Below are positions 1 through 64,000 of a stretch of 64,000 nucleotides of DNA, in pieces. The position numbers and the translations under genes are program-made. Source of the DNA: Omnitrophica WOR_2 bacterium GWF2_43_52 (GTDB taxonomy: Bacteria; Omnitrophota; Gorgyraeia; Gygaellales; UBA12090); the NCBI GenBank assembly GCA_001805445.1, contig MHGF01000022.1, positions 74,613 through 138,612 on the forward strand, in the 5' to 3' direction. Below the pieces are notes generated by a model. It was not told the DNA's origin. It did no database searches and worked only from the letters and a program-made list of their open reading frames with translations. How positions within the stretch are numbered: the first letter of the stretch is position 1; each line of letters starts with the position of its first letter.

Positions 1-784
1 AATTATCATCCTGAAGGACGACCACTTTAACCCCGTATTGTTTATGCAGCATCTCCAATTCTTCAATAACCCTTTTTGGGCTTTTGGCGCGCCATTTAAG
101 AAAATCACTCGGGGAGCGCGGGTCATACTGATCCCACTCATAGCAAAAGGTACACGCTGAAGGGCAGCCGCGGGATGAGACCATATCCACAAAGGGCTTC
201 CAATGGGTATGCCCCACATATTTATCCATCGGGAATAAATCATAAGCCGGAAGAGGTAAAGAATCCAAATCCTGCTGTAAGGCTTTATAAGGGCCCATCA
301 CAATTTCCCCATTTATTCTGGAAGTAACTCCTCCCACATTTTTTAAATCTTTCTTTTTTTCTATCGCTTCTAATAAATCATAAAAACACTCTTCCTCACC
401 CATTACCACAAAGTCCGCCGCGGGATTAGCCGCAAGGCTTTCAGTCGGCATTGCCGAATACCACAGGCCGCCGAAGATTATTTTTACCTTAGGGAGCGCC
501 TGCTTTATTTTCTTGGCTGCCTCGTTAAAATACCAGACTACCGCGTAGCCGCCGTAGGAATGAAGCTGTTCGCCCAAAACCACGATATCCGGATTTTTCT
601 CTTTCACTTGGGCGGTCATTTCATCCATAGACAATTCAAAAGCTTTACAATCCAATACCGCAACATCCTTATACCCCTTTTCCCTGACATACGCCGCCCA
701 ATGGGTATACAACTGATTCGGTGCCACATGTTTTCCATGCGTTGCCCAAGCGCCCACTTTAGGCATGACAAATAAAATTTTCAT
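1..784 (-). CDS. B12-binding radical SAM protein (N-terminal ~260 aa; 3' end runs off window start)
   Basis: Reverse-strand translation begins MKILFVMPKVGAWATHGK... (B12-binding-like N-domain) and continues to SSRGCPSACTFC, the CxxxCxxC radical-SAM cluster motif. A GGAGGA RBS lies upstream of the ATG at 784. Not in the ORF track because it is truncated by the window edge. Confidence 0.7.
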   Translation of the reverse strand, partial: MKILFVMPKVGAWATHGKHVAPNQLYTHWAAYVREKGYKDVAVLDCKAFELSMDEMTAQVKEKNPDIVVLGEQLHSYGGYAVVWYFNEAAKKIKQALPKVKIIFGGLWYSAMPTESLAANPAADFVVMGEEECFYDLLEAIEKKKDLKNVGGVTSRINGEIVMGPYKALQQDLDSLPLPAYDLFPMDKYVGHTHWKPFVDMVSSRGCPSACTFCYEWDQYDPRSPSDFLKWRAKSPKRVIEELEMLHKQYGVKVVVLQDDN

Positions 785-858
785 TCTTTATCCTCCGTCT
801 TTAGGGACGGTTCTTTATTGGTAGTAATTCTATAGAAAGAACCGTCCCTGAATAGTTG

Positions 859-2250
859 TTAAAATGATTGAAAAACAATGTCTCCTTTTGCCTTGCTTAA
901 ACCGTGCGCCTCTTCATCAATCTCAACGCCAGCGAAATCATCCTGTTTATCAGGGCCAAAACTATACACAATCCAGCCATTCTCCTTTTTCACATATTTT
1001 AATGGCTTAAAATTGTCAAATGGATCTTCAGGGATTTTCTCAAGATAGGCAGGGACTAATTCTTGTAAATTCTCCAGCATCTTACCTTTTTCTATTTCGT
1101 AGCATCTTACGGCGACAGCCGCAATCAAAAGGTTTAGCCTGCTCACTGAGTTATAATAATAAACTATCTGTCGGTTATAACCAGGCATTGGCATTTGCAC
1201 AAAAAGCCTAGAAATCGTCTTGGCAATGGTTGAGGAAAACATCCATTGAAATAATTTATTCTTAAGAAGATACGGCTGTGTAAAAACGAACCACGAGAAT
1301 GGTGTAAACTTTAATACGCCTGATTGCTCATACCGTTTATTGAAGGCATTATAATTATTTTCTCGAAAAGCTGCGACGAGATAGGGATACCATTCATTAT
1401 CTGATTTATTATATTCTTTATAAATTGCCTGCCGAACCTTTTTGATAAGTTTTATTGGTTTGTCTTTAGCAGATTCTTTTCCCTTGTCAGGAGTAACAGC
1501 TTTTCCCGAGGCCTCTTGTTCCCTTTCGTTTTGTCCAAAATATTCCGAAAGAAAATCCGGAGAATCAAGCAGTCTTATTATAGTATTTCTATGAGCCGTT
1601 CTTTCTTCTTCAAAAGCGTTTTCCAGGGTAATTCTCAATTTATCGCTTTTTAGAGAAAGGAGCATACTAAGTATCGATTGGAAATCTTCGATATTGACGT
1701 TTTCATTTTGTTCAAGGTACCTGTCTATGGCAGAATATAATGGCGTTTCCGTAACCCAAACCGTTGCTTTTGTGAGCAGGATAAATGCTTTTTGTTGCTC
1801 TAAATGTCTGACATAACGCGTAAGCGCAAGATAATTTTCTAAAGCCAAATCGGGCTTATGTTCTTCTTCATACAATTTAGCTTCTAACATCATTAACTTT
1901 GCTATACGCAATTCTTTTAAATGGGAAGGCCCCATTGCAATTAAATCTTTTACCGGCGGCTTACCAAAAGTAAAGTCACAATAGGTGATCTCAGTTGCCT
2001 TCTTAAATCCCTCTATCGCTTCTTTGTTTTGGGCGAGAATAGCTTTTAATCCCTCATTACCCTCTTTCCAGCCATCCTTGATTACCTTATTTATCTCATC
2101 ATGAGGAAAAGATGAAATATCGGAAAATAAAGATGACGCTTGTTGATACATCGTAGCGGCATTTTCTTCAGCATAGCTTGAAGCAATAAATAATATGCTA
2201 GATAGAAAGATAAAAAAACAAGTACATCTTAACCTATTTTTGCTTGGCAT
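859..2250 (-). CDS. secreted hypothetical protein (463 aa) with N-terminal signal peptide
   Basis: ORF track. N-terminus MPSKNRLRCTCFFIFLSSILFIASSYAEE has a hydrophobic core plus an A-x-A-like cleavage region. No recognisable catalytic motif. Sits 3 bp downstream of the KS-like gene. Confidence 0.5.
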   Translation of the reverse strand: MPSKNRLRCTCFFIFLSSILFIASSYAEENAATMYQQASSLFSDISSFPHDEINKVIKDGWKEGNEGLKAILAQNKEAIEGFKKATEITYCDFTFGKPPVKDLIAMGPSHLKELRIAKLMMLEAKLYEEEHKPDLALENYLALTRYVRHLEQQKAFILLTKATVWVTETPLYSAIDRYLEQNENVNIEDFQSILSMLLSLKSDKLRITLENAFEEERTAHRNTIIRLLDSPDFLSEYFGQNEREQEASGKAVTPDKGKESAKDKPIKLIKKVRQAIYKEYNKSDNEWYPYLVAAFRENNYNAFNKRYEQSGVLKFTPFSWFVFTQPYLLKNKLFQWMFSSTIAKTISRLFVQMPMPGYNRQIVYYYNSVSRLNLLIAAVAVRCYEIEKGKMLENLQELVPAYLEKIPEDPFDNFKPLKYVKKENGWIVYSFGPDKQDDFAGVEIDEEAHGLSKAKGDIVFQSF

Positions 2251-2253
2251 TTA

Positions 2254-3483
2254 CTATTCTTTCTCCACTACCAGCGCTGAGTTTATTCCTCCTCTGCCGC
2301 GGGAAATCACCAGAGCCTTATTTATCTTATGCTCTTTGGCTTCTTTTTTGATATAGTTTAGGCCGTTATTTGCCGGCTCATCCAAGTTTATGGTTGGGGG
2401 AACTAAATTATGCTCCATGCTCAGAATTGTGGTAATCATATCTACCGCCCCTGATGCGCCCAACAAATTACCGAACATTGACTTAGGGCAGCTGGTGGGA
2501 AGAGTCTTTGCCTTAGCGCCAAAGACCTGCTTTATAGCACTCACTTCGCCCAAATCCCAATCATCGCAAGCCATACCGTCTAAACTAATATAATCTATTT
2601 TTTCCGGAGAAACCTTGGCATCATCCAAAGCCATTTGAATTGCCCGGGCTAATTCCTTACCGTCAGTCGCCGGATTAATCCTGTCTTTTGCGTCGCAGGT
2701 TGTGCCATATCCGGAAATCACCGCCTGGATATTTGCCTTACGAGCCTTGGCGCGTTCAATATTTTCTAGCGTTACAATCCCCGCGCCTTCGCCAATCACA
2801 CAACCGTCGCGTTTTTTGTCAAATGGCCGATACGCGCTTTGGGGATTATCATTATTTTTGGATAAACAGCCGTAGGTATTACAACACAAAAGGGCGTAGG
2901 GAGTAACCGGCGCTTCCATTCCTCCGGCAAGAATCAAATTCAACTTATCCTTACCCAAAGTCTTACTGGCATAACCTAAAGCCATCAAAGAGCTGGCCCG
3001 GTCAGAAACTACGGTTTTACTAAAACCCTTGATACCGTAATAAATGGAAACCTGGCCTTGGGGAGCCGCGGGAAACCAAGCGCTGGCCATATACGGTGAA
3101 ACCCCTGAGCGTCCTTCCAAATATAAATCCCGCAATTCCGTTTCCGCGTAAAGCCAGCCGCCAATGGCATTGCCTAAAAATATCCCCACCAAATTGGGGT
3201 CTTCTTTTTGAATGTCAAGGCCGGCATCCTGCAGGCTCATTTCCGAGGCAATCAATGCCATATGCGAAAAGGCATCCATCTTTTTTAAGAGGCGCTCGGA
3301 GACATGCGTATAAGCATCCAAATCATCAATCTGCCCGGCAATGTGCGACGAATAATCCTTGGCGTCAAAACGGGTGATAGGCTTAATGAAACTTCTTCCT
3401 GCCTTAATATTCGCCCAGAACTGGCGCTTGCCGATGCCGCTGGGGGCAACAATCCCAATTCCTGTAACTGCTATTTTACGCAT
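2254..3483 (-). CDS. beta-ketoacyl synthase family protein lacking the Cys-His-His catalytic triad (chain-length-factor-like KS partner)
   Basis: Thiolase-fold KAS I/II-like over its full length (GIGIVAPSG...PFDKKRDGCVIGEGAG...). Aligned to the adjacent KAS, the active-site TGCTAG is replaced by SDRASS (Cys to Arg), ISAHGSS by ISLDGMA (His to Asp) and IGHPLAA by FGNLLGA (His to Asn). An RBS, GGAGAGGG, lies upstream. Confidence 0.75.
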   Translation of the reverse strand: MRKIAVTGIGIVAPSGIGKRQFWANIKAGRSFIKPITRFDAKDYSSHIAGQIDDLDAYTHVSERLLKKMDAFSHMALIASEMSLQDAGLDIQKEDPNLVGIFLGNAIGGWLYAETELRDLYLEGRSGVSPYMASAWFPAAPQGQVSIYYGIKGFSKTVVSDRASSLMALGYASKTLGKDKLNLILAGGMEAPVTPYALLCCNTYGCLSKNNDNPQSAYRPFDKKRDGCVIGEGAGIVTLENIERAKARKANIQAVISGYGTTCDAKDRINPATDGKELARAIQMALDDAKVSPEKIDYISLDGMACDDWDLGEVSAIKQVFGAKAKTLPTSCPKSMFGNLLGASGAVDMITTILSMEHNLVPPTINLDEPANNGLNYIKKEAKEHKINKALVISRGRGGINSALVVEKE

Positions 3484-3571
3484 TCCCTCTCCATTAAAAA
3501 ATAATGCTTCGTGTGCCGTGTACCGCTCACCGTGTACCGTTACGGTGAACGGTACACGGTAAACGCAACAA
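3484..3571 (-). terminator. strong hairpin (ccgtgtaccg...cggtacacgg) followed on the minus strand by TTATTTTTT, between the two KS genes; terminator or attenuator-like
   Basis: Inverted repeat CCGTGTACCGTT/AACGGTACACGG seen directly. The minus-strand reading gives a stem-loop followed by a T-rich tract. Confidence 0.4.
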
Positions 3572-4831
3572 TCATTCCATTCTTTTTAACACTAGTGATG
3601 AATGTATCCCGGAAAAACCGCTTGAGGTTTTGATAATCATATTTACCTTTTTCTGCCGGGCAGTATTAGGGATATAATCCAGGTCGCATAATGGATCTTT
3701 TTCTTCCTGATTTATCGTAGGAGGTAAAATGTTCTTCTGAAAAATCATGGCGCAGACACTTAGCTCAACGGCATTGGCTGCCGCCAAAGGATGCCCAATC
3801 ATAGACTTAAGCGAACTCATCGGCAGTTTATACGCATAATCCCCAAAGACCATTTTGTAAGCGCTGGTTTCAAAAATATCGTTCATCCGGGTGGATGAGC
3901 CGTGGGCGCTGATATAATCTATATCCCGCGGCTTTACCGCGGCATCCTTAAGGGCTAAATTGATACAACTTGCCATTGCCGTGCCGTCTGCGGGAAGGTC
4001 AGTCATATGAAAGGCGTTGCAACTGGTGCCAAATCCGATGACTTCACAATAAATATGGGCGTTTCGTTTAAGCGCATGATTTAATTCCTCTAAAATTAAA
4101 ATCCCCGCGCCTTCGGAAAGCACAAACCCATCGCGTTTTTTATCAAACGGCCGCGATGCCTTTTCCGGAAAATCGTTACGCACGGACAATACATTCACCA
4201 CATCAAACGCCCCAAAGGTAATCGGCGTAAGGGGCGCTTCGGCAGCTCCGGCTATCATAATATCCGCTTCTCCATCCTGAATCGTCTCTAAGCAAAAACC
4301 TAAAGAATCCGTGCCGGCGGTGCATCCGGTTGAAATGGTATTACAAAGGCCATTCAACCCATATCGGGCGGAAAGCTCAATTGACGGAGTATTAAACATC
4401 GCGGCATCATAGAGGTCAGGGCGGACTAATTTTGGATTGATGGGATTTTTGCCGTTATCGGTAACTAAAGAAAACTCCTCCTCCATATATTTTGTCCCGC
4501 AGATAGCATTGGCTAATGACACACCTACTCTTTCTGTATCTTCTTTACTAAAATCCAAACCGCTATCTTTAATAGCCATATCCCCTGCCACTACCCCAAA
4601 CTGCACATATCTATCCATGCGCACCGCCTCATCATGGGTAAGCCCAAGTTTAAACGGGTCAAAATCCCTCACCTCAGCGGCAATCCGGGTATTAAACACC
4701 GAAACATCAAAATCATCCACCAGCCTCACCGCAGATTTTCCGTTAATCATGGCATTATAGACATTATCTTTACCAATGCCGTTAGGCGAAATCACGCCGA
4801 TTCCTGTTATCACTACGCGTCTTTTTTGCAT
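3572..4831 (-). CDS. 3-oxoacyl-ACP synthase II-like ketosynthase (FabF family), catalytically intact
   Basis: 419 aa. Motifs VITGIGVISPNG, active-site Cys in NTISTGCTAGTDS, His in ISAHGSS and IGHPLAA, and PFDKKRDGFVLSEGAG. Confidence 0.85.
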   Translation of the reverse strand: MQKRRVVITGIGVISPNGIGKDNVYNAMINGKSAVRLVDDFDVSVFNTRIAAEVRDFDPFKLGLTHDEAVRMDRYVQFGVVAGDMAIKDSGLDFSKEDTERVGVSLANAICGTKYMEEEFSLVTDNGKNPINPKLVRPDLYDAAMFNTPSIELSARYGLNGLCNTISTGCTAGTDSLGFCLETIQDGEADIMIAGAAEAPLTPITFGAFDVVNVLSVRNDFPEKASRPFDKKRDGFVLSEGAGILILEELNHALKRNAHIYCEVIGFGTSCNAFHMTDLPADGTAMASCINLALKDAAVKPRDIDYISAHGSSTRMNDIFETSAYKMVFGDYAYKLPMSSLKSMIGHPLAAANAVELSVCAMIFQKNILPPTINQEEKDPLCDLDYIPNTARQKKVNMIIKTSSGFSGIHSSLVLKRME

Positions 4832-4846
4832 AATTTATTTTTTCTC

Positions 4847-5485
4847 CTAACAACCACAGGGCGGTGGGACTTTATTTTTAGAAACCACATCTTTATTTTC
4901 CGCTTCGCCTGTCCGCGTCACTTTAAATACTATATGGCCGCCGTCTGGACAAGTTACCGTATCTATAGAATCGGGGTCCTTCATAAAGAAAAACTTAGCC
5001 CCGAAATTAAGGGCAAATAATGCCGGAAACATCGTATGGAATGCCGCGCCGCAAAAATTAGGAATAGTCTCTAAACCTTTGGTTTCCCATTTCTGGCCTA
5101 AAACATACTTATAGGCGCAATGGCCCTCAGATTTAACGACTTCAACAGCCATCTTTTTTGGTTTTGGGCCTTTCCAATTTTGGTCTTTAGGTATAAACTC
5201 AACCTTACCATCCTTATCCAAAACCTCGGCCTTAAATTCTAACTTTCCTCCGTCAGGACAAGTGGTCAATAACGAGCGCTGGTTTTCCATAAAAGGAAAC
5301 CGCGCCCCAAAGCTTAAGGCATAGATTACAGGAAAAAGCACCTGGGCTAGGCCTAAACAAAAGTGCTCCGGAGGATGGGTAAAATCTTCTAAAATTAATA
5401 CATCCCCCAATTTATAGTTATGATAACAGTGCCCCCCGACCTTATTGACCGTAAGTTTTAATTTTGGAAACGGCGTCTCTACCAT
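4847..5485 (-). CDS. tandem-repeat Cys/His-rich protein (2 x ~100-aa 'HC..YKLG...TCPDGG' domains)
   Basis: 212 aa. Two internal repeats each carry a GHC.[HY].YKLG motif, an F/LFPxxxALxFGA[RK]F motif and a TCPDGG motif, and the protein ends in CGC. May be related to small TIGR04076-like proteins, recalled from memory and not verified. Confidence 0.55.
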   Translation of the reverse strand: MVETPFPKLKLTVNKVGGHCYHNYKLGDVLILEDFTHPPEHFCLGLAQVLFPVIYALSFGARFPFMENQRSLLTTCPDGGKLEFKAEVLDKDGKVEFIPKDQNWKGPKPKKMAVEVVKSEGHCAYKYVLGQKWETKGLETIPNFCGAAFHTMFPALFALNFGAKFFFMKDPDSIDTVTCPDGGHIVFKVTRTGEAENKDVVSKNKVPPPCGC

Positions 5486-5506
5486 CTATAAATCCTCCCT
5501 GAGAAA

Positions 5507-5533
5507 CCAATTCAACCTACGAGGTTGAATTGG
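5507..5533. repeat. hairpin ccaattcaacct-acg-aggttgaattgg (12-bp stem) with core CAACCTACGAGGTTG; same core as the palindrome at 18766-18816
   Basis: Direct inspection. Lies between the stop of the oxidoreductase gene and the start of the CPDGG gene. Confidence 0.6.
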
Positions 5534-6532
5534 TTATAATCCTTTTGTTTTTTCTATGAGCTCTTTTACATCTAAAAAGCGCTTACTTTTCTCTACCGTA
5601 TGCACAAGCTCAACTAATTTTCCATTGAGTTTGGCGCAGATACTGTGCTCTTTTGCCAAAGCTACAAACGCGCCATTAATATAATCAATTTCCGAAAGGC
5701 GATTTCTTTTAATGCTCTGAAGTATTGAGCCATACAAAGGCTCTTTGCTTAAATTCATCATAATACCGGAAAATATCTTCGCCGACTCATCCAAGGGCAA
5801 TGCCGCTAATTTTTCCAGGCGTTCCAAAGGGAAATCCGGCAAAGAAACAAGCTTTATTCCTACCTTTGTAATAATAGCCAGCCCCTCTTGCCAAATACGC
5901 ATACTCAGCTTGCAAAGCTCTGAATTGCTAAAAGTTTCTTGCATGCTTTTACCAATAAGCGCGGGCAAACAATTATTGGCATTGACAAAAACCTTAAGCC
6001 ACTTCATTCCTGCAATATCATCAGTTGTAATAACAGGAAAAATTTTATTTAAAAAAACGGCAATTTCTTCTGCCTTTGTATCATTCTTCATAAACGGCCT
6101 GCCGATAATCCATTTCCCCTCAAAATTATGCACGATTTTATTTAAGCCTAAATAGGTTGAGCCAAACATCACGATGCTTGAGATAATCTTTTCTTCAGAA
6201 AAATATTTGGCTAAAATTTTATCCGCCTGTATGCCGTTTTGAGTGGTTAAAATTATCGTATTCTTTAAATACGCTAAATTTTCTTTTATAACCTTTTCAA
6301 TATCCTGTGTCTTTACGGTAAGAATGGCAAGATCAACTTTTTTCCCTAATTTTGGGACAATATCAATTTTTATTTTCAAGTCGCCGCGCGTGCCGGAGAT
6401 TTCGAAGCCGTTTTTGCTGATAGCCTCAACTGCCTCCTTGCGGCCGACTAAAAAAACATCCTCCCCTCTATGCTTAAGGTAGCCCGCAACCAAACCACCA
6501 ATTGCCCCTGGGCCTATGACTGCTATTTTCAT
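5534..6532 (-). CDS. 2-dehydropantoate 2-reductase family (ApbA/PanE-like) NAD(P)-dependent oxidoreductase
   Basis: 332 aa. N-terminal Rossmann motif MKIAVIGPGAIGG and overall ApbA/PanE-family architecture. The KS/CLF context suggests a ketoreductase role, which is inference. Confidence 0.7.
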   Translation of the reverse strand: MKIAVIGPGAIGGLVAGYLKHRGEDVFLVGRKEAVEAISKNGFEISGTRGDLKIKIDIVPKLGKKVDLAILTVKTQDIEKVIKENLAYLKNTIILTTQNGIQADKILAKYFSEEKIISSIVMFGSTYLGLNKIVHNFEGKWIIGRPFMKNDTKAEEIAVFLNKIFPVITTDDIAGMKWLKVFVNANNCLPALIGKSMQETFSNSELCKLSMRIWQEGLAIITKVGIKLVSLPDFPLERLEKLAALPLDESAKIFSGIMMNLSKEPLYGSILQSIKRNRLSEIDYINGAFVALAKEHSICAKLNGKLVELVHTVEKSKRFLDVKELIEKTKGL

Positions 6533-6552
6533 AGTTCGCTTCGCTCACTCAC

Positions 6553-6650
6553 GAATTACCACGAATTTTTATCGAATTTACACAAATTAAATCTATATTT
6601 TATTCGTGGCCTTTCGGCTTCTTATTCGTGTGAATTCGTGTTTCTCGGAA
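6553..6650. repeat. MITE-like intergenic element with multiple ACACGAATT/AATTCGTG(T) half-sites in both orientations
   Basis: The sequence cacgaattaccacgaattt...ttattcgtgg...ttattcgtgtgaattcgtgttt belongs to the same family as elements at 17493, 22961, 29925, 36700, 37722, 41383 and 50218. Confidence 0.6.
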
Positions 6651-6897
6651 AGCCATACTTCCTATAATCAAACCCTACATCTTCCAAAAGGCGAATCATC
6701 AGGCTATAAAAAGGTTTAGGTACATCGCTAAAAAGCGCGGCAATAACATCTTGTTCTTCAACCTGGCGTACGGCGCGCGCTTTTGCATTTTCCTGAGCCT
6801 TAAGCGTTACCGCTTCTTCGGCAATACGCCGGTGAAACACCGGCATCTTAGCAACCATTAACTTAAATTTTTCTTGTGTCTTTATATTCCACTCCAT
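6622..6897 (-). CDS. small PCP_red-like domain protein (similar to the BchB/ChlB C-terminal 'protochlorophyllide reductase 57 kD' domain)
   Basis: 91 aa. The pattern W..K.QEKF...VAKMPVFHRRIAEEAV...A..AV..V...DVIAALF resembles the stand-alone PCP_red domain. Pattern match from memory. Confidence 0.4.
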   Translation of the reverse strand: MEWNIKTQEKFKLMVAKMPVFHRRIAEEAVTLKAQENAKARAVRQVEEQDVIAALFSDVPKPFYSLMIRLLEDVGFDYRKYGFPRNTNSHE

Positions 6898-6918
6898 AAT
6901 TTGCTCACTCCGCTCGCA

Positions 6919-6975
6919 AATAGTCGATAGCCTATAGTCGATTGTCCGCAGTAAGATCTATAGCTTATCGATTAT
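6919..6975. repeat. ATAGTCGATAG-type repeat element (aatagtcgatagcctatagtcgattg...ctatagcttatcgatta)
   Basis: Shares the ATAGTCGATAG/CTATAG motif with 25998-26032 and with an in-frame segment of mnmE at 45667-45696. Confidence 0.55.
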
Positions 6976-8516
6976 TAACTGTCGACCGCTTTCAGCTTTT
7001 CCTTTTGTATCTTCCCACTTGGGGTCTTGGGTAAGGTATCTCTGATTTCTACATTATGGGGAACCTTAAAATGCGCTAAATGCTCCCGGCAAAAAGAGCG
7101 GATATCTTCGGTGGTTGCCTCAACACCTTGCTTAAAGACCACAAACGCTTTGACGATTTCACCCCGCAGTTTATCCGGTATACCCACTACCGCCGCTTCT
7201 TGCACTGACGGGTGTTTTAAAAGCACGTTTTCCACTTCAAAAGAGTAAACAATCTCACCGGAAACTTTAATCATATCCTTTTTACGGCCTACTATATAAA
7301 GGAAACCTTCCTCATCAAATCTTCCTAAATCACCAGTGTGAAACCAGCCGTTTTTAATTACCTCTGAGGTAGTTTCTGGGTCCTTATAGTAGCCTTCCAT
7401 CACCACCCAGCCTTTAATAATAATCTCCCCTACCTCACCTTTCGGTAATTCCGTATCATCGTCAGCGGCTATTTTTACCTCAACCCATGGCGCTGGCTTT
7501 CCTATACTTTCAATTTTTTTTGAACCAAGAGGAATGACGGTGTTCGGCGGGCAGGTCTCAGTAAGCCCCCAGCCGTTTAAAAGATGCGCCTTAGGACAAT
7601 ACTGCTGGAATCGCCTCAAGGAATGAGGATCGCTCGGCGCCCCAAACACCACCACCCAGCGTAAGCTGGATAAATCAAAACTCTCAAACTCCTTTAAGTT
7701 TAAAATGGCATAATACATTGAAGGCACTAAATGAAAACAGGTGACTTTATATTTCTGGATATTCCTTAAGAATTCTAAAGGTTGAAAACGCTCCATCAAT
7801 ACAAGAGTAATTCCGTAGCAAATACAATTCTGGATATAAACAAGCCCGCCTGAATGGGACAAAGGAAGCGCGGAAAGTTTTACATCCTTATCCGTTAAAT
7901 CCACAAAATACTCCATAGCCTTTGGCGAACCGTCAAGATGCTTATAATTAAGCGAAATTCCTTTGGGCGAGCCGGTTGTGCCGGAAGTATACATAATAAG
8001 CGCGGGGTCTGTATCTTCTACTTTTATATCGGTAGGAAACGGCCTTGCAGAGGCTACCATATCCGTAAAAGAGCGAAAGCCGCTCTTCTGCGGCTCTAAA
8101 ACAATTACATGGGCTAAGCTGGAGGCTCGGTTTTTCAGGCTTTCAAGTGAAAGCCGCTCTTTTTCCTTAGCAATTAAAGCCTTGGCTTCACAATGGCTTA
8201 AACAGCTCGCCAGTTCATCCTCGGTAAGCATGTAATCCAGAGGAACAATGGTAGCGCCTATAGAAAATAGGGCCAAATAGCTATAGATATATTCAGGGCA
8301 ATTAGGTAAGTAAATGGCAACCTTGTCTGATTTCTTTATGCCTAAGCTAAGCAGACCATTGGCGAGCTTAAAGACATTATCATAGAGCTCTAAGAAGCTA
8401 ATCGGCTTGTCTCTTCCCGATAAATCGGGATCCCGACTCTTTTGTCGGGAAAAGATTATGGCCGGCTTGGAATGGAATTTCTTGGTAGTATCAATTAAGA
8501 CTTGGGCGACATTCAT
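6975..8516 (-). CDS. AMP-dependent synthetase/ligase (acyl-CoA or acyl-ACP ligase)
   Basis: 513 aa. Adenylation P-loop YTSGTTGSPKG, plus GWGLTE and a lysine near the C-terminus (PKTPSGKIQK). Confidence 0.85.
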   Translation of the reverse strand: MNVAQVLIDTTKKFHSKPAIIFSRQKSRDPDLSGRDKPISFLELYDNVFKLANGLLSLGIKKSDKVAIYLPNCPEYIYSYLALFSIGATIVPLDYMLTEDELASCLSHCEAKALIAKEKERLSLESLKNRASSLAHVIVLEPQKSGFRSFTDMVASARPFPTDIKVEDTDPALIMYTSGTTGSPKGISLNYKHLDGSPKAMEYFVDLTDKDVKLSALPLSHSGGLVYIQNCICYGITLVLMERFQPLEFLRNIQKYKVTCFHLVPSMYYAILNLKEFESFDLSSLRWVVVFGAPSDPHSLRRFQQYCPKAHLLNGWGLTETCPPNTVIPLGSKKIESIGKPAPWVEVKIAADDDTELPKGEVGEIIIKGWVVMEGYYKDPETTSEVIKNGWFHTGDLGRFDEEGFLYIVGRKKDMIKVSGEIVYSFEVENVLLKHPSVQEAAVVGIPDKLRGEIVKAFVVFKQGVEATTEDIRSFCREHLAHFKVPHNVEIRDTLPKTPSGKIQKEKLKAVDS

Positions 8517-8798
8517 TTGATGTACTCACTAACAATGGGATCCCACAGTTAAAGGCGGATAATCGCTACGAAGCCCTCCCGTCGTTTGCATGTTCAGGGC
8601 GAAGCAGGATAGTAAAATTTTACTATTTAACTTTTCTTAATTATAAGAGGCATAAAACCTATTGTCAATAATTATTTTGCGAAGGTTTCTATGATGAGGT
8701 AATTGCTGGAAAATGGATCTGGATTCCCCGGTTAAGCCGAAGAATAACAGAATACCCAAATTTACTGTTACCGGTTACAATTAAGGCGGGATTATGAT

Positions 8799-9092
8799 CT
8801 ACGGATGTGGGGTTATGGCAGCGACACTTATTTGATTCTTTCGCGGCCCATAATACCAAAATATACGATACGCGCCAGGAGTAGAAGCTTGAGCATATGC
8901 CTCAAAAACTTTTTCTCCATGCGGCCCTTTAAGGCTTGTGAATTCATGCGTATTTAAACTCGGATGGCGAAGGTTGTGCTGCATCAGGGCTAGAGTTTTT
9001 TTGACTGCCTTCTCAATCTTCCTGCGAGAACGATCGTTTTCAAGCGCGGTTAACTGTTCTTGCGCCGTATCCGTAAGAACAATTTCATTCAT
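8799..9092 (-). CDS. type II toxin, RelE/ParE superfamily
   Basis: 97 aa. The C-terminus ...YRIFWYYGPRKNQISVAAITPHP is typical of RelE/ParE-fold toxins. The 8-nt overlap with the upstream antitoxin gene is typical of TA operons. Confidence 0.6.
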   Translation of the reverse strand: MNEIVLTDTAQEQLTALENDRSRRKIEKAVKKTLALMQHNLRHPSLNTHEFTSLKGPHGEKVFEAYAQASTPGAYRIFWYYGPRKNQISVAAITPHP

Positions 9093-9369
9093 TATCTTGC
9101 AAATGTTTAGACATATCCGGTAATTTATGCTTGGGTTTTTCGCTTAAACCACGCTTAACGCTGGATAAGGCCGCGGCATTCTTATAAAGCCACGCTTCAT
9201 GTTCTGGAACAGCCACCATAGGCTCAAGGACAATCTTGCCGGCGATTATTTCAGCATTATAAAGAGTAACCTTTAATTTTCCTGCCTTTATAATTTTACC
9301 TAATGGAATACGTTTGCGTTCATCTAACGACAATAACATGGGGAACTCCTCCTTTTTCGCTCGCTCCAT
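9085..9369 (-). CDS. AbrB/MazE/SpoVT-family antitoxin
   Basis: 94 aa. The looped-hinge-helix-like segment IPLGKIIKAGKLKVTLYNAEIIAGKIVLEP. The gene sits immediately upstream of the toxin and overlaps it. Confidence 0.55.
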   Translation of the reverse strand: MERAKKEEFPMLLSLDERKRIPLGKIIKAGKLKVTLYNAEIIAGKIVLEPMVAVPEHEAWLYKNAAALSSVKRGLSEKPKHKLPDMSKHLQDNE

Positions 9370-9427
9370 CTAAAGTATACAATATTGTATCAATGTTGTC
9401 AAGTGGGTATTGTTACAGATATAGTTT

Positions 9428-12400
9428 TTATACTTTATCCGATTCCAGGGCAATAAGCAATCCCTTTAGGGAGGGTTCGGTGGCAGGCAATTTTTCATCC
9501 TCTTCCTCGCGCCGAAGGATATCGGCAAGCATAGCGCGAACCTGGTCTATTCTCTCTTCAGAGAGCGGACTGGCCACAGCTGCTGCCGTGTATTCGCCAA
9601 TGCGCTGGACAGACGGCCGGATCCCGGCGTTAAAGACAGCTTGAATTTGAGACCATTCTTTATCCAAATCCGACTTAGGGGTTATAGACAGCGGCCTAGA
9701 GACTAAAGACTGGAGACTTTGAATTTGCTGGGTTTGGATAGGTAGGGCGGCAAAATCGATGCCACCCTTGTCATCGCTGACTGATGAGGAGCTTGTTGAA
9801 TCCAAACTAATCTTATATACACCACCTTCATCAGAATAAATAATCACGGTTGATTCATTAATTACTTCTATCTTTTCTGGAATAATTGACAAACATGGCC
9901 AAACATTCAGGCTATTACTCGCAAAACGAATTGGCTTACCAACATAGGCAGAGGTCATAGGATCCCATAATTCTCCTTTGAGCTTTGTATTCGGCCTTAC
10001 TCCTTTTAATTCTTCTTTCTTCCAAAAAGTATTATTTTCGTCACTTCCACCGACTAATTCTAACGTGACTTTTGCATCCTCTTTAAATTTCTCGAAAACT
10101 TCTTCCTTAGATACGTTTCCTTTCTCTGGTTCCAACAAATAATTATATTGCTTACCAAAAAACAGCACGTTTCCTAAATGCTTAGCCACCTCGGCGAACC
10201 TGCCTAAAGAAGGCTTACAGGCACGTGCAGAATTAAAAAGATATTCTGCCCCTGCCACTGCTACTGCCTCTTTGGGTGTAGTTTTCCAATATTGCGTATA
10301 TCTTTTCAAGGCAACATTTGCATCTTGATATTTAGAATCGTTCTTCAATTCTTCATAACTATCTTCGCCCACGTAACACACCAGCCTTCCGCCATCTTCT
10401 CGATACACCCAATCTCCGTAATTAAAATCGCGAATCTCAGTATAATTCCCTTTTAACTCTCTTTTCAGCTCATCTAATGTCTTCAACTTGCCATTATGAA
10501 ACGCGCCGTAAAACCCAGCTTTGCGGGTAATCTCAATCCACGCATCAAAAGACACTATCGGATTGCTATTCTTATCGCTTGAAAGTGATATTTTATGCAT
10601 AATCTCATGCCAAAATGTTTTGGCCAAGTCTATGAAATTATTCTCATTCCGGACACCATTGATAAATATCGTATGGACTGTTTTTTGGCCAACCCACCCC
10701 CCAGCATTAACATCCAGCTCCGCAAAATCTATTTTTATGGGTATTTTTATCTTTCCCAGCAAATCTTTCGGAAACGATCCTAATATCTTTCTTACGTCTC
10801 CAAAACGTGATGGTGCCACATAAGAGAGAAATTCTATGTTTAATCCTTCCCTTATATCTCGCACTAACAAGAGATAACCCTCAAGGTCTTTTATGGTTTG
10901 CGAGTTATCAATTTTTCTCATACTGCCTAATTCAGACAATATCCTGCTTAACTTCTGAGAATCAATCCGACCGGACGTCTCAAATAGACCCTGTTCATTC
11001 TCTATATATAAATGCACCAGTTCTACCACATATTCATTAAATTCCGACCCTTTACTTTTAAGTATTTTCCCTAACAACTCTTTAGGGGACATCTTCTTTA
11101 TAGCCACTGCTTCCAAAAAATAAGTTTCCTTTATATGTTTAAGGAAAGACACATAATCTCTTAGACCAACCAACGCTACCAGCCTTTTCCTTTCCTTTCT
11201 TATTTCAGCTTCCGGCAATTCTGTATTTATCTGAACAATTACGTTATTTAACACATCCAGATTTATCTCATCGCTTTCCTTATTATCCTTCTGCTTAAGA
11301 TACTTAGCGATGTATTCTTTTATACCGTCATTCAGCCTTCCGGCACCTATATTCTTTTTTATAATCCATTTCACAAAATCTTCAAGAGATAACTCCCTTA
11401 ATTTTTCTGGTGAAGCTGCATATTTATCAAAATCGTGCTTTTCAAAACCTGCATTTCCCACCGCCGAGCTGGCGGAGGAACCATCTATAGGCAAATTAAT
11501 AATTTGTTTCCTTTCTACAGCTGAACTTACAGATAATAATTTACCTATTCCCCTATTATCTCTAACATTAGACAAATTAATCGCGCTTGTTTCATTAGGC
11601 ATAGTAAATGTTTCTTCTGTCATTACGTTAGTTAATGTAGCTGGCTTATAGTTATACTCAGCCATTACAAATTCTTCTCCGTCATGCCAATCTATAAAAA
11701 TCTTAGTCCCTTCATAACCCTCAGGCATATCACCAGTAAAACCAATCCAGAGATCTCTTTTTGTTTTTAGATTCTGGGCATAAAGAACATTCTCACCAGG
11801 GTCATATAGATATTTAAAATTCTCTTTATCCTTATCTTCACACACTTTCAGCTTGAAGGTGGCATGGGTTATAGGGTTAGTAACTTCTATTGTTCCATCG
11901 GCTCGCAATTCACTAAGTAGCCCCTGCCGCATTCTTAGTAAATGCTGCTCTCGCTCCTTCACTGTTTTTTCTTCTCCACCGGTGTCCTCAGAATAAAACG
12001 AGCAACCTCGAAAAATAGTGCGAAAAGGAGTTATATCTATGCCAGCCTCTATAAATTCTTTTTTCAACTCTGCTATAAACTGTGTGAGAAGAAAAGGAGA
12101 ATTTCTATACCTTGAAAAATATTCCTGCCGATGGTCTTTTCGAGCCGCGTCTGTAGAAGGATAGATAATGTCCCACAACAACTTCGTCTGAGGCTTAGTC
12201 GAATGATCGTTATCCTTAATTTCAAGGCTGTCATGAATTATTCTAAACAAAAATCTTTGTAATTCTGAAACCTTCAAGTCACTTGAAAGTAATCGGTCGC
12301 TATTAATGTCTTCTATCACTTTCTTAATATCACTCATTGTAATTGTGTTACCCCATTCCAGCTTTACGTCTGCGGAATCCTCTACCGCCGAGCTGGCGGG

Positions 12401-15400
12401 GGCAGGAGCACCTGTAGATTCATCTTGAAGCGGCACACCCCATAAATTAAGCACCTTTTCTATATCTCGAATATATTCTTCACCAATCTCTTTTTTAGGA
12501 TCGAGTTTAATCCGATCCTTTATTTTCTCTATTTGATCCCTCCAAGCCTTTATACGTGTTTCTAACTCGCCTATTTCAGAAGCAAATTTAAGTTCTTCTT
12601 CTAATATTCTCGGATGGGCATGTTGAAAAAAAAAGTTAAAGTCAGAATCAATAGCCCCTCTTTCTACAAATTTTTGCTCAAGTAATTCATGTAAAAATAC
12701 AGATTTTGTAGGAGAAATGCCTAATTCCTGACAAAACGCATGATAAGCCGCGGGAGAATAATATATGCCCTCCTTCTGGACAGACGGATGAAACATCCAT
12801 ACAATGGATGGTATGGATTCTGGGGCCATATATCTTGTAGCTTTTTCAATTTCATCCCATACTTTGCCTGCGCCACCCGCTAATTCCCTAACTCTTTTGA
12901 TCAATTCCGCAGATGCCCTATCCAACATAAACATCGTAATTCCTATTTTTACCTTAAAAACTCCAATTTCTTCTATAAATTTTTCAAGAGTCATTTTCCT
13001 AATTTTATCCTTGGAACCTATTTTGTTTTCAAGATATTCTGCGGTATCCTTCACCGCAGAATCTATTACATTGGAATCGGGTTTAGCCTTAGGCTGATTA
13101 TGAGCGCTGGCCATCTCCATTTGACTCACTACCTCTGCGATATTACGACTCTTTAAAGCACCCCAGATGTTTTTAGCGTCCAAATTATCTTTACTACCGT
13201 TTGCCAAAGTTACCAGAGACAGCTCCTTAGGCTCTGGATTCCGTCCAAAAAAGCTCATCAAAGAAGAAGAAGCTACTTTTTCTTTTTCACTTATTTCTTC
13301 CACCGCCGAGCTAGGCACATTATTATATGATTTTTCGCTATTGATACTATTTGTTCGATTTAAACCAACCCTTCTTACCATATCGTCTTCGGTAGGTAAC
13401 CTTTTTCCATGAACCCAAAGGGTAAGTCCTGGGTTCTTCTCTGTTATCTCCTTTAGTGCCGACTGATAATCCGGAACAAACATTTTGGCTGTCCAGCCTT
13501 CATAACCATATCCGCCAAAATAATCCAGATTAGTTACTTCTACTTTTTCTGAACTCTTTTTTACAAATATCAATTTTTTAGAATACTCGGCAAAAACTTT
13601 CTCTGCCTGATCCCTGAGAAATTCAGGGACTAAAATATAGTCTATATCTTCAAAACTGACTTCCTGAACACTCCAAGCTAAAGCACCACTTTTACCCGTA
13701 AGCAAGCCTATATCTTTCTTCTTAATAGTGTCAAATTGAGAGACAAAGAGAACAGAATGCATAACCCGCTCCTCCATCATTTCAGATAGAAGGCCATATC
13801 CATGAAGCAAACGTAAATCTTCCCCGTATCTTTCTGTAACAACTGGTAATACCGCATTGCCGTCGCGTCCATTATATAATGCGTCATAGGAAGTATTCAT
13901 AAATCCATTTCTTATTCCTTCTTTAGCCAATTCCTCTACATCTTCCAAAGATAATCCGGGGAGTCTATAGCTCTTATATATTTCCCCTGTTTGCTTAATG
14001 ATTACATTCCATGTCGTGCCATCATCTCCTTTCTCTAATGACAATGTAGGATTGATTATGACCCCATAAACTATAGGTGCTGGCGTTCGCGAGGATAGCG
14101 ACGTATCAACACGCAAACCTCCTCTTTTAATTTGCTCAAGTTGATAAACAATCTCGTCTCCGACCCGTTTCGAAATAAAAAATCCTAATTGCCTGCCTAA
14201 TGCCTTTGGAGATGACAACATACTCAAATCTACAGATAGAAGATAACTCAAAGATTGACCGCTGTGCCCGGTAACAGGATTGAATCTATCCATAATTATT
14301 CTATTTACCCTATATTCCCAATTATTAGCTGGAGATGTAAATTGAGAAACCGCCTTATCAATAAATATTGCCAGATTTTCTTTTCCTGCCCACTGAGCAT
14401 AATCTTTAAAAAGCTCTTCTAAATAGCTTAATCCTGCCACATCATTATTTTCTGTCCGCATAAATCTAACAACATCCTCTCCAGAGGTGCCAATACCAGC
14501 TGCCTTTCCTATGATTGTTGCTACACCATATTTGTTCAACGCTTCTGCAAATATTTTATAAGACTGCTCAATAATTGAAGATGAAGCTCTATCAGTTGCA
14601 AAGGACTCTATTAAAAATTTAGTTCTCGGAGGACTAATTGTCTTAGCAGGAATCTTAGAGATTGCGCTGCTAACTTGTTCCGTTCCAAACATCATCCCCC
14701 CGCTCATATACTTGCGGATACTCTGGCCCATAGGAGTATATATCGGCTCAGTGAGGTTGTATTCGCCATCTTGGAATGATTTCTGGTATTGCTGGAAGTA
14801 ATCTTGCTTGTCATACAGTTCTTTAGAAACCAAATTAGTCAAAGCCCCGGAATCTATGAGCTTGAAGTAATCATTGGCTTTTTCTGTCCTCTGTTCCCTG
14901 TTCTCTGTCATCTGCGAGCGAAAGCGAGCTTTAAACCACTGCGCCAAGATGAGCGAATAATACACCTGCCGAAGAGAAGCGTATCTCTTTGAGGTATTCA
15001 CCTGATAGGTAAGCTTAGGGATTACCAATTCTCTGATAAGCTGGGTAGAATATTCATTGAGCTCCTTTAGCCTTGGATCTTTGAAACTATAATTTATTAT
15101 CGTCCCTCGTCCTTCATCCTTCATCCCTCGTAAATAATCCTCCTCCAGCATCACTTTTAGGGTTGCTTTGTATATGTACGCATTATCAGGGGCTTCTCTG
15201 ATGATTATCTCATTGGGCACTATCCAGGGGCGGGTTAAGGTGGGTATGGTAATATTCTCCGTTCCAAATAATTCTTCTGCTTTCTTATAGAGTTTATCCC
15301 AGTAAACTTTTCCTTCAGGGTCTTGGGGTGAAGTAAAGTTTGCGGTGTCCTTCTTTAGCTGGACATCTGCTTCTAAGAATATCCTGCCGATATCAGTCAT

Positions 15401-15868
15401 TGCTACGTCATCATCTATGATGTTATCCGGTGAATCCGGCCTTAGGTTTACCCAGAATTTATCATTAGGCAGGCTTAAGCCGATAAAGAAGTATTTCAAT
15501 AGCTCTTTGGTAGCATTATTGAGCTCATTAGCTGGTGAGCTGGTTAGCTCATTAGCTAAATGGTTATCAAATTTAGTATCTCCTTTGTCTAACAATAGCT
15601 GAAAGTCATTGCTTTGGCTATCGTAGGAGATGTACCTTAGATGTAAGGGACGGAATTTGTCTTGGGGGATAACCGCATTACGGGCTTGGTTAAAGTAACC
15701 AGAAATATCCAGAGTCTGGGCTACTTGGGCAAAGCTGGTTTGCTCAAAGATAAGGCAGAAACAAAAGAAAAAATGGGCTATGCGCCCGCCACACTGCCTT
15801 GGCGGGCGTCCGCCTATGCTTTGTGGTGGACGTTGTGCGTTATGAGTCATGTCGAATACGATAGGCAA
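9428..15868 (-). CDS. giant multidomain protein A (2146 aa) of unknown function, sharing N- and C-terminal modules with the 26062-29616 paralog
   Basis: Single uninterrupted ORF. The first ~430 aa are ~85% identical to paralog B. The C-terminal ~100 aa (GGIDFAALPI...TEPSLKGLLIALESD) resemble the B C-terminus. An internal HExxH motif (FWHEIMHKISL) is present. The SSAVE linker motif recurs four times. The N-terminus has a long charged region before a hydrophobic stretch, IAHFFFCFCLIF. Confidence 0.8.
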   Translation of the reverse strand: MPIVFDMTHNAQRPPQSIGGRPPRQCGGRIAHFFFCFCLIFEQTSFAQVAQTLDISGYFNQARNAVIPQDKFRPLHLRYISYDSQSNDFQLLLDKGDTKFDNHLANELTSSPANELNNATKELLKYFFIGLSLPNDKFWVNLRPDSPDNIIDDDVAMTDIGRIFLEADVQLKKDTANFTSPQDPEGKVYWDKLYKKAEELFGTENITIPTLTRPWIVPNEIIIREAPDNAYIYKATLKVMLEEDYLRGMKDEGRGTIINYSFKDPRLKELNEYSTQLIRELVIPKLTYQVNTSKRYASLRQVYYSLILAQWFKARFRSQMTENREQRTEKANDYFKLIDSGALTNLVSKELYDKQDYFQQYQKSFQDGEYNLTEPIYTPMGQSIRKYMSGGMMFGTEQVSSAISKIPAKTISPPRTKFLIESFATDRASSSIIEQSYKIFAEALNKYGVATIIGKAAGIGTSGEDVVRFMRTENNDVAGLSYLEELFKDYAQWAGKENLAIFIDKAVSQFTSPANNWEYRVNRIIMDRFNPVTGHSGQSLSYLLSVDLSMLSSPKALGRQLGFFISKRVGDEIVYQLEQIKRGGLRVDTSLSSRTPAPIVYGVIINPTLSLEKGDDGTTWNVIIKQTGEIYKSYRLPGLSLEDVEELAKEGIRNGFMNTSYDALYNGRDGNAVLPVVTERYGEDLRLLHGYGLLSEMMEERVMHSVLFVSQFDTIKKKDIGLLTGKSGALAWSVQEVSFEDIDYILVPEFLRDQAEKVFAEYSKKLIFVKKSSEKVEVTNLDYFGGYGYEGWTAKMFVPDYQSALKEITEKNPGLTLWVHGKRLPTEDDMVRRVGLNRTNSINSEKSYNNVPSSAVEEISEKEKVASSSLMSFFGRNPEPKELSLVTLANGSKDNLDAKNIWGALKSRNIAEVVSQMEMASAHNQPKAKPDSNVIDSAVKDTAEYLENKIGSKDKIRKMTLEKFIEEIGVFKVKIGITMFMLDRASAELIKRVRELAGGAGKVWDEIEKATRYMAPESIPSIVWMFHPSVQKEGIYYSPAAYHAFCQELGISPTKSVFLHELLEQKFVERGAIDSDFNFFFQHAHPRILEEELKFASEIGELETRIKAWRDQIEKIKDRIKLDPKKEIGEEYIRDIEKVLNLWGVPLQDESTGAPAPASSAVEDSADVKLEWGNTITMSDIKKVIEDINSDRLLSSDLKVSELQRFLFRIIHDSLEIKDNDHSTKPQTKLLWDIIYPSTDAARKDHRQEYFSRYRNSPFLLTQFIAELKKEFIEAGIDITPFRTIFRGCSFYSEDTGGEEKTVKEREQHLLRMRQGLLSELRADGTIEVTNPITHATFKLKVCEDKDKENFKYLYDPGENVLYAQNLKTKRDLWIGFTGDMPEGYEGTKIFIDWHDGEEFVMAEYNYKPATLTNVMTEETFTMPNETSAINLSNVRDNRGIGKLLSVSSAVERKQIINLPIDGSSASSAVGNAGFEKHDFDKYAASPEKLRELSLEDFVKWIIKKNIGAGRLNDGIKEYIAKYLKQKDNKESDEINLDVLNNVIVQINTELPEAEIRKERKRLVALVGLRDYVSFLKHIKETYFLEAVAIKKMSPKELLGKILKSKGSEFNEYVVELVHLYIENEQGLFETSGRIDSQKLSRILSELGSMRKIDNSQTIKDLEGYLLLVRDIREGLNIEFLSYVAPSRFGDVRKILGSFPKDLLGKIKIPIKIDFAELDVNAGGWVGQKTVHTIFINGVRNENNFIDLAKTFWHEIMHKISLSSDKNSNPIVSFDAWIEITRKAGFYGAFHNGKLKTLDELKRELKGNYTEIRDFNYGDWVYREDGGRLVCYVGEDSYEELKNDSKYQDANVALKRYTQYWKTTPKEAVAVAGAEYLFNSARACKPSLGRFAEVAKHLGNVLFFGKQYNYLLEPEKGNVSKEEVFEKFKEDAKVTLELVGGSDENNTFWKKEELKGVRPNTKLKGELWDPMTSAYVGKPIRFASNSLNVWPCLSIIPEKIEVINESTVIIYSDEGGVYKISLDSTSSSSVSDDKGGIDFAALPIQTQQIQSLQSLVSRPLSITPKSDLDKEWSQIQAVFNAGIRPSVQRIGEYTAAAVASPLSEERIDQVRAMLADILRREEEDEKLPATEPSLKGLLIALESDKV

Positions 15869-15877
15869 TGCCAGGCA

Positions 15878-15940
15878 TAAACAAGTATCATTTTTACTTG
15901 ACTATGCCTGGCATTGTGCGGGGCTATTAGCTACCTAAAA
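15878..15940. repeat. AATGCCAGGCATA ... TATGCCTGGCATT hairpin element (14-bp stem, ~24-nt loop) in the giant gene A leader
   Basis: Inverted repeat seen directly. Near-identical copies at 29625-29680 and, with a short loop, at 20698-20735. Confidence 0.65.
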
Positions 15941-16082
15941 TATACTATATTTTAAGCCCAAAACAAGGCTAAAACAGGGGGTTTGGGAAAGCGCTTTCTG
16001 CAACCGCAGATTACGCGGATTTTGAAAAAAACAAGTCCGCGGATTGCGCAGATTGAAAGGGACGGTTGTTCCTATATATAGT

Positions 16083-16100
16083 TTGTGAAATCTTTCATAA
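16083..16100 (+). promoter_or_regulatory. candidate Rex operator TTGTGAAATCTTTCATAA immediately upstream of the nuoA promoter
   Basis: Matches the Rex-box consensus TTGTGAA-N4-TTCACAA with one mismatch. It abuts a -35-like TTGACA, and a rex gene lies at 55836-56459. Confidence 0.4.
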
Positions 16101-16107
16101 TTTTTTC

Positions 16108-16137
16108 TTGACAGTCAATCTGCCTACATGCTAAGAT
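16108..16137 (+). promoter_or_regulatory. sigma70-like promoter for the nuo operon (TTGACA -18 bp- TAAGAT)
   Basis: Hexamers read directly. About 30 bp upstream of the RBS (AGGAG) and the nuoA ATG. Confidence 0.35.
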
Positions 16138-16168
16138 TATTGAGTTTTTAACAGGAGTAAAACAACCT

Positions 16169-16528
16169 ATGTTATTAAATAGTTACAGCTATGCCCTACT
16201 TTTTTTGGCCGCGGGCACAGTCTTTGTCTTGGCCGCGTTTGTCACCTCATGGATTTTAAGGCCAAGCAAGCCAACCAAAGAAAAAATTACCCCCTACGAA
16301 TGCGGGGAATTTACTACAGGGACAAGCTTTGTCCAATACAATGTCCGCTACTATATTTTCGCCCTGATTTTCGTGGTTTTCGATGTGGAAGTGGCATTTT
16401 TACTCCCCTGGGCGGTTATTTTTAAAGACTGCGGGGCATGGGCATTCTTAGAGGCCGCGGTATTTATCTTTATCTTATTGGTAGGGCTGTTTTACGCTTT
16501 AAAGAAGAAGGCATTAGAATGGGTCTAA
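16169..16528 (+). CDS. nuoA: NADH-quinone oxidoreductase subunit A
   Basis: 119 aa with three TM helices. Conserved YECGE and FDVE motifs. Confidence 0.9.
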
Positions 16529-17037
16529 TACAAAAACTGCCTCTATTTACCGAAAAGATTCCCGGAGGCCAAATCATTCTCTCCGCCACAGACTTTATCC
16601 TCAACTGGGCAAAGGAATCAAGTCTCTGGCCGATGTCATTCGGGCTTGCCTGCTGCGCGATTGAGATGATGGCAGCCGGAGCTTCCCGTTATGACTTAGA
16701 CCGTTTTGGCGCCGGCGTCTTCCGCGCTACTCCCCGCCAGTGCGACCTGATGATTGTTGCCGGCACGGTAAACCAGAAGATGTCTAAACGGCTTCGCCTT
16801 CTTTATGACCAGATGCCTGAGCCCAAGTATGTCCTGGCAATGGGCAGCTGCGCGATTTCCGGCGGCCCTTATTATTATGATAGCTATAACGTAGTAAAAG
16901 GCGTGGATCAGGTGGTCCCCGTGGATATCCATGTTCCCGGGTGCCCTCCCCGGCCCGAAGCGCTCCTCTTTGGCATTATGAAACTCCAGGAAAAAATCAA
17001 AAAATCAAGCCTTAAAGACGAAATTACCAAAAAATAG
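16519..17037 (+). CDS. nuoB: NADH-quinone oxidoreductase subunit B (20 kDa, N2 cluster)
   Basis: In-frame ATG at 16519 (MGLIQKL...). The track ORF starts earlier and overlaps nuoA. Motifs [14 protein letters not shown] and GCPPRPE. Confidence 0.9.
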
Positions 17038-17038
17038 C

Positions 17039-17482
17039 ATGGCTGACGCAATAGCAACTTTAAAAACTAAATTTCCCGCGATTACCGAAGAGGCAAATAC
17101 CCAATGCCTTATTCTTGAAAGCAAAGATATCAAAAATGCCTGCCGCTTCCTCAAAGAAAACTTAAGCTTTGAACAATTAGCCTGTATATCCGCTATAGAT
17201 TATAAGGACAAATTTGCCATAGCGTATAACCTCTATTCTTACACAACTAGAGAAAAAATCACTCTCAAGGTATTCTTGGATAAAAATAACCCCTCTGTAG
17301 AAAGCATCACTCCCCTATGGAGCGCGGCGAATTGGCATGAACGGGAGGCCTTTGATATGATGGGAATTACCTTTACCGGGCACCCGGATTTACGGCGCAT
17401 ACTCTTGCCCGACGACTGGCAGGGATACCCTTTAAGAAAAGAGTATACCAATGAAAACTTTGTCCGCATGCCTTCTATTTAG
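17039..17482 (+). CDS. nuoC: NADH-quinone oxidoreductase subunit C (30 kDa)
   Basis: 147 aa. The conserved ERE.FDM.GI.F.GHPDLRR.L motif. Confidence 0.85.
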   Translation: MADAIATLKTKFPAITEEANTQCLILESKDIKNACRFLKENLSFEQLACISAIDYKDKFAIAYNLYSYTTREKITLKVFLDKNNPSVESITPLWSAANWHEREAFDMMGITFTGHPDLRRILLPDDWQGYPLRKEYTNENFVRMPSI

Positions 17483-17492
17483 TTAGTGCTGA

Positions 17493-17572
17493 AAAACTAA
17501 TTTCCACACAAATTAACACGAATAGATTTGTGGGAATTCGATAAAAATTCGTGGGAATTCGTGTTATCAAAT
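17493..17572. repeat. MITE-like ACACGAATT-family element between nuoC and nuoD
   Basis: The sequence aacacgaatagatttgtgggaattcgataaaaattcgtgggaattcgtgtt has half-sites in both orientations. Confidence 0.6.
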
Positions 17573-17605
17573 ACCTTTTTTAGTGGAAACTATTTAAAAC
17601 ACTCT

Positions 17606-18760
17606 ATGGACCTTCAAATACACACTGAAAATTTAGGCACACAAAATAAACCTCAAGCCGCTTTTGAAACAGAAGACTTTGAAGTCAGCTTTGGCCCGCA
17701 GCATCCCTCAACCCACGGGGTTTTACGCCTGCAATTAACCCTTGACGGTGAAGTCGTGATTGGCTGTGTACCCCATATAGGCTACCTCCACAGGGACTTT
17801 GAAAAAATCTGCGAAAACAGGACCTATACCCAAATTATTCCCTACACCGACCGCCTTGATTATCTGGGGGCAATGAACAATAACTTTGGTTATTGCATGG
17901 CGATAGAAAAATTAATGGGCCTCGCGATTCCTGAGCGCGCGGACTATATCCGGGTGATTATCGCGGAATTAAACCGCATTGCCAGCCATCTTTTGGCTGT
18001 CGGGACATTCGTTCAGGATTTAGGCGCGTTTGGCACTCCCCTGCTTTATTGCTTTCGCGAAAGAGAAAAAATCCTGGATATCTTTGAAAGCACCTGCGGC
18101 AGCCGACTTACCTATAATTATTACCGCATAGGAGGGGTATCCGCGGACATCCCCGCTGATTTTCAAAAAAAGGTAAAAGAATTTATAGATTATTTTAAGC
18201 CAAAACTCAAAGAGTATGAAGACCTAATGCCTCTTAATGCTATACTTCTGGTGCGCACCAAGGGTATCGGAATACTCAGCAAGGAAAAAGCGCTTGCCTA
18301 TGCTGTAACCGGCCCTAACTTGCGGGCAAGCGGAGTCAAATTTGACTTACGAAAGGAAGAGCCTTATTCTATCTATCCCCGTTTTGAATTTGACATTCCC
18401 GTAATAACTACCGGGGACACCTGGGATAGGCTCAGAATAAGAATGGATGAACTCTACCAGTCTCTGAGGATTATTGAACAGGCTATAGATAACATCCCGC
18501 AGGGAGAACATATTGCCAAGGTGCCAAAAATCTTAAAACCTCCGGCAGGTGAAATTTACTTCAGGTCAGAAAGCCCGCGCGGTGAGTTAGGATTTTATGT
18601 AATCAGTGACGGCTCAACTAAGCCTTACCGGCTAAAATGCCGGGCGCCGTCTTTCTGTAATCTGGCGGTGATTTCGGATTTAGTCAAAGGAGTAAAAGTA
18701 GCTGATGTCATTGCCATTCTGGGAAGCCTGGATGTAGTATTAGGCGAGATTGATCGATAA
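17606..18760 (+). CDS. nuoD: NADH-quinone oxidoreductase subunit D (49 kDa)
   Basis: Likely true start MDLQIHTEN at 17606. The track start at 17528 lies inside the repeat element. Motifs GPQHPSTHGVLRL and RAPSF.NL. Confidence 0.85.
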   Translation: MDLQIHTENLGTQNKPQAAFETEDFEVSFGPQHPSTHGVLRLQLTLDGEVVIGCVPHIGYLHRDFEKICENRTYTQIIPYTDRLDYLGAMNNNFGYCMAIEKLMGLAIPERADYIRVIIAELNRIASHLLAVGTFVQDLGAFGTPLLYCFREREKILDIFESTCGSRLTYNYYRIGGVSADIPADFQKKVKEFIDYFKPKLKEYEDLMPLNAILLVRTKGIGILSKEKALAYAVTGPNLRASGVKFDLRKEEPYSIYPRFEFDIPVITTGDTWDRLRIRMDELYQSLRIIEQAIDNIPQGEHIAKVPKILKPPAGEIYFRSESPRGELGFYVISDGSTKPYRLKCRAPSFCNLAVISDLVKGVKVADVIAILGSLDVVLGEIDR

Positions 18761-18765
18761 CCGTA

Positions 18766-18816
18766 ACAACCTACGAGGTTGAAATTTTCAACCTCGTAGG
18801 TTGTTATATGGACGTA
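18766..18816. repeat. perfect 20-bp-arm palindrome aacaacctacgaggttgaaa/tttcaacctcgtaggttgtt between nuoD and nuoH
   Basis: Read directly. Shares the CAACCTACGAGGTTG core with the hairpin at 5507-5533. Confidence 0.65.
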
Positions 18817-18825
18817 TAACATAAA

Positions 18826-19797
18826 ATGATGGATTTACCGTTTATTCTAAATTTTCTTCTGATGTGCGCTAAGGCCGCGGGGCTGCTTGGTTTTGTCAGC
18901 ATATCGGTCATGTTTCTTATCTGGTGGGAACGTAAAATAAGCGCGCACATCCAATCCCGCTTAGGGCCAATGATTGTCGGCTGGCATGGCGCTCTTCAAA
19001 CTATCGCTGATACCCTAAAGCTGCTTCTTAAAGAAAACATCGTCTGTAGAGAAGCGGATAAACTCACTTTCTGGCTCGCGCCGCTGGTTGTCTTTGTGGC
19101 AAGCTTTCTTCCTTTTGTGGCTATCCCTTTTAGCAAAAATCTGATTGCGCAAGACTTACCTTTAGGGTTGCTCTATATTTTAGCGGTAAGCAGTGTCGGT
19201 GTCATCGGCATTTTTATGGCCGGATGGGGCTCCGGCAATAAATATTCTCTGCTTGGAGGGATGCGCACCGCGGCCCAAATCATCAGCTATGAAATCCCGC
19301 TTGTGCTTTCCATCCTTCCTATTGTGATGATGACCGGCTCTCTGAGCATGAATACAATTATCGGAGCCCAGAAAAATGTATGGTTTATCTGTTACCAACC
19401 CATCGCGTTTTTGATATATTTTATATCGGCGATTGCCGAGGTGAACCGCGCGCCTTTTGATATTGCCGAGGCCGAGTCGGAATTAGTCGCCGGATTTCAT
19501 ACGGAATATAGCGGAATGAAGTTTTCCATGTTCTTCTTGGCCGAATATACCAATATGTTTGTAGTGTCGGTTATCGCCACCACCCTCTTTTTAGGAGGAT
19601 GGCAAGGGCCATTATTACCGGGAATCGCCTGGTTTTTATTAAAAGTTTACTTCCTGATTTTTGTGATGATGTGGATACGCTGGACATTCCCGCGGCTGCG
19701 CGTAGACCAGCTGATGGATTTCGCTTGGAAATTCCTTATGCCTTTGGCATTTTTGAATATATTGGTTACCGCGCTGGTAATGGCGCTCATAAAATAA
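18826..19797 (+). CDS. nuoH: NADH-quinone oxidoreductase subunit H
   Basis: 323 aa polytopic membrane protein. Motifs WERK and PFDI.E.ESEL..GF..EYSG. Confidence 0.9.
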   Translation: MMDLPFILNFLLMCAKAAGLLGFVSISVMFLIWWERKISAHIQSRLGPMIVGWHGALQTIADTLKLLLKENIVCREADKLTFWLAPLVVFVASFLPFVAIPFSKNLIAQDLPLGLLYILAVSSVGVIGIFMAGWGSGNKYSLLGGMRTAAQIISYEIPLVLSILPIVMMTGSLSMNTIIGAQKNVWFICYQPIAFLIYFISAIAEVNRAPFDIAEAESELVAGFHTEYSGMKFSMFFLAEYTNMFVVSVIATTLFLGGWQGPLLPGIAWFLLKVYFLIFVMMWIRWTFPRLRVDQLMDFAWKFLMPLAFLNILVTALVMALIK

Positions 19798-19799
19798 CG

Positions 19800-20207
19800 A
19801 TGAAAGAATTTTTTGAGTATACGGCAAGTTTAATCAAAGGCTTAGGCGTAACGCTTAAATATCTCTGCAGGCCCGCGGTTACTTTGCAATACCCCAAACA
19901 AAGATGGACCCCGCCTGAACGCTACAGGGGGAGGGTCGCGCTTCGCCCTAAAAAATGCATCTCCTGCCAGATGTGCGCGCGGGCGTGCCCTAACAATTGT
20001 TTAGAAGTTAAATTTAACGTAGGCGACGATAAAAAAAGGAAACTTACCGAATTTGTGTATCATATAGACACCTGTTTATTCTGCGGGCTTTGCGCTGAAC
20101 CCTGCCCGACGTCCGCGATATTTATGAACCATGATTACGAGCTCGCGGTTTGTGACCGTAAGGATTTGATTGTAGACTTGGTAAAGGTTGATAGTTATGT
20201 GGAGTAA
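19800..20207 (+). CDS. nuoI: NADH-quinone oxidoreductase subunit I (2 x [4Fe-4S] ferredoxin)
   Basis: In-frame ATG at 19800 (MKEFFEY...). Two CxxCxxCxxxCP motifs: CISCQMCARACP and CLFCGLCAEPCP. Confidence 0.85.
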   Translation: MKEFFEYTASLIKGLGVTLKYLCRPAVTLQYPKQRWTPPERYRGRVALRPKKCISCQMCARACPNNCLEVKFNVGDDKKRKLTEFVYHIDTCLFCGLCAEPCPTSAIFMNHDYELAVCDRKDLIVDLVKVDSYVE

Positions 20208-20697
20208 TTATATCGCAACAAGCCTTTTTTATGGCATTGCCGGGGTTATCGTTATCTTTTCAATTCTGAGCGTTACCCTGAAAAATATATTCTACAGCGC
20301 TTTGTCGTTGATCGTGGCTTTACTGGGAATTGCCGCGATATATATTTACTTAAACGCCGAATTTTTAGCGTTAATACAAATCTTGATTTATATCGGGGCA
20401 ATTATGACCCTGATTATCTTCGGCATCATGCTTACGCTTAAGATTTCGGATAAAACCCTGCAACAACATAATAAACAGCAAGGCCTTTCTTTCCTGGTTT
20501 CCGGAGCCCTTGCCGCGATACTGATTTTAATTTTTATCCGCTTCAAGACTACGGAGGCTGTTTCTCTCAAGGCTGTTTCGCTTGCGGATATCGGCAAAGA
20601 GCTCTTAACCACCTACGCCCTGCCGTTTGAGGTAATTTCTATTATATTACTTGCGGCACTGATTGGGGCGGTAGTAATTAGCAGTAAGGATATGTAA
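20188..20697 (+). CDS. nuoJ: NADH-quinone oxidoreductase subunit J
   Basis: 169 aa membrane protein in the canonical position. The start may be M at 20197. Confidence 0.8.
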   Translation: MIVMWSNYIATSLFYGIAGVIVIFSILSVTLKNIFYSALSLIVALLGIAAIYIYLNAEFLALIQILIYIGAIMTLIIFGIMLTLKISDKTLQQHNKQQGLSFLVSGALAAILILIFIRFKTTEAVSLKAVSLADIGKELLTTYALPFEVISIILLAALIGAVVISSKDM

Positions 20698-20735
20698 TGC
20701 CAGGCATACTACTTGTGTATGCCTGGCATTAAGAA
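20698..20735. repeat. short-loop copy of the AATGCCAGGCATA hairpin between nuoJ and nuoK
   Basis: The sequence taatgccaggcata-ctacttgtg-tatgcctggcatta is read directly. Confidence 0.65.
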
Positions 20736-20744
20736 AATTATAAG

Positions 20745-21053
20745 ATGATACCTTTACACCATTATTTAATTTTATCGGCACTGCTTTTTTGTATCGGGCT
20801 TTACGGCGTCTTTACCAGAAGAAGCGCCATCGGCATCCTTCTGTCTCTTGAAATCATGCTCAATGCCGCGAATATTAACTTTGTGGCATTCTCTAAATTT
20901 GTAACACCGGATAACCCTATTGGGCAGATTTTTGTCATTTTTACCATCGGCGTCTCTGCCGCTGCCGCGGTAGTGGGCCTGGCAATTATCGTAGCGATAT
21001 ACCGTAACTATAAAACAATTTTTGTTGATGAAATAAACATAATGAAATGGTAA
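20745..21053 (+). CDS. nuoK: NADH-quinone oxidoreductase subunit K
   Basis: 102 aa with three TM helices. Conserved LSLEIMLNA motif. Confidence 0.9.
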   Translation: MIPLHHYLILSALLFCIGLYGVFTRRSAIGILLSLEIMLNAANINFVAFSKFVTPDNPIGQIFVIFTIGVSAAAAVVGLAIIVAIYRNYKTIFVDEINIMKW

Positions 21054-22960
21054 ACGCCGCCTATTCTCTCGCCCTGCTTCCTGTTGTGGGTTTTATAGTA
21101 AATATCTTCTTTGGCAGTAAGCTCAAACTCAAGGGAGCGTTATTTTCTATTGCCTGCATTGCCGGCTCCTTTCTTTGTGCCTGCCTTTTGCTACGGCATG
21201 TTATCGCCGGAAATAGTATCGAACAAAGCGCCACGTGGTTTACCTGCGGAAAATACTCTTTTAGCGCAGGTCTTGTCATTGACCAGCTCACGGCAATAAT
21301 GCTTATTGTCGTCACCCTGGTAAGCCTGCTGGTACAGATTTATTCCATAGGGTATTTGCACGGGGAAAAGAATTCAACCCGCTTTTTTGCCTTTATATCG
21401 CTATTTACCTTTTCCATGCTGGGGCTGGTTTTGGCAGACAATTTAATATTGGTCTACGTCTTCTGGGAATTAGTAGGGCTTTGCTCATACCTGCTTATCA
21501 GCTATTGGTATAATAAACCATCCGCCGCTCTTGCCGGGAAAAAGGCTTTTATTACCAATAGAATAGGCGACGCGGGCTTCTTCTTGGGTATCGCGACCCT
21601 GTTTTATTATTTAGGCACAGCCAATTTCCGTGAAATCGCCGAAAAGCTGCATCACGGCGGCTTTGACCCCCATATCATAACCATTGCCGGCATACTCTTA
21701 TTTTGCGGGGCAATCGGAAAATCAGCGCAATTTCCTTTACACGTATGGCTTCCTGATGCCATGGAAGGGCCTACTCCGGCAAGCGCGCTTATTCACGCGG
21801 CGACCATGGTTGCCGCCGGGGTGTATCTTACCGTGCGAAGTTATAGTGTTTTTTCCGCCGGGAATTTTTCCCTGCAGTTTGTTTCATATATAGGGATCAT
21901 TACCTCGCTCTTAGCCGCCTCAATTGCCCTTGTGCAAAATGATATCAAGAAAATTCTGGCCTACTCTACTATCAGCCAGTTAGGCTTAATGATGGTGGCA
22001 TTAGGAGTTGGCGGGTATACCGCGGGGGTATTTCATTTAATGACCCATGCTTTTTTTAAGGCGCTTTTGTTTTTATGCGCGGGCGCGGTAATTCATAATA
22101 CCGGCGTCCAGGATATCCGTCAGATGGGCGGGCTATTCGGGAAAATGAAAATTACCGCCAGCACCTGTTTCATTGCCTGCCTTGCGATTGCGGGAGTGCC
22201 TCCTTTTAGCGGATTCTGGAGCAAGGATGAAATCCTGCTGGCTGCGTTTAATCATAACAAGGTACTCTACGGGTTATCCTCACTGGTTGCCTTTATGACC
22301 GCCTTTTATATGTTTCGGCTTTATATCCTGACCTTTACAGGCAAACCCCGCGACCCCCATCTTCATCCCCATGAATCGCCGAAAGTAATGACCTGGCCAT
22401 TGATAATTCTTGCGTCATTAAGCGCGGTAAGCGGCCTTATCGGCTCACCGCTTACGAATCACTGGTTTTCGCATTTTATTTATTTTCATCCCGAGCATCA
22501 TATTGAAGTTAATTATTTGGTGATGTATTCATCTATCGCGGTGGGATTGTTGGGTATAGCCATGGCCTGGCTATTTTATAAAGCCTGCCCGAACATCCCC
22601 AAAGCCTTGGCGGAAAATTATAAACCGATATACAATTTACTTCTTAACAAATACTATATTGATGAAATTTATGATACAGTTATTGTCCGGCCGTTTTTGG
22701 CTTTGACACGGTTTTCCTTCTCCTTTGACTCCAAGATAATCGACGGCTCGGTCAATGGGACAGCAACGGTTACTATCTGGATAAGCACTATAAAGGCCTG
22801 GATCGATAAATATATTGTTGACGGCTTAGTAAACCTGACGGCATCTATGGTAGGCGCTATAGGGATAGTCTTAAGACGCCTGCAGAGCGGTTTTATCCAG
22901 AATTATATTCTTTTGATTTTCACCAGTGTCATAATTATTGTTTTATTGAAATTGATTTAA
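21047..22960 (+). CDS. nuoL: NADH-quinone oxidoreductase subunit L
   Basis: 637 aa antiporter-like subunit. Motifs WLPDAMEGPTPASALIHAATMV and a C-terminal amphipathic extension. Confidence 0.9.
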   Translation: MVNAAYSLALLPVVGFIVNIFFGSKLKLKGALFSIACIAGSFLCACLLLRHVIAGNSIEQSATWFTCGKYSFSAGLVIDQLTAIMLIVVTLVSLLVQIYSIGYLHGEKNSTRFFAFISLFTFSMLGLVLADNLILVYVFWELVGLCSYLLISYWYNKPSAALAGKKAFITNRIGDAGFFLGIATLFYYLGTANFREIAEKLHHGGFDPHIITIAGILLFCGAIGKSAQFPLHVWLPDAMEGPTPASALIHAATMVAAGVYLTVRSYSVFSAGNFSLQFVSYIGIITSLLAASIALVQNDIKKILAYSTISQLGLMMVALGVGGYTAGVFHLMTHAFFKALLFLCAGAVIHNTGVQDIRQMGGLFGKMKITASTCFIACLAIAGVPPFSGFWSKDEILLAAFNHNKVLYGLSSLVAFMTAFYMFRLYILTFTGKPRDPHLHPHESPKVMTWPLIILASLSAVSGLIGSPLTNHWFSHFIYFHPEHHIEVNYLVMYSSIAVGLLGIAMAWLFYKACPNIPKALAENYKPIYNLLLNKYYIDEIYDTVIVRPFLALTRFSFSFDSKIIDGSVNGTATVTIWISTIKAWIDKYIVDGLVNLTASMVGAIGIVLRRLQSGFIQNYILLIFTSVIIIVLLKLI

Positions 22961-23075
22961 TTACACACGAATTAACACGAATCAAAGGCCGAATTAGCAC
23001 GAATAAAAACCGTAGTTTTTCCCACACACAGGGAAATTCGTGTGTAATTTGTTTAAATTCGTGTTTACAGGAGGG
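22961..23075. repeat. MITE-like ACACGAATT-family element with perfect 13-bp terminal inverted repeats (ttacacacgaatt ... aattcgtgtgtaa) between nuoL and nuoM
   Basis: TIRs at 22961-22973 and 23035-23047. Additional cacgaat half-sites lie inside and after the element. Confidence 0.65.
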
Positions 23076-23080
23076 AAATT

Positions 23081-24559
23081 ATGTTTGGTTTACCACTTTT
23101 AAGTTTAATAATATTCTTGCCGGTACTAGGCATATTGATTTTATTCTTTATTCCTAAAGCGCAAACCTCAACCATCCGGGGTGTAAGTGTCGCCACCACG
23201 CTGGTTACCTTTTTGCTTTCTCTTCTTATTTTGGCTCATTTTAATACCGCTCAACCGGGCTTTCAATTAGAAGAGAAATTAAGCTGGATACCGCAGGTGA
23301 ATATCAATTACCATGTAGGTGTTGACGGGCTAAGTTATTCAATGATATTCCTCACTGCCCTATTATGCTTCTTGGCCTGCTTTGCCTCATTCTCCATCAA
23401 AGATAGAATCAAGGAATATTTCATATTCTATCTTATGCTTGAAGTAGGGATGATAGGGACATTTTTGGCGTTAGACTTATTCCTCTTCTATGTCTTCTGG
23501 GAAATTACCCTGGTCCCTATGTATTTCTTAATTGGCATCTGGGGGGGTTCACGCAAAGAATACGCGGCAATCAAATTCTTCCTTTACACTCTTGCGGGAA
23601 GCGTCTTCATGCTCCTCGGTATCCTGGCACTATATTTTAACTCTGCTCCTCATACCTTTAGCATTGTTGAGCTTATCGCCCAAAACAGCCTTTTCCCGCG
23701 ATTATTTCAAAACATTATTTTTGCCGCGCTCTTTTTTGGTTTTGCCATTAAGGTACCGGTTTTCCCGTTTCACACCTGGCTTCCCGATGCCCACGTAGAA
23801 GCCCCCACACCCGCAAGCGTCTTGCTTGCCGGTGTTTTATTAAAGATGGGCGGATACGGGTTTTTCAGGATAAGCTATCCCATACTCCCAGAGGCGGCAA
23901 AATTCTTTGCCCCGGCCATAGCGCTTTTAGCGCTTATCGGTATTGTCTACGGGGCTTTTGTGGCGATGGCACAAACTGATTTTAAGAAAATGGTCGCCTA
24001 TTCCAGCGTCAGCCATATGGGTTTTGTGATGCTGGGATTGGCGTCTTTAAACCCAATCGGTTTTAGCGGAGCGTATTTGCAGATGTTCAATCACGGTATT
24101 ATCACGGGGGCAATGTTCTTATTAGTCGGGGTATTATATGACCGGGCGCATACCCGCGACTTAAATGCCTTTGGGGGTCTGCGCGAAGTTGTACCTGTTT
24201 TCTCAGGCATGCTCATCTTTTTTTCCCTGGCTTCTTTGGGGCTTCCCGGCTTAAGCGGTTTTGTGAGCGAATTCCTGTCGTTACTCGGCGGCTTTAAGGC
24301 ATTTCGCCTCTTTACCATTATCTCGGTTACGGGTATTATCGTAACCGCGGGCTATATTCTTTTTATGATTCAGCGCATCCTCTTAGGGCCGCTTAATCCC
24401 AAATGGAAATCGCTTGCTGAAATTAACACGCGGGAAATCTTAACCCTTGTGCCTTTACTTATTCTAACCTTGGCGTTAGGGGTGTATCCTAAATTGATAC
24501 TGGATATACTTAATCCCGGGTTAAACCTGATCTTAAAAGCTATCGGGGTGGCGAATTGA
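23081..24559 (+). CDS. nuoM: NADH-quinone oxidoreductase subunit M
   Basis: 492 aa. Motif WLPDAHVEAPTPASVLLAGVLLKMGGYG. Confidence 0.9.
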   Translation: MFGLPLLSLIIFLPVLGILILFFIPKAQTSTIRGVSVATTLVTFLLSLLILAHFNTAQPGFQLEEKLSWIPQVNINYHVGVDGLSYSMIFLTALLCFLACFASFSIKDRIKEYFIFYLMLEVGMIGTFLALDLFLFYVFWEITLVPMYFLIGIWGGSRKEYAAIKFFLYTLAGSVFMLLGILALYFNSAPHTFSIVELIAQNSLFPRLFQNIIFAALFFGFAIKVPVFPFHTWLPDAHVEAPTPASVLLAGVLLKMGGYGFFRISYPILPEAAKFFAPAIALLALIGIVYGAFVAMAQTDFKKMVAYSSVSHMGFVMLGLASLNPIGFSGAYLQMFNHGIITGAMFLLVGVLYDRAHTRDLNAFGGLREVVPVFSGMLIFFSLASLGLPGLSGFVSEFLSLLGGFKAFRLFTIISVTGIIVTAGYILFMIQRILLGPLNPKWKSLAEINTREILTLVPLLILTLALGVYPKLILDILNPGLNLILKAIGVAN

Positions 24560-25998
24560 ATGTAGCGCCTTTTATAGCTGATATAAAATATATCCTTCCG
24601 GAAATAATCTTAACTATTGCCGCGCTGGTAATACTTATCTTTAGCGTGCTGATTAAAAATAAGCGCGCGCTTGCCTATTTCTCCCTGGCTTCCCTTGGCA
24701 TTACTTTATTGTATGTAAGCAAAACACCCGTTATTACGACAAGCTTATTTTCGGGGATGTTAGTAAACGACTCCTTTGCCGCTTTTTTTAAGATAATTTC
24801 TATCATCATTGCCTTAGCGGTAATCCTGATTTCCCTAGAGTATAAGGAAATTTCACCCAACTATCGGGGAGAATTCTACTGTTTTATCCTCTTAGCCACG
24901 ACCGCTATTATGTTTATGGGGGCAGCCTCAAATTTACTGATGATATATCTGGGAGTTGAGTTTTTAAGCCTTATTTCATACATTATCGCCGCCTACTGGA
25001 GGGGCAATGTAAAATCAAGCGAAAGCGGGCTGAAATACTTTCTTATCGGCACAGCCTGCTCTATTACCATGCTCTATGGCATCTCGCTTCTCTACGGCTT
25101 AACCGGAAGCTTAGATTTAGAGCAAATCAATGCTATCCTTTATGGCAACACCTCGCAGCCGGCCGCGATTTCTATCATCATTCTGACTATCCTTATCGGC
25201 CTTGGGTTTAAGATTGCCATGGTGCCGGTGCATTTCTGGTGCCCGGATGTCTATGAAGGAGCGCCCACTCCGGTAACCGCCTTCTTTTCCGTAGGCCCCA
25301 AAATCGCGGGGTTCGCGGTATTATTACGGTTTCTCCTGACAGGAAGCATATTCTTCTATGAACACTGGGCGCATCTTTTGGGGATACTTGCCATTATCAC
25401 GATGGTTGTGGGAAATCTTACCGCGCTTTCCCAAACTAATATCAAAAGGCTTTTAGCCTATTCTTCCATTGCCCATGCCGGATATGCCTTAATAGGTTTG
25501 GTAATTGGCACACACATAGGGCAGGTAAGCCTTTTTGTGTATTTACTTACCTACACAGTGATGAACTTAGGCGCCTTCGCGGTAGTTATCGCGGTTTCTA
25601 ATAAAATAAAGAGCGATGAAATAAAAGATTATGCCGGGCTTTCTTTACATTCGCCATATTTAGCCGCGGCTCTTGCGGTTTTTTTGCTTTCTTTGGCAGG
25701 CATTCCGCCTCTGGCGGGATTTATCGGGAAGTTTTATATCTTTAGCGCAGCAATTGAGGAAGGATTTATCACTCTGGCAATTGCCGCGGTAATCAACAGC
25801 GTCATAGCCGCCTATTATTATTTTATCGTCATAAAAACAATGTATCTGGAAAAACCGCAGGCAAAGATAGAAATCAAACCAGCCCCATCTCTTAATTTTG
25901 CCTTAATTATCGCCCTTATTCTTACCCTCGCCATCGGCATTTACCCACAACCCATCTTAGATTTTGTAATCCACACCTCAAGCATATTCATTCCATAA
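24556..25998 (+). CDS. nuoN: NADH-quinone oxidoreductase subunit N
   Basis: 480 aa, last gene of the operon. Overlaps nuoM by 4 nt. Confidence 0.85.
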   Translation: MNVAPFIADIKYILPEIILTIAALVILIFSVLIKNKRALAYFSLASLGITLLYVSKTPVITTSLFSGMLVNDSFAAFFKIISIIIALAVILISLEYKEISPNYRGEFYCFILLATTAIMFMGAASNLLMIYLGVEFLSLISYIIAAYWRGNVKSSESGLKYFLIGTACSITMLYGISLLYGLTGSLDLEQINAILYGNTSQPAAISIIILTILIGLGFKIAMVPVHFWCPDVYEGAPTPVTAFFSVGPKIAGFAVLLRFLLTGSIFFYEHWAHLLGILAIITMVVGNLTALSQTNIKRLLAYSSIAHAGYALIGLVIGTHIGQVSLFVYLLTYTVMNLGAFAVVIAVSNKIKSDEIKDYAGLSLHSPYLAAALAVFLLSLAGIPPLAGFIGKFYIFSAAIEEGFITLAIAAVINSVIAAYYYFIVIKTMYLEKPQAKIEIKPAPSLNFALIIALILTLAIGIYPQPILDFVIHTSSIFIP

Positions 25999-26032
25999 AT
26001 AGTCGATAGTCAATAGTCTATAGCCGATAGCA
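25998..26032. repeat. ATAGTCGATAG-type repeat element (aaatagtcgatagtcaatagtctatagccgatagc) after nuoN
   Basis: Read directly. Closely related to the 30-bp segment inside mnmE at 45667-45696. Confidence 0.6.
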
Positions 26033-26061
26033 CAAGGCAACAAAGTAGCGCCTTTCAACAA

Positions 26062-29000
26062 TCAGTTATGAGGGTTCACTACTATTCGGCTTAAGGCAAG
26101 CTGTACTTCTTGGGCAGGATTATCTGACTCAAGCGCGATAAGGATTTGTTTTAAGGCGGGCTCGGTGGGAATAAACTTTTGCTCCTGCGCGCGTAAAATT
26201 TCGGCGATATGGGTAATGACAACTTCTATCTGCTCACTGCTTACCGCTGACGATTGGCTTGCCGTATAGGCCATATCGCGTATGCGCGCGGTTGCGGGGA
26301 TAAAATCATTCTTGAGCATCACTTCAATCTGCCGGCACTCCTCGTCAAAATTAATATTCAGGCTTATGGGCGCAGAACCAAACATAGAAAGTTGATTCCC
26401 TAGAGCTGGCTGCGCGGTTATAGGCAATGCGCGTAAGTCTATACCTCCCACATCATGAACTTTTTCATTAAGGGGCGAGGAATTCGCTATTGCGGCGATA
26501 CCGCCATGATCTGCTAAATATGTTAAAAGCCCTTTATAATTTGTAAACTTATTTTCTTTAACAATTCTCGCAATATTTTCTATGGGCAAAGCTTCTAAAA
26601 TGCTAAAGAGTGTTTGCCTCGTGCCGCCAATTTCCTTTAACAAAGGAATAATCGTATCCGGATTCTTCGCGCGGGCAAACATATCCAGGAAATTCTCAGG
26701 GATATTATGAATATTTTGTTTTGGTTTTTTTAAATAATTAGACACTATTTCTCTGATTGTTTTGCTCTCCACTTCACTCATTTCATCTACAATTCTCTTT
26801 ATCTCTTCCCTTGATTTATCATCAACGGTCATGTCAGGGAATTCCAACATCAAGCGTACACACCTAAATATAGTATCTAACTTTAATAAACGATTTGTTC
26901 CATGGCGCGACACGGCAGGAATAAGGCTAAGGCGTTTTTGTATAATATCTTCGGCATAATCTCCTCCCGCGCTACTTGTAACTACCCAACCGCTCGTATC
27001 CTTATGAACGATAAGCCTGTTAAGGGAAAAATCACGCAAAATATCTACTTTGGCATATAGTTCATCTTCGTAAAGGAATAATTCTTCAGAATCAGGGTCC
27101 TTACCAAGGTTAAGGACATGCAAAGGGGTATCTTTAAATTTTATCCTTGTCATATCCTCTATAAAATAAATAATCTCACTTACCGATCGCACTTTGCTCT
27201 TATCATAACCCCTAATAACAATATCAATATCTGCCGCTCTCAAAGACGGCTTTATCCCTGTAACCATTTTCCGCGCTATCCCTCCCGCAAACCCAAAGTA
27301 TACTCCTTTTTTTTCTAACTCGTTTGTAATATATAAGATATCCTCGTCCACGGCTATATTAATTCCTCGGTTTTCTTTTCTTTCTGAATCTTCCAGCCGT
27401 GCAAGTTGAAATGATTTTCCATCTACCTCCACCACCGAGCTGGCAGCTGATATTGAAACACATCCTCCTACATAACTTTGCTCTGGCCGTGTATGAAAGC
27501 CATATTTTTTTAATTGAGCTATATCGCCATCTGGCAAATGCCCTATGAATTCCTTTGACTGATAACCTCCTAAAATAATCTTGTCAATTCTAATGTTACG
27601 ATCTTTAATCATGTTTAATATAAGGCCAACGCTGGTCAAGTTAGTTACCGGCCCATAATCACCAGGCCAAGTTCCGATGTTGCTTATTAAGACAATGCTA
27701 TCTTTTATCTCAGGGATTTTTGGCATAAGTGTATCTTTATTCGTCAAATCTCCGGCAATACACCAAAAATGCACACCTTCCCTAAACTTGTTAGCCTCAA
27801 AATGTTGCCTTGCTTTGTTCAAAGAGGCTTCATCATTATCTATAAGTATGGCCTGGGAAGCCCCCAGCTTAAGCGCCGTCAAAGCAAGCAGTCCGTCTCC
27901 GGATCCGGAATCAATAACACACTTTCCTGCGATATTGCTATTCAGCATTAAAAGTATAGTCGCAGAAGTGAAAAGCTTCATCCTGCCGCCTTTTTCCTCC
28001 GATTCACCAATCGTGGAGTCAGATAAATCCGATACAACAATAGCTCTTTCTTTCAAGGCAGCGCGTAACTCCAAATCTTTCTCTAAATCCTCATACACTT
28101 CCTTGTCTATAAAAAACAAACCTCCGATCTTAACCAAATCATATCCTTGATGATTATCTTTGACTCTTACCAATAAAGTTGCCTGCTCTATTCCATTGTA
28201 AGTTACACTATCATCAATTTCCCTTTGAGCATGAATGTAATACTTTCTCTCCCCGCCAACCCCTTTAATTGCTTTCAATTCTTTCTCTATGCGCTGCCAA
28301 AGCTGTTTTTCTAAATTCGTAAGATACTTTATCGGGTAAGCATATGCGTCATTCATTATTTCTGGCATATCTTTTTTTGCTGGTATCATTGTAGTCACAG
28401 CCGAACTACTCATAAATCCTTCTATTCCTCCGCTCAGATACCTACGAATATTTTGGCCATAAGGGGTATAGACTGGTTCTGTAATATTATATTCGCCATC
28501 TTGGAATGATTTCTGGTATTGTTTAAAGTATTCTTCTTTATCATAAGGCTCTTTTGAAGTGAGGTTAGTCAAGTCTCTTGAATCAATAAGCTTACTATAG
28601 GGGTTATCCGGTTTACCGGTAAGCGAGTTAACCGGTTTACTGGCTAACCCGTTCACCGGCACACTAAATTTATTCTTAAACCACTGCGCCAATATAAGCG
28701 AGTAATACACTTGCCTAAGAGAAGCATATCTCTTTGAGGTATTCACCTGATAGGTGAGCTTAGGGATTATCAATTCTCTGATAAGCTGGGTTGAGTATTC
28801 ATTGAGCTCCTTTAGCCTGGGGTCTTTGAAATTGTATTGCTGCTGGCTGACAGCTGAAAGCTGAAAGCTTTTCAGATAGTCTTCTTCAAGCATCACTTTT
28901 AGCGTTGCCTTGTAGATATAAGCATTATCTGGGGATTCCCTGATGATGATTTCATTGGGCACGATCCAAGGACGGGTTAAGGTAGGTATAGTAATATTCT

Positions 29001-29616
29001 CTGAACCAAATAATTCCCCCGCCTTCTTATAGAGCTTATCCCAATATTGTTTGCCTTCTGGGGTCTGGGGTGAAGTAAAGTTCGCGGTATCCTTCTTTAG
29101 CTGGACATCCGCCTCTAAGAATATCCTGCCAATATCAGTCATTGCCAAGTCATCATCTATGATGTTATTTGGCGAATCCGGCCTTAGGTTGACCCAGAAT
29201 TTATCATTAGGCAGGCTTAAGCCTATGAAGAAATACCTGAGTAAATTTTGAGTCTCACCTTCAAGGGCTTTTTCTTGTTTCTCTGGTGACGTGGTGACCT
29301 GGTGACGGGGTGACTCTTTTAAGAAATCCCCTTTATCTACAAGAAGCTTAAAATCATTGCTTTGGCTATCGTAGGAGATGTATCTTAAGTGCAGTGGACG
29401 AAATTTATCTTGGGGAATAACCGCGTTACGGGCTTGGTTAAAGTAACTGGAGATATCCAGCGTCCGGGCTACTTGGGCAAAGACTGGCTGTTCAAAGATA
29501 AGGCAAAAACAAAGGAAAAAATGGGCTATGCGCCCGCCACACTGCTTTGGCGGGCGTCTGCCTATGCTTTGTGGCGGACGTTGTGCGTTATGAGTCATAT
29601 TGAATATGATAGGCAA
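26062..29616 (-). CDS. giant multidomain protein B (1184 aa): conserved N-module, class I SAM-methyltransferase-like motif, Pol-beta-type nucleotidyltransferase-like motif and conserved C-module
   Basis: The N-terminal ~430 aa are ~85% identical to giant A. The central segment VIDSGSGDGLLALTALKLGASQAILIDND is a GxGxG SAM-binding-like motif. GFAGGIARKMV...AADIDIVI fits the hG[GS]x9-13Dh[DE]h nucleotidyltransferase signature. The C-terminus GGIDLRALPI...TEPALKQILIALESD matches A. Confidence 0.75.
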   Translation of the reverse strand: MPIIFNMTHNAQRPPQSIGRRPPKQCGGRIAHFFLCFCLIFEQPVFAQVARTLDISSYFNQARNAVIPQDKFRPLHLRYISYDSQSNDFKLLVDKGDFLKESPRHQVTTSPEKQEKALEGETQNLLRYFFIGLSLPNDKFWVNLRPDSPNNIIDDDLAMTDIGRIFLEADVQLKKDTANFTSPQTPEGKQYWDKLYKKAGELFGSENITIPTLTRPWIVPNEIIIRESPDNAYIYKATLKVMLEEDYLKSFQLSAVSQQQYNFKDPRLKELNEYSTQLIRELIIPKLTYQVNTSKRYASLRQVYYSLILAQWFKNKFSVPVNGLASKPVNSLTGKPDNPYSKLIDSRDLTNLTSKEPYDKEEYFKQYQKSFQDGEYNITEPVYTPYGQNIRRYLSGGIEGFMSSSAVTTMIPAKKDMPEIMNDAYAYPIKYLTNLEKQLWQRIEKELKAIKGVGGERKYYIHAQREIDDSVTYNGIEQATLLVRVKDNHQGYDLVKIGGLFFIDKEVYEDLEKDLELRAALKERAIVVSDLSDSTIGESEEKGGRMKLFTSATILLMLNSNIAGKCVIDSGSGDGLLALTALKLGASQAILIDNDEASLNKARQHFEANKFREGVHFWCIAGDLTNKDTLMPKIPEIKDSIVLISNIGTWPGDYGPVTNLTSVGLILNMIKDRNIRIDKIILGGYQSKEFIGHLPDGDIAQLKKYGFHTRPEQSYVGGCVSISAASSVVEVDGKSFQLARLEDSERKENRGINIAVDEDILYITNELEKKGVYFGFAGGIARKMVTGIKPSLRAADIDIVIRGYDKSKVRSVSEIIYFIEDMTRIKFKDTPLHVLNLGKDPDSEELFLYEDELYAKVDILRDFSLNRLIVHKDTSGWVVTSSAGGDYAEDIIQKRLSLIPAVSRHGTNRLLKLDTIFRCVRLMLEFPDMTVDDKSREEIKRIVDEMSEVESKTIREIVSNYLKKPKQNIHNIPENFLDMFARAKNPDTIIPLLKEIGGTRQTLFSILEALPIENIARIVKENKFTNYKGLLTYLADHGGIAAIANSSPLNEKVHDVGGIDLRALPITAQPALGNQLSMFGSAPISLNINFDEECRQIEVMLKNDFIPATARIRDMAYTASQSSAVSSEQIEVVITHIAEILRAQEQKFIPTEPALKQILIALESDNPAQEVQLALSRIVVNPHN

Positions 29617-29760
29617 TGCCAGGCATAGTCAAGTGAAAATGACACTTGTTTATGCCTGGCATTGTGCGGGGCTATTAGCTACCTAAAATATACTACATTT
29701 TAAGTCCAAAACAAGGCTAAAACAGGGGGTTCGGGAAAGCGCTTTCTAATGAGGCCACAA
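29617..29760. promoter_or_regulatory. duplicated leader and promoter region of giant gene B, near-identical to 15869-16010 upstream of giant gene A; contains the AATGCCAGGCATA hairpin
   Basis: Nucleotide-level near-identity between the two regions, seen by direct comparison. The hairpin copy at 29625-29680 lies inside it. Confidence 0.6.
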
Positions 29761-29924
29761 CTTATGGAGCGCAAGCGAACATAAGTTGTCTGGCCGAATT
29801 ATCCCGCCGAGTGAGGCCAAAATTATCGAAGACCTTTCCTTAAGCGGACAGGAAAGTCTACCCTTCTGGGTTAGAGAATTTTGCCTCGGCTTACCTGTAT
29901 GCCAAACAAGCAGGCAGGCGAGGT

Positions 29925-30005
29925 GGGAAATACACGCGAATGGACGCGAATAAAGGGGAAGAATATTTGCGCGAATTTACGCGAATTGACCAAGAAAACA
30001 GATGC
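29925..30005. repeat. CGCGAAT/ACGCGAAT variant of the MITE-like half-site array
   Basis: The sequence cacgcgaatggacgcgaataaagg...gcgcgaatttacgcgaattgacc. The 29881-30123 '+' ORF overlapping it is probably not coding. Confidence 0.45.
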
Positions 30006-30246
30006 GCAAGTTTATGCGGATTTTGAGAAAAAAAGTTCGCAGATTATGCAAAGAGCATTAGAATGGTTCTTCAGAGCAGCACTTTCTTTGAAAGAACCAT
30101 TTCTGCGAATTGAAAAATATTGATAGTTTAGCAATAATATCAAAACTTTAATGCTTCCTTCCAAAGGCAAGGCTAGCGCCTACCTGATAGGCAGGGAAGC
30201 ACGAAGTGACATTCGTTCGATTGTCAGGTATTTGTAACACAGAACA

Positions 30247-33200
30247 CTACTTTTTATCTTTATTAAATGCCATATATAAAACCGGCACAAGGATTAAGGT
30301 GATAAAGGTCGAGAAGCTTAATCCGCCGAGCATGCTTACCCCTAAGGGCCTCCACAATTCCGAGCCCTCCCCCCTGCTTATTGCTAACGGAAGCATCCCA
30401 AATAAAGTCGTAATAGTGGTCATCAATACCGGACGAAGCCTGTTTACCCCGCCGGTAACAATGGCCTCAAAGATAGGAAGGCCTTTTTTACGCAGAAGAT
30501 TCGTATAGTCAACCAGCACGATAGCGTTATTAACCACGATACCGCCTAGCATCACTAATCCTAAGAATGCCAGGATGCTTAAATGTACCCCTGATACTAA
30601 AAGGCTAAAGGCTACACCGGTAAAAGCAAAGGGCACGGAAAACATAACAATAAAGGGGTCAACCAGCGACTCAAACTGGGAAGCCATTACCATATACACA
30701 AGGATTCCTCCCAGCATAAAAAGTAAGATTAAATCCTTAAATGCCTTTGCCTGCTCTTCAACATCGCTTCCTAAGTTAATCACTACATCCCTGGGAATAT
30801 CCATATCCGCAAGTATTCCCCGAATGTCTTTAGTAATGTCTCCCAATGAACGCTTAAAGGTATTCGCCTCAACCTTAATAATCCTCTGCTGATTCTGCCT
30901 TTCAATATCAATAGGCCCTACCCCTTGGCTTATATATGCCACATTATTAAGCCGGATTATCTTTCCTGAATGAGAGGTAAGCGGAATGTTTTCTATATCA
31001 GGGATACTTGCGCGGTCATCATCTTTGAGGCGCAAGAATATATCATATTCATCCCCTCCTTGGCGAAACTTGCTTGCGGTTTTACCGGAAAAATACGTCT
31101 GCAAGGAATCAGTAATACCTGCCATACTCAGTCCTAAGGAAGAAGCCTTTTGCCTATCTACTACCACCTTAAGCTCCGGCCTGCCTAATTCCCGGGAAAT
31201 TGTTATATCCGAAAGGCCTTGTACCTGGGATATTTCGGATTGAAGCTTATAGGCAAGCGCGTCGGTATCCTTGAAGTCATGGCCTAAGATTTCTATGGAA
31301 ACAGGCTTACCGCCGCCGAAGATAATCCGCGAGAAAGGGCTACCTCCTTGAATATTTACTTTTTTTACCCCTAAGAGCGCTTTAATCTTTGGGCGTATAC
31401 CTTGAGCAATCTCTTTAGATGAACGCGCGCGCGTATCCAGTTTCGCTAACTTAATCGCCATATTAATAACATGTGAGCCCATCTTTGAGCCAAAGGCCGC
31501 GCCAAAGCGTGCCGCGCCCGAATACCCGTAGCGGCTGGATACCGCCACTGCCTCTGGAACATTTTTGCTGATAATATTTTCTATCTCTAGCACTGCCTTG
31601 GCGGTTTCTTCGTAGCGGGTTCCCACCGGAAGCTCAATCATCAGGCTTAAATCTCCGGTATCTTCTTCAGGAATAAATTCTGTGCCTATCTTGGGGACGA
31701 TGAGGATACTGGCGATAAAAACAGCCAGGGCAGCCGTAAAGGTCATCTTTTTATGCCCTAATGCCCAGGCTAACGTTTTGGAATACCTTTGCTCTACAAA
31801 GGTAAAAAAACCGCCGCTTGTTTCATAAAACCTCTGATAGAAGGTTTTGTTTTTATTTTTTATATTTTCTTCCGGAAGATGAGTAAGTAATTTTGAGCAA
31901 AGCATAGGGCTTAAGGTTAAAGCCGTAAAAAGCGAGGCAAGTAAAGTTACCGTGACAAGTATTGCCAACTGTTTAAACATAATTCCCGTGACGCCTGTAA
32001 GAAACGCCATAGGCAAAAATACTACCACCGTAGTAAGGGTCGACGCGGAAATGGCAAGGCCGACCTCTGATGTTCCGTTAATAGCCGCATCCCTAGGATT
32101 TTCTCTTTTCTCCCTGTGGCGGTACACATTATCGGTAACCACAATGGCATTATCCACGACCATGCCAATGGCAATCGCTAAACTTGAGAGCGACATAATG
32201 TTAATGGTATAACCCAGAAAATACATCACAATAAAAGCTATGATGAGAGAAAAAGGAATGGTTAAGGCGATGATAAGGCTTGGGCGAAGTTGGCGCAAAA
32301 AGAAAAACACTACCAGGACGACAAACAACCCGCCCCAATATACGGTTTTGCTCAAGTCGCGGATTGACTGCAGGATGTGTTCGGAATTATCAATAAGAAA
32401 TGAAAATTTGATATCCGAGGGAAGCCTCCCCTCCAAGCCATTGATTGCTTTTTTTACCTGGCCTGCTACCTCAACCGTATTTGCCCCGGAGCGCTTTTGC
32501 ACCATAAGCGTTACCCCAGGCCTGCCATTACTGCGCACGCCCATGGTCTGCTCTTTAAACGAATCCTCAACAAGCGCGATATCTTTTATATACACCATCT
32601 TTTCGCCGTCCTGAGCAATCACGATATCCTTAATTTCATCGGCTGAAATAAATTCTCCCGGAACCCGCAAGGTATAATCAAGATATCCTGTTTTTAAGTT
32701 TCCGGCAGGAAGGCTTACGTTTTCATTTTTGATTCTTTGCGCGACTTCCTGGACAGAAAGGCGGTATGCCTCTAAGCGGCCGCGGTCAAGCCTTACATTA
32801 ATCTGGCGCTCAAAGCCCCCGTATATCTGCACTGCCCCTACCCCGGGAATCCTTTTGAGGTAATCGCCTACCTGCTTATCAACCAGATGATAGAGCTGCT
32901 GATAATTTTCCTGGGCACAATTGACCCCGATAAATAAAATTGGAATCATGGATGTGTTAAACTTAAAGACTATCGGGGTTTCAATCTCTTCCGGCAGGCT
33001 TCTCTTGGCAAACTCAAGCCTGTCGCGCACATCATTAGATGCCTCATCAAGGTTTACCCCCCACTTAAAGCGGCAGCTTACCATAGAAAGCCCCTCCATC
33101 GAACGGGAGGTAAGCTTATCAAGGTTAGAAACAATAGCCAAATTATTCTCTATAACTTCGGTTATCTTCGCCTCAACATCTTCCGCTGAAGCCCCTTCAT

Positions 33201-33351
33201 AAACCGTTAATACTGAAATAACCGGCGGCTCAATCTCGGGCATAAGGTCTATTGACAGCTTGCCTAGCGACACAAGCCCAATGACCAATACCGCAAAGAA
33301 AATCATGATATTGGTAACCGGAAATTTTACTCCAAATTCTGGTAACCGCAT
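30247..33351 (-). CDS. RND efflux transporter permease (AcrB/HAE1 family)
   Basis: 1034 aa with 12 TM helices and two large periplasmic loops. Typical AcrB-family layout. Confidence 0.9.
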   Translation of the reverse strand: MRLPEFGVKFPVTNIMIFFAVLVIGLVSLGKLSIDLMPEIEPPVISVLTVYEGASAEDVEAKITEVIENNLAIVSNLDKLTSRSMEGLSMVSCRFKWGVNLDEASNDVRDRLEFAKRSLPEEIETPIVFKFNTSMIPILFIGVNCAQENYQQLYHLVDKQVGDYLKRIPGVGAVQIYGGFERQINVRLDRGRLEAYRLSVQEVAQRIKNENVSLPAGNLKTGYLDYTLRVPGEFISADEIKDIVIAQDGEKMVYIKDIALVEDSFKEQTMGVRSNGRPGVTLMVQKRSGANTVEVAGQVKKAINGLEGRLPSDIKFSFLIDNSEHILQSIRDLSKTVYWGGLFVVLVVFFFLRQLRPSLIIALTIPFSLIIAFIVMYFLGYTINIMSLSSLAIAIGMVVDNAIVVTDNVYRHREKRENPRDAAINGTSEVGLAISASTLTTVVVFLPMAFLTGVTGIMFKQLAILVTVTLLASLFTALTLSPMLCSKLLTHLPEENIKNKNKTFYQRFYETSGGFFTFVEQRYSKTLAWALGHKKMTFTAALAVFIASILIVPKIGTEFIPEEDTGDLSLMIELPVGTRYEETAKAVLEIENIISKNVPEAVAVSSRYGYSGAARFGAAFGSKMGSHVINMAIKLAKLDTRARSSKEIAQGIRPKIKALLGVKKVNIQGGSPFSRIIFGGGKPVSIEILGHDFKDTDALAYKLQSEISQVQGLSDITISRELGRPELKVVVDRQKASSLGLSMAGITDSLQTYFSGKTASKFRQGGDEYDIFLRLKDDDRASIPDIENIPLTSHSGKIIRLNNVAYISQGVGPIDIERQNQQRIIKVEANTFKRSLGDITKDIRGILADMDIPRDVVINLGSDVEEQAKAFKDLILLFMLGGILVYMVMASQFESLVDPFIVMFSVPFAFTGVAFSLLVSGVHLSILAFLGLVMLGGIVVNNAIVLVDYTNLLRKKGLPIFEAIVTGGVNRLRPVLMTTITTLFGMLPLAISRGEGSELWRPLGVSMLGGLSFSTFITLILVPVLYMAFNKDKK

Positions 33352-33441
33352 ATTATCCTCGTTTCGCTCGGGAGTTTACAGTTAACAGTGAACAGCACAT
33401 GAAAAAACTATCTTCTTTTAACAAATGTTTCAGCTGTTATT

Positions 33442-34368
33442 TTACTCCGCTACATTCACCTGCGCGCCGTCTTTTAACCCCTGCTGGCCAAAGACAAGTA
33501 TCCTTTGATTTTCCTCTAAACCTTCAAGAATTTCAATTTTATTGTCCTGCCGTATCCCCAGCCTTACCCTTACTTTCTTAGCAATAGAATCTTCTGCCAC
33601 ATACACAAAATCACTGTTATCTTCTTTGACCAAGGCATCCGCGGGGATAACCAAAACGTTAGCGTGTTTTCCGGCGAAAATCCTGATTCGGGCGAACATC
33701 CCTGACTTTAGGCGATGTTGGGGATTGGAAATAACAATTTCTATAGGAAGTGTCCTGGTAAGAGTATCAACCACCTCGCTTACTTTTGAAATTTCTCCGC
33801 TGAATTCTTCATTCGGGTAGGCATCAACAAGAAGAAAAGCCTTAAACCCTTTGGCAATAAAAGGAATATCCTGTTCCCGTATGGCTAATCTTACAATCAT
33901 CTCATCCATATTCAGCACTATAGCTACAGCTGTTGGTTTTGCCGTGTTCGCTGCCATCACATCAGCTCCTTTATCAAGCAAAGTCATGCCTACCCTGCCG
34001 GCTATTGGCGCCTCTACCTTGGCTAATTCATACTTTAACCCGGTCTCATCCCTGTCTATCAAGGCAATTACCTGTCCCTTTTCCACCGGCTCGCCTTCTA
34101 TTGCCGCGTAGCTCGACAACTTGCCGCCAACTTTAGAGAAAATAAACACCTCATCTTTAGCTTTTATATTCCCCACGTACGAAAGGATAAAATCCAAGTC
34201 CTCTCTTTTTACCCTATCTGACTTAACGGTTGTCTTCTCGTGGCTTCGCTTTTGCGCAAGGACAACTTTATCCGTAGGTTTTTTGGAAAGAAACAACCTT
34301 TTCACAAAACCTATACCGATAATATGTAAAACAATAATTAAAAAAACTATGCTTTTCTTTCTTTTCAT
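33442..34368 (-). CDS. RND efflux periplasmic adaptor (membrane fusion protein, HlyD family)
   Basis: 308 aa. N-terminal TM anchor, then biotinyl-lipoyl-like and beta-barrel segments (VEAPIAGRVG...). Lies upstream of the RND gene. Confidence 0.8.
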   Translation of the reverse strand: MKRKKSIVFLIIVLHIIGIGFVKRLFLSKKPTDKVVLAQKRSHEKTTVKSDRVKREDLDFILSYVGNIKAKDEVFIFSKVGGKLSSYAAIEGEPVEKGQVIALIDRDETGLKYELAKVEAPIAGRVGMTLLDKGADVMAANTAKPTAVAIVLNMDEMIVRLAIREQDIPFIAKGFKAFLLVDAYPNEEFSGEISKVSEVVDTLTRTLPIEIVISNPQHRLKSGMFARIRIFAGKHANVLVIPADALVKEDNSDFVYVAEDSIAKKVRVRLGIRQDNKIEILEGLEENQRILVFGQQGLKDGAQVNVAE

Positions 34369-35642
34369 CGTGCCCCCATCGCGCTATCCAGTTCTGCCTT
34401 TGCCATCAGGCAATCATAGAGCGCTTGCGTATGATTAAACCCAGAAACTAAAAGCGCTAAGCTGGCGTCTTTCATATCGAGCTGGCTTGCTATGCCATCG
34501 TTATACCGCGCTTCCAGGATACGCGCGTTATCCGCGTATACCTCACTATCTTTCTTGCTCGCGGCGAGTTTCGCTATCGCTGTTTTTAAAGATACATACG
34601 CTTCTTTTACCTGAAACGCAATATCCATAATAAGCTTATCTTTCAAAATTGCATCTTGCTTCAAGGCACTTACTGCCTGCTCAACCTTTGCCTTCGTAAG
34701 CCATCCGTCAAAAATAGGCCAGCTCATTGTAAGCCCCAGCGTATTATAATCCTGCCATCCTTTACCGGGAGAAAAGGTCAACGAGGTAGTGGAACGGCTG
34801 GCATAATCAAAAGACGCGTAAATACTCGGCCGGTTATCCGCCCTGGCTATTGCGACGGCCTTGGTATCAACTGCCTGCTGCGCCTCATACTGCTTAATTT
34901 CCGGCCGCTGCCGTAACGCGCTAAGTATAGCCTCATCTATGGCTATCTGGCGCTCTGAATATTCAAAATTGTACACTATGTCAAACTCGGTATCAACCTG
35001 AAGATAGAGAATATTCTTTAATACCACTAAGGCATTCTCCTTCTGATTAAGCGCTTCCTCGCTCAGGCTTTCATAGACGGCAAGGCTTGACTCAAAACGC
35101 AGCACCTCCGACTCAGAGGCTTGCCCTTTTTCATAGCGCGCCCGGACAGCCGCGCAATGTTCTTGAGTATTCTCAAGAATTTCGCTATTTACCCGCGCCA
35201 ATTCCTTGGCAAGCGATAAGGCGTAAAAAGCCTTCTTTACCTTTGTCACTGTATCCAAAACCGCCTTTTCTAAAATCGCCTCTTGAAGTTCACTTTTATG
35301 TCCGGCCTGCTTTAAGGTATTGACAGTTTTACCTCCTTGGTAAAGGTACTGTTTTACCCCTGTTGAAAAAGAATAGCTAAGAATATCTTTCTTATAAAGC
35401 CCGCGCGTATCGGTAGCGGTACTGCCTAAGGTTACTTCCGGGAAATACCCGCTTCTTGCCTCATCAATTTCAAGCGCCGCCTGACGCAGCTTCTCTTGAT
35501 TCCAGAGGATATCGCAATTATCTCTCAAAGCAATCGCGATTGCTTCATCTAACGTAAAAACAATATTTTTTATCTCGGCTCTTGCAGGGCAGGCCGCGCT
35601 CAAAAGGAAAAAAAATATGTAGAGTACGTTAGATAGCCTCAT
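34365..35642 (-). CDS. TolC-like outer membrane efflux protein (OEP family)
   Basis: Two repeated coiled-coil/beta halves typical of OEP. Preferred start MRLSNV... at 35642 avoids overlap with the marR ORF. The track start is 35711. Confidence 0.75.
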   Translation of the reverse strand: MRLSNVLYIFFFLLSAACPARAEIKNIVFTLDEAIAIALRDNCDILWNQEKLRQAALEIDEARSGYFPEVTLGSTATDTRGLYKKDILSYSFSTGVKQYLYQGGKTVNTLKQAGHKSELQEAILEKAVLDTVTKVKKAFYALSLAKELARVNSEILENTQEHCAAVRARYEKGQASESEVLRFESSLAVYESLSEEALNQKENALVVLKNILYLQVDTEFDIVYNFEYSERQIAIDEAILSALRQRPEIKQYEAQQAVDTKAVAIARADNRPSIYASFDYASRSTTSLTFSPGKGWQDYNTLGLTMSWPIFDGWLTKAKVEQAVSALKQDAILKDKLIMDIAFQVKEAYVSLKTAIAKLAASKKDSEVYADNARILEARYNDGIASQLDMKDASLALLVSGFNHTQALYDCLMAKAELDSAMGAR

Positions 35643-35643
35643 G

Positions 35644-36045
35644 CTAATTCTTGTTTTCCTTAAGATGCCGGTGAATCTTGGTAAGTATGTCGCGATAGGT
35701 ATTCCTGTCATAGGCGCTCAGATGCCCAAACATGCTAATAATGGCTTTATGCCGGGCTTGATTATGCTTTGCTATCACTTTTCTTCCGCCTGCGGTAATG
35801 CTGATATTCACCACGCGCCTGTCACCGGCGCTGCTGCCGCGCACCACAAAACCATTCTTTACCAGCCTGTCCACAATACCCGTTGTGGCCGCCGTGCTTA
35901 CTGAAAGGTGTTTTGCCAGTTCTCCCATGCGCATTGAGGTTTTATCCTTTAACACATCAAGGACAAAAACCTGCGGCAGCGATATACGGCCTTCAACGAC
36001 CTCTTTCGCCTGCTGTTTCAAAAACTTACGCATGATATCCGACAA
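35644..36045 (-). CDS. MarR family transcriptional regulator
   Basis: 133 aa. Winged-HTH pattern MGELAKHLSVSTAATTGIVDRLVKNGFV.R....DRR. First gene of the efflux operon. Confidence 0.8.
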   Translation of the reverse strand: MSDIMRKFLKQQAKEVVEGRISLPQVFVLDVLKDKTSMRMGELAKHLSVSTAATTGIVDRLVKNGFVVRGSSAGDRRVVNISITAGGRKVIAKHNQARHKAIISMFGHLSAYDRNTYRDILTKIHRHLKENKN

Positions 36046-36179
36046 CAGTATTGAAACGTCGTCAGCAAAATTGACAAGCGCGTCGCCAGGAATAATTAAC
36101 CTCCATAATATTTAAGTATCTTAAATATTTACTAAATAAAGTTTATCACACTTCTCCCGAATTTCAAGAAAAGAATCTG

Positions 36180-36695
36180 TTAGGGCCTTACGATGAGGCG
36201 GTTTAAAAAGGCAATTTCCGCTTCAAGTAATTCCTGATTATGCGCGACTATTACGGATAAATTTGGCGGGGCGCCTTTAGAAAGCGTGGCTTTAAGTTTT
36301 TCTAAGCCTTTTTTGAGGCGGGTGAGCAATTTCAGCCTCACTTTCAGGTAGCGCTCTCTTTGTTCTGGAGGGATATAGTTAAGAAAATAGAGCGATACAT
36401 CAATGCTGAAATACGGCCGCTCAATAGTGAGTAAATTTTTAAGCAAAAGCTTCTTAAATGCTTCCTTGCCCTTCGGAGTAATCTTATAGGTATAGCGGAT
36501 AGGCCTCTTGCCTTCTTTATCAACAGCCTGGGTAACCAAGCCGCCTTTTAACATCTTTTTAAGAGGATAATAAATAGAGTCGGTTTTTATACCGGTAAAG
36601 GTAGCGGTAATTTCCTGAAGGAGTTTTTTTAACTGGTAGCCGTGTTTTGGCCCGTCTTGGAGAAGGCCTAGGAAGAATAATTCCTGCTCTTTCAT
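36180..36695 (-). CDS. PadR family transcriptional regulator
   Basis: 171 aa. PadR signature HGYQL....L......GIKTDSIYYPLKKMLKGGLV plus a C-terminal extension. Confidence 0.75.
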   Translation of the reverse strand: MKEQELFFLGLLQDGPKHGYQLKKLLQEITATFTGIKTDSIYYPLKKMLKGGLVTQAVDKEGKRPIRYTYKITPKGKEAFKKLLLKNLLTIERPYFSIDVSLYFLNYIPPEQRERYLKVRLKLLTRLKKGLEKLKATLSKGAPPNLSVIVAHNQELLEAEIAFLNRLIVRP

Positions 36696-36699
36696 TTCT

Positions 36700-36790
36700 T
36701 AAACGCGAATTTACGCTGATTTTTTCTTGCCTGCCGTATAGGCAAGCGCGAATATCCGCGAATTTTTATTCGCGTCTATTCGAGTTTTAG
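36700..36790. repeat. CGCGAAT-variant half-site array (aaacgcgaatttacgc...gcgcgaatatccgcgaatttttattcgcg)
   Basis: Read directly. Same family as the other MITE-like elements. Confidence 0.5.
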
Positions 36791-37719
36791 GCGAAGACGC
36801 CGATTTTTCTGAATTTCTGATAACGTTGGGCGAGTAGTATATCAACAGGAATTTGTTTTAACTCATCAAGGTGTTTCTTGATTGTCTTTTTAAGGCTTTG
36901 GGCGGTTTTCTGCGCGTCGCGATGCGCGCCTCCCTGAGGCTCATTCACAATATCATCAATAATCCCTAACTCTAAGAGTTCCTGAGCGGTTAATTTTAAG
37001 GCGCTTGCCGCCTCGTTGGCCTTGGCAGAATCTTTCCAGAGAATAGCCGCGCAGCCTTCGGGAGAAATTACTGAATAATAAGCATTTTCCATCACGCATA
37101 CCCTGTCTCCTATGCCAATACCAAGCGCGCCTCCTGAGCCGCCTTCCCCAATAACTACCACGACTATCGGCACTCCTATCAGGACCATCTCGCGCAGGTT
37201 TAAGGCAATAGCCTGGGCCTGGCCCCTTTCTTCCGCGCCTATCCCCGGGTATGCCCCGGGAGTATCAATCAAGGTAACTATAGGAACATTGAATTTTTGG
37301 GCAAGCTGCATAAGGCGAAGCGCTTTACGGTAGCCTTCGGGATGGGCGCAGCCGAAATTACGCTTAAGGTTTTCTTTGGTATCCCTGCCTTTTTGATGGC
37401 CCAGCACCAAAATCTTCTGGCCATCGAGTTTAGCCAGCCCGGAAACCATTGCTTTATCGTCGCTAAAAAGCCTGTCACCGTGCAATTCGCAAAAATCAGT
37501 TAGCATTAAGTCGATATAATCAAGGGTATACGGGCGCCGGGGATGGCGGGCAATCTTGACGCGCTGCCAAGCTGTAAGGTTTTGGTAAATCTCATTCTTC
37601 TTTTTTTCCAATTCCTGCTCAAGGCGCTTGATTACCTCTTTATCTTTGGTAATGTGCCGTAATTCCTCAATCTTGCGCTCTAATTCCAGTATTGGCCGCT
37701 CGAAATCTAATCCAATCAT
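36787..37719 (-). CDS. accA: acetyl-CoA carboxylase carboxyltransferase subunit alpha
   Basis: 310 aa, colinear with E. coli AccA. Motifs LDFE.PI.ELE.KI, ARHP.RPYTLDY, GRDTKE...RNFG and GEGGSGGALGIG. Confidence 0.9.
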   Translation of the reverse strand: MIGLDFERPILELERKIEELRHITKDKEVIKRLEQELEKKKNEIYQNLTAWQRVKIARHPRRPYTLDYIDLMLTDFCELHGDRLFSDDKAMVSGLAKLDGQKILVLGHQKGRDTKENLKRNFGCAHPEGYRKALRLMQLAQKFNVPIVTLIDTPGAYPGIGAEERGQAQAIALNLREMVLIGVPIVVVVIGEGGSGGALGIGIGDRVCVMENAYYSVISPEGCAAILWKDSAKANEAASALKLTAQELLELGIIDDIVNEPQGGAHRDAQKTAQSLKKTIKKHLDELKQIPVDILLAQRYQKFRKIGVFA

Positions 37720-37721
37720 TT

Positions 37722-37790
37722 TAAAACACGAATAGACACAAATTATACACGAATACGCGCGAATATCCGCATAAAATATAATTTGCTGCT
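37722..37790. repeat. MITE-like ACACGAAT-family element (aaaacacgaatagacacaaattatacacgaatacgcgcgaatatccgc)
   Basis: Read directly. Confidence 0.5.
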
Positions 37791-37811
37791 ATTCCTATGA
37801 ATTTAGAGATA

Positions 37812-38636
37812 TCAATCAACAATAATAACCTCTGTGCCTACGGGAAGCAGGCTATAGAGTTCCTCTACTTCTGCGTTATGCATCCGCACGCAGCCGGCAG
37901 TCGCTTGTTTTCCAATACTTCCGGGGTCGGTAGTGCCGTGGATACCATAGCTTGCGATATCGAAACCAAGCCAGCGTGTCCCTAAAATATTTTCCGGGCT
38001 ATCAGCAGGAACAACCGCTCCTGCTTTATACCAGGTAGGATTTACCAATTTTGTGGTTATTTTAAAATTACCCACTGGAGTTGAATTGCTGGTTCCGGTT
38101 GCTACATTATATATTTTCACAATCTCATCGTTTGATTTCAGGACCAGAATATTCTGTGATTTATCAACAAACACGCTGAACTTAGCCGTCCATATTTTAA
38201 GCTTTTGGCCCGGGGTGATTCGGTCAGAGGTAAGATTATTGCTTCTTTTAATGAGTTCTACGGTGGTAGTAAATTGCTTGGCAATTTTGACAAGAGAATC
38301 TAACGGCTGAACATCATACGATTGGCTTACACCGGTAACAATAAGCGGAGAGAGGATAATTTTCAGGTTCACTTCATCAAGTCTTTTCTGCCACGCGTTT
38401 ACGTCTTTATGCCCGGGGAAATCATTGATTAATTTTGTATACGCTGCCTTGATGGCCACAAGATCCCCTTTTTGCTCCATGGCTTGAGCTTCTTTGAGAA
38501 GGCTTTGCACTGACGTGTGTGCTGCAACAGGAGAATTACCTGTCGATGAAACACGGGGCCTAAAAATAAAAAAGGCTCCGGCTATCCCTACGGCTAAGAA
38601 AAATATCACAATAAGCACAATTCTGTTTCTCACCAA
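37812..38636 (-). CDS. L,D-transpeptidase (YkuD domain) with LysM domain
   Basis: 274 aa. N-terminal TM or signal, LysM-like YDVQPLDSLVKIAKQF...GQKLKI, and catalytic HGTTDPGSIGKQATAGCVRM. Confidence 0.8.
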   Translation of the reverse strand: MVRNRIVLIVIFFLAVGIAGAFFIFRPRVSSTGNSPVAAHTSVQSLLKEAQAMEQKGDLVAIKAAYTKLINDFPGHKDVNAWQKRLDEVNLKIILSPLIVTGVSQSYDVQPLDSLVKIAKQFTTTVELIKRSNNLTSDRITPGQKLKIWTAKFSVFVDKSQNILVLKSNDEIVKIYNVATGTSNSTPVGNFKITTKLVNPTWYKAGAVVPADSPENILGTRWLGFDIASYGIHGTTDPGSIGKQATAGCVRMHNAEVEELYSLLPVGTEVIIVD

Positions 38637-38648
38637 ACCCTCCTTAGG

Positions 38649-39101
38649 TTATCTGCTTAAGATAACCGCAATTAATGCGCCAATGATTGAGCCAATAAGC
38701 ACCTGAATGGGCGTGTGTCCGAGCAGCTCCTTGAGCTTGTTCTCTTTGATTTTTCCCTGCCAAGAAATATCTTCCATAATTTTATTGAGAATTTCCGCCT
38801 GCCTTCCTGCTGAACGGCGTACTCCCTGGGCATCAAACATCGTAACCATCGCAAATACGAATGCCAAGGCAAATAATGGCGATGAAAAACCTACTTCCAG
38901 GCCGCTGGAAAGGGCAAGCGCTGTTGCCCCCGCGGCATGTGATGAAGGCATGCCTCCGGTGCCGATAAACCAACGGAAATCGAATTTCTTCTGCTGCATT
39001 ACCCCCAGCGTTACCTTAATTGTCTGGGTAAATACCCAGGCAACAATGGTAACCGCGAGAATATGATTATTCAGAAAATAACGGGCTAAAAATTCTTTCA
39101 T
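38649..39101 (-). CDS. divergent PAP2 family membrane protein (DUF212)
   Basis: 150 aa. Motif GGMPSSHAAGATALA typical of the acid phosphatase/vanadium haloperoxidase-related family. Confidence 0.7.
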   Translation of the reverse strand: MKEFLARYFLNNHILAVTIVAWVFTQTIKVTLGVMQQKKFDFRWFIGTGGMPSSHAAGATALALSSGLEVGFSSPLFALAFVFAMVTMFDAQGVRRSAGRQAEILNKIMEDISWQGKIKENKLKELLGHTPIQVLIGSIIGALIAVILSR

Positions 39102-39694
39102 TTGAGCGGAGTCACCTCTATTGTAACGCGCGTATTTACGGTAGAAGCGCCATCTTTAATTAAATAGCCTAAGTTACCATTCAAACTATCGTCTTGTGTT
39201 AGGGGCATTACTCTCCATCTCGCAGATGATTGCCGCATTTTTACTTTTTGCTCCCTTATTGCTTTTTTTAATTCTGTTAAAGAATGAAACCGCGCGTTCA
39301 GCTGCGCGTTCTCCTGCTCAAGAAGCATGTTTTTTTCGATTAATACCTGATGTCCATCTTTTAATTGGGCATTTTCCTTTCGCCAATGTTTAATCTCTCT
39401 GATAAGCGAAAAAATGTGTTTCTGCTTTTTATGATTATAGTCCTTGAGCTCCTGCGCCCTGGCTCGAACGAGCTTCAGCCTTTCTAAGGTGGGAGACTGC
39501 CCCTGATTTTCTGCACTGCCTGCTGCCCATTCACTGGCAAGCTGTCCTTCCAATAGCGCAATCTCCTTATCTACCTCTTGTAATTGAGCTTCCAGCCTAT
39601 TTTCTTCATGAGACACATTTACATATCTCAAACCCAGGAAAACCGTTATCCCTAAAAGCACAGTAAACAATAAGACTACCGCGTTCTTTGGCAT
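39098..39694 (-). CDS. membrane-anchored coiled-coil protein, function unknown
   Basis: 198 aa. N-terminal TM helix followed by a long heptad-rich region. Overlaps the downstream gene by 4 nt. Confidence 0.5.
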   Translation of the reverse strand: MPKNAVVLLFTVLLGITVFLGLRYVNVSHEENRLEAQLQEVDKEIALLEGQLASEWAAGSAENQGQSPTLERLKLVRARAQELKDYNHKKQKHIFSLIREIKHWRKENAQLKDGHQVLIEKNMLLEQENAQLNARFHSLTELKKAIREQKVKMRQSSARWRVMPLTQDDSLNGNLGYLIKDGASTVNTRVTIEVTPLK

Positions 39695-39815
39695 CTTTAG
39701 ATCCCCTAACTTTTAAAATATAGATTTTCTTGCTTTCTGACAGCGCTTATGTTATTGTAAAAATACTATTATATTCGCGTTTTGCTATTTGTGCAAGGTT
39801 TTTTTGGAGAGGCAG

Positions 39816-41381
39816 ATGCTTTCTAAAGTCTTAAGCTATGGGTTATTAGGTATTGAAGCCTATTGTGTAGAAATAGAAGTTGATGTCCGGCAAGGGCTTC
39901 CAGCTGTTAACTTTGTAGGGCTTGCGGACCAGTCAACGAAAGAAAGTAAAGACAGGATTAAATGCGCGATACAGAATAGCGGCTTTCAATACCCCGCAGA
40001 AAGAATTACCGTTAACCTTGCGCCTGCTGATATCCCCAAAAGCGGCCCTGCCTTTGACCTTCCGATAGCCTTAGGGTTACTGGCAAGCGCTTCGCATATT
40101 AGCAAAAAAACGCTCCAGGATTTTGTGTTTCTCGGAGAGCTTGCATTAAATGGCGATATCCGGCCAATCAAAGGAAGCCTGCCTATTGCTATGGCAATGC
40201 GAGACACAAAAACTACCCCTAAAAGGCTTATTCTTCCCCTGGGCAACGCGGCTGAAGCAGGAATAATCGAACAAATAGACGCCTATGGAGTTACAAGCCT
40301 CAAAGAAGTTATCCACTTTTTATCTGAACAAACCGCGCTTTCACCTACAAAAATCAATCTTCTCCAATCAATGCAAGGCATACACTACCCTTTTGACTTT
40401 CAGGAGGTAAAAGGGCAGAATTTAGCTAAGAGGGCATTAGAAGTAGCTGTTTCCGGCGCGCACAATGTGCTGATGATTGGCCCTCCCGGAAGCGGGAAGA
40501 CGATGCTTGCCAAACGAATTCCCAGTATTTTACCGGACATTACCTTGGAAGAAGCCCTGGAAACCACTCAAATACACTCAAGCTTAGGAGCAGTATCCCC
40601 GCGGCGAGGCCTGGTTACTCAACGGCCCTTTTTTGCGCCACACCATACTATCTCGGATATAGCAATGGTCGGAGGAAGCCAATTGCCGCAACCCGGAGAA
40701 ATCAGCCTTGCTCATAACGGAGTCTTATTCTTAGATGAACTTCCCGAGTTTAAGCGTAATGTGCTTGAGGCGCTTAGGCAACCCCTTGAGGAAGGAAAAA
40801 TAAAAATTTCACGAATCCAAAAAACCTTAAGCTTTCCGGCTAAGTTTATGCTGGTTGCGGCGATGAATCCCTGCCCCTGCGGTTATTATACCGACCCCAC
40901 AAAACAGTGCCGCTGTAATTCCACAAAAATAGAACGCTATCTCTCCAAAATCTCAGGGCCCCTTTTGGATAGAATAGATATTCACATTGAGGTCCCGGCG
41001 ATAAAATATAAAGAGCTTACTTCCTGCGACAGCCCTGAACCGTCAGTAACGATACAAACGCGGGCCAAAAATGCCCGCGCCATACAATTGCAGCGTTTTT
41101 CCGCCAAAGGCGGATCCGCCTGCGGCGAAAAGGCCGAAGGGATATTTGCCAACGCGCAGATGAGCCATGCTCATATTAAAAAATACTGTACCGTTTCCTG
41201 CGATGGGCAGGCCCTGCTTAAGGCCGCGATTGAGGAATTAGGGTTCTCGGCACGGGCTTACGATAAAATCTTACGCGTCTCGCGCACTATTGCCGATTTA
41301 GCTGAATCTGAAACGATTGAAGCGGAACATATTTCAGAAGCAATACAATACAGAAGTTTAGACAGGCAGCTCTTTAGTTAA
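39816..41381 (+). CDS. YifB/ComM family Mg-chelatase-like AAA+ ATPase
   Basis: N-terminal Lon-protease-like domain, Walker A GPPGSGKT, sensor regions and C-terminal ChlI-like domain. The start is M at 39816 or 39789. Confidence 0.85.
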   Translation: MLSKVLSYGLLGIEAYCVEIEVDVRQGLPAVNFVGLADQSTKESKDRIKCAIQNSGFQYPAERITVNLAPADIPKSGPAFDLPIALGLLASASHISKKTLQDFVFLGELALNGDIRPIKGSLPIAMAMRDTKTTPKRLILPLGNAAEAGIIEQIDAYGVTSLKEVIHFLSEQTALSPTKINLLQSMQGIHYPFDFQEVKGQNLAKRALEVAVSGAHNVLMIGPPGSGKTMLAKRIPSILPDITLEEALETTQIHSSLGAVSPRRGLVTQRPFFAPHHTISDIAMVGGSQLPQPGEISLAHNGVLFLDELPEFKRNVLEALRQPLEEGKIKISRIQKTLSFPAKFMLVAAMNPCPCGYYTDPTKQCRCNSTKIERYLSKISGPLLDRIDIHIEVPAIKYKELTSCDSPEPSVTIQTRAKNARAIQLQRFSAKGGSACGEKAEGIFANAQMSHAHIKKYCTVSCDGQALLKAAIEELGFSARAYDKILRVSRTIADLAESETIEAEHISEAIQYRSLDRQLFS

Positions 41382-41382
41382 A

Positions 41383-41450
41383 GGTTAAACACGAATTCCC
41401 ACTAATTTTTATCGAATTAACACGAATCAATTCACGGAAATTCATGTTTT
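41383..41450. repeat. MITE-like ACACGAATT-family element (aaacacgaattcccac...cgaattaacacgaatcaattcacggaaattcatgttt)
   Basis: Read directly. Confidence 0.5.
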
Positions 41451-41505
41451 AAACGGGATTTTTTAGTGTACACATTAACACCTAAGAGAAAGGAGAAAAA
41501 ACAGA

Positions 41506-41820
41506 ATGATACTCACCAATATCGAATCCGTTCCAGGTAAGAAAATCATCGAACATTACGGCTTAGTCTGCGGGAGCACCATACGGGCAAAAAACGCGTT
41601 TAAAGATTTAGGCGCGGGCTTCAAAAACATCTTTGGCGGGGAGTTAAAAAGTTATACCGCGTTAATGGAAGAATCGCGCGGCCAGGCCATAGAACGCATG
41701 ATGCAGCAGGCGCAGGCGCTTGGGGCCAACGCGATTATCAATGTGCGTTTTTCCACCTCAAACATCGCGCAGGGAGCGGCTGAATTATACGTCTACGGCA
41801 CCGCGATCAAAACAGAATAG
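41506..41820 (+). CDS. YbjQ/UPF0145 family protein
   Basis: 104 aa. Characteristic GANAI.NVRF and AELYVYGTAI motifs. Confidence 0.75.
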   Translation: MILTNIESVPGKKIIEHYGLVCGSTIRAKNAFKDLGAGFKNIFGGELKSYTALMEESRGQAIERMMQQAQALGANAIINVRFSTSNIAQGAAELYVYGTAIKTE

Positions 41821-41830
41821 GAGGCGCGCT

Positions 41831-42259
41831 ATGTTTGATTTGATTTCTTTTATTATTTTGGTTGGCCTGGGCTATTTCATAGGTACACAGATAGAAAAAA
41901 AGCACTACGCGTCGCTGAAACGCCGCGAAGCGCTTTACTTACAGCTTCCCGCGGTTACCGCCAAAAACATGCTTGAAGAGAGGCCGATTGAAAAGGCCAG
42001 CCTCATTTCAGGGAGTGCCGCGATCTCCACCGATTATTTTAAAACACTGCTTTCCGGGCTGAGGAATTTCTTAGGCGGAGAAATATCAGCTCACGAAACC
42101 ATCCTTGACCGGGCGCGAAGAGAGGCCATCGTGCGCCTTAAGGAAAAAGCGGCCGATGCGGATATTATTTTAAATCTGCGTATTGAAACTTCCACCGTAA
42201 GCCTCATGGGCGGGGCCGAGGTTTTAGCCTATGGCACGGCGATATATTATAAAAAATGA
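41831..42259 (+). CDS. membrane-anchored YbjQ/UPF0145-like protein
   Basis: In-frame ATG at 41831 preceded by AGGAGG. N-terminal TM helix, then a UPF0145-like core ending AEVLAYGTAIY. Confidence 0.6.
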   Translation: MFDLISFIILVGLGYFIGTQIEKKHYASLKRREALYLQLPAVTAKNMLEERPIEKASLISGSAAISTDYFKTLLSGLRNFLGGEISAHETILDRARREAIVRLKEKAADADIILNLRIETSTVSLMGGAEVLAYGTAIYYKK

Positions 42260-43080
42260 AGTTTACGCCCAAAACGATTGAGGAAAATGTCAATGTTTCG
42301 CCAACCTCTCCGGTTAAGGATTTCTTTGAGTTAATCCTTAAAATACTGGGTATATTTTTAGCCTTGTATATCCTGCTTGGCTTCGCGGTTGATTATATCG
42401 CCCCCCGCATCTCGGAAAAAACAGAAGCTCAATTTGGCGCTTTATTTAACAGTATCTACGAAGAACAAAAACTCCCGGACTCCGAGAAAACAGTTCAATC
42501 TATTGTAGATAAATTATTATCGCACAATCCTTCGCTGCCAAGATTCACGTATCAAACACACCTTATTGAATCAAAAAAAATCAACGCGCAGGCCTTCCCC
42601 GGAGGGCATATTATCATCTATACCGGCTTATTAAAGGAAATGCGTTCTGAAAATGAGTTGGCGATGGTCATTGCCCATGAGTTAGGCCATTTTGCCCATC
42701 GAGACCACTTGCGCGGCTTAGGCAGGGGCCTGGTATTCCTGGTATTTTCCACCTTTCTCTCCGGAGCCGATAGTTCCGTAAGCAGGTTCATTGCCAATTC
42801 AATGACCAATGCCGAAATGAGATTTTCTCAAACGCAGGAAAGCGCCGCGGACTCCTTCGCGCTGGAATTATTGAATAAAACCTACAGCCATGCCGCGGGG
42901 GCAACGGATTTCTTCGAGAAAATGTCGCTAAAGTATCCGGCGCCGCGTTTTTTCTATATCTTCGCGACCCACCCGTATCCTCAACGCCGCATTGAAGCGC
43001 TCAAAAATACTATCAAAGAAAAACACTACTTAATAAAAGAAAAAATCCCCCTGTCGCTGCCGCACCAAGATGTTCACTGA
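42256..43080 (+). CDS. M48 family zinc metallopeptidase
   Basis: 274 aa. HELGHFAHRDH (HExxH) and downstream E...ADxF motifs. N-terminal TM helix. Confidence 0.8.
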   Translation: MKFTPKTIEENVNVSPTSPVKDFFELILKILGIFLALYILLGFAVDYIAPRISEKTEAQFGALFNSIYEEQKLPDSEKTVQSIVDKLLSHNPSLPRFTYQTHLIESKKINAQAFPGGHIIIYTGLLKEMRSENELAMVIAHELGHFAHRDHLRGLGRGLVFLVFSTFLSGADSSVSRFIANSMTNAEMRFSQTQESAADSFALELLNKTYSHAAGATDFFEKMSLKYPAPRFFYIFATHPYPQRRIEALKNTIKEKHYLIKEKIPLSLPHQDVH

Positions 43081-43082
43081 GA

Positions 43083-43184
43083 AAAAAGGGGTCACACCTA
43101 TTTTTCCGCTTTTCTCTTCGTTATCTGGTGAAAACTATATTGTGAAGAAAAAGTGAACAAAAATAGGGGTGACCCCTTTTTTCT
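43083..43184. terminator. long imperfect palindrome (24-bp arms aaaaaaggggtcacacctattttt / aaaaataggggtgacccctttttt, ~54-nt spacer) between convergent M48 and L27-like genes
   Basis: Arms read directly. T-runs follow on both strands, consistent with a bidirectional terminator. Confidence 0.45.
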
Positions 43185-43189
43185 TTATT

Positions 43190-43450
43190 TTATTCTTTCT
43201 TGCCTAAAGGCTTAACATTAATTACCGTGTGTTTTTTATCGGTTTTGTAGGTCCCTCTTTTGCGGGTAAAATATACCGTACCATCGCAAACAGCAGACAG
43301 GCTGCCTTTACCGGCAACATTAAGGCCGGCTTTCCATTTATTGCCTTCACGGGTTAGAATCGCGCCCTTTTTCACTACCTGGCCACCAACAACCTTCAAC
43401 CCTTTGGTTTCAGGATAATGCTTATGCGTTACTCCGCCAACTCCTATCAT
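43190..43450 (-). CDS. rpmA: ribosomal protein L27-like protein with non-canonical N-terminus
   Basis: 86 aa. The core GLKVVGGQVVKKGAILTREGNKWKAGLNVAGKGSLSAVCDGTVYF aligns to the L27 fold. The conserved N-terminal AHKKGGGS segment is absent (MIGVGGVTHKHYPETKG), and an in-frame stop lies 6 codons upstream. Confidence 0.6.
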   Translation of the reverse strand: MIGVGGVTHKHYPETKGLKVVGGQVVKKGAILTREGNKWKAGLNVAGKGSLSAVCDGTVYFTRKRGTYKTDKKHTVINVKPLGKKE

Positions 43451-43481
43451 ACGTAAACACCCCTTTCTTTACATAACTTTG

Positions 43482-43880
43482 TTACAGCTGCTGCCATAAC
43501 AAGATGACCCTGTTTAAAAATACAAAAAATCCTAAAATCCCCGCAAAGAGCACCGCCACCAAGACTACTCCCGCGGCTACGTCTTTAATAAGCTTGATTT
43601 TCGGATGGAACTCTTCGGTAATCAAATTGCTCAAATCTTCAATGAGCGTATTGATGACTTCCGCGAGAAAAACAACCATAATCGCTACGCTTAAAACGAA
43701 TATTTCTAATTTTGATATCCCCAGATAAAAACCGCATACCATCGCGAAGATAAAGGAAAGAAATATCAAGCGGGCATTACGGTGATTGGTGAGAATATGG
43801 TATATCCCCCGCAGAGCATTCTGGATACTCTCAAGTAAAGTATCGCTACTCCAAGAGCGGATTTCTTTTTTCGTACCCAT
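43482..43880 (-). CDS. dgkA: diacylglycerol kinase (prokaryotic DgkA family)
   Basis: 132 aa with three TM helices. Motifs EVINT.IE and KD.AAG.VL. Confidence 0.75.
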   Translation of the reverse strand: MGTKKEIRSWSSDTLLESIQNALRGIYHILTNHRNARLIFLSFIFAMVCGFYLGISKLEIFVLSVAIMVVFLAEVINTLIEDLSNLITEEFHPKIKLIKDVAAGVVLVAVLFAGILGFFVFLNRVILLWQQL

Positions 43881-43884
43881 AGCC

Positions 43885-44442
43885 CTAATCCTTCATCAAT
43901 GACAAGGCCTCTGAACGGGTTTTAACGTTTTCCTTAAAAATACCCCGCACCGCGGAAGTCACTGTGCGTGTCCCCGGTTTTTGGACTCCGCGCATGGACA
44001 TGCAAAGATGCTCTGCTTCTATAACTACCATTACGCCCAAAGGCTTGAGTTTTTCCATGATAATCTCGGCAATCTGTGTCGTCAAACGCTCCTGGACCTG
44101 TGGGCGGCGCGCCAAGGTATCGACGACCCGGGCAATCTTACTTAAGCCGGTAACTCTGCCATGTTTAGGAATATAGGCAACGTTGGCTTTGCCGATAAAA
44201 GGAATAAGATGATGTTCGCAAATGGAATATAACGGGATGCCTTTGAGCAGAATGATTTCCTCATGCTTTTGGTCTAAAATAACCTCAAGCTCTTTTGCCG
44301 GATCCTTCTGCGTGCCGGAGAAAATTTCTTCATACATTTCGGCTACCCGCCGAGGAGTTTCCACTAAGTCTCTGCGCTTAGGATTCTCTCCGATAGCTTC
44401 CAAAATATCCCGAATCGCCTTTTCTATCTTTTTTTTGTCCAT
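43885..44442 (-). CDS. folE: GTP cyclohydrolase I
   Basis: 185 aa. Motifs CEHHL.PF.G...AY.P and a conserved C-terminal region. Confidence 0.9.
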
Positions 44443-44478
44443 TCTCTATCTCTCGGCGAAATTTAACAACCGCCTCTC

Positions 44479-45933
44479 TTACTTACCGACGCAAAACTCA
44501 CCAAATATTTTATCTAAAATATCTTCTTCAATGATTTCGCCAGTTATATGCGCCAAATGATTACTACAGATTTTTAAATCTTCGGCGATAAACTCAATAG
44601 ATGCCTCTCTGGCTAAAGAATCTTTTGCCTGTTGTAAGGCTTTACGCGCCTCTTTAAGCGCCTGGATATGGCGCGCGTTAGTAATAATGATTTCCTCCGA
44701 AGCCTCTAGGTTACCCTGCCACACCGTTTGAAAAATACTCTCTTCAAGCGCCATAAGCCCTTTTTGTTTTCGGGTTGAAATTTTCACGCTACGAGAAAAA
44801 GAGCGCTGTATCTGGCCTTCTTCTATTCGTATCTTAAGATCGCACTTATTCAATACCGCGATCACGCTCTTGTGGCTGGCTTTTTTGATTAAGGCTCTAT
44901 CTTCTTGCGTAAGCCTGCGGCTTGCGTCAAAAACCAAAAGTACCAGATTCGCCTTTTCAAAATAGCTCTGGGTGCGTTTAAGCGCTTCCTTTTCTATGAA
45001 ATCCCGCGGCTCTATTATACCTGCAGTATCGGCAATCTTCAAGGGAATTCCCTGTAAATCCAGAATTTCCTCAATAGCATCCCGGGTGGTTCCGGCAACA
45101 GGGCTTACTATTGCCCGCTCCTCCCGCAATAAGGCATTCAGAAGCGACGACTTTCCTACGTTTGCCTTGCCCACAATGACAACGCGTATTCCTTCGCGTA
45201 AAATTTTCCCGTGAGAAGCTGAATGCAGCAATGCCTGTATCAAGCCGGATACTACGTCTATCGACTGGGCAATCTTTTCTCTCTGGACAGGCGTTATTTC
45301 CTCTTCAGAAAAATCGATATTTGCCTCAAGCAGCGCAAGGACTTCCAAAAGCTTTGCTTTTAGCTTATTGATTTCCTGCGACAATGCTCCTTTAAGCTGC
45401 CGTATGCCGCTCTCTAAGCCGCGGGTAGTCTTGGCATTAATAACATCCAAAACAGCCTCTGCCTTACTTAAATCAATCCTGCCGTTTAAAAATGCCCTTT
45501 TGGTAAATTCTCCGGGTAATGCCAAACGCGCGCCAGCTGAAAGCACTACGTCTAAAATTTCCCGTAGCACTACAATCCCGTTATGGCAGCTGATTTCTAC
45601 AATATCTTCCTTGGTGTAACTTCGCGGAGCGCGCATCACGGTCAAAAGCACTTCGTCAATTACATTGGTCGATAGTCTATGGTCAATAGCCGATGGTTTT
45701 TTCTGATGGCGTGGCGACATGCCTGCCCCGACTGAAACGTCGGGGATGCTCTGGTGACTTTTCACAATCCATCCATAATGCACCGTATAGGTTTTGTACC
45801 CTGAGGGTTTGCCTCCATCCTTAGAAACAAATATTTTATCCGCGATTGGCAAAACATCCTGGCCGCTTAGACGGATTATTCCTATGCCGCCCTGGCCTAT
45901 GGGTGTAGAAATTGCGGCAATGGTATCATTCAT
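44479..45933 (-). CDS. mnmE: tRNA modification GTPase MnmE, with a ~40-aa N-domain insertion
   Basis: C-terminal CVGK. G-domain VVIVGKANVGKSSLLNAL and DTAG. Likely start MNDTIAAISTP at 45933 (track start 45972). The insertion SKDGG...KKPSAIDHRLSTNVID relative to typical MnmE contains the ATAGTCGATAG-family repeat. Confidence 0.85.
   Translation of the reverse strand: MNDTIAAISTPIGQGGIGIIRLSGQDVLPIADKIFVSKDGGKPSGYKTYTVHYGWIVKSHQSIPDVSVGAGMSPRHQKKPSAIDHRLSTNVIDEVLLTVMRAPRSYTKEDIVEISCHNGIVVLREILDVVLSAGARLALPGEFTKRAFLNGRIDLSKAEAVLDVINAKTTRGLESGIRQLKGALSQEINKLKAKLLEVLALLEANIDFSEEEITPVQREKIAQSIDVVSGLIQALLHSASHGKILREGIRVVIVGKANVGKSSLLNALLREERAIVSPVAGTTRDAIEEILDLQGIPLKIADTAGIIEPRDFIEKEALKRTQSYFEKANLVLLVFDASRRLTQEDRALIKKASHKSVIAVLNKCDLKIRIEEGQIQRSFSRSVKISTRKQKGLMALEESIFQTVWQGNLEASEEIIITNARHIQALKEARKALQQAKDSLAREASIEFIAEDLKICSNHLAHITGEIIEEDILDKIFGEFCVGK
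45667..45696. repeat. ATAGTCGATAG-family repeat copy located in-frame inside the mnmE coding sequence
   Basis: ggtcgatagtctatggtcaatagccgatgg closely matches the intergenic copy at 25998-26032 and encodes ...PSAIDHRLSTN... in MnmE. Confidence 0.55.
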
Positions 45934-46033
45934 AGTTTTAAACATATTCTCTTTGTTAATAGCGGTTACCAACGGTTAAAAGCAGTTAATAACAGTTACT
46001 GTTGTAACCGATTGTAACCAATAGTAACTGCTC

Positions 46034-47431
46034 TTAACTGTTTGTAACTGCCTTTAATATTATCTTTCTGGCTTCTCCCACTACAAATAATGAACCGGTA
46101 ATCAAAATTAAGTCTTTGGAGCCGGCGAGGTATTTGGCAAGGACAATTGCTTTCTTTACATCAGACGTTACTTCTAACGGTTTGCCTATATATTTTTTAA
46201 TGCTTTCAGGCTCTTCTGCCCTAGGATTCCAGGCTTTAGTCAGAATGACCTTATCCGCGATATCCTCAAGCATCGCACAGACACCCTCTATATCTTTATC
46301 AGAAGAAATCCCTAAAACTAAAATCAGCTTTTGATACGTATAATATTTCTTTAATGCTTCCTTGAGCGTAAACGCTGAAGCCGTGTTTTGCGCTCCATCA
46401 AGAATTATCGTCGGCTTTCTCCCCGCTATTTCAAGCCTGCCCGGCCAAGAGGCGCTCATTAAACCTCTTTTTATTACGTGGGGACTCAGGCGCTTATCCT
46501 CAAGCGCCTCTGCCATACCGATAGCCAAAGAAGCATTATCCAATTGATGTTCACCAAGCAGTTTTATTTTCAGGCCCGTATACTTTCTCTTCAGCCCTCT
46601 GACCTCAAAGCTCTGCCACTCACCCTTGATTCTTCCTAAACGCCAGACAATATCTTTACCTACTTCATATAACCTTGCCTTTTCTTTAAGGCAACGTTTT
46701 TTTATAACTGCCCGTGCCTCTTTCTTCTGCGCCGCACTTATGACAATGAGGGAATTGCCGTATCTATCGTCCTTCGTCCCTCGTCCCTCGTCCCTCTTAA
46801 TAATCCCCGCCTTCTCTTTCGCTATTTTTGCGAGGCTCTTGCCTAAAAGATCCATATGGTCATAGCTTATCGGGGTAATCCCGCAGACTAAAGGGTCTAC
46901 CACATTAGTAGCGTCAAGCCTCCCGCCTAACCCTGTTTCTAAAACCGCGTAATCCACTCGTTGTTCCTTAAAATACATAAACGCAAGCGCCGTATACACC
47001 TCAAAAAAAGTCAAATCCCCATATTTACTTACGCGCTGATATTTCTCAATTAACGGCTTTACTCTTTCTACAAGATGTGTTATCTCTTTCTTGCTTATCA
47101 TCCCCTCAAACTCGTCCTTCGTCTTTCGTCTTTCGTCCTTCGTCTTTCGTAATACGCGAATTCTCTCCCTTACATCCATTAAATGCGGCGAGGTATATAA
47201 TCCCACGCTATAGCCGGCTTCTCTTAAAATAGAGGCAATAAAAATACATACTGAGCCTTTCCCCTTAGTGCCGGCAATATGCAGGCATTGTAAGGCCTCT
47301 TGCGGATTACCGATAAGTTCCAAAAAATCCTGAATTCTTTCTAACTTAAAGGATTTTCTATAAGAATACGTATTTTTATTCTCATAGTTAATGAACGAAT
47401 TAAGATAGGCGAGTGCCTCTGTATAAGTCAT
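46034..47431 (-). CDS. folC: bifunctional folylpolyglutamate synthase / dihydrofolate synthase
   Basis: 465 aa. P-loop GTKGKGS, SPHL and Mur-ligase central and C-terminal domains. Two low-complexity insertions (RKTKDERRKTKDE and DEGRGTKDDRYG) are encoded by the GACGAAGGACGA-type microsatellite. Confidence 0.85.
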   Translation of the reverse strand: MTYTEALAYLNSFINYENKNTYSYRKSFKLERIQDFLELIGNPQEALQCLHIAGTKGKGSVCIFIASILREAGYSVGLYTSPHLMDVRERIRVLRKTKDERRKTKDEFEGMISKKEITHLVERVKPLIEKYQRVSKYGDLTFFEVYTALAFMYFKEQRVDYAVLETGLGGRLDATNVVDPLVCGITPISYDHMDLLGKSLAKIAKEKAGIIKRDEGRGTKDDRYGNSLIVISAAQKKEARAVIKKRCLKEKARLYEVGKDIVWRLGRIKGEWQSFEVRGLKRKYTGLKIKLLGEHQLDNASLAIGMAEALEDKRLSPHVIKRGLMSASWPGRLEIAGRKPTIILDGAQNTASAFTLKEALKKYYTYQKLILVLGISSDKDIEGVCAMLEDIADKVILTKAWNPRAEEPESIKKYIGKPLEVTSDVKKAIVLAKYLAGSKDLILITGSLFVVGEARKIILKAVTNS

Positions 47432-47495
47432 AGGAAGGAAACGTACGATACGTTAAAGCTATTTCCGTATTGAGATAATCCCTATGCCCCTCTGT

Positions 47496-49064
47496 TTAAT
47501 GTTTGAAGTGCCTTAGCCCGGTAAATACCATAGAGATCTTATGCTGATCAGCGGTTTTGATAATCTGTTCGTCAGCAATTGAACCGCCGGGCTGGATTAT
47601 CGCGGCAATCCGGTATTTTGCCGCTAACTGTACCGCGTCTTCTTTGGGAAAAAACGCGTCTGAGGCAAGGACTGATCCTGCGGTATGAATATCTGCTTTT
47701 CTGGTTGCGATAAATACTGAATCTACCCGAGACATCTGCCCCGCGCCGATGCCAACGGTTTTTTTCCCTTTGGCTAAAATAATCGCGTTAGACTTGGTAT
47801 GCTTGGCCACTTTCCAGGCAAAAATCAGGGATTCCATTTCTTTGGCAGTGGGTTTTTGCTTGGTCACCACTTTGAGATTTTTTTCATCCAAGGTAAGCGC
47901 ATCTTCATCTTGCACCAAGAGGCCGCCTGAAATCCGCTTGAAATCCAGCTGTAGTAAGTTTTCCCGCAATGAAGGCAACTCTAAAAGCCGCACATTTTTC
48001 TTTTCCTTTAATACGCTCAGCGCCTCTAAACTGAACCTGGGAGAAACAACACATTCCAGAAAACCACTTTTTGCAATTAATTTTGATAAGGATAAATCTA
48101 TTTCCCTGTTTACAGCGACAATCCCGCCGAAAGCTGAAAGTTTATCGCACGCCCATGCCTGACGGTACGCCTTAAGCACATCGTCGTTTTCTGCCACACC
48201 GCAGGGATTATTATGTTTGATAAAAACTGCCGCCGGTAAACTAAATTCCTTGACGATATTAACCGCGGCATTTAAATCTAAAATATTGTTAAAAGAAAGC
48301 TCCTTGCCCCAAAGCTGTTTCATTGCCGCGAGGCCCTTTGTTTCATTTCCATCGCGGTAAAACGCGGCTTTCTGGTGCGGATTTTCGCCGTAACGTAAAT
48401 CCTGGATCTTGACAAAATTGAGGCCTACACAATGGGGAAACCCGTGTGTAGTGCTATCTTTTTCTAAAATATGCGCCTTTAGGTAACGATGTATAGCCGC
48501 GTCATAATGGCTGGTTTCCTTAAACACCTCTATACCTAATTCTTGAAGCGTTTTTTCAGAAAGGCTACCCTTGTTTTCTTTTAATTCGGTTACAATTGAG
48601 GAATAACGGCTCGTAGTACAGACGACGGCAACAGACCGGTGATTCTTGGCCGCTGAACGCAGCATACTTGGGCCGCCGATATCAATATTTTCAATTACTT
48701 CCTCTATTGAAACACCCGGCTTCTGGGTTGTTTTTTCAAAAGGATACAAATTTACCACCACCATATCAATAAGCCCGATCTTATGCTCTTTCAAGCTTTC
48801 CATATGCTTAGGGTTATCCCGAAGCGCAAGCAAACCTCCATGAATCTTTGGATGCAGCGTCTTTACTCTTCCGTCGAGCATTTCGGGAAATCCTGTGTAA
48901 TCAGAGACCTCTATCACCGGTATTTTCGCCTCCCGCAATGCCTTGGCGGTTCCGCCGGTAGATAAAATCTCAACCCCTAAAGTATGCAACTCTAACGCAA
49001 AATCCACAATTCCGGCTTTATCCGAAACACTAATCAACGCGCGTTTAATTTTTACCATTTTCAC
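47496..49064 (-). CDS. purH: bifunctional AICAR formyltransferase / IMP cyclohydrolase
   Basis: 522 aa. The MGS-like N-domain (RALISVSDKAG) and AICARFT C-domain are colinear with PurH. GTG start at 49064, or ATG two codons downstream. Confidence 0.9.
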   Translation of the reverse strand: MKMVKIKRALISVSDKAGIVDFALELHTLGVEILSTGGTAKALREAKIPVIEVSDYTGFPEMLDGRVKTLHPKIHGGLLALRDNPKHMESLKEHKIGLIDMVVVNLYPFEKTTQKPGVSIEEVIENIDIGGPSMLRSAAKNHRSVAVVCTTSRYSSIVTELKENKGSLSEKTLQELGIEVFKETSHYDAAIHRYLKAHILEKDSTTHGFPHCVGLNFVKIQDLRYGENPHQKAAFYRDGNETKGLAAMKQLWGKELSFNNILDLNAAVNIVKEFSLPAAVFIKHNNPCGVAENDDVLKAYRQAWACDKLSAFGGIVAVNREIDLSLSKLIAKSGFLECVVSPRFSLEALSVLKEKKNVRLLELPSLRENLLQLDFKRISGGLLVQDEDALTLDEKNLKVVTKQKPTAKEMESLIFAWKVAKHTKSNAIILAKGKKTVGIGAGQMSRVDSVFIATRKADIHTAGSVLASDAFFPKEDAVQLAAKYRIAAIIQPGGSIADEQIIKTADQHKISMVFTGLRHFKH

Positions 49065-49084
49065 CCTCTCATAGTTATTGAATG

Positions 49085-49285
49085 ACGCAAGCTCAACAAT
49101 TCTTTTAGAGCGAGCTTAAGGAGCGCAGGAGCTGTTTATGAGGCCGCAGCGAAAAGCAGGGGGACACGGAAACTGACCGAGCCCGCCGAAGGCGGGGCGA
49201 GGGAATTTCCGAGGGGGCTCCGCCCGCTTTGAGCAAGGCCGAATGCTCCGAGCACCGCGCGAGCGAAAAATAATTGTTGAGCTTT
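49085..49285. repeat. ~200-bp GC-rich element bounded by 13-bp inverted termini (aagctcaacaatt ... aattgttgagctt) in the purH leader; MITE-like or structured RNA
   Basis: Terminal inverted repeats read directly. The interior contains several GC-rich stem-loops, for example gagcccgccgaaggcggggcgag. Confidence 0.45.
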
Positions 49286-49302
49286 TATTCCCACGACCAA
49301 TT

Positions 49303-49995
49303 TTACGTCCTCACATTCAGCGTATCTCCATCCTTCATCACATATTCTCTACCCTCAAGATGCATATACTGTTTTGCCTGGGCTAAACCTCCTGCCTTCA
49401 CCACATCCTCATAACCGATAATCTCAGCCTTAATAAACTTCTGCTGGATAGCCGAATGAATCGCTCCGGCCGCGTCATAAGCGGTCGCGCCTTTTTTTAT
49501 GGGCCAGGCCTTAAGTTCCTTGTCTTTTGCCCCGGTAATAAAGCAAATCATCCCAAAGGCGTAAAAACTTTCAAACATTATATCCTGTGCCGGTTTATTT
49601 TCATTTTTATCCACAAAAAGTGTCGGCTTTATGCTTACCAGGTTATAATTAAGCAGTAATTTCCTTTCCTCTTCGCTAAAGTTTTCTTCTATCAGGCATT
49701 TATTCTTGTCTAAAATATCTTTGAGGCGCAGAATAAAGCTTTTATCTTCCCCCTCTTTGAGGCGCTCAAGACGGTTTTCTACCATCTCTATATCCTGAAT
49801 AATCAAATCTAATTTCGCCTCTTTTTCGCAAATAATCCCATCAGCATCCTTAACCCTTGAGCCGTCAAAATATTCATTAGTGATATACGTGGTCTTGGAA
49901 GGTTTGATCAGGGGCTCCAGGATATCCAAACGCCCATCAACCATGTTTTTCTTACCTAACGGAAACTCGGACAATCCAATAACAGATATTTTCAT
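49303..49995 (-). CDS. YchF-like protein with degenerate or truncated G-domain and intact C-terminal TGS domain
   Basis: 230 aa, versus ~363 for canonical YchF. The P-loop position reads GLSEFPLGKK instead of GLPNVGKST. The C-terminal GAKDKELKAWPIKKGATAYDAAGAIHS..FIKAEII.YED......EGREYVMKDGD aligns to the YchF TGS domain. Confidence 0.6.
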   Translation of the reverse strand: MKISVIGLSEFPLGKKNMVDGRLDILEPLIKPSKTTYITNEYFDGSRVKDADGIICEKEAKLDLIIQDIEMVENRLERLKEGEDKSFILRLKDILDKNKCLIEENFSEEERKLLLNYNLVSIKPTLFVDKNENKPAQDIMFESFYAFGMICFITGAKDKELKAWPIKKGATAYDAAGAIHSAIQQKFIKAEIIGYEDVVKAGGLAQAKQYMHLEGREYVMKDGDTLNVRT

Positions 49996-50217
49996 TCTTT
50001 CCTTTCTTCGTAATGAAATAGCACATCGATACTTATGTTTCTACTCAAATAACGCACTCGATCCTGTTGTCGCACACACTGGACTTTTCCATAATTTTGA
50101 CAGGCACTATCATGGGAGTGTATTTTACCACAAAAGAGAGGCTTTGGAACTCAAATTTTCTTATATTGACGCTCCGAGATTACGGTGGTATAAATAAAAC
50201 AACGTAGCAGCCACAAT

Positions 50218-50240
50218 AATAAAAAACGAATTCGTGTATT
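50218..50240. repeat. single palindromic ACGAATTCGTGT half-site pair upstream of the lipoprotein gene
   Basis: aacgaattcgtgtattc is read directly. Confidence 0.35.
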
Positions 50241-50253
50241 CATGGTTAGCAGA

Positions 50254-50625
50254 ATGAAAAAAAGGTTAGCCGCACTACTTCTTTGTCTTGCTATTCTTTC
50301 TCCTCTTGCTTGTAAAAAAGCTACTAAAACTGATTTTGATAATAAAAATAACGCGCATTTTCAATCGGAATACAAAAATTACAAAGGATTTACTATCCCC
50401 ACCGAATGGATTGACAGGCAACCTTCATCTAAAGAGAAGTCTCTACAGATATACGAAGGAGACTCATTTGATAAAGCAATAGATCTTCTGGGAATACCCT
50501 TTCAAGATTCAGGAAAAGATAAAAACATTTGGCATTACAGATTAGACGACGGGACTTATGTACAGCTCATCGGAACAGAAAAGATAGAAAAAATAGTAAG
50601 ATTCACCGACAAAGATATTAAATAA
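50254..50625 (+). CDS. small lipoprotein, function unknown
   Basis: Signal peptide MKKRLAALLLCLAILSPLAC with a lipobox-like LAC. The start is M at 50254, or 50242 in the track. Confidence 0.5.
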   Translation: MKKRLAALLLCLAILSPLACKKATKTDFDNKNNAHFQSEYKNYKGFTIPTEWIDRQPSSKEKSLQIYEGDSFDKAIDLLGIPFQDSGKDKNIWHYRLDDGTYVQLIGTEKIEKIVRFTDKDIK

Positions 50626-50725
50626 AACCTGCTTTTGTATTGAGCCCCATCTTAAATTTATTTTTGTAAATAGGGACACGCCCCAATTTTTAACGATGTA
50701 ATGCACTTAAAGTTGGGAGGTGCCC

Positions 50726-51889
50726 CTATTTTTTTGTTTTGGCTTCCTTGACAAAGATTAAGAAGATAAGCGAGATAATGGTAAGGGTAAGAGATAGATA
50801 GAAAGGGCTTACGATGCTCACTTTATCCCAGAGCAGGCCGGCGATAAGCGAAGCGGGCAGGGCAGAGAGGCCTATCACCATCTGAAATGCCCCTAAACTG
50901 CTTGCCTTATAATCTTGTGGGGCAAGTTCGGAAACAAAGGTCTTTTGCACCGGCTCCAAAGCTGCCTTGTGCAGGCCGTATAACACAAATACCAGGACAA
51001 TCGCGGTATGCGCCTTAGAAAAGATAGCAATCAAGCACACCGCTATCCATAAACTATAGGCAACCACTAATACCGCTTTTCTTCCTATGCGGTCGGAAAG
51101 CCTGCCAAAAGGAAGAGAAAATATCGCCGCAAAAATGGTAAATAGTAAATACAACACCGGCACCGCGGCTATACTAAATCCGCATTTTTTGGCATAGATA
51201 AGCAAAAACGAATAACTAAAAGAGCCAAGGGCAAAGATGGCGTTTAAGAAAAGAAATAGCCTAAAATTCCTATCCAGATGTTTTACGGTAAGGCCTTTAT
51301 AAATCTTTGTATCAGAAACCTTTTGTTCTTTGATAAAGAGAAAAATTATAAGTGCTCCGATAAGAGATGGAATTGCCGCCAGAAGAAACAGCTTTCTATA
51401 TCCTAAGATATTTAAAAATACAATGCTCACGACAATCCCGCAGACCGCGCCAAAATTATCCATTGCCCGCAGTAAACCAAAATTGTAGCCCCTGTTTTCT
51501 TTAGTGGAAATATCGGCAACAATGGCGTCTCGGGGGGCACTGCGTATTTTTCCTGCCCTATCTAAAATCCTAAAAGGTATCAAATGCTGCCATATGCCTG
51601 ATATGCTATAGCCTATCCTTGAAGCTCCGCCGCACAAATATCCTATCCAGACAAAAACCTTTCTTTTGCGTATCCTGTCTGAAACATAGCCGGAAGCTGC
51701 CTGCGATAGAGATACTAAGGCCTCCCCCAAGCCGTCCAAAAGCCCCAAGACCGCCATATTCGCCCCTAATACCGAAGTAACAAACATCGGCCAGATAGGA
51801 TAAATAATATCTGAACCTAAATCATTCAAGAATGAGGCTAAGGCGAAAATCCTGACCGTTTTTTTTGTTTCTTTAGGCTCCATACTCAT
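50726..51889 (-). CDS. MFS transporter
   Basis: 387 aa with ~12 TM helices. The G..SDR.GRK motif sits between TM2 and TM3. Confidence 0.8.
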   Translation of the reverse strand: MSMEPKETKKTVRIFALASFLNDLGSDIIYPIWPMFVTSVLGANMAVLGLLDGLGEALVSLSQAASGYVSDRIRKRKVFVWIGYLCGGASRIGYSISGIWQHLIPFRILDRAGKIRSAPRDAIVADISTKENRGYNFGLLRAMDNFGAVCGIVVSIVFLNILGYRKLFLLAAIPSLIGALIIFLFIKEQKVSDTKIYKGLTVKHLDRNFRLFLFLNAIFALGSFSYSFLLIYAKKCGFSIAAVPVLYLLFTIFAAIFSLPFGRLSDRIGRKAVLVVAYSLWIAVCLIAIFSKAHTAIVLVFVLYGLHKAALEPVQKTFVSELAPQDYKASSLGAFQMVIGLSALPASLIAGLLWDKVSIVSPFYLSLTLTIISLIFLIFVKEAKTKK

Positions 51890-51949
51890 AATAAAAAATG
51901 GGCTAGAGTTATCCCTGCTTTTCTAGCCCATTTTCTGTTATATACGTTA

Positions 51950-53101
51950 TTATTCGATATACGTATAAATCTTCCCGCGGTAGTTGCGTAAGACATACTT
52001 TCCTTTTGCCTGAGAAAGCATATAATTCGGGCTTACGGGGATTTTTCCACCGCCGCCGGGGCCGTCAATGACAAAAGTAGGAACGGCATACCCTGAGGTA
52101 TGGCCCCTGAGCTTTTCTATAATGTTTATTCCTGTAGCCACAGGCGTCCTAAAATGCGCGGTGCCTTTTACAGGATCACACTGGTAAATATAATACGGCC
52201 GCACCCTGATTTCTAAAAGCTCGTGCATTAACCGTTTCATAATATACGGTTTGTCGTTAATACCTTTTAAAAGCACAGTCTGGCTGCCCATAGGGAAACC
52301 GTTATCTGCCAACATATCACAGGCAAGCTTTGTGCGCTTATTGATTTCTTTAGGATGATTGAAATGGATGCTCAGCCAAATAGGCGAATATTTCTTAAGC
52401 ATTCTGACAAAATCCTCGGTTATTCTCTGGGGCAGGCTTACCGGAATGCGCGTTCCGATACGCAACAACTCCACATGAGAAATAGCACGAAGATTCTTCA
52501 GGATTTCCTCCAGGTTCTCATCCTCAAGCATAAAGGGGTCGCCGCCTGAAATAAGCACATCGCGTATTTTGCGGTTTGCCTTGATATACTCAAATGCTTG
52601 ATCAAACTTGGAAGGAGCGGCAACTGCCGATTTATCGCCAACAAGCCTGCGCCGCGTGCAATGGCGGCAATATGCCGCGCAGCTTTCGGTAGCCAAAAAC
52701 AATACCCTGTCCGGATAACGGTGCACAAGCCCGGGGACAGGAGAATCCCTGTCCTCCGCGCAAGGGTCAGACATCTCATGCGGGCTATTCTGAAATTCAA
52801 GGCCTAAGGAGACAAATTGCCTGCGGATGGGGCAATTAGGGTCATTAGGGTCCATCAACGTTGCCAAATGCGGAGTGATAGCAAGCCCAAGCTTCCCGCT
52901 TGATTTCTTAATTCCCAGCTCTTCCTCTTTTGTTAAATTGATTACCTTGGCAAGCGCCTCCTTGGTGCGGATTCTGTTACGCATCTGCCAATGCCAATCT
53001 TCCCAGTCCAAAGGATTCACGTCTTTAAAAAGCTCAATATCATGATAATCAACACCCGTGCGCCTGGTAACATGGTTATTTGATAAAAAGGGCAATGCCA
53101 A
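51950..53101 (-). CDS. KamA family radical SAM aminomutase (lysine 2,3-aminomutase-like)
   Basis: 383 aa. The CAAYCRHCTRRR cluster motif and GGDPFML are typical of the KamA/EpmB family. Unusual TTG start with an AAGGAGG about 47 nt upstream, so the start is uncertain. Confidence 0.8.
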   Translation of the reverse strand: MALPFLSNNHVTRRTGVDYHDIELFKDVNPLDWEDWHWQMRNRIRTKEALAKVINLTKEEELGIKKSSGKLGLAITPHLATLMDPNDPNCPIRRQFVSLGLEFQNSPHEMSDPCAEDRDSPVPGLVHRYPDRVLFLATESCAAYCRHCTRRRLVGDKSAVAAPSKFDQAFEYIKANRKIRDVLISGGDPFMLEDENLEEILKNLRAISHVELLRIGTRIPVSLPQRITEDFVRMLKKYSPIWLSIHFNHPKEINKRTKLACDMLADNGFPMGSQTVLLKGINDKPYIMKRLMHELLEIRVRPYYIYQCDPVKGTAHFRTPVATGINIIEKLRGHTSGYAVPTFVIDGPGGGGKIPVSPNYMLSQAKGKYVLRNYRGKIYTYIE

Positions 53102-53393
53102 CTGGTATTTAAGTTTTTCAGCTACAAGTGTATTATTCAGTGTACACCTCCTTGTATAATATATGTAATTAACTATGTTACATGCGGGGATTAGGTGATT
53201 AGGGGATCGGGATTTGAGGATTGGGATATCAGGATATTGGGAACAAAATCCCGGTCTTTCCCCTAATTCCCCAGTCTCCTAATCTCCTCCCGCCCACGGC
53301 GGGATCCCGCTTCATCCAAGACTATAGCGGGAAAACCCTAATTTCCTAATACCCTGGTGTCCCTGCCTGCGGCAGGCAGGCGCACCCCCCCTT

Positions 53394-53436
53394 TAGTGCA
53401 CTAATAATTCTTAGAAACTAATTTCATAGTGCACTA
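53394..53436. promoter_or_regulatory. two copies of the perfect 10-bp palindrome TAGTGCACTA spaced 33 bp apart (candidate dimeric-regulator operator) in the 350-bp leader upstream of the KamA gene
   Basis: Palindromes at 53394-53403 and 53427-53436, read directly. Confidence 0.4.
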
Positions 53437-53451
53437 GTATTTGCGTAACCG

Positions 53452-54522
53452 TTATGGCGTAGTTTTACGTAATATGCCTCGTTGTTCGGCGTAGTCAACC
53501 GAACAGACATCTTTTTTCAACCCATATCTTTCTAACGCGCCATGCAATACTGTTTTAATCAAATCTGGGTATCCCATGCCTGCTGCGCGGCTCATCACCG
53601 GAAAATTCGATTCTTTCGGGTCAAGGCCGGGCAGAGGATTCACTTCTAAGACATACGGAATATTATCATGGCTTAACCGGATATCGGTCCGGGATATATC
53701 ATAGCATCCCAGAGCCTTGTGGGCGCGCAGCGCCACTTCTTTTATTGTATCCGTAGTTTCTTCAGACAGCCTCGCGGGGCAATAAAAATGCGGGACACAT
53801 CCCATTTCCTTATTTCCCTGAAATTCCTTCATCTTCCAGGAATAAAAAAACTCCCCACTGGCATGGCAATTAGAAAAATCGACCTCTAATATAGGCAGCG
53901 CGATTGCTTTCGCGTTACCTAATACCCCCACCGTTATTTCTTTTCCTTCAATAAATTCCTCAACCAATGCCTCATGCTTGTACGTTTCTAATGTCCGTTC
54001 TATTTGCCTGCGAAGATCTTCTTTGGTATAAACAACGCTTGAAACGCTGATACCTTTTCCCGAACCTTCACAGTTTGGCTTAACGATTAAAGGGAATTTG
54101 AGCTTGGGGTTGAGGGATGTATGTAAAGAATCAAATATCTGAAAACGCGGGGTAGGTATATTTTCCGCCATAAAGACCCGTTTTGCCATGGCTTTATCTA
54201 ACGCTAATGCGAGCGCGAAAGGGCCTGAACCTGTATACGGAATTCTAAAAAAATCAAGCAGCGCGGGGACCTCGGATTCCCTGAATTTAGAATCAGAGCC
54301 CTCGGCAATATTAAAGACAAAGTCTACAGAATTATTTTGAAAAAAGGAGAGGAGCTGTTTAGGGTTATTCGCTTCAACTAAAACAACTTCATGGCCCAGG
54401 TTTTTTATGGCCGCGGCAATACTTAAGACCGTCTCCTCGGAATCAAATTCCGAATAATAATCGGGAGGCTTATCAGAGGCCTTATCTTTCTTTTTTATAC
54501 TACAGGTAAGGGCTATCTTCAT
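53452..54522 (-). CDS. D-alanine--D-alanine ligase family ATP-grasp enzyme (paralog 2)
   Basis: 356 aa. Ddl-like N-domain, ATP-grasp core and C-terminal EVNPLPGL motif. Tandem with a second paralog. Confidence 0.7.
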   Translation of the reverse strand: MKIALTCSIKKKDKASDKPPDYYSEFDSEETVLSIAAAIKNLGHEVVLVEANNPKQLLSFFQNNSVDFVFNIAEGSDSKFRESEVPALLDFFRIPYTGSGPFALALALDKAMAKRVFMAENIPTPRFQIFDSLHTSLNPKLKFPLIVKPNCEGSGKGISVSSVVYTKEDLRRQIERTLETYKHEALVEEFIEGKEITVGVLGNAKAIALPILEVDFSNCHASGEFFYSWKMKEFQGNKEMGCVPHFYCPARLSEETTDTIKEVALRAHKALGCYDISRTDIRLSHDNIPYVLEVNPLPGLDPKESNFPVMSRAAGMGYPDLIKTVLHGALERYGLKKDVCSVDYAEQRGILRKTTP

Positions 54523-55518
54523 TTAGTTCATACCGTAGCGCGAAAACGCGGCATCAATGATACGCTTAATCATTTCCGCGTACGGCACCTTGAGGTAATT
54601 GGCAATACACATAAAGACATCTTCCCCGGACAAGCTCGGTAGAGGATTAATCTCCAAGACATACGGCTCATTATCCGCGGTTACCCGGAAATCGACTCTT
54701 CCGAAATCGCGGCAGTCAATTGCCTTATAGGTGCGTAAAGCCAAGCTTTTAAGTTTACGTTCTAAAGATTTATCTATCGCGGGAGAACAGACGTACTCCA
54801 GGCGGTTAGAATGGATTCTGGTAAACGTATAGAATTTATCACCCAGTTTTAATTTTCCGTCAATCTTTATCTGTACCGGAGGCAACACTTCAGGATTATG
54901 ATTGCCTATTATGGCTACGGTGTACTCGGTGCCCGGGATAAATTCTTCAATGATCGCTGCCTGGCGATAGGTTTTGACGATATAGGCTATTTGTCTTTCG
55001 AGCGCGTCAACAGTTTTGACACGCGATTTTTCGCTCAAACCTTTTGAAGAACCTTCATAGCGCGGTTTAACGATTAAAGGGAATTTCATCTTTTTCATCT
55101 TGGCGACAGTGTCGCTAACGCTCTCTGTTTCAAAAAATCTTGGTGTAGGAATCCCTTCCGCTGCAAGAATCCGCTTTGTTATCGCCTTATCCAAACTGAT
55201 TCCAAGCGTCAGGGCATCAGAACCAACACAAGGAATACCTTTCATTTCGAGAATTAGCGGCACCTGAGATTCCCTGTTCCTGCCGGCTTTACCTTCGGCA
55301 ATATTAAAAACTATATCGACGTTCAGATGGCCTATTTTCTTCAGAAGATTATCGACATTACCGATTTTTACTACCGTATAGCCCAGCGATTCTATTGTCT
55401 GGGCAATCAGATTAACAGTAAGAGGATGATCGAATTCGGCATTGGCATCCGGAGGATCGCTATCTTTTAATTTATACTCTGTCCTTAAATCGTAGGTTAA
55501 GCCGATTTTTCTCTTCAT
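54523..55518 (-). CDS. D-alanine--D-alanine ligase family ATP-grasp enzyme (paralog 1)
   Basis: 331 aa. Same architecture, with EINPLPSL. The stop abuts the paralog 2 start. Confidence 0.7.
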   Translation of the reverse strand: MKRKIGLTYDLRTEYKLKDSDPPDANAEFDHPLTVNLIAQTIESLGYTVVKIGNVDNLLKKIGHLNVDIVFNIAEGKAGRNRESQVPLILEMKGIPCVGSDALTLGISLDKAITKRILAAEGIPTPRFFETESVSDTVAKMKKMKFPLIVKPRYEGSSKGLSEKSRVKTVDALERQIAYIVKTYRQAAIIEEFIPGTEYTVAIIGNHNPEVLPPVQIKIDGKLKLGDKFYTFTRIHSNRLEYVCSPAIDKSLERKLKSLALRTYKAIDCRDFGRVDFRVTADNEPYVLEINPLPSLSGEDVFMCIANYLKVPYAEMIKRIIDAAFSRYGMN

Positions 55519-55835
55519 ATAGATTTAGTGCTCCGTGACATAACTTTCTGCTAATTTATGATGTAGTAGTGCATCAACAAAAAAGAGACACAGTGTACTC
55601 CTTTGTGTCTCTTTGCGTTATCTCATTTTTGATTGCGAAATCCCGTCCTCCCTAAAAAACTCTTTTTTTTACGCATCTACATATTGTGTTACTATCATTT
55701 TTTTAGCACAACATATTCGTATTGTCAAGAAAAAAATCACTCTTTCGAAGAGCTTTTTTATTCATTGTCGGGCCAGGAGCTGTTTCCTGATGCTCTTTTT
55801 AAAAGAATCTCGCGCAGAGCAGTCTACTACCACAG

Positions 55836-56459
55836 CTAGGCCTGCGACAAAAAATACGTTAAATTAAAAAGTTCCGTTGACAAATCCACGTTGCGCAATT
55901 TCACAGCCGCAGGCGCTGCCAAAGTTATCGGAGCAAAATTCAGTATCGCTTTTATACCGCACTGTGTCAATTGTTCCATAACCGCTTGCGCCGCGTTAAC
56001 CGGCGTCGCGATAATAGCTATTTCTATAGTAAGGGATTTCACTATTTTTTTCATGTCTTCTAAAGGATAAATCGTTACTCCGCCCTTTTTCTTATCGAAT
56101 TTCTTGGGGTCGACATCAAAACAAGCAACGATAGTAAGGTTTTGCTCTTTGAAACCTTTGTAGGTTAAAAGCGCCGAACCAAGGTTACCCGCGCCGCAGA
56201 CACAGACATTCCAGCTTTTATTTAACCCTAATATCTGGCTAAGCTTATTTTTCAAGCTATCAATGGAATATCCGACTCCGCGCCTGCCAAACTGCCCGAA
56301 ATACCAGAGGTCTCGGCGCAATTGATCTGAACTAATGGTTAGTTCCCGGGCTAAATCCTGCGACGATATCGTGGTAGTAGTCCTCGTCTTAGACAATTCC
56401 TGCAAGGTGCGTAAATATAAGGCCAAACGGCTTATAGTATCCTTAGATGGCTTTTTCAT
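55836..56459 (-). CDS. rex: redox-sensing transcriptional repressor Rex
   Basis: 207 aa. N-terminal wHTH (RLALYLRTL), Rossmann GxGxxG (VCVCGAGNLGSAL) and overall Rex colinearity. Confidence 0.85.
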   Translation of the reverse strand: MKKPSKDTISRLALYLRTLQELSKTRTTTTISSQDLARELTISSDQLRRDLWYFGQFGRRGVGYSIDSLKNKLSQILGLNKSWNVCVCGAGNLGSALLTYKGFKEQNLTIVACFDVDPKKFDKKKGGVTIYPLEDMKKIVKSLTIEIAIIATPVNAAQAVMEQLTQCGIKAILNFAPITLAAPAAVKLRNVDLSTELFNLTYFLSQA

Positions 56460-56506
56460 ACGTCAATAGCTTGATAAACAACACTGATTACAAAAAATTT
56501 CCGCGC

Positions 56507-57166
56507 TCATCGGTGTTTCACAACCCCTCTGCGCGGGCAATATTTTCTAATAGCACACACACTGCATAATGGCGATACGGGTTTGCATACATTTTGTCCC
56601 CAGGTAACTAAGAGTTTATTATATTCTATCCAATGCCTTTTTGGCAATCTATTTCTCAAACACATCTCTGTTTTTTCCGGAGTCTTAGTCCTGCAAAAAC
56701 CTAAACGGTTGGTTATCCTATGCACATGGGTATCGACACATATCCCCAATTTCCCAAAGCCTTCGGTCATGACTAAATTAGCGGTTTTTCTCCCTACCCC
56801 TTTCAAACGTAAAAGCCCTTCTAAGGTATCCGGCACTGCTGAAGAAAATTGTCCTGTCAATACCTTACAGATATCCTTAATCCTTTTTGCTTTGGTATGG
56901 TAAAAACCGACGGGATAGATCGCCTTTTCTATCTGCCTTTTTGTAAGCCTCAGTATCTGAGAAGGAGTTTTTGCCAATGCAAAGAGGCGGCGGGACGCAT
57001 CTTGCGTCGTTTTGTCTTTTGTGCGTAAACTCAAAATACACGATATAAGCACAAAAAATGCTCCGCGATATTCTTTGGATATTTGGCTTACTGAGGGAAG
57101 GTTAAAATGAAAGGTTTCCCTTTCTAAAATACCGATAATCGCATCAAGCTTTTTTTCTTCTTTCAC
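56507..57166 (-). CDS. nth: endonuclease III (HhH-GPD base-excision glycosylase with [4Fe-4S] cluster)
   Basis: 219 aa. HhH-GPD motif LKGVGRKTANLV and C-terminal C-x6-C-x2-C-x5-C (CKPVSPLCSVCAIRKYC). Confidence 0.85.
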   Translation of the reverse strand: MKEEKKLDAIIGILERETFHFNLPSVSQISKEYRGAFFVLISCILSLRTKDKTTQDASRRLFALAKTPSQILRLTKRQIEKAIYPVGFYHTKAKRIKDICKVLTGQFSSAVPDTLEGLLRLKGVGRKTANLVMTEGFGKLGICVDTHVHRITNRLGFCRTKTPEKTEMCLRNRLPKRHWIEYNKLLVTWGQNVCKPVSPLCSVCAIRKYCPRRGVVKHR

Positions 57167-58218
57167 TGCTTGCTGCCCAATGGCCCTGATTGAGATTTCA
57201 ATTCCTGGGCTATCTTCTGAAGCCGCGCCATCCGTTCCGGGCTTGAAGGATGGCTGCTAAAAAAATTGCGTGTCATGCTTTCCGGAATCTCAATGGCAAA
57301 ACGCTCCCATACGCTCACTCCGGCATCACTATCGAATCCTGCCGCAAAGGCATACTTCAAACCGAAATAATCTGCTTCACGTTCAAAATCCTGGGAAAAC
57401 CGGGCATTGAAAGCCGAAGAAACCGCGCGCGTTACCGCATCTGCCGAACCCGGAGAAACCTTATTCGCGCCAATGCCCGCGGCAATACCGGTAATCATTG
57501 AGATTAAACCAATGCCCGATTCTTTCACATGATGGCCCCTGGCAATATGCGCAAGCTCATGGCCTAAGACTACCGCGATTTCATCGTCGTTTTTCGCGAA
57601 GCGCATCAATCCGTACGTAACGACAATAAGGTTAGGGCTTGCTCCGGCATTTACTTCCTGCTCATCAACCATACGAAAGGAAACATCAAGCGGTTTAGCG
57701 CCTAAACGAAATACGCTCTTTTTCTCAGAACCTCCCCCTAGAAGCGAAAGCTCAACCTGTTGATTATCCGCCTTATGATTAAACACATAAGCAACATCCG
57801 GTAATCCATGTATCGGCAGCCCATCTATACTTTTAATCACATCCCCCGCGATAATCCCGCTTTGTTGCGCGGGGCTATGATCCACAACCCCTACAACAAC
57901 GACACCCCTGTCTTCTGTTATCTGGTAGAGCCTTTGTAGATGAGGATCAATTTCTGAAAGGAGTAATCCGGAAAAAACAAAACTGCCTTTTTTATCTTCA
58001 TCCGGCAGTTTCATAAGCAGGCGGTATCCGATATTATTTACTTTGGTCAAAGAGTCAATCTGGTATTTAACCGCCTTGACTTTTAACTCATCGCTGGCTG
58101 CTTGAATTTCTTCTTGAGAAACAGGAGGGCCTACCACCGCGCAGCCGCACAAGGCAATGGACAATAGACACAAAAGACTAAGCAGTGAAAAATATTTATT
58201 TCTTTTGAGAAATAGCAT
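57163..58218 (-). CDS. PDZ-domain-containing M48 family metallopeptidase, probable lipoprotein
   Basis: 351 aa. Lipobox-like LCGCA, PDZ-like GVVDHSPAQQSGIIAGDVIKSIDG, HELAHIARGHH and E.EADYFG. Confidence 0.75.
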   Translation of the reverse strand: MLFLKRNKYFSLLSLLCLLSIALCGCAVVGPPVSQEEIQAASDELKVKAVKYQIDSLTKVNNIGYRLLMKLPDEDKKGSFVFSGLLLSEIDPHLQRLYQITEDRGVVVVGVVDHSPAQQSGIIAGDVIKSIDGLPIHGLPDVAYVFNHKADNQQVELSLLGGGSEKKSVFRLGAKPLDVSFRMVDEQEVNAGASPNLIVVTYGLMRFAKNDDEIAVVLGHELAHIARGHHVKESGIGLISMITGIAAGIGANKVSPGSADAVTRAVSSAFNARFSQDFEREADYFGLKYAFAAGFDSDAGVSVWERFAIEIPESMTRNFFSSHPSSPERMARLQKIAQELKSQSGPLGSKQ

Positions 58219-58840
58219 TAATGCCTAAGCGCTTGAATTCCTGGCTTAGATGAATAGTATCTTTAAACTGGATTGAGCGAATGCCGTAACCGCTGGCTGC
58301 CTCAATTAAATCCTGCCGGTCATCAACATACACAATACTCCCCTTGCCTATTCCTGCCTTTTTGATTGCCAGTTCATAAATTTCCTTTGCGGGTTTAACA
58401 AACCCTGTCATAAACGACGCGATGATATTCTCAATTCCGAATAAATTTATTGCCGAAGGAAACGCGCTTACAATATATTCATAGTGCAGGCGATTGATAT
58501 TTGAAAGCATGATTAAACGGATATGTGACGGCAGCGAAGCTATCAATTCCTCCGTTTCTGGTTTGGCAAAGAATATCTCATTCCAGATGGGCAAAAACTC
58601 CTTATAGCTAAGGCGTAACCCGAGCAGTACTTTTATTTTTTTAAAAAATACCACGGGGCCCATCTTTCCTTCCTCAAAAGACCGGGTAAGCTTAGAGTCA
58701 AAGAATAAATCATAAATCTCCCGCACGGTCATGTCCGTATGCTTAACGATTTTTTTAACGGCGATACGATGGTCAAAGCCGATAAGGACGTTGCCTAAAT
58801 CAAAAATAATTGCTTTTATAGCAGTTTTTTTATTGTTCAC
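58196..58840 (-). CDS. HAD superfamily hydrolase (subfamily IA)
   Basis: 214 aa. Motif I DLGNVLI (IIFDLGNV), motif II S/T and a C-terminal DD motif (VYVDDR). Confidence 0.75.
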   Translation of the reverse strand: MNNKKTAIKAIIFDLGNVLIGFDHRIAVKKIVKHTDMTVREIYDLFFDSKLTRSFEEGKMGPVVFFKKIKVLLGLRLSYKEFLPIWNEIFFAKPETEELIASLPSHIRLIMLSNINRLHYEYIVSAFPSAINLFGIENIIASFMTGFVKPAKEIYELAIKKAGIGKGSIVYVDDRQDLIEAASGYGIRSIQFKDTIHLSQEFKRLGINAISQKK

Positions 58841-59438
58841 GATATTCTTTAATAATAAACCCTGAGGTCGTCACATAAACGCCAAAGGTTTTATTCTCGC
58901 CAAAGGCGTACGCCCCGTTTCCATAGACCGCTTCAACGAAAGGGAAGAATTGCTGATACTTATGTAAAAAAAGCCAGAACCAATCCGTGCCTCCGTTAAC
59001 CGTATACATTGTCTGGCCGGCCTGCACCTGCTGCTGGGCATAAACAGAGCGCCCTGAAACACGAGTAATTTTATACAGTGTCTTAAGCCCCATGACATTC
59101 AGCGCGGGTTTCCATTTCAGGATATCTCCATCAACCATCCATTGATTGCCCTTTAACAAGTACGTTTCCTCGCCCTGGAGGCTGCCCTTTTTTGCTTGTC
59201 GCAGCGTTACTACCATATCGTAGAGCTGCCCATGTTTCTTTTCAACCTTAACCGTCGCAGCCAATTGCTCGCTGGTAAAGGCGGTATAGCTATTGAGGGT
59301 AAGGCAAAAAACAGTACTCCCTGCACTTAACCCAAGGAGTGCCACAGCCAATAGCTTTACCTTGATTTTCCGGGATACAACCAAGAGCGTTATTCCTAAA
59401 ACAAAAAGGAGGATAGCGATAATACTCAACGTAACCAT
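58830..59438 (-). CDS. membrane-anchored hypothetical protein
   Basis: 202 aa. Two N-terminal hydrophobic segments. No recognisable motifs. Confidence 0.45.
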   Translation of the reverse strand: MVTLSIIAILLFVLGITLLVVSRKIKVKLLAVALLGLSAGSTVFCLTLNSYTAFTSEQLAATVKVEKKHGQLYDMVVTLRQAKKGSLQGEETYLLKGNQWMVDGDILKWKPALNVMGLKTLYKITRVSGRSVYAQQQVQAGQTMYTVNGGTDWFWLFLHKYQQFFPFVEAVYGNGAYAFGENKTFGVYVTTSGFIIKEYREQ

Positions 59439-59480
59439 TCTTAAAGATTATCTCCCTGCCGACGCCGAAGAAAACATTCG

Positions 59481-60479
59481 TTAATTATGCGTTCTTTCCT
59501 CTTTGTCTTTTGGTTTCTTAAAGAGGTCTAAAAACATGTCTTCGTATTCCTTATAGACATTCCATTGATCAAGTTCTTTTTTAAGTTCGGAGGCCTTGGC
59601 GATATTTTGTTTTACTTCCTGAAAGAGTTTTTCTATTTTTTCCATCGCGGATTTAGGCAGTTTCGTTTGAAGGCTGAGTGATTTTTTAATCTTCTCAATC
59701 TCTTCCTCTCCTATCGGGCCCGGAGCTCCATGCTGCGTTTCAGGATTTTGAATAAATTCAATCAGCTTTTCTATCTCCTGCTCCACCACCTTTGCTTGCT
59801 CAGCCAAAGCGCTTGTATCAACATTAATTTTCAGTATCTGCGTTAGCTTCGTAAGCAAAGAAAGCGAAGATTTTGGATTTTCTATCTGGATGGTAAAAAG
59901 AGGGATTTCACCTAAGAGGCATATCCCTTCAAATCCCGACTCCTTGGCAATACCCAGCAACAAACCATTAAGGCCGCTGACCTGGCCCGCGGCAAGCAGC
60001 TTAAGGCCAATCTTAAGGGCTTCTAATTCCTCAATTATTTTTTTGTGTGTTACCGAGAACCATACCTCAGGCGTTGTTGCATGATCTATTGCCTGCGGCA
60101 TTGCCGCGAAGGTAAGTATTCTTTTTACCCCCAATTCCTTGCCTAAGGACAAGATTCTCTTGCAATAATCATAGGCATGCTCTAAAAGCGGCTGGGCATC
60201 GCTAATAAAAAGAATGATATCGTTGGCGGCGTTCTTATTCTTATAAAAATAAAATTTTCCCGCCCCTGACTTCGGAAGCTGAATTATAGTATTCTGAATC
60301 CAGATACCGGTAGGGGGAAATAACTCCGGAGCCTCAAGGCTCGCGAATTCCTCCATCTTCAATTTATCCCTTAAGTAAACCCCAAGCTTAAAAGCAACCT
60401 CACCCATCCCGGGCCACACACATATCATAATGGTTTTTTTCAATCGCGGTTTTTTCGTTAGTGAAAGATATATTTTCAT
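59481..60479 (-). CDS. PAC2 (proteasome assembly chaperone-like) family protein
   Basis: 332 aa. The N-terminal WPGMGEVA segment resembles the G.PG.G.VG motif of PAC2/PbaA-like proteins, followed by a C-terminal coiled-coil tail. Tentative. Confidence 0.4.
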   Translation of the reverse strand: MKIYLSLTKKPRLKKTIMICVWPGMGEVAFKLGVYLRDKLKMEEFASLEAPELFPPTGIWIQNTIIQLPKSGAGKFYFYKNKNAANDIILFISDAQPLLEHAYDYCKRILSLGKELGVKRILTFAAMPQAIDHATTPEVWFSVTHKKIIEELEALKIGLKLLAAGQVSGLNGLLLGIAKESGFEGICLLGEIPLFTIQIENPKSSLSLLTKLTQILKINVDTSALAEQAKVVEQEIEKLIEFIQNPETQHGAPGPIGEEEIEKIKKSLSLQTKLPKSAMEKIEKLFQEVKQNIAKASELKKELDQWNVYKEYEDMFLDLFKKPKDKEERTHN

Positions 60480-60510
60480 TGTTCTACAATTCTCCTTTAA
60501 AGTGAAGATT

Positions 60511-60540
60511 CCCCGTGATAAATCACGGGGCTTCTTTTCT
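60511..60540 (+). terminator. GC hairpin ccccgtgataaatcacgggg followed by cttcttttct (intrinsic-terminator-like on the + strand)
   Basis: Read directly. No annotated + strand gene lies upstream, so this is possibly a small RNA end or a regulatory hairpin. Confidence 0.35.
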
Positions 60541-60814
60541 GTATGGTTCCGACGCTCTTCGGAGTAAAAATGTCCGTTAACGTAGATTTATCAGGATTGC
60601 CAGTGGCTCTTTGTCACCAGCGTTTCTTTGAGTATCGTTTCTGCCATGGTTAAACCCGAATCGTGCATTAGAAATGGATGAAGATAGCTAAGATCTTGGA
60701 GATAGAAGAGTTACAAAAATACGAAGCGTATTTAAAAATACGGTGAGTACTTTTGTAACTTCTTATAGCCCAAGAGATTAGCCATATTCGCCATTATCTA
60801 ATGCACAATTTGGG

Positions 60815-61939
60815 TTAAAGCCCCTTTCTTAAAAATTCCTCAAGCGCCTTTGCCCCAAGATAGAGATTATCCACACGCGCGTACTCATCGTTAGCGTGAG
60901 CGCATCCATACGAGCCGAATCCGGTGGCAACCGCGGGAATATTCTTTTCTTTAAAAAAGGTGATGACGGTTGCTCCTTCTGAACCTTTCAGCGCAGCACG
61001 CGGCTTGTAGGTGTGCCATGTTTTTAGCAACGCCTTTACCAAAGGCGACTGGCTATCAATTTCGTAGGGATTCTGTATGCCATCAATCTGCAATTTGAAG
61101 TTTTTTGCTCTTCTGGCTATAAGCTTTTTAAAAACGGCCAAAAGCTTCTGCGCGGACATTCCCGGCAAATACCGCACATCTACTTCAATGTCACACCAGT
61201 CTGCCACCATATTCACCTTATCTCCACCGTGAATAGTGCCTATATTCAGCGTTGGCGGATGTAAAAGAGGATGCCTTGTAAAACGAAAGGTTACCTTTCG
61301 TAAATCCTGAATAATATCATTAGCGATGGTAATCGCGTTGATTCCTCTCCAAGGATACGCGCCGTGGGCTTTTTTTCCAAATACCGAAATCTTGAAATGA
61401 AGCAACCCTTTCTGGACAACCACAATATCAAATTCATCCGCGTCTAAAATAAGCGCGTAATCGGCCCTTATAATATTCTTTTTAAGCAAAGGAATCAGCC
61501 CTAAATTCGAGCCTGCCTCTTCATCCGCGGTTGCCGCAAACAGAATAGTGTTATTGAGTAATGCTTTTTCTTCGCTTAAGCTCTGCAAAACCTCCATTGC
61601 GACGGCGAGATTACACTTACAATCCGTTACGCCCCGGCCGTAGATTTTACCATTTTTAATACGCCCTGCAAAAGGCGGGAATTTCCACCCTAACCCTACG
61701 GGCACAGTATCTAAGTGAGGGCTTATCAGGATTGTCTTGGCGGAAGAAGCGTGGGCTTTTATCAAAGCCACGACATTCGTCCGGTTTTGGGCAAATTCAT
61801 AGAGCTTGCTTGATACCCCAAAGCTCTTCAGATAGCCTCGAACAAATGCCGCAATCTCAGCCTCATTCCCCGGAGGATTTTCCGAATTAATCTGAACAAG
61901 TTTTTGAGTTAAGGCAAGTAATCTTTTTTTATGGATCAT
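60815..61939 (-). CDS. M20 family peptidase (ArgE/DapE-like deacylase)
   Basis: 374 aa. Metal-binding motifs around SPHLDTV and GRG..D.K, plus conserved Glu and His positions of the ArgE/DapE family. Confidence 0.75.
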   Translation of the reverse strand: MIHKKRLLALTQKLVQINSENPPGNEAEIAAFVRGYLKSFGVSSKLYEFAQNRTNVVALIKAHASSAKTILISPHLDTVPVGLGWKFPPFAGRIKNGKIYGRGVTDCKCNLAVAMEVLQSLSEEKALLNNTILFAATADEEAGSNLGLIPLLKKNIIRADYALILDADEFDIVVVQKGLLHFKISVFGKKAHGAYPWRGINAITIANDIIQDLRKVTFRFTRHPLLHPPTLNIGTIHGGDKVNMVADWCDIEVDVRYLPGMSAQKLLAVFKKLIARRAKNFKLQIDGIQNPYEIDSQSPLVKALLKTWHTYKPRAALKGSEGATVITFFKEKNIPAVATGFGSYGCAHANDEYARVDNLYLGAKALEEFLRKGL

Positions 61940-62006
61940 TGTAATGTCCGCGCGTCAAGCAATTGCTGCTGGTACAACCGGCACGGGAAAAACTCGCGGC
62001 ATACCT

Positions 62007-62390
62007 TTACGAAAGCAATTTTTCTCTGACTTCTTGCGGAATTTTTATCGGCTGAATATCTTTACTGACGCAAACTAAAATTGTGCTTGCGGTAGCAATA
62101 GTCTGGGTGGTTTTTTTATTTTTTACTACATAATCAAAAACAAGGCTGGCCGAGGATATTTTTGCAATCCTTGTCTCTATAGTCAGTACATCCGCGTAAA
62201 ACGCGGGAGCTTTGTAGTCAATATCCTGATGCGCTACCACAAAAAAGAAGCCTTTAGAAATACATTCTTTGACATAAATATTCCTTGCCTCTAAGTATTC
62301 AGTGCGCGCGCGCTCGAAATACCGTAAATAATTAGCATAATACACCACTCCGCCGCAATCTGTATCTTCGTAATAAATACGGATATCCAT
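62007..62390 (-). CDS. acyl-CoA thioesterase, YbgC/FadM (4HBT hot-dog) family
   Basis: 127 aa. N-terminal YYEDTD.GGVVYYANYLRYFE.AR.E motif. Confidence 0.8.
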   Translation of the reverse strand: MDIRIYYEDTDCGGVVYYANYLRYFERARTEYLEARNIYVKECISKGFFFVVAHQDIDYKAPAFYADVLTIETRIAKISSASLVFDYVVKNKKTTQTIATASTILVCVSKDIQPIKIPQEVREKLLS

Positions 62391-62473
62391 ATATAAATAG
62401 TGTAATACAATCTACCGATATTGCAAGCAAAAGGGAAAGACAAAAAACGTTTCTTACGTTTCTCTTTTTCTCT

Positions 62474-62887
62474 TCAGGAATGTTCCCGTTCAGGAAAAAG
62501 AATTTTATCAATCGCTGCCAACAATTCTTTTTTATTTACCGGCTTTGCCAATACTCTATGGCTTCCGGCAACGCTGCCAGCTCCCTGTTTCTTCGTTAAC
62601 GCTTCTTCCTGCTTATTAATCATTCCCGTTAAGAAGATAATAGGGATGTGCTTTGTGGACTCGCCTTCCGAAAGGATTGTAGCAACCCCTGTACCGCTGA
62701 TATCCGGGATAAGAATATCAAGGATAATCAGATCAGGGGAAGATTTCCTGGCTGCCTCAATAGCTTCCTGGCCGCTTTCTGCGGTAACGACATCAAAATG
62801 GGCCCGCCGTAAAATATTCCCTAAATACACCAAGACGTCTTTCTCATCATCAACGAGCAATATTTTCTTGGGCTTGTTATTAAGCAT
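62474..62887 (-). CDS. single-domain response regulator (CheY-like receiver)
   Basis: 137 aa. Acidic pocket LLVDDE, phospho-acceptor LIILDILIPD and the conserved T and K (LAKP) positions. Confidence 0.8.
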   Translation of the reverse strand: MLNNKPKKILLVDDEKDVLVYLGNILRRAHFDVVTAESGQEAIEAARKSSPDLIILDILIPDISGTGVATILSEGESTKHIPIIFLTGMINKQEEALTKKQGAGSVAGSHRVLAKPVNKKELLAAIDKILFPEREHS

Positions 62888-62939
62888 GTTTTTCTCCTCC
62901 TAAAACAATCTTTTTCACGCTTAACTATTAACCTCGTCC

Positions 62940-63596
62940 TCAGGCGTCTTTGGGAAACCCTATAGCTGCTATCACGACCTCACCCATATAGCGGCCTGCC
63001 TTTGGATTTTTAAATCCTGCTTTTAGATAGCCGAAGGCTAGCGTTTTTGCTGCCTTTATCGCGGCACCTAAGGGCTCTCCGCTATCCGCATCCAAACCAC
63101 TGGGGATATCTACTGCCAGTATCGGCACATCTTGAGCATTAATCTTCTCAAACAGCCTTAGATAAAAATCTTCCAAAACTCCTTTTATGCCAATGCCAAA
63201 GATAGCGTCAATAATTAAATCGGGTTGAACCAGAGTATCAAAAATTGTTTCTATATCTTCTAAAGTAGTAATAGTTTCTGGCATACGCGCTAACGCTCTA
63301 AGAGCCTGATAATTGGCTTGAGTATGCGCGCTCATCTGTTTAGGCTTTCCCACTAAAAAAACCTTAACCTGATAACCGCTTTTCAAAAGATATCTCGCTG
63401 TCACCAGGCCATCGCCGCCATTATTGCCATAGCCGGCAAAGACGACAATGCTTCCCTTGCCTGCCATAGAGAGTGCTTCTTCAGCAACTGCCTTACCGGC
63501 ATTCTCCATTAACGTAGCCACGGAAATCCCGTTTTTAACCGCGGCCTCTTCCATCTGCCGCATTTGCGCTACAGTAACGCGGGTTAAATCCTTCAT
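62940..63596 (-). CDS. nnrE: NAD(P)H-hydrate epimerase (YjeF N-terminal domain)
   Basis: 218 aa. Motifs GYGNNGGDGLV and DAIFGIG characteristic of YjeF_N. Confidence 0.8.
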   Translation of the reverse strand: MKDLTRVTVAQMRQMEEAAVKNGISVATLMENAGKAVAEEALSMAGKGSIVVFAGYGNNGGDGLVTARYLLKSGYQVKVFLVGKPKQMSAHTQANYQALRALARMPETITTLEDIETIFDTLVQPDLIIDAIFGIGIKGVLEDFYLRLFEKINAQDVPILAVDIPSGLDADSGEPLGAAIKAAKTLAFGYLKAGFKNPKAGRYMGEVVIAAIGFPKDA

Positions 63597-63629
63597 CTTT
63601 AATCTTACACCTTGAGCGGCGTAAATGGC

Positions 63630-64000
63630 TTATTCTATCATCAAACCACTAAGCGGTTTTCGGCAGCCTTCGGCAATATCTTCATCAGAATACCCAAGAG
63701 CTATCACTGCCATAATCTCTAAATCCTCATCAAACTTTAAGTATTTCGCGAGCTTTTCTTTTTGGTTAATAATCTCTCCCATCCAGCAGGTTGCTATCCC
63801 CGTAGTATGGGCAGTAAGCAATATATTTTCAATACAGGCGCCTATTGCCATCAAATCTTTATCACGGTTGTAACTATCTGCGTTATCCATACACACGATT
63901 AAAACGACAGGGGCATTTCTTATAGTATCAGCGTATTCAGGTTTAGTAAATTTACCTAAGCCGTCTTTTTTGCCCTTTTCTTTAATAACGAGAAACCGCC
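63630..64000 (-). CDS. nitroreductase family protein (C-terminal portion; 5' end probably beyond the window)
   Basis: The C-terminal 88 aa (GIATCWMGEI...IALGY) match the nitroreductase fold. The reading frame stays open to the window edge. Confidence 0.55.
   Translation of the reverse strand, partial: RFLVIKEKGKKDGLGKFTKPEYADTIRNAPVVLIVCMDNADSYNRDKDLMAIGACIENILLTAHTTGIATCWMGEIINQKEKLAKYLKFDEDLEIMAVIALGYSDEDIAEGCRKPLSGLMIE

Follow-up and report, generated by a model that had tools for sequence, protein, structure and literature searches.

The intergenic arrays of short words that recur throughout the window, as we call the whole 64,000-nucleotide stretch of DNA analysed here, are probably orphans that derive from a compact element and lack its gene; when complete, this element encodes a GxxExxY nuclease, the predicted binder and mobiliser of the orphans. 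All three words found in the window also occur around GxxExxY genes, and our analysis demonstrates that the arrays and the GxxExxY gene form one evolutionary unit. The window belongs to the genome of a groundwater Candidatus Omnitrophota; the source assemblies are groundwater MAGs and the closest named relatives of its NuoM are Candidatus Omnitrophota.

Word arrays in the window

As outlined in Table 1, units of the type CACGAATT, CGCGAATT or CGCRGATT form eight intergenic clusters of at least three units in the window, compared to an expectation of 0.24. For this count a cluster was defined by at least three units of the degenerate word C[AG]C[AGT][AG]AT, which also covers the CGCGAAT and CGCRGAT variants; shuffled windows contained 0.24 such clusters on average and 2 at maximum. 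All clusters were located between ORFs. Furthermore, ACACGAATT was found 7 times in the window versus 0.49 times expected, a number reached in none of 100 shuffles. The bare 7-mer ACGAATT showed no enrichment of its own in the window (15 vs 10.9 expected), and the signal therefore resides in the longer word and in its clustering. In line with this, 18 of the 19 occurrences of CACGAAT in the window fell within seven intergenic clusters, i.e. into DNA between long ORFs that makes up at most 10.3% of the window (binomial P = 3e-17).

The units of a cluster are spaced by about 10.4 bp and usually form a forward block that precedes a reverse one. Inverted word blocks were present in five of the eight clusters, including one perfect 13-bp pair, and the other three (29935-29986, 37727-37764 and 16005-16053) consist of forward units only. 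With sizes of 45-105 bp the copies are small, non-coding, multi-copy and dispersed, as is typical for MITEs in terms of size and copy number, and their density in this Omnitrophota genome amounts to about one copy per 8 kb. One further copy of the same genome was found beyond the window (about 19728-19828 of L216). Stretches of 38-60 nt with 82-92% identity are common to the copies at 6548-6641, 17500-17566 and 41387-41447, indicating that whole arrays were dispersed and not the words alone. The copy between nuoL and nuoM was identical in six independent assemblies of the same species and is consequently not an assembly artefact.

An earlier note on this DNA had described eight sites composed of ACGAATT in both orientations, the best of them with perfect 13-bp terminal inverted repeats. 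That the family is real, multi-copy and intergenic is confirmed by the cluster count given above, and the motif exceeds its chance frequency and is also present outside the window. Several details of the description have to be amended. The sites at 29925-30005 and 36700-36790 are built from CGCGAAT instead of ACGAAT, and two of the arrays (29935-29986 and 37727-37764) do not contain both orientations. The site at 50218-50240 is not an array, as it comprises a single palindromic pair, AACGAATTCGTGT. The 13-bp inverted repeat is perfect, with TTACACACGAATT at 22961-22973 and AATTCGTGTGTAA at 23035-23047, but it is not terminal, since the array continues with a further reverse unit (23056-23063). 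The CGCAGAT/CGCGGAT array at 16005-16053 had been overlooked in this first reading. Other short-period intergenic arrays, for example of heptamers, also occur in the genome.

Table 1 Word arrays and related features in the window (positions refer to the window; clusters as delimited by the degenerate word; units are given by start position or range)
Feature	Position	Strand	Cluster	Units	Remarks
Copy upstream of the panE-like gene (5534-6532, -)	6548-6641	.	6550-6640	forward 6550, 6560, 6571, 6581; reverse 6601, 6623, 6633	38 nt 92% complementary to 17526-17563; 44 nt 86% identical to 41390-41433
CGCAGAT/CGCGGAT-word array upstream of nuoA	16005-16053	+			includes the typical outer unit GTCCGCGGATT
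Copy in the nuoC-nuoD gap	17500-17566	.	17507-17563	forward 17507, 17517; reverse 17526, 17536, 17546, 17556	
nuoD, displaced start	17606-18760	+			ATG 17606; about 18 extra N-terminal residues (MDLQIHTENLGTQNKPQAAF...)
Focal element	22961-23066	.	22966-23063	forward 22966, 22976, 22988, 22998 (CACGAATT, CACGAATC, GCCGAATT, CACGAATA), then 29-nt spacer; reverse 23035-23042, 23045-23052 (AATTTGTT, degenerate), 23056-23063	occupies the gap from the nuoL stop to the nuoM ribosome-binding site
CGCGAAT-word array	29931-29988	+	29935-29986	four forward, as two pairs 10 bp apart	two more CGCGGAT/CGCAGAT-like units beyond, to about 30052
CGCGAAT-word copy between the padR-like gene and accA	36700-36782	.	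36704-36774	forward 36704, 36714, 36747, 36757; reverse 36768, about 36778	RNA fold z = -5.7
Copy between accA (36787-37719, -) and the L,D-transpeptidase gene	37724-37766	+	37727-37764	forward CACGAAT, CACAAAT, CACGAAT, CGCGAAT	without clear reverse block
Copy between the Mg-chelatase-like gene (39789-41381) and the ybjQ-like gene (41506-41820)	41387-41447	.	41390-41427	four forward; reverse units degenerate	60 nt 82% complementary to 17506-17565
Palindromic pair AACGAATTCGTGT	50224-50238	.			doubtful member: minimal remnant or chance

Physical nature of the arrays

Neighbouring words were mostly separated by 10 bp (238 cases) or 11 bp (156 cases), followed by 21 bp (39), 9 bp (30) and 12 bp (11), which results in a mean spacing of about 10.3-10.5 bp, corresponding to the helical repeat of B-DNA. 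The 2-3-nt spacers were complementary between the two arms at chance level (37% vs 34±6% for random spacer pairs), thus the apparent palindrome is a symmetry of the words only. Arm mismatches that are compatible with G·U pairing were distributed evenly, with 60 on the sense and 59 on the antisense strand, so that no strand bias was observable. Helical spacing, word-only symmetry and the missing G·U bias together point to putative binding sites for sequence-specific proteins, aligned along one side of the DNA double helix. A hairpin maintained by selection, be it of RNA or of DNA, does not fit the arrays; some copies would fold if transcribed.

Among 43 elements no target-site duplication was detectable, i.e. 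no direct repeat of 2-6 bp at offsets of 0-2 beyond random pairing. On both sides of the nuoL-nuoM copy the sequence TTACA is present, a single case that overlaps a unit. The flanks tend to TTTAAA-like sequence on both sides, which is indistinguishable from an extension of the symmetry. On either strand they are T-rich at the left and A-rich at the right, and the stems are AT-rich and interrupted, for which reason intrinsic terminators were discarded as candidates. DnaA-box clusters, OmpR/PhoB-type boxes, integrase arm sites and Mu/Tn7 ends were likewise dropped on sequence inspection.

Occurrence in other phyla

Using the pattern CACGAATTNNCACNAATTNNNNNCGAATT (21 specified bases), for which about 0.3 chance matches were estimated in 596 Gb when both strands are considered, at least 119 loci were matched. 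According to the record titles, the matches listed comprise 65 from Bacteroidota (mostly rumen Prevotella and Bacteroidales), 20 from Omnitrophota, 15 from KSB1, 6 from Planctomycetota, 5 from Ignavibacteria, 4 from Chthonomonadaceae (Armatimonadota) and 1 from Verrucomicrobiia, together with two contigs labelled Firmicutes and one unclassified contig. Several MAGs contained 3-7 matches each. The layout was common to all phyla, namely 3-4 forward units, a variable loop and 3-4 reverse units, and in KSB1 the array forms the core of a repeat of ~190 bp with conserved flanks. Evidently, the array family is not lineage-specific but is found in at least six bacterial phyla.

Insertions in the nuo operon

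Copies had been reported inside the nuo operon ahead of nuoD and nuoM, and both are present, in the nuoC-nuoD and the nuoL-nuoM gap. For comparison, four relatives were considered whose NuoM is 86, 84, 77 and 75% identical to that of the window; the 86% relative (P0125) was compared by its gene table only and the other three (L206-L208) by sequence. The gap between nuoC and nuoD measures 1-3 bp in the four relatives versus at least 123 bp in the window, and nothing in them corresponds to the segment from 17483 to about 17660. Similarly, the gap between nuoL and nuoM amounts to 40, 23, 62 and 14 bp (in the above order of the relatives) versus 120 bp in the window, and in the three sequenced relatives it does not contain any unit. 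A search of the 45.8 kb of these three relatives returned no array, and no sites were observed upstream of nuoA or at the nuo junctions. As the arrays are missing at the nuo junctions of the relatives, the elements represent insertions and not conserved regulatory sites. The comparison of orthologous gaps, which the earlier note had recommended, hence revealed a presence/absence polymorphism, the nuoC-nuoD and nuoL-nuoM junctions being empty in all four relatives. Two other junctions of the operon each hold an unrelated palindrome in the window. One is the nuoD-nuoH gap (65 bp, compared to 2-3 bp in three relatives and 79 bp in P0125 according to its gene table only), the other the nuoJ-nuoK gap (47 bp vs 0-1 bp in the relatives).

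In the window GCT TTT stands in place of the nuoD start codon that the relatives use (M-L/E-ETEAFEV...). With the old start lost and ATG 17606 being the sole in-frame start, NuoD must begin there. An influence of the elements on translation starts, which had been suspected, thus applies to nuoD insofar as the start codon of the relatives is gone and the start has moved to ATG 17606; TTG 17528 inside the element turned out to be an artefact of the ORF finder. Judging from the sequence comparison, a core respiratory operon is remodelled here, with nuoC parted from nuoD, nuoL parted from nuoM and a new nuoD start forced.

Association with the GxxExxY gene

An all-against-all BLAST of the ORFs near arrays revealed a PDDEXK_3 gene at five loci as the sole recurrent neighbour, and no other common neighbour gene emerged. 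In these five loci (four from Prevotella/Bacteroidaceae and one from Ignavibacteria, among the at least 119 loci listed) an ORF of 124-159 aa is placed exactly between the forward and the reverse block. The bracketed gene was identified as PF13366 PDDEXK_3 with E about 1e-35 (120-125 bits vs a cut-off of 22) and as the NCBIfam TIGR04256 'GxxExxY protein' (128-155 bits vs a cut-off of 35).

In order to obtain an independent sample, loci were collected by protein similarity alone. A relative is encoded in 538 of 600 candidate metagenome stretches, and the 80 best of them entered the sample; these relatives are at least about 45% identical to the queries and include some near-duplicate loci. The flank statistics refer to 63 loci in which each side of the gene was covered by 180 bp. 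At least three phased units were found on both flanks in 45 of these 63 loci, compared to 1 of 189 shuffled ones, and on at least one flank in 57 of 63 (13 of 189 when shuffled). The similarity of the upstream flank to the reverse complement of the downstream flank was above the 99th percentile of shuffles in 50 of the 63 loci. On the same contigs, arrays were present in 81% of the adjacent 180-bp flanks versus 11% of the segments at least 500 bp further out.

The words around the genes vary (CACGAAT, CACAAAT, CACTAAT, CGCGAAT, CGCTAAT, CGCAGAT, CACAGAT, CGTTAAT and CATTAAT), and both sides of a GxxExxY gene carry the same word. Moreover, the word tracks the protein clade, the mean protein distance being 0.413 for pairs with the same word and 0.478 for pairs with different words; none of 2000 permutations was as extreme (p < 0.0005). 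Such a covariation would also arise from simple co-inheritance. The words of the array upstream of nuoA flank GxxExxY genes in L147, L148, L152, L155, L205 and other loci.

Two layouts were observed. The gene lies either in the 'loop' between the blocks or between complete forward-plus-reverse elements, which are sometimes tandemly amplified (L164, L209 and L218); the second layout would fit a passenger or homing gene too. Named gene-carrying examples also originate from Kryptoniota and Cloacimonadota. Scanning viral contigs for GxxExxY relatives confirmed none among the matches listed, which were chance pattern matches. By tblastn and HMM search, neither the window with 19 kb of flanking contig (84 kb) nor about 20 Omnitrophota loci, each up to 8 kb long, yielded a GxxExxY gene or a remnant of one. 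For the Omnitrophota it is solely the homology of the arrays that suggests the link to the gene.

From gene-carrying to gene-less copies

One pair of sequences documents how an orphan is formed. L024 (a Prevotellaceae MAG) and L143 (a metagenome contig) represent one chromosomal locus with flanks that are 97% identical, and L024 lacks 349 bp inside the ORF, so that 26 N-terminal codons and the last few codons are left between intact arrays. In this one case gene loss by deletion yielded the orphan form. Orphan and gene-carrying copies with the same word order occur together in the MAGs JAFZVY01 and CAMUYR01. Among the at least 119 loci listed, five contain the gene and one a remnant, and 113 of 119 are gene-less; orphans therefore far outnumber complete copies. 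No recent movement of a gene-carrying copy was seen, the protein P0086 being encoded on 20 contigs always in one genomic context.

The GxxExxY protein

A structure model of the GxxExxY protein (~125 aa), calculated from 30 homologues, reached a pLDDT of 91.8. Its best matches in the PDB were Cas4 SSO0001 (E 1e-4), lambda exonuclease, RecE and the nuclease domains of AddAB/AdnAB. In the 30 sequences E32 (the glutamate of GxxExxY), D72, E82 and K84 (D...ExK) as well as Q96 are invariant, and Y100 is nearly invariant. According to the model, the GxxExxY protein is a minimal Cas4/RecB-like PD-(D/E)XK nuclease in which the catalytic residues are kept. A sequence search of the PDB gave no relative with a solved structure, and PADLOC and PHROGs no real match, with weak Cas4-like matches only.

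The family is large, with 7159 matches in a word-indexed search and, at 50% identity, 28,609 clusters with E <= 0.001 or 10,006 with E <= 1e-10. A 2012 survey of the superfamily listed the function of PDDEXK_3 as 'Unknown' and reported multiple horizontal transfers. The literature covered, with most subscription journals outside it, contained no description that ties GxxExxY/PDDEXK_3 to flanking repeats.

Discussion

The results can be combined to the following model. A complete element of about 0.5-0.7 kb would consist of 3-4 words of 8 bp that are ~10.4 bp apart, the gene of ~125 aa and the inverted words. The words would serve as binding sites of the element's own nuclease, with one protomer per word on one face of the helix, and would diverge between element lineages together with the protein. 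By cutting at or near the arrays the nuclease would cause the element to be moved or copied into AT-rich intergenic DNA. An internal deletion of the gene would bring the two blocks back to back, and the resulting orphans would persist and multiply in a MITE-like manner with the protein supplied in trans. In the window, copies were inserted into housekeeping operons. From the phased word-only symmetry, the covariation of word and clade, the close placement of the gene between the arrays and the conservation of the catalytic residues we infer that the nuclease binds the words and that the orphans of the window are or were mobilised in trans, with the PDDEXK_3 nuclease as the presumptive mobilising enzyme. 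As a more general and more tentative proposal, for which we see somewhat less than even chances, the GxxExxY/PDDEXK_3 proteins might be the end-binding and end-cutting enzymes of an unrecognised class of mobile elements whose word arrays co-evolve with the protein.

The chief rival of this model takes the arrays as an independent repeat that is spread by another enzyme, and the GxxExxY gene as a homing-endonuclease-like passenger copied in by repair. PD-(D/E)XK homing endonucleases exist, and I-Bth0305I was among the weak fold matches. Gene-less arrays at 113 of 119 pattern loci listed, a gene usually placed exactly between the blocks and a window without any GxxExxY gene near its copies would agree with a passenger as well, and the covariation of word and clade is equally expected. 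We nevertheless consider this reading unlikely. The loops differ widely between gene-less copies, in length as well as in sequence, and no conserved intact homing site is visible in them, the gene is in many loci located between complete elements and not in the loop, and the sole transition observed was a deletion inside the ORF and not a precise gain or loss. Furthermore, the spread of the arrays themselves would be left unexplained.

The three remaining readings are each contradicted by at least one test. A role at the RNA level like that of REP/ERIC, with co-transcribed hairpins that stabilise, attenuate or process polycistronic mRNAs, appears quite improbable to us. The z values of the copies in the nuo operon are weak (-2.1 to -2.4), although several other copies fold better than shuffles (z of -4 to -5.7) and all copies in the window lie between co-directional genes and would be transcribed. 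Several copies consist of forward units only, their spacers do not pair beyond chance, a G·U strand bias is missing, the composition of the flanks is the opposite of that of a terminator and the copies are absent from the orthologous sites of the relatives. Rfam 15 yielded 0 matches in the window at the gathering score, the focal element giving chance-level matches only (E up to 10). RNA effects of the elements may occur as a by-product.

Even less probable is that the arrays are operators of a global transcription factor or a nucleoid-associated protein of the host, with phased repeats as for the OmpR/PhoB type. Such binding-site arrays for a global regulator had been suggested in the earlier note, and a narrower reading as protein sites is retained here with regard to the helical spacing and the word-only symmetry of the arms. 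A host regulator would be compatible with this spacing, with the conservation of the words only and with the one array located upstream of the nuo promoter region. The sites are, however, missing from the same promoters and junctions in the relatives, some copies lie within operons or on the downstream side of genes, a single genome contains three different words, the density of one copy per 8 kb by far exceeds that of a regulon, and the words co-vary with the element-borne gene across phyla. Replication slippage, by which short tandem repeats would arise independently in AT-rich spacers, can be dismissed as hardly conceivable: heptamer and other short-period intergenic arrays in the window genome and tandemly amplified modules in some loci would agree with it, but the same 8-bp word, period and forward/reverse layout in at least six phyla already contradict it, and the copies share 40-60 nt at 82-92% and their units are not contiguous perfect repeats.

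The orphan model would account for intergenic repeats in rumen Prevotella, groundwater Omnitrophota, KSB1, Planctomycetota and others, which complicate assembly as well as the calling of gene starts, as for nuoD. Their insertion can remodel core respiratory operons, here with the loss of the tight nuoC-nuoD junction and a new N-terminus of NuoD. In addition, the covariation of word and protein provides a natural series of matched DNA word/protein pairs, possibly of use as a tool. If the general proposal holds true, one of the largest families of small proteins lacking an assigned role would obtain a function and a concrete biochemical test. The complete element of about 0.5 kb would then be among the smallest autonomous DNA elements known and would operate without a DDE, HUH or serine/tyrosine recombinase, and its gene-less derivatives would form a MITE/REPIN-like repeat population common to FCB, PVC and other phyla.

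Comparison with known systems

Elements with related architecture are known. The ends of Mu, Tn7, Tn5053, En/Spm-CACTA and P elements contain several short binding words, direct at one end and inverted at the other, and non-autonomous deletion derivatives of these elements exist, as for the arrays described here. They are kilobases long and use DDE transposases, and the PD-(D/E)XK protein TnsA of Tn7 only assists a DDE partner. Homing endonuclease genes, including those of the PD-(D/E)XK type, resemble the present system as small selfish nuclease genes in a specific sequence context that form multi-copy families with patchy distribution across taxa. In contrast to them, the present gene is neither part of an intron or intein nor tied to one conserved target gene, and its flanks are word arrays that are also abundant without the gene. 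The Rpn/YhgA-like 'transposase_31' and PDDEXK_2 proteins share the PD-(D/E)XK fold, a suspected function in DNA rearrangement and many paralogues per genome, but they are considerably larger and are assigned to other Pfam families, and neither phased arrays at their flanks nor orphans have been described for them.

Closer are the bacterial MITEs (Correia/NEMIS, ERIC and those derived from IS630 or IS200/605), which are likewise small, non-coding and multi-copy, show insertion polymorphism and derive from a coding element by internal deletion; their inverted ends would correspond to the inverted word blocks seen in five of the eight clusters. The MITE-like nature proposed in the earlier note accordingly holds in its essentials: the copies are small, non-coding and multi-copy with inverted blocks, are absent from the nuo junctions of the relatives and have a gene-carrying counterpart with the same ends. 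It does not extend to a target-site duplication, which is missing, or to the partner, which is not a known transposase. The ends are word arrays instead of one continuous terminal inverted repeat, the coding partner is devoid of a DDE, HUH or serine/tyrosine recombinase, and classical MITE families are lineage-specific in contrast to the arrays. As deduced from sequence, the partner gene with the same ends is PDDEXK_3, for which solely a candidate role as transposase is assumed.

The likeness to REPIN/RAYT is similarly pronounced, with a gene flanked by inverted short repeats, gene-less intergenic copies at about one per 8 kb that are presumed to be mobilised in trans, and insertion within operons. 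Differences concern the repeat, which here consists of phased, non-palindromic 8-bp words with a spacing of 10-11 bp, whereas REP is an imperfect palindrome of 20-40 nt with a conserved GTAG, and the enzyme, a PD-(D/E)XK nuclease (PF13366/TIGR04256) instead of the HUH/Y1 enzyme RAYT (PF01797). Moreover, the gene itself is multi-copy here and the words are conserved across phyla. A RAYT-like (Y1_Tnp-like) gene is located just outside the window and is flanked by its own, different hairpins.

Altogether, the system works most like the REPIN/RAYT or the MITE/IS pairs and belongs to neither of them, because it has no GTAG-type palindrome, no Y1/HUH or DDE enzyme and no target-site duplication. Should the nuclease turn out to mobilise the copies, the system would represent an element class of its own and a third type of gene with dispersed orphan repeats, next to IS/MITE and RAYT/REPIN and with another enzyme fold.

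Further repeat families in the window

Besides the CACGAATT arrays, a second repeat family was identified in the window, consisting of TGCCAGGCATA...TATGCCTGGCA palindromes (see the table for coordinates). Six exact half-sites were counted, and when one mismatch was allowed, 7 matches were obtained compared to 1.3 expected at that setting. A third family consists of AACCTACGAGGTTG palindromes, with 3 half-sites in the window versus 0.02 expected. Copies of both families lie in gaps between nuo genes. The nuoJ-nuoK gap carries a TGCCAGGCATA...TATGCCTGGCA copy in the window and none in the relatives (Omnitrophota genomes with a 75-86% identical NuoM), where the gap measures 0-1 bp; likewise, three relatives lack the AACCTACGAGGTTG copy of the nuoD-nuoH gap, which in them spans 2-3 bp.

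The two very large paralogous genes share segments that are 74-91% identical, and the duplication includes their upstream regions (15866-15951 and 29614-29699) together with the TGCCAGGCATA palindrome. For one of the two paralogues a PrmA-like match was noted in a gene table.

Repeat and gene features in the window and in the adjoining part of the same genome
Feature	Coordinates	Remarks
Very large paralogous gene, 2146 aa	window 9428-15868	
Very large paralogous gene, 1184 aa	window 26062-29616	
TGCCAGGCATA...TATGCCTGGCA palindromes	window 15869-15913, 20698-20728, 29617-29661	
AACCTACGAGGTTG palindromes	window 5505-5533, 18765-18805	
Heptamer-period word arrays	window 6916-6942, 26002-26028, 45668-45694	intergenic
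Further heptamer-period word arrays	window 3505-3570, 33385-33410, 45990-46033, 53190-53300	intergenic
Y1_Tnp-like gene, 222 aa	L216 13274-13942	same genome, outside the window, ~1 kb from its position 1; PF01797, weak hit

Variants of arrays and GxxExxY elements in other lineages

In the KSB1 MAG METF01 (loci L014, L016, L047, L077, L092, L105 and L110) the array is enclosed by a ~190-bp repeat with conserved flanks, of which the left one contains a CCGGATAAACCGG hairpin and the right one terminates in ...TTGCCATATTTGTAC...TAAGATACT, an end that looks promoter-like. This architecture suggests a composite element. In the Kryptoniota locus L218, tandemly amplified three-word modules adjoin the GxxExxY gene at positions 40-400 and 940-1170, with at least six forward modules of ~60 bp each upstream and at least four reverse modules downstream.

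Directly downstream of the GxxExxY elements in L139, L144/L145, L154 and L185, which use four different words, lies a GDP-fucose-synthase-like gene, and three of these loci carry a GDP-mannose-dehydratase-like gene upstream. The L218 element is likewise flanked by two epimerase/dehydratase genes; neighbour identities were assigned by sequence reading, with Pfam for L218 only. This sugar-nucleotide setting could mean either that insertion into such clusters happened repeatedly or that an ancient insertion has diverged at its original site.

Some family members (P0241, P0281, P0303 and others; 250-295 aa) contain a tandem pair of GxxExxY domains. The GxxExxY protein P0058 is labelled 'NADH:ubiquinone oxidoreductase' in a public record, an annotation probably transferred from a neighbouring gene.

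L055, a short contig labelled Lachnospiraceae, is likely mis-binned, since its array and flanks (gcaccttcggtgctg) are nearly identical to rumen Prevotellaceae copies. A Prevotella-type array was also found in L112, a 46-kb contig labelled Oscillibacter, for which the array alone was compared.

Heptamer-period arrays and a RAYT/REP-like pair

The words of the heptamer-period arrays (ATAGTCG/ATAGTCA..., ACGGTxx, AACAGTx, GTAACxx and GGGATTAG-like) often occur as inverted pairs. These may be analogous orphan arrays from other small-gene elements. Finally, the Y1_Tnp-like gene is accompanied on both sides by CGCACCCCCGCGGTGCGTA hairpins; the gene and its hairpins, which are unrelated to the CACGAATT arrays, look like a RAYT/REP pair.

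What the first reader, a model, noticed from the sequence alone, without database searches (positions are those of the whole stretch)
26062..29616. Giant protein B fuses a class I methyltransferase-like and a Pol-beta-type nucleotidyltransferase-like module
VIDSGSGDGLLALTALKLGASQAILIDND is a SAM-binding motif of the PrmA/RsmC type. GFAGGIARKMVTG...AADIDIVI fits the minimal NTase signature G[GS]x9-13DxD. MTase+NTase fusions in a >1000-aa scaffold are uncommon. They could modify a nucleic acid or protein target (nucleotidylation plus methylation) as in effector or defence enzymes.
Basis: partly seen in the sequence, partly recalled or inferred. Interest (0 to 1): 0.6.

Follow-up and report, generated by a model that had tools for sequence, protein, structure and literature searches.

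The report
Modular Omnitrophota protein: methyltransferase plus nucleotidyltransferase cassettes
This 1,178-residue "hypothetical protein" of an Omnitrophota bacterium really does carry a methyltransferase and a nucleotidyltransferase domain, but they are two independently shuffled cassettes in a very large, apparently undescribed phylum-specific family whose members all share the same unknown N-terminal and C-terminal modules.

Summary
The ORF (26062-29616, minus strand; the real start is probably ATG at 29598) is 100% identical to GenBank "hypothetical protein" entries from Omnitrophica WOR_2 MAGs.

Both domain calls hold:
- **Methyltransferase.** Residues ~530-720 are a class I SAM methyltransferase. 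Pfam PrmA scores 34 bits against a cut-off of 22, and PDB profile hits to PRMT/PrmA reach E=5e-8. All SAM-binding motifs are conserved in 8 homologs.
- **Nucleotidyltransferase.** Residues 735-1035 fold (pLDDT 93) like the head and neck of class II CCA-adding enzymes and poly(A) polymerase (Foldseek E=4e-6; profile vs 3h37 E=9e-4). GG and DxD are conserved in 24-25 of 25 relatives. The third catalytic carboxylate (D/E in the other 23) is His here.

The "fusion" does not look like a dedicated bifunctional enzyme:
- The methyltransferase occurs without the nucleotidyltransferase in five relatives, and the reverse holds in others.
- The protein belongs to a family of >800 Omnitrophota proteins, with at least 14 in one MAG.
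- Members share a signal-peptide-like N-terminus, an orphan ~350-aa N-module (no PDB fold match), variable enzyme cassettes and an orphan ~120-aa C-module (GGIDF...).
- Cassettes are separated by ASSAVE-type motifs that are 26-fold enriched.
- I found no HEPN partner and no defence-system signal.

Function is inferred, not shown.

The parts
26062..29598 (-). Gene for protein B (1178 aa from the ATG; the mechanical ORF starts at a TTG at 29616)
   Evidence: ORF list and translation. The product is 100% identical to GenBank 'hypothetical protein' entries of Omnitrophica WOR_2 bacteria.
29599..29753 (-). Upstream leader/promoter region, 82-95% identical to the region upstream of paralog A
   Evidence: DNA alignment and sliding identity.
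29614..29664 (-). Hairpin of 14+6 bp in the leader. Its 3' arm contains the TTG of the mechanical ORF start
   Evidence: RNA fold, z = -6.75. Rfam gave only spurious miRNA-precursor matches below threshold.
29476..29598 (-). N-terminal signal-peptide-like segment (aa 7-47: basic n-region, 12-aa hydrophobic core, VFA|Q)
   Evidence: Hydropathy scan: a single ~12-aa hydrophobic stretch in 115 of 120 family members and no other TM-like segment in B. No signal-peptide predictor was available, so this is inferred.
28414..29475 (-). Conserved N-module (aa 48-401), an orphan domain
   Evidence: 75% identical to protein A and 60-78% identical to more than 100 other proteins. No Pfam/NCBIfam hit. AF2 pLDDT 68, with no PDB or viral fold match.
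28396..28413 (-). Junction motif MSSSAV (aa 402-407)
   Evidence: Punctuation-motif analysis.
27457..28395 (-). Methyltransferase cassette (aa 408-720): a conserved pre-domain plus a class I SAM-MTase core. Motif I VIDSGSGDG is at 27892-27918
   Evidence: Pfam PrmA 34.4 bits against a cut-off of 22. Conserved motifs in 8 homologs. PDB profile hits to PRMT/PrmA at E = 5e-8.
27427..27456 (-). Junction motif SISAASSVVE (aa 721-730) between the two cassettes
   Evidence: The same ASSAVE-type motif ends the MTase cassette in P0003-P0007 and precedes the NTase cassette in P0002.
26512..27414 (-). Nucleotidyltransferase cassette (aa 735-1035). The GG...DID motif is at 27214-27294. His833, at the third-carboxylate position, is at 27118-27120
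   Evidence: 25 relatives and conservation table. Profile vs PDB 3h37/4wby. AF2 pLDDT 93. Foldseek top hits are class II CCA-adding enzymes/PAP. Codons verified.
26065..26484 (-). Conserved C-module (aa 1045-1184; GGIDL at aa 1057), an orphan domain
   Evidence: Found at the extreme C-terminus of about 107 of 119 family members. No PDB or Pfam relatives.
9428..15868 (-). Paralog 'giant protein A' (2146 aa) with the same N-module (75% identity), the same C-module (39%) and the same upstream leader, but different cargo
   Evidence: BLASTP, tblastn, DNA alignment. No Pfam/NCBIfam/PADLOC/PHROG hits.

Best explanation
Protein B is one member of a very large family confined to Omnitrophota.

**Architecture (shown).** Members share a signal-peptide-like N-terminus and a highly conserved ~350-aa N-module. 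One to several exchangeable enzyme or repeat cassettes follow. A conserved ~120-aa C-module closes the protein at the extreme C-terminus and begins with GGIDF. Short Ser-rich ASSAVE-type motifs separate the cassettes. B carries two cassettes:
- A class I SAM-dependent methyltransferase. Its SAM-binding half is closest to the protein N-methyltransferases PrmA and PRMT.
- A Pol-beta-fold nucleotidyltransferase built like the head and neck of class II CCA-adding enzymes and poly(A) polymerases. It has the GG and DxD motifs but His833 where relatives have the third metal-binding Asp/Glu. It lacks the body and tail domains that bind tRNA.

**Mechanism (inferred).**
- The protein is exported by Sec.
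- The common end modules serve targeting, anchoring or assembly. They are not part of the catalysis.
- Each cassette acts on its own. The methyltransferase probably methylates a protein or nucleic-acid amine using SAM. The nucleotidyltransferase either transfers a nucleotidyl group with altered metal chemistry or merely binds nucleotide or RNA.
- SAM and NTPs are cytoplasmic metabolites. An exported protein of this kind would therefore be active only inside another cell. That fits the predatory or host-dependent lifestyle proposed for Omnitrophota.
For: **Family architecture.**
- 822 homologs, almost all matching only aa ~29-400 and ~1045-1165 of B, with unrelated Pfam domains between them: radical SAM, M23, GNAT, kinases, metallophosphatase, HEAT, TPR, DnaJ, HD, NUDIX, TIM and GGDEF.
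- Paralog A in the same window.
- 405 loci in GTDB species representatives, all Omnitrophota MAGs, with 14 of the top 80 in one MAG.
- GGIDF occurs in 106 of 120 proteins, the last occurrence at a median of 124 aa from the C-terminus.
- The junction motif occurs 154 times against 5.9 +/- 2.1 in shuffles.

**Independence of the cassettes.**
- P0003-P0007 share the N-module and the methyltransferase but not the nucleotidyltransferase.
- P0002, P0123, P0124 and P0137 carry the nucleotidyltransferase without this methyltransferase.

**Methyltransferase.**

**Nucleotidyltransferase.**
- Conservation: G779 24/25, R782 24/25, D796 24/25, D798 25/25.
- Position 833 is D17/E6/H2.
- Profile vs 3h37 E = 9e-4 and vs 4wby E = 3e-3, with the motifs aligned.
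- pLDDT 93, pTM 0.90.
- 11 of the 12 Foldseek hits with E <= 1e-3 are class II CCA-adding/tRNA-nucleotidyltransferase or poly(A) polymerase enzymes; the other is FAM46A, another nucleotidyltransferase.
- MdcG_C matches 15 of 25 relatives.

**Export signal.** One short N-terminal hydrophobic stretch and nothing else TM-like.

**Lifestyle context.**
- Giant Omnitrophota 'Archaeovorin' proteins carry the same domain repertoire and show the same cytoplasmic-enzyme-outside paradox (preprint 10.1101/2023.11.21.568195).
- The abstract of PMC13153191 reports RNA of a predatory Omnitrophota epibiont inside archaeal cells.
Against: - No signal-peptide or topology predictor was run, so export is inferred from sequence features only.
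- The N-module model is of only moderate confidence (pLDDT 68). Neither end module has any recognisable relative, so their role is a guess.
- Family members sit next to housekeeping genes (glmS-rsmI, fusA-cyclophilin; nuo and RND genes here), not next to secretion genes.
- Cargo such as J-domains, radical-SAM enzymes and kinases would be expected in the producer's own cytoplasm.
- The His at the third-carboxylate position may mean the nucleotidyltransferase is inactive.
- Only the SAM-binding half of the methyltransferase resembles known enzymes. Its substrate is unknown.
Confidence: 0.6

Rival explanations
1. The methyltransferase and nucleotidyltransferase form a dedicated bifunctional enzyme that modifies one nucleic-acid or protein target, by nucleotidylation plus methylation, as an effector or anti-phage defence enzyme.
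For: Both domains are real. One other large protein, P0127 (2949 aa), carries both module types. PADLOC gives one hit to the methyltransferase of a methylation-associated defence system (mad2, E = 2e-5).
Against: - Each module occurs without the other in the closest relatives.
- In P0127 the two modules lie about 2,000 residues apart and in the opposite order.
- The PADLOC hit covers only the generic SAM motif (aa 553-611).
- No HEPN or other partner is present in the protein, in its neighbours or in other carriers of the nucleotidyltransferase module.
- The neighbouring genes are nuo and RND efflux genes.
Confidence: 0.12
2. The protein is not exported. The N-terminal hydrophobic stretch tethers it to, or is buried in, a cytoplasmic assembly. 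The family is a way of localising or scaffolding housekeeping-type enzymes inside the Omnitrophota cell. The N- and C-modules act as oligomerisation or anchoring units.
For: - The cargo domains all need cytoplasmic cofactors: SAM, NTPs, ATP, DnaK, reduced Fe-S clusters.
- Syntenic placement downstream of glmS-rsmI or fusA in many genomes suggests core-genome functions.
- No secretion genes lie nearby.
Against: The N-terminus has the canonical n-h-c layout of a Sec signal: basic residues, a 12-aa hydrophobic core too short for a TM helix, and V-x-A before the conserved mature end. This holds in 115 of 120 members. The positive-inside rule predicts that the bulk of the protein lies outside.
Confidence: 0.2
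3. The nucleotidyltransferase cassette of this particular protein is a pseudo-enzyme. With His in place of the third catalytic carboxylate and no tRNA-binding body or tail, it only binds a nucleotide or an RNA/protein ligand. This rival is not exclusive of the best explanation.
For: - Position 833 is D or E in the 23 more distant relatives and His only in B and P0002.
- The module is shorter than in its relatives, which continue into a conserved 'SDFDxAF...' extension.
- Pfam nucleotidyltransferase models do not reach significance on B itself.
Against: GG, R782 and both Asp of DxD are retained in B and in P0002, which is only 65% identical. The active-site frame is therefore still under selection. 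His can ligate Mn2+ or Zn2+.
Confidence: 0.3
4. Family members are polyproteins. The ASSAVE-type motifs are cleavage sites where a protease releases the individual cassettes from the N- and C-modules. This rival is also not exclusive of the best explanation.
For: - The motif is 26-fold enriched in the variable region. It sits at the N-module/cargo junction in 32 cases, just before GGIDF in 39, and inside cargo 83 times in 50 proteins.
- In B and P0002 it coincides with cassette boundaries.
- Small residues at -3 and -1 (A-S-S|A) would suit a signal-peptidase-like specificity (my own knowledge).
- West-Roberts et al. proposed proteolytic processing of giant Omnitrophota proteins.
Against: There is no evidence of cleavage and no protease gene is associated. 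The motif could equally be a flexible or glycosylated linker, or a recombination hotspot between cassettes.
Confidence: 0.2

Closest known systems
PrmA (ribosomal protein L11 methyltransferase, PF06325) and PRMT-type protein arginine methyltransferases
   Same: - Class I Rossmann SAM-binding half is present: motif I VIDxGxGxG, an acidic residue at the end of beta-2 (D593) and the DL of motif III.
- The motif IV 'SNI' resembles the PrmA 'ANI'.
- Pfam PrmA scores above the gathering threshold. PRMT1/6/7, CARM1 and PrmA structures are the best PDB profile hits.
   Different: - Only about 60-70 residues align.
- NCBIfam PrmA equivalog scores are far below cut-off (31 against 183 bits).
- The substrate-binding half and the ~110-aa pre-domain have no known relatives.
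- The domain is embedded in an apparently exported multidomain protein.
Class II tRNA nucleotidyltransferases / bacterial poly(A) polymerase (PF01743; PDB 3h37, 4wby, 1miv, 3aqm, 7otr, 4x4w)
   Same: - Predicted head-plus-neck fold.
- GGxxR...DxD motif A.
- Counterparts of motif B (RDFSLNRL against RRDFTINA), motif C (GG..Y..D) and motif D (D..LRF.R against EDxxRhLRAhRF) line up in the profile alignment.
   Different: - No Pfam PF01743 hit on B, and only 12-16% identity.
- GG-DxD spacing is 16 rather than 12.
- The third carboxylate is His.
- The base-reading Arg of motif D is not evidently conserved.
- There are no body or tail domains for tRNA binding.
- The module occurs as an internal cassette of 1-5.5-kaa proteins.
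MdcG C-terminal domain (phosphoribosyl-dephospho-CoA transferase, PF10620)
   Same: It is the best sequence-level Pfam match to the catalytic head: 15 of 25 relatives, best E = 3e-7, and E = 0.015-0.09 for B. It shows that a nucleotidyltransferase fold of this kind can modify a protein Ser rather than an RNA end (my own knowledge).
   Different: It is below the gathering score on B and covers only about 60 residues. The helical neck of the module resembles CCA-adding enzymes, not MdcG.
'Archaeovorin'-type giant proteins of Omnitrophota (West-Roberts et al., bioRxiv 10.1101/2023.11.21.568195)
   Same: - Same phylum.
- Same repertoire of cytoplasmic-type enzyme domains strung together: methyltransferases, radical SAM, NUDIX, HEAT, TPR, PPDK_N, GGDEF and TIM.
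- Same N-terminal signal and the same localisation paradox.
- Relatives of B's nucleotidyltransferase module sit in 4-5.5-kaa proteins.
   Different: - B is 1.2 kaa and has a single hydrophobic segment.
- B has no SecA-like domain and no multiple TM regions.
- The conserved N-module, C-module and ASSAVE punctuation are not mentioned in the papers I could search.
Polymorphic toxin/effector families (conserved trafficking end plus variable payload)
   Same: The logic is the same: conserved ends, swappable payloads and many paralogs per genome.
   Different: This is an analogy only. Both ends are conserved here. The payloads are not typical toxins, there are no immunity genes, no secretion-system linkage was seen, and members are syntenic core-genome genes.

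Membership tests
Class I SAM-dependent methyltransferase | Motif I GxGxG in a beta1-loop-helix | tested here: met
   VIDSGSGDG (aa 567-575) is invariant as VIDxGxGxG in 8 of 8 homologs.
Class I SAM-dependent methyltransferase | Acidic residue at the end of beta-2 (binds the ribose) and an acidic/DL motif III (binds the adenine) | tested here: met
   D593 (ILID) is D or E in all 8 homologs. D623-L624 is invariant.
Class I SAM-dependent methyltransferase | Complete seven-stranded Rossmann-like fold | not tested
The length from motif I to the junction (~155 aa) and the conserved SNIGxW and GGY motifs are compatible with it.
PrmA (L11 methyltransferase) orthologs | Full-length match to the equivalog model (NCBIfam TIGR00406, cut-off 183 bits) | tested here: not met
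   30.8 bits, aligned over aa 562-615 only. The Pfam PrmA domain model is passed (34.4 against 22 bits) but over only 57 of 296 positions.
Pol-beta superfamily nucleotidyltransferase | hG[GS] ... DxD on adjacent strands, conserved in homologs | tested here: met
   G779 24/25, D796 24/25, D798 25/25. The spacing is 16 rather than the textbook 9-13. In the model the GG lies at the strand/helix turn and the DxD on the next strand.
Pol-beta superfamily nucleotidyltransferase | Third catalytic carboxylate on the neighbouring strand | tested here: not met
   His833 in B and in P0002, against D (17) or E (6) in the other 23 relatives. The position aligns with D of 'RIDIATAR' in 3h37 and lies in strand 98-100 of the model.
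Pol-beta superfamily nucleotidyltransferase | Fold | tested here: met
   AF2 pLDDT 93, pTM 0.90. All 12 Foldseek PDB hits with E <= 1e-3 are nucleotidyltransferases.
Class II tRNA nucleotidyltransferase / poly(A) polymerase (PF01743) | Significant match to the family profile | tested here: not met
   No PF01743 hit on B at E <= 1. Only 2 of 25 relatives hit, at E = 0.075. The reverse search (family profile against PDB sequences) reaches 3h37 at E = 9e-4.
Class II tRNA nucleotidyltransferase / poly(A) polymerase (PF01743) | Head plus neck architecture with motifs A-D | tested here: inconclusive
   The fold and the order of motifs agree. TM-scores are only 0.36-0.45. The EDxxR base-reading residues of motif D are not clearly conserved.
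Class II tRNA nucleotidyltransferase / poly(A) polymerase (PF01743) | Body and tail domains that hold the tRNA/RNA | tested here: not met
   The module ends after about 300 aa and runs straight into the C-module. More distant relatives have a further conserved extension that is absent here.
Minimal NTase-HEPN pairs / anti-phage defence nucleotidyltransferases | Cognate HEPN or other defence partner; match to defence-system models | tested here: not met
   No HEPN in B, in its neighbours or in seven other carriers of the module. PADLOC matched only the generic SAM motif. AbiEii hit weakly in 2 of 25 relatives.
Archaeovorin-type giant proteins | Giant size, many TM regions, SecA DEAD-like domain | tested here: not met
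   1178 aa, one hydrophobic segment and no SecA domain. Only the domain repertoire of the wider family overlaps.
Omnitrophota N-module/C-module 'bookend' family (defined here) | Signal-like N-terminus plus the N-module, and GGIDF plus the C-module at the extreme C-terminus | tested here: met
   B aligns over aa 29-400 and 1045-1165 with more than 100 proteins. GGIDL lies 128 aa from the C-terminus.

The most novel reading that the evidence does not exclude
B and A belong to an undescribed, phylum-wide Omnitrophota system. An orphan N-terminal export/anchoring module and an orphan C-terminal module bracket freely exchangeable enzyme cassettes punctuated by ASSAVE-type sites. The products would be processed or displayed and delivered into prey or host cells. 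There, cytoplasm-dependent enzymes (methyltransferases, nucleotidyltransferases, kinases, radical-SAM enzymes and others) would rewire the victim. In effect this would be a new kind of cassette-based effector or polyprotein platform.
Probability: 0.25. Interest if true: 0.85.

Novelty: new variant of a known kind. Interest (0 to 1): 0.6.

Why it matters
Omnitrophota are abundant, uncultured ultra-small bacteria thought to be predators or parasites. How they act on other cells is unknown.

This locus shows that two recognisable enzyme folds sit in a protein annotated as hypothetical. One of them is a rare, divergent branch of the CCA-adding/poly(A)-polymerase fold with an Asp-Asp-His site.

The locus also exposes a family of hundreds of proteins, a dozen or more per genome. 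They reuse the same two unknown end modules around swappable enzymes. If those modules are a targeting or delivery device, the family is a ready-made catalogue of candidate effectors. It would also offer a handle on the puzzle of cytoplasmic-type enzymes predicted to lie outside Omnitrophota cells.

If the modules are only linkers or scaffolds, the finding is a useful annotation and two new domain families.

Tried and rejected
- **Adenovirus penton base.** Single-sequence phmmer gave weak hits of aa 120-196 to penton-base chains (E = 0.04-0.5). They were not recovered with a family profile. The predicted structure has no penton, PDB or viral match. Rejected as chance.
- **Defence or phage origin.** PADLOC matched only the generic SAM motif. 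PHROGs gave nothing, and there is no HEPN.
- **Known RNA element in the upstream hairpin.** Rfam gave only sub-threshold miRNA-precursor look-alikes. The hairpin is not general upstream of family members in other genomes.
- **Dedicated partner gene.** Clustering ORFs around 79 family loci found only housekeeping neighbours: glmS, rsmI, fusA and cyclophilin.
- **C-module.** No PDB or Pfam relative. There is a PPR-like 20-residue motif, but it is too short to mean anything.
- **Tool failures.**
  - The search for homologous proteins with the nucleotidyltransferase module alone returned nothing, although P0001 and P0002 contain it.
  - The same tool, given the methyltransferase profile, returned three weak hits and missed P0003-P0007. 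Rarity claims therefore rest on the exhaustive representative search.
  - The first attempt to model the N-module failed because the alignment was too large.

Full report
**1. The observation**

The window holds an uninterrupted ORF at 26062-29616 on the minus strand, 1184 codons from a TTG.

The product read from the ATG at codon 7 (26062-29598, 1178 aa) is 100% identical to protein P0145. P0145 carries the GenBank accessions OGX00178.1, OGX21569.1 and HAH19455.1. These are 'hypothetical protein' entries of Omnitrophica WOR_2 bacterium GWF2_43_52 and GWA2_44_7.

The TTG lies in the 3' arm of a strong hairpin (29614-29664). That hairpin is part of a ~155-nt upstream stretch 82-95% identical to the region upstream of the other large ORF in the window. 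I therefore take the ATG as the start.

The chromosomal setting is ordinary. A nuo operon lies on the plus strand and ends 63 nt from the gene's stop. An RND efflux operon (OEP-HlyD-AcrB) lies upstream on the same strand.

**2. The methyltransferase**

- Pfam PrmA (PF06325) matches aa 561-617 with 34.4 bits, above its gathering score of 22. Several generic class I methyltransferase models match the same stretch.
- NCBIfam PrmA equivalogs match the same ~55 residues but at ~31 bits against cut-offs of 183-327. This is not a PrmA ortholog.
- I aligned the region (aa 425-735) with five relatives that share it at 50-57% identity (P0003-P0007) and two distant ones (P0127 and P0037, 31% and 23%). 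The following are invariant:
  - VIDxGxGxG (motif I);
  - an Asp/Glu at the end of beta-2 (D593);
  - the D623-L624 pair (motif III);
  - SNIGxW (motif IV-like, compare the PrmA 'ANI');
  - a GGY motif.
- A profile of this alignment finds PRMT1/6/7, CARM1, PrmA and small archaeal methyltransferases in the PDB at E = 5e-8 to 1e-5. Only the SAM-binding half aligns.

I conclude that this is a genuine class I SAM-dependent methyltransferase whose cofactor half is nearest to protein N-methyltransferases. The substrate half and the conserved ~110-aa pre-domain are unassignable. I did not model this region.

**3. The nucleotidyltransferase**

On the query alone Pfam gives only a sub-threshold MdcG_C match, E = 0.09 for the whole protein and 0.015 for the isolated module.

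An exhaustive HMMER search of 1.84 billion representative proteins used a two-sequence profile (B plus P0002, aa 735-1035). It found 25 proteins including B's own cluster. Nineteen have E <= 1e-10. Most matches are internal segments of proteins of 1-5.5 kaa. The module is therefore real but rare.

Conservation across the 25-sequence alignment:

| Position | Residue counts |
|---|---|
| G779 | G in 24/25 |
| R782 | R in 24/25 |
| D796 | D in 24/25 |
| D798 | D in 25/25 |
| 833 | D 17, E 6, H 2 |

The GG-to-DxD spacing is 16 throughout the family, so the textbook x9-13 is not literally met. The residue at position 833 sits about 35 positions downstream of DxD on the next strand. It is His only in B and in P0002, which is 65% identical to B in this module.

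A profile of the 25 sequences hits the Thermotoga tRNA-nucleotidyltransferase-related protein 3h37 (E = 9e-4, profile positions 32-254) and the Aquifex A-adding enzyme 4wby (E = 3e-3). The alignment places these pairs opposite each other:

| Module | 3h37 / class II consensus |
|---|---|
| GGtARrM...DlDi | GGFVRDLLLG...DIDI |
| gikvDilN | GLRIDIATAR |
| sraltldRl | RRDFTINAM |
| GG.Ylqdi | GG.YRDL |
| dlesvLrfvRl | DPTRILRAIRF |

AlphaFold2 with this alignment gives pLDDT 93 and pTM 0.90. Foldseek against the PDB returns 12 hits with E <= 1e-3, led at E = 4e-6 to 1.6e-4 and probability 0.97-1.0:
- E. coli poly(A) polymerase (3aqm/3aql);
- CCA-adding enzymes from Planococcus, Bacillus stearothermophilus, Arabidopsis and human mitochondria;
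- an Aquifex tRNA-processing enzyme;
- FAM46A.

Scanning all 25 members against Pfam gives MdcG_C in 15 (best E = 3e-7). It gives scattered weak hits to Polbeta, NTP_transf_2, AbiEii and PolyA_pol, all nucleotidyltransferase-named families.

The module is a divergent relative of the head and neck of class II tRNA nucleotidyltransferases and poly(A) polymerases.

Three features set B's copy apart.
- The third metal ligand is His. It is conserved between two 65%-identical proteins, so it is not a sequencing error.
- I cannot show that the base-reading Arg of motif D is conserved.
- The module stops after ~300 residues and runs into the family's C-module. More distant relatives continue into a further conserved segment, 'SDFDxAF...'.

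There is no equivalent of the tRNA-binding body and tail. The MdcG resemblance is a reminder that this fold can also modify a protein side chain. Whether the acceptor is RNA or protein is open.

**4.

The full-length homolog search returned 822 proteins.
- Only seven cover more than a third of B.
- The rest match only aa ~29-400 at 60-78% identity and aa ~1045-1165 at ~30-45% identity. These two stretches lie at their extreme N- and C-termini respectively.
- Between them they carry 300-1,500 residues of unrelated sequence. Pfam domains there include radical SAM/B12-binding, peptidases M23 and M48, GNAT, several methyltransferase types, RIO and Ser/Thr kinases, HPr kinase, metallophosphatase+FHA, HD, NUDIX, triose-phosphate isomerase, PPDK_N, GGDEF, DnaJ, HEAT and TPR.

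The 2146-aa 'giant protein A' of this window (9428-15868) has the same N-module (75% identity over 418 aa) and C-module (39%), with different and unannotatable cargo.

A scan of one genome per GTDB species found 405 loci. All listed loci are from Omnitrophota MAGs, a few mislabelled as Planctomycetales or 'bacterium'. Fourteen of the best 80 come from a single MAG (JAUSCZ01) and seven from another.

Shared features of the family:
- **N-terminus.** It has the layout of a Sec signal: basic residues, a 12-residue hydrophobic core (median Kyte-Doolittle 3.0, present in 115 of 120 members) and V-F-A before a conserved Gln. There is no other TM-like segment in B. No predictor was available, so this is inference.
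- **N-module.** It has no Pfam, NCBIfam, PADLOC or PHROG match. Its AF2 model (pLDDT 68, pTM 0.70, mainly helical) has no PDB or viral structural neighbour. The best E-values are 2.4 and 0.07.
- **C-module.** It starts with a GGIDF motif, present in 106 of 120 proteins. The last occurrence lies at a median of 124 residues from the C-terminus. It has no PDB or Pfam relative.

**5. Cassettes and punctuation**

P0003-P0007 share B's N-module and methyltransferase cassette up to 'SISAASSAVE' and then diverge. P0002 has a different first cassette, then 'SASSAVE', then B's nucleotidyltransferase cassette and the C-module.

P0123 (4294 aa), P0137 (3731 aa) and P0124 (1328 aa) carry the N-module, a nucleotidyltransferase cassette and the C-module. 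P0127 (2949 aa) has a nucleotidyltransferase cassette at 365-632 and a B-like methyltransferase at 2692-2906.

The two enzymatic modules therefore travel independently.

The motif [SA]SS[APSV][VLIA] (commonest form ASSAVE) occurs 154 times in the variable regions of 107 family proteins. Composition-preserving shuffles give 5.9 +/- 2.1. The occurrences break down as follows:
- 32 lie right after the N-module;
- 39 lie within 30 residues before GGIDF;
- 83 lie deeper inside the cargo, in 50 proteins.

In B the motifs are MSSSAV (402-407) and SISAASSVVE (721-730), with a weaker ANSSPL (1043-1048). They delimit B as N-module | methyltransferase | nucleotidyltransferase | C-module. Whether the motif is a linker, a processing site or a recombination joint cannot be decided here.

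**6. Genomic behaviour of the family**

Clustering ORFs in the 3-kb flanks of 79 loci found no dedicated partner. The recurrent neighbours are glmS plus rsmI (16-18 loci) and fusA plus a cyclophilin (5-7 loci), upstream on the same strand. Individual members are thus syntenic, vertically inherited core-genome genes. They are not mobile cargo and not part of an obvious secretion or defence island.

**7. How it most likely works**

Shown:
- the domain identities;
- the conservation pattern;
- the family architecture;
- the independence of the cassettes.

Inferred:
- export by Sec;
- a targeting, anchoring or assembly role for the two end modules;
- independent action of the two enzymes;
- activity in a compartment that supplies SAM and NTPs.

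For an exported protein, that compartment would be another cell. The same paradox, cytoplasmic-type enzymes predicted outside the cell, was noted for the giant 'Archaeovorin' proteins of Omnitrophota, which draw on the same domain repertoire (preprint 10.1101/2023.11.21.568195). One recent abstract reports RNA from the predatory Omnitrophota epibiont V. archaeovorus inside archaeal cells (PMC13153191).

The main rival is that the hydrophobic N-terminus is not a secretion signal and the family scaffolds housekeeping enzymes inside the cell. The housekeeping synteny and the nature of the cargo favour that view.

The His at position 833 leaves two possibilities open: a working Asp-Asp-His site or a binding-only module.

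**8. Comparison with the literature, and novelty**

The enzyme folds are known. The nucleotidyltransferase module is a rare, divergent branch not captured by Pfam.

I searched the Omnitrophota papers available to me for N-terminal, C-terminal, paralog or conserved-region descriptions. I found no mention of the N-module, the C-module or the ASSAVE punctuation. This is absence in a limited library, not proof of novelty.

I rate the finding as a new variant of known kinds. The larger interest lies in the family.

Noticed in passing
window 9428-15868 (-): 'Giant protein A' (2146 aa) is a paralog of B. Its N-module is 75% identical and its C-module 39% identical, with ASSAVE-type motifs at aa 429, 1465 and 2026. 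Its ~1,600-aa cargo has no Pfam, NCBIfam, PADLOC or PHROG match.
   Followed up: partly
window 29599-29753 and about 15851-16005 (-): The ~155 nt upstream of A and B are 82-95% identical. They include a promoter-like TTGTTT-16-TATATT and a 14+6-bp hairpin (B: 29614-29664; z = -6.75) just before the ATG. This could be a shared leader (co-regulation) or a gene-conversion tract. The hairpin is not in Rfam and is not general in the family.
   Followed up: partly
window 29596-29616 (-): The mechanical ORF start (TTG at 29616) lies inside the hairpin. GenBank and ENA gene calls start at the ATG at 29598 (1178 aa).
   Followed up: yes
family proteins P0002-P0120, Q and A: The Ser-rich punctuation motif [SA]SS[APSV][VLIA] (commonest form ASSAVE) is 26-fold enriched in the variable regions. 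It sits at cassette boundaries, right after the N-module and just before GGIDF.
   Followed up: partly
loci L001-L079 (e.g. L013 319-2711, L029 48-2638): Individual family members are syntenic across genomes. They lie downstream of glmS plus rsmI in 16-18 loci and downstream of fusA plus a cyclophilin in 5-7 loci.
   Followed up: partly
L016 and L021, -50 to -18 from the family gene start: Two family members in different MAGs have perfect 15-16-bp hairpins with similar sequence (TGTAGGGA...) immediately upstream of the start codon. Several others have 9-11-bp hairpins there.
   Followed up: no
window 26065-26484 (-), C-module aa ~1085-1110: The C-module consensus 'LDxEWxQIQxMxNAGIxPS' resembles one pentatricopeptide-repeat motif. 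It gave weak hits to a designed PPR protein and to Pfam AEP1 in 3 of 22 members. It is too short to interpret.
   Followed up: partly
P0001 (ENA contig of 61 kb): A near-identical copy of B in another assembly diverges after aa ~1005 and ends early ('...LPATIPIHQIIKGF'), so it lacks the C-module. This is probably a frameshift or an assembly difference.
   Followed up: no
P0121-P0141 downstream of the NTase module: In most distant relatives the nucleotidyltransferase module continues into a conserved 'SDFDxAF...Y(A/V)xxY(S/T)' segment that B and P0002 lack.
   Followed up: no
window 859-2250 (-) and 4847-5485 (-): Two ORFs (463 and 212 aa) lie beside a pair of beta-ketoacyl synthase genes, a ketopantoate-reductase-like gene and an AMP-binding enzyme gene. 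Neither has a Pfam match.
   Followed up: no

Follow-up and report, generated by a model that had tools for sequence, protein, structure and literature searches.

Tandem heptanucleotide arrays as dispersed short repeats between and within conserved genes of an Omnitrophota bacterium

The 64-kb window (the whole stretch of Omnitrophota DNA analysed) carries dispersed families of very short repeats, in which a 7-nt word, or at times an 8-nt one, is repeated about four times in tandem to give a module of some 30-35 nt. Such modules are often two inverted arms with an A-rich spacer between them, which gives a hairpin of ~60-75 nt, and some are broken up by small nested GC-rich hairpins. The heptamer arrays found here are an unusual setting for an already known kind of bacterial repeat and not a new system.

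An earlier note on this DNA had treated a 30-bp element and a 12-nt microsatellite as distinct. Both proved to be of one kind, period-7 tandem arrays of 4-5.6 units; the supposedly unitary element is a tandem array of ATAGTCN units and the supposed microsatellite is a tandem array of 7-nt GGAYGAR units. Also beyond that note are the period of 7, the composite anatomy of the mnmE insert with its nested 33-nt hairpin, the reuse of sites by different families and the phylum-wide occurrence.

Period-7 arrays in the window and related loci

By TRF and by our own scan the window arrays have period 7 and 4.3-5.6 copies, and hence at least three tandem 7-nt units; the period at the DNA level is not a multiple of 3. 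At a score of at least 12 the window contained five period-7 arrays versus none expected. The comparison set of ~893 kb (~0.9 Mb) of related Omnitrophota loci, all sampled around mnmE-folC, contained 43, many of them orthologous and not independent owing to this sampling bias, and at most eight arrays of any other period from 4 to 12. Many word families coexist (ATAGTCN, GGAYGAR, CAGCTGT, GTCACCA and others), two of which occur three times each within the 64-kb window. Array pairs having identical canonical units numbered 31, versus 3.3 expected and no more than 13 in any of 500 trials; AAAAGTC arrays are found in both folC and mnmE of locus L002.

The lengths of perfect arrays are bimodal, with none at 28-29 nt and 14 at 30-35 nt. 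Their G+C content is 53% versus 27% in the flanks, with a difference in 22 of 26 cases (p = 3e-5). Long open frames hold 78 of the 96 sampled arrays and make up 91% of the DNA, a ~2.3-fold depletion in this mnmE-folC-biased sample. The array-encoded peptides are hydrophilic (KD -1.14 versus +0.24 for the reverse-strand reading); those predicted for the inserts include RKTKDERRKTKDEFEGMISK and PSAIDHR. The arrays are not an artefact, because independent assemblies agree at them. An Rfam scan of the whole window returned zero families at the gathering threshold, and a search with GGGGCAGGC gave a weak enrichment in the window (24 matches versus 13.4 expected) that is uninformative alone.

The intergenic arrays and pairs of the window are as follows.

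3505-3570, no strand assigned: inverted pair of heptamer arrays (CGTGTAC / ACGGTAA), just past the stop of the minus-strand gene 3572..4831
6920-6974, no strand assigned: inverted pair of ATAGTCN / CTATNGA arrays, which adjoins and partly supplies the stop of the minus-strand gene 6975..8516
25999-26031, plus strand: ATAGTCN array of 4.6 units, its first base right after the nuoN stop codon
45975-46048, no strand assigned: two period-10 arrays in inverted orientation where folC meets mnmE, the last folC residues and stop codon being encoded by one of the arms

All four adjoin or overlap stop codons, within 0-8 nt, and the three inverted doublets form larger hairpins: 3505-3570 (fold dG -40.1, z -6.7), 6920-6974 (dG -15.9, z -2.4) and 45975-46048 (z -4.4). 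No excess folding was seen for in-gene arrays of the window (z -0.9 for the mnmE composite, -1.5 and +1.5 for folC); some in-gene pairs of orthologues fold well (z -3.7 in L004 and -4.05 in L017).

The array behind nuoN reads ATAGTCG ATAGTCA ATAGTCT ATAGCCG ATAGC, and its top non-self match in the window is the copy inside mnmE, identical at 26 of 32 bases. The best matches in 100 simulated sequences of 64 kb averaged 19.8 bases and reached 22 at most. Allowing one mismatch or fewer, ATAGTCGATAG matched the window six times versus 0.77 expected. The earlier note had placed the repeat after nuoN, near 6919-6975 and inside mnmE, where these sequences do lie, and its suggestion that the in-gene segments are kin to the intergenic repeats also held, as they are DNA-level repeats of the same families read in frame. 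The ATAGTCG orientation carries TAG stops, and inside mnmE only the CTATCGA orientation is present. A metagenome scan for ATAGTCNx3.6 gave, among the matches listed, more than 119 contigs of all G+C contents (0.32 to 0.69), which led us to reject ATAGTCN as an Omnitrophota-specific word.

Arrays inside mnmE, folC and the giant genes

The arrays within mnmE (44479..45972, minus strand) and folC comprise the following segments.

45667..45696, minus strand: right heptamer array of mnmE (CCATCGG CTATTGA CCATAGA CTATCGA CC), encoding PSAIDHRLST
45697..45702, minus strand: A6 spacer (KK) separating the left and right mnmE arrays
45703..45717, minus strand: remnant of the left mnmE array, part 2 (TCGCCAC GCCATCAG)
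45718..45750, minus strand: nested GC-rich hairpin element of 33 nt (AGCATCCCCGACGTTTCAGTCGGGGCAGGCATG), in frame, interrupting the left array
45751..45759, minus strand: remnant of the left mnmE array, part 1 (AGTCACCAG)
46767..46796, minus strand: heptamer array of folC site 2 (GGACGAG x3, GGACGAA, GGACGAT), encoding DEGRGTKDD
47112..47150, minus strand: heptamer array of folC site 1 (GACGAAR x5.6), encoding RKTKDERRKTKDE

The mnmE insert is a composite of ~87-99 nt made of separable parts. When the nested hairpin, which has a predicted 7-bp stem, is removed the left array reads AGTCACC AGTCGCC ACGCCAT CAG. An AGTCCAC array occupies the equivalent position in L010, and the A-rich spacer between two mnmE arrays recurs in L004, L010, L017, L019 and L022. 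The right-array word forms four-unit orthologous arrays in P0008, P0014 and P0018. The left-array word, GTCACCAG, forms a perfect x4 array at the same site in P0004 and also an array in giant B (29284-29314). As the MnmE loop has 37 residues versus 8 in the shortest orthologues, the insert is ~29 residues long and not the ~40 first proposed, and the ATAGTCN-type array supplies only its last 10 residues. The segment is indeed an insertion, as had been suggested: in MnmE, and likewise in FolC, solved homologues and the shortest orthologues make no more than a short turn where the arrays lie, and alignment with the MnmE homologues 3GEH and 1XZP is gapped there.

In folC the repeats reported at 46770-46800 and 47100-47150 were found to be arrays encoding DEGRGTKDD and RKTKDERRKTKDE in frame. 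The probe GACGAAGGACGA, with up to two mismatches, gave 11 overlapping matches in the window (2.2 expected, maximum 6), all of which fell at only three loci, 15100-15131, 46767-46796 and 47112-47150. Alignment with Thermotoga maritima FolC (1O5Z) leaves gaps of 14 residues at site 1 and 13 residues at site 2, and over the solved homologues together (3GEH/1XZP for MnmE, 1O5Z for FolC) the gaps at array sites span 13-25 residues. Judging from these gaps, the MnmE and FolC inserts probably lie at surface-exposed loops. An AlphaFold2 model of MnmE built from a 29-sequence alignment had a mean pLDDT of 59, with the N-terminal domain below 50, and was unusable for loop placement. Sites 1 and 2 of folC are hypervariable among orthologues, and the same two or three sites are used repeatedly in MnmE and FolC. 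Arrays in MnmE, FolC and PurH are a phylum-wide habit of the Omnitrophota.

Two giant paralogous genes, A and B, carry further arrays.

14883..14908, minus strand: giant A heptamer array (ACAGRGA), patch iii, homologous to 28602-28659 of B
15100..15131, minus strand: giant A heptamer array (GGATGAA GGATGAA GGACGAG GGACGAT), encoding MKDEGRGT
15530..15557, minus strand: giant A 8-mer array, patch i, homologous to 29284-29314 of B
28602..28659, minus strand: giant B palindromic 8-mer arrays of the GGTTAACC type, patch iii
28846..28869, minus strand: giant B heptamer array of another family (AGCTTTC/AGCTGTC), at the site homologous to the giant A heptamer array at 15100..15131, encoding FQLSAVSQ
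29284..29314, minus strand: giant B 8-mer array (GTCACCNN x4), patch i

The giant A copy resembles that of folC site 2 in length, phase and the terminal unit GGACGAT. MKDEGRGT of giant A was correctly ascribed to the same repeat as that in folC, but the sequence of paralogue B at this place, which had been called unrelated, is the heptamer array of another family that encodes FQLSAVSQ. That AGCTTTC/AGCTGTC word also forms arrays in folC of L009, L014 and L081. The two paralogues have different array families at three shared patches, within flanks that are ~90% identical in DNA.

Turnover and origin of the arrays

Even where MnmE proteins share 92-96% identity over the rest of their length, the loop differs between them in its array, is unrelated or has no array at all, and the folC sites differ between genomes whose mnmE flanks are ~90% identical in DNA. 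The arrays are not ancient peptide features, because close orthologues and the giant paralogues carry different arrays or none. The earlier note had set its reading against the outcome that orthologue alignments would show ancient conserved segments having no nucleotide kinship to the intergenic repeats; we found instead variation among proteins of 92-96% identity and the 26/32 nucleotide match. Change in unit number was seen as 21-nt (three-unit) indels: four units versus one in L205 and L206, and a second such indel separates P0013 from P0018. An apparent array-driven frameshift in folC/purH of L205 was rejected as sequencing error, given ~4x coverage and 1-nt indels scattered throughout the contig.

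Within the population the arrays were stable. Seven contigs from independent samples (4.7-21.5 kb, 99.7-100% identical) had no array indels and the mnmE array showed one substitution; the inserts were invariant in nine MnmE and thirteen FolC database copies. The variation of repeat copy number for which the earlier note proposed to look was thus not found in these seven contigs, a nearly clonal population that limits the power of the comparison. We conclude, within that limited power, that the arrays are not phase-variable, because no copy number differs among the seven contigs.

Alongside the arrays there are small hairpins that are truly mobile. One such element, of 43 nt, is found in purH of L205 and in folC at site 1 of L206 and site 4 of L081, and is present or absent between L205 and L206; it was not found in the window with up to three mismatches allowed. 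In folC of L083 a hairpin like the 33-nt element of mnmE is nested in a GGACGAN array. No transposase gene was detected in the window by tblastn. Y1_Tnp genes are present in seven related loci (near rpmA in L205 and L206, plus five others). No link between these genes or their flanks and the arrays emerged. No insertion event with clean boundaries was caught, and no target-site duplication was seen.

The explanation we favor, with middling confidence, is that dispersed modules arrive as blocks, are filtered by selection and then decay or are overwritten, the encoded peptides being passengers. Ready-made blocks drawn from a limited shared vocabulary of words would land at sites, presumably with a preference for A/T-rich DNA and for positions where a module is already present. 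The pattern of survivors indicates that selection then filters the arrivals. To survive in a gene a module would have to keep the frame, lack stops on the coding strand, encode a hydrophilic peptide and lie in a turn that tolerates extra residues. A module in the stop-containing orientation would last only if it sat at the extreme 3' end of a gene and supplied or adjoined the stop codon there. Later fates would be decay by point mutation, loss of units in frame-keeping threes (21 nt) or overwriting by another family, and no function would be expected of the inserted peptides. By analogy with REP elements, a Y1/HUH transposase is no more than a candidate for the spreading enzyme. A bolder version, which we consider unlikely, is that an unknown dedicated process takes ready-made ~30-nt blocks from a small common set of words and writes them into A/T-rich sites or on top of earlier blocks, and that it also lies behind the STRR, Xanthomonas and Beggiatoaceae heptamers.

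Three points, beyond the negative results on insertion events and transposase genes and the mnmE-folC sampling bias, speak against the favored explanation. The presence of ATAGTCN in many metagenomes means that some words may be intrinsically prone to form arrays in many bacteria. From the 21-nt indel of L205 and L206 it is clear that arrays also expand or contract in place. The four-unit mode inside genes could partly reflect the frame rule, as only three-unit changes keep the frame.

It is possible, although we think it doubtful, that the arrays are ordinary SSRs generated on the spot when the polymerase slips, 7-nt units and certain words being perhaps intrinsically favored, with the harmless in-frame ones kept and nothing moving. 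The tandem structure, both 21-nt three-unit indels, the ATAGTCN arrays of many unrelated metagenomic organisms and the failure to find a transposase (in the window) or target-site duplications are all as expected from slippage, and the heptamer excess already known in many bacteria has been ascribed to it (PMC4692102). However, slippage does not readily give identical words at unlinked loci in such numbers (31 pairs where 3.3 are expected), nor a bimodal length distribution that is empty at 28-29 nt in place of a monotonic decay, nor G+C-rich islands in A/T-rich flanks, nor different families and periods (7 versus 8) at one site in near-identical genes. A single step from one to four units inside an essential gene would also be hard to reach by slippage, and the seven population contigs had no copy-number polymorphism.

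Functional cis-elements, either hairpins that end or stabilize transcripts or platforms for a protein that reads 7-nt units, with in-gene copies that are functional or tolerated spill-over, seem quite improbable. The in-gene arrays of the window are single arms free of excess structure (z -1.5 to +1.5), arrays are lost or swapped among close relatives with no sign of constraint, the window has no Rfam family, and in-gene positions track protein tolerance and not gene-expression logic. These points stand against the intergenic pairs, which out-fold their shuffles (dG -40 and z -6.7 over 3500-3575; z -4.4 over 45970-46052) and lie 0-8 nt from stop codons, and against a word vocabulary common to the phylum. 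A similar positional bias and four-unit preference in Xanthomonas and Nostoc repeats (PMC4692102) and the regulator-binding role proposed for the Beggiatoa TAACTGA repeats (PMC4679880) would also fit such elements. Phase variation, in which a gene is turned on or off by the frameshift that follows when a single 7-nt unit is added or removed, would be suggested by a unit length that is not a multiple of 3, as in the known phase-variable heptanucleotide repeats of Haemophilus. We give it very little credence, as neither the seven contigs nor the nine MnmE and thirteen FolC copies showed an array indel, the affected genes are housekeeping genes, and a hypermutable tract would be expected to have more than four or five units, which here are imperfect. 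Equally remote is the view that the inserts are adaptive lineage-specific protein loops (linkers or interaction surfaces), with the DNA repeats a by-product of selection for repetitive peptides. Although the peptides are hydrophilic and of low complexity, as linkers often are, and the same two or three MnmE and FolC sites are reused, this reading is already contradicted by the period and by the turnover: repetitive peptides call for a multiple of 3, whereas with a period of 7 or 8 the reading frame changes from each unit to the next. Arrays of the same words are also present in DNA that is not translated, and proteins that otherwise share 92-96% identity have unrelated loops or lack them.

Known repeats and the meaning of the arrays

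Among known systems, the heptanucleotide repeats of bacteria come nearest; they occur in cyanobacteria (STRR), in Xanthomonas and in Beggiatoa. The canonical words of the STRR of Calothrix and Nostoc are CCCCAGT, TTGGTCA and CAACAGT. These are not the words of the window families (ATAGTCN, GGAYGAR etc.), although individual units here, ATGGTCA or ACAGTTA for example, lie one mismatch from STRR words. Other heptanucleotide repeats are GGGAATC of Xanthomonas and GGGGAYT of Nostoc (PMC4692102), for which a G-quadruplex explanation has been offered, and TAACTGA of the Beggiatoaceae (PMC4679880). The likeness is extensive: tandem 7-nt units, dispersal of one word in many copies, a preference for about four units, inverted pairs able to form hairpins, and intergenic copies that cluster at stop codons or span them. 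The orientation rule is also shared: in one direction the repeat presents a stop in every frame and so terminates open reading frames, while in the other it is readable, with LSVISYQ in Beggiatoa comparable to LSTIDYR here. In contrast to those repeats most sampled arrays here (78 of 96) are inside genes, including internal turns of essential enzymes, many word families coexist with no one dominant word, one site can serve several families in turn, and words unable to form G-quadruplexes show the preference for four units as well.

Ogata et al. reportedly described the Rickettsia palindromic elements (RPE) in 2000. RPEs are unitary palindromes of ~100-150 bp that form Rickettsia-specific families. 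The resemblance to RPEs drawn in the earlier note holds for the consequence, in-frame colonization of tolerant loops by a selfish-looking dispersed repeat that is also intergenic and is translated in conserved genes where the protein tolerates it. It fails as family membership: the present repeats are 30-39 nt arrays or pairs of ~60-75 nt, with only the composite mnmE insert being longer, the in-gene copies of the window are not palindromic, and the host belongs to another phylum, the Omnitrophota, with no sequence kinship to be expected. Elhai et al. are said to have described, in 2008, small dispersed repeats (SDR) of 21-27 nt nested in tandem heptamers of Nostoc punctiforme. The 33-nt mnmE hairpin, the folC hairpin of L083 and the 43-nt element are likewise small hairpins in heptamer arrays, polymorphic between close relatives, but they are longer (33-43 nt), probably of other sequence, in frame in housekeeping genes and from another phylum. 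REP and REPIN elements are mobilized by RAYT (Y1/HUH) transposases (PMC3116915). They share with our repeats the arrangement of short repeats as inverted hairpin doublets and multiple families per genome, and Y1_Tnp is present in some Omnitrophota loci. REPs are, however, imperfect palindromes of 20-40 nt and extragenic by definition, whereas the arrays here consist of units repeated directly in tandem, a hairpin is formed only by the nested 33-nt element, and tblastn found no Y1 transposase in the window.

Tandem heptamer repeats have been known in bacteria since 1990, and we know of no accepted origin or function for them. The present lineage preserves an unusually good record of their dynamics. 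The conserved genes provide exact orthologous coordinates, so that gain, loss, three-unit contraction and replacement of one family by another can be read directly. The four-unit preference of words that are not G-rich argues against the generality of the G-quadruplex explanation offered for Xanthomonas and Nostoc. In practical terms the inserts mark, as a natural map, which turns of MnmE, FolC, PurH and giant Omnitrophota proteins can take 10-30 additional residues, and they cause misalignment in marker sets used for phylogenomics of the phylum. If block insertion is true, an unknown mobilizing activity remains to be found. If a dedicated writing process is true, it would be the smallest class of mobile or templated DNA, and the Omnitrophota would be the place of its greatest activity, where it could be caught since it has reached essential genes.

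Tandem heptamers inside mnmE and folC

The window belongs to an uncultured Omnitrophota bacterium, and its MnmE and FolC match proteins of Omnitrophica WOR_2 bacterium GWF2_43_52 / GWC2_44_8 with full identity. The genes of interest lie on the minus strand, and all close relatives of the window's MnmE are Omnitrophota.

47496..49064, minus strand: purH, first in the order purH-folC-mnmE-folE
46034..47431, minus strand: folC, between purH and mnmE
44479..45972, minus strand: mnmE, between folC and folE
minus strand: folE, next after mnmE in gene order

Inspection of the sequence and its translations bore out the coordinates and peptides that the earlier note gave for three ATAGTCG-type sequences (6920-6974, 25999-26031 after nuoN, and 45667-45696 in mnmE) and three GACGAAG-type sequences (folC site 1, 47112..47150; folC site 2, 46767..46796; and one in giant gene A). 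Its division of these into a 30-bp element and a microsatellite does not hold, as both are tandem 7-nt arrays of 4.3-5.6 copies. Period 7 stands out in the window, with five arrays scoring at least 12; simulated sequence had none, and no other period had more than two. In the same stretch ATAGTCGATAG was matched six times with at most one mismatch (0.77 expected) and GACGAAGGACGA, with up to two mismatches, gave 11 overlapping matches at three loci (2.2 expected). The best non-self match of the array downstream of nuoN was the mnmE copy (26/32; 100 simulated windows peaked at 22). The observation of in-gene heptamer arrays is confirmed and its earlier interpretation was partly right.

In coding-strand reading the mnmE loop is bounded by ...HYGW and DEVLLTV... 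and has these components:

first, coding strand: left array part 1, AAAAGTCACCAG
second, 45718-45750: GC-rich hairpin element, 33 nt, stem CCCCGAC/GTCGGGG
third, coding strand: left array part 2, TCGCCACGCCATCAG
fourth, coding strand: AAAAAA, before the right array
last, 45667-45696: right array, CCATCGG CTATTGA CCATAGA CTATCGA CC

Minus the hairpin, the left part reads AGTCACC AGTCGCC ACGCCAT CAG, a second heptamer array, now decayed; the intact type (AGTCCAC x4) lies at the same place in the related locus L010. The window's loop is 37 residues long and the shortest orthologues have 8, which puts the insert at about 29 aa instead of the ~40 aa first proposed; the array originally named supplies only the last ten residues of the insert.

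The window contains further repeats. Short arrays of the word CACGAATT / AATTCGTG, with periods of 10 to 12, are intergenic, around the nuo operon and upstream of giant gene B (6550-6567, 6624-6641, 17546-17563, 22965-22982, 23034-23067 and 29934-29987), and the word forms in-frame arrays in mnmE of the other Omnitrophota L017, L019 and L022. The family of an intergenic GC palindrome, CCCTGCCTGC/GGCAGGCAGGC (~53360-53385), has an in-frame member in the L001 MnmE loop, is found in L011 folC and L081 intergenic DNA, and probably also occurs in the MnmE proteins P0002, P0005 and P0010 (peptides PACPAGRH and PCLAGRQA). An intergenic hairpin, CCGCCGAAGGCGG, lies between purH and a YchF-like gene (49183-49230); members of its family in L008, L010, L014 and L082 are translated, in frame, as 'SAEGGSA'-type peptides within FolC and MnmE. 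G-rich 7/8-nt arrays (GGGGATTA; GGATCGGGATATCA) at 53186-53235 resemble the quadruplex-forming GGGGAYT repeats of Nostoc and GGGAATC repeats of Xanthomonas (PMC4692102).

Insertion sites and their turnover

MnmE residues 60-84 are unmatched in the solved structures 3GEH and 1XZP, and homologues have a short turn there. Both folC arrays fall on gaps, of 14 and 13 residues, relative to Thermotoga maritima FolC (1O5Z), and an alignment of 28 Omnitrophota sequences gave at least five hypervariable sites of this sort in FolC. A second hypervariable site of MnmE lies in the helical domain after ...FPEEEI... (alignment columns 237-274); it is empty in the window (~45230-45260), and P0005, P0009, P0010, P0014, P0017, P0018 and P0023 have 15-35 aa inserted there, including repeat-like peptides (KPEGDACLPARQGA..., YRKPHHRPLAYRKPNH...).

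The earlier note had named ancient, lineage-conserved peptide features as the finding that would speak against it; instead, close orthologues differ, and the segments are dynamic DNA. Outside the loop the MnmE proteins P0004 and P0022 share 96% identity; the loops themselves are unrelated, a perfect (GTCACCAG)x4 in P0004 and a decayed (AAAAGTC)x5 in P0022. P0013 has no insert; its identity outside the loop is 89-94% with P0015, P0008 and P0018 and 88% with P0014. P0015 retains only a remnant, and P0008, P0014 and P0018 each have four units of the word C[CT]AT[CAT][GA][AG] between flanks about 90% identical in DNA. In the clade of these proteins folC site 1 has three different fillings in three genomes, and site 2 of the same genomes has a 7-mer array in one and an 8-mer array in two.

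The proteins of the giant paralogues A and B (9428..15868 and 26062..29616) have unrelated middles; identity is ~75% across the N-terminal ~420 residues and 39% across the C-terminal ~135. The N-terminal module, with DNA ~90% identical, must have been duplicated or converted recently. That identity, over the first 1.2 kb, is interrupted by three patches, all of which are arrays in both paralogues:

15530-15557 (A) and 29284-29314 (B), minus strand: different array families
15100-15131 (A) and 28846-28869 (B), minus strand: different array families
14883-14908 (A) and 28602-28659 (B), minus strand: different array families

As array families differ at shared sites of near relatives and paralogues, the sites are re-used and their content replaced. 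Just upstream of each giant gene's start is a near-perfect palindrome, CAATGCCAGGCATA ... TATGCCTGGCATTG, with 22-nt arms and a 7-nt loop (15866-15916 and 29614-29664), which looks like a putative shared operator or regulatory site; a version with 15-nt arms lies at 20695-20731.

In-gene arrays are a habit of the phylum. Omnitrophota DNA around mnmE (~893 kb) contains 43 arrays of period 7, eight of period 8 and at most five of each other period from 4 to 12. In an enlarged set (~1 Mb), biased in that every locus surrounds mnmE and many arrays are orthologous, 78 of 96 arrays were within long open frames and thus coding DNA is only ~2.3-fold depleted in arrays. In many genomes folC, mnmE and purH are among the genes with such arrays. 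Across 61 genomes the MnmE loop is most often 8 aa long and has another group of lengths at 31-32 aa, the latter typically encoded by an array, an A-rich spacer and a second array close to the reverse complement of the first (seen in L004, L017, L019, L022 and L062). Such pairs fold well (L004, z -3.7; L017, z -4.05), as do intergenic pairs of the window (3505-3570, dG -40, z -6.7; 45975-46048, z -4.4; 6920-6974, z -2.4). The in-gene arrays of the window are single arms, which gave no excess structure in the fold test. Just downstream of mnmE, the control Firmicute Alkaliphilus peptidifermentans has a heptamer array of >100 nt (TGAGAGT / TAAGAAT; L073, 11429-11548), far longer than any in Omnitrophota. 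A full-text search with loose matching, for which two of three terms sufficed, listed no paper on in-frame tandem repeats of Omnitrophota, a weak negative, as the phylum went unmentioned in all the papers listed.

Proposed origin and selective filtering of the arrays

The best explanation of the arrays, to which we give about an even chance, is that modules would arrive at sites from a shared pool of words and selection would then filter them by site and orientation. Arrays could instead arise purely by local slippage, which fits several comparisons: folC site 2 differs between L205 and L206 by exactly three units (four versus one), there is a 21-nt difference between P0013 and P0018, and ATAGTCN arrays are present, among the metagenomic contigs listed, at every level of G+C. 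Within genes the frame is kept only when three units are gained or lost at a time, which could contribute to the four-unit mode. However, identical canonical words are shared by 31 array pairs (3.3 expected; 500 trials peaked at 13), including different genes of one genome (AAAAGTC, shared by folC and mnmE in L002) and separate sites of one gene (TCAGCTG, at two sites of L009 folC), and the window has three copies each of two word families. Its copy at folC site 2 equals that in giant A in length and phase and ends with the same variant unit, GGACGAT, and the nuoN and mnmE copies have the same fourth-unit variant, ATAGCCG. Perfect arrays are of discrete size (none of 28-29 nt, 14 of 30-35 nt) and are islands of 53% G+C in A/T-rich flanks of 27% (p = 3e-5). 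Set against the local indels, the shared words, discrete size and G+C islands favor module insertion and make slippage by itself rather unlikely.

Many arrays start directly after AAAAG or AAGAG (for example GTGAAAAG|TCACC, ATTAAGAG|GGACG, CTGAAAAG|CTTTC), as at 45759/45762, 46797-46803 and 28870-28876 of the window and at folC site 2 of L081, L082 and L205. Either a target preference or simply the lysine codons of surface turns could account for this.

A 7-nt period places each unit in a different frame, so an in-gene word must be stop-free in all three. ATAGTCG contains a stop (TAG), its complement CTATCGA is stop-free, and only the CTATCGA orientation is present in mnmE. The encoded peptides are hydrophilic and rich in S, K, R, Q, P and T (KD -1.14; reverse reading +0.24). 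Arrays in closed orientation are located at gene ends, the logic described for the TAACTGA repeats of Beggiatoaceae (PMC4679880):

nuoN array: its first base directly follows the nuoN stop codon
6920-6974: pair containing the stop of gene 6975..8516
45975-46048: pair encoding the final folC residues and stop
3505-3570: pair a few bases from a stop codon

Copy-number variation within the population, which the earlier note proposed to look for, was absent: across seven contigs that independent samples yielded for the same species (4.7-21.5 kb, 99.7-100% identical), all heptamer and octamer arrays were free of indels. The sole array change was one substitution in mnmE, and the single indel was in the GC palindrome at ~53385, near the end of the L207 contig. 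The inserts were also invariant in nine MnmE and thirteen FolC database copies; across this nearly clonal sample, phase variation was rejected.

Relation to known heptamer repeats

Heptamer repeats are a recognized, unexplained class that includes STRR of Calothrix and Nostoc, GGGAATC of Xanthomonas, GGGGAYT of Nostoc and TAACTGA of Beggiatoaceae; about four units are preferred, inverted pairs are occasional, the repeats cluster at stop codons and they are reported to be depleted in coding DNA (PMC4692102, PMC4679880). The Omnitrophota arrays fit the structural definition of this class and, unlike its known members, are common in conserved genes, comprise many word families and re-use sites. 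The likeness to Rickettsia palindromic elements, drawn in the earlier note for the in-frame inserts, survives in consequence only, membership failing on size and palindromy.

Elhai reportedly described, in 2008, small dispersed repeats inside heptamer arrays of Nostoc punctiforme. The hairpins nested in Omnitrophota arrays are parallel to these: the 33-nt hairpin of the window's mnmE left array, a hairpin of 43 nt that relatives have in purH and folC, and the hairpins of the CCTGCC...GGCAGG and CCGCCGAAGGCGG families. A mechanism like that of REP/RAYT is no more than a lead. Y1/HUH transposase-like genes (PF01797) are present in seven related loci (L205, 6135-6590; L206, 5837-6784; L009, L018, L023, L065 and L074), one being fused to a DnaA_C-like domain; in two loci that are close relatives of each other they adjoin rpmA. 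No Y1 transposase gene lies within the window. It is possible that such proteins mobilize the hairpin elements. The Omnitrophota arrays are a variant of heptamer repeats already known, and the arrays themselves reveal no new machinery. They document the behavior of heptamer repeats with unusual clarity, and they argue against explaining the four-unit preference by G-quadruplexes only.
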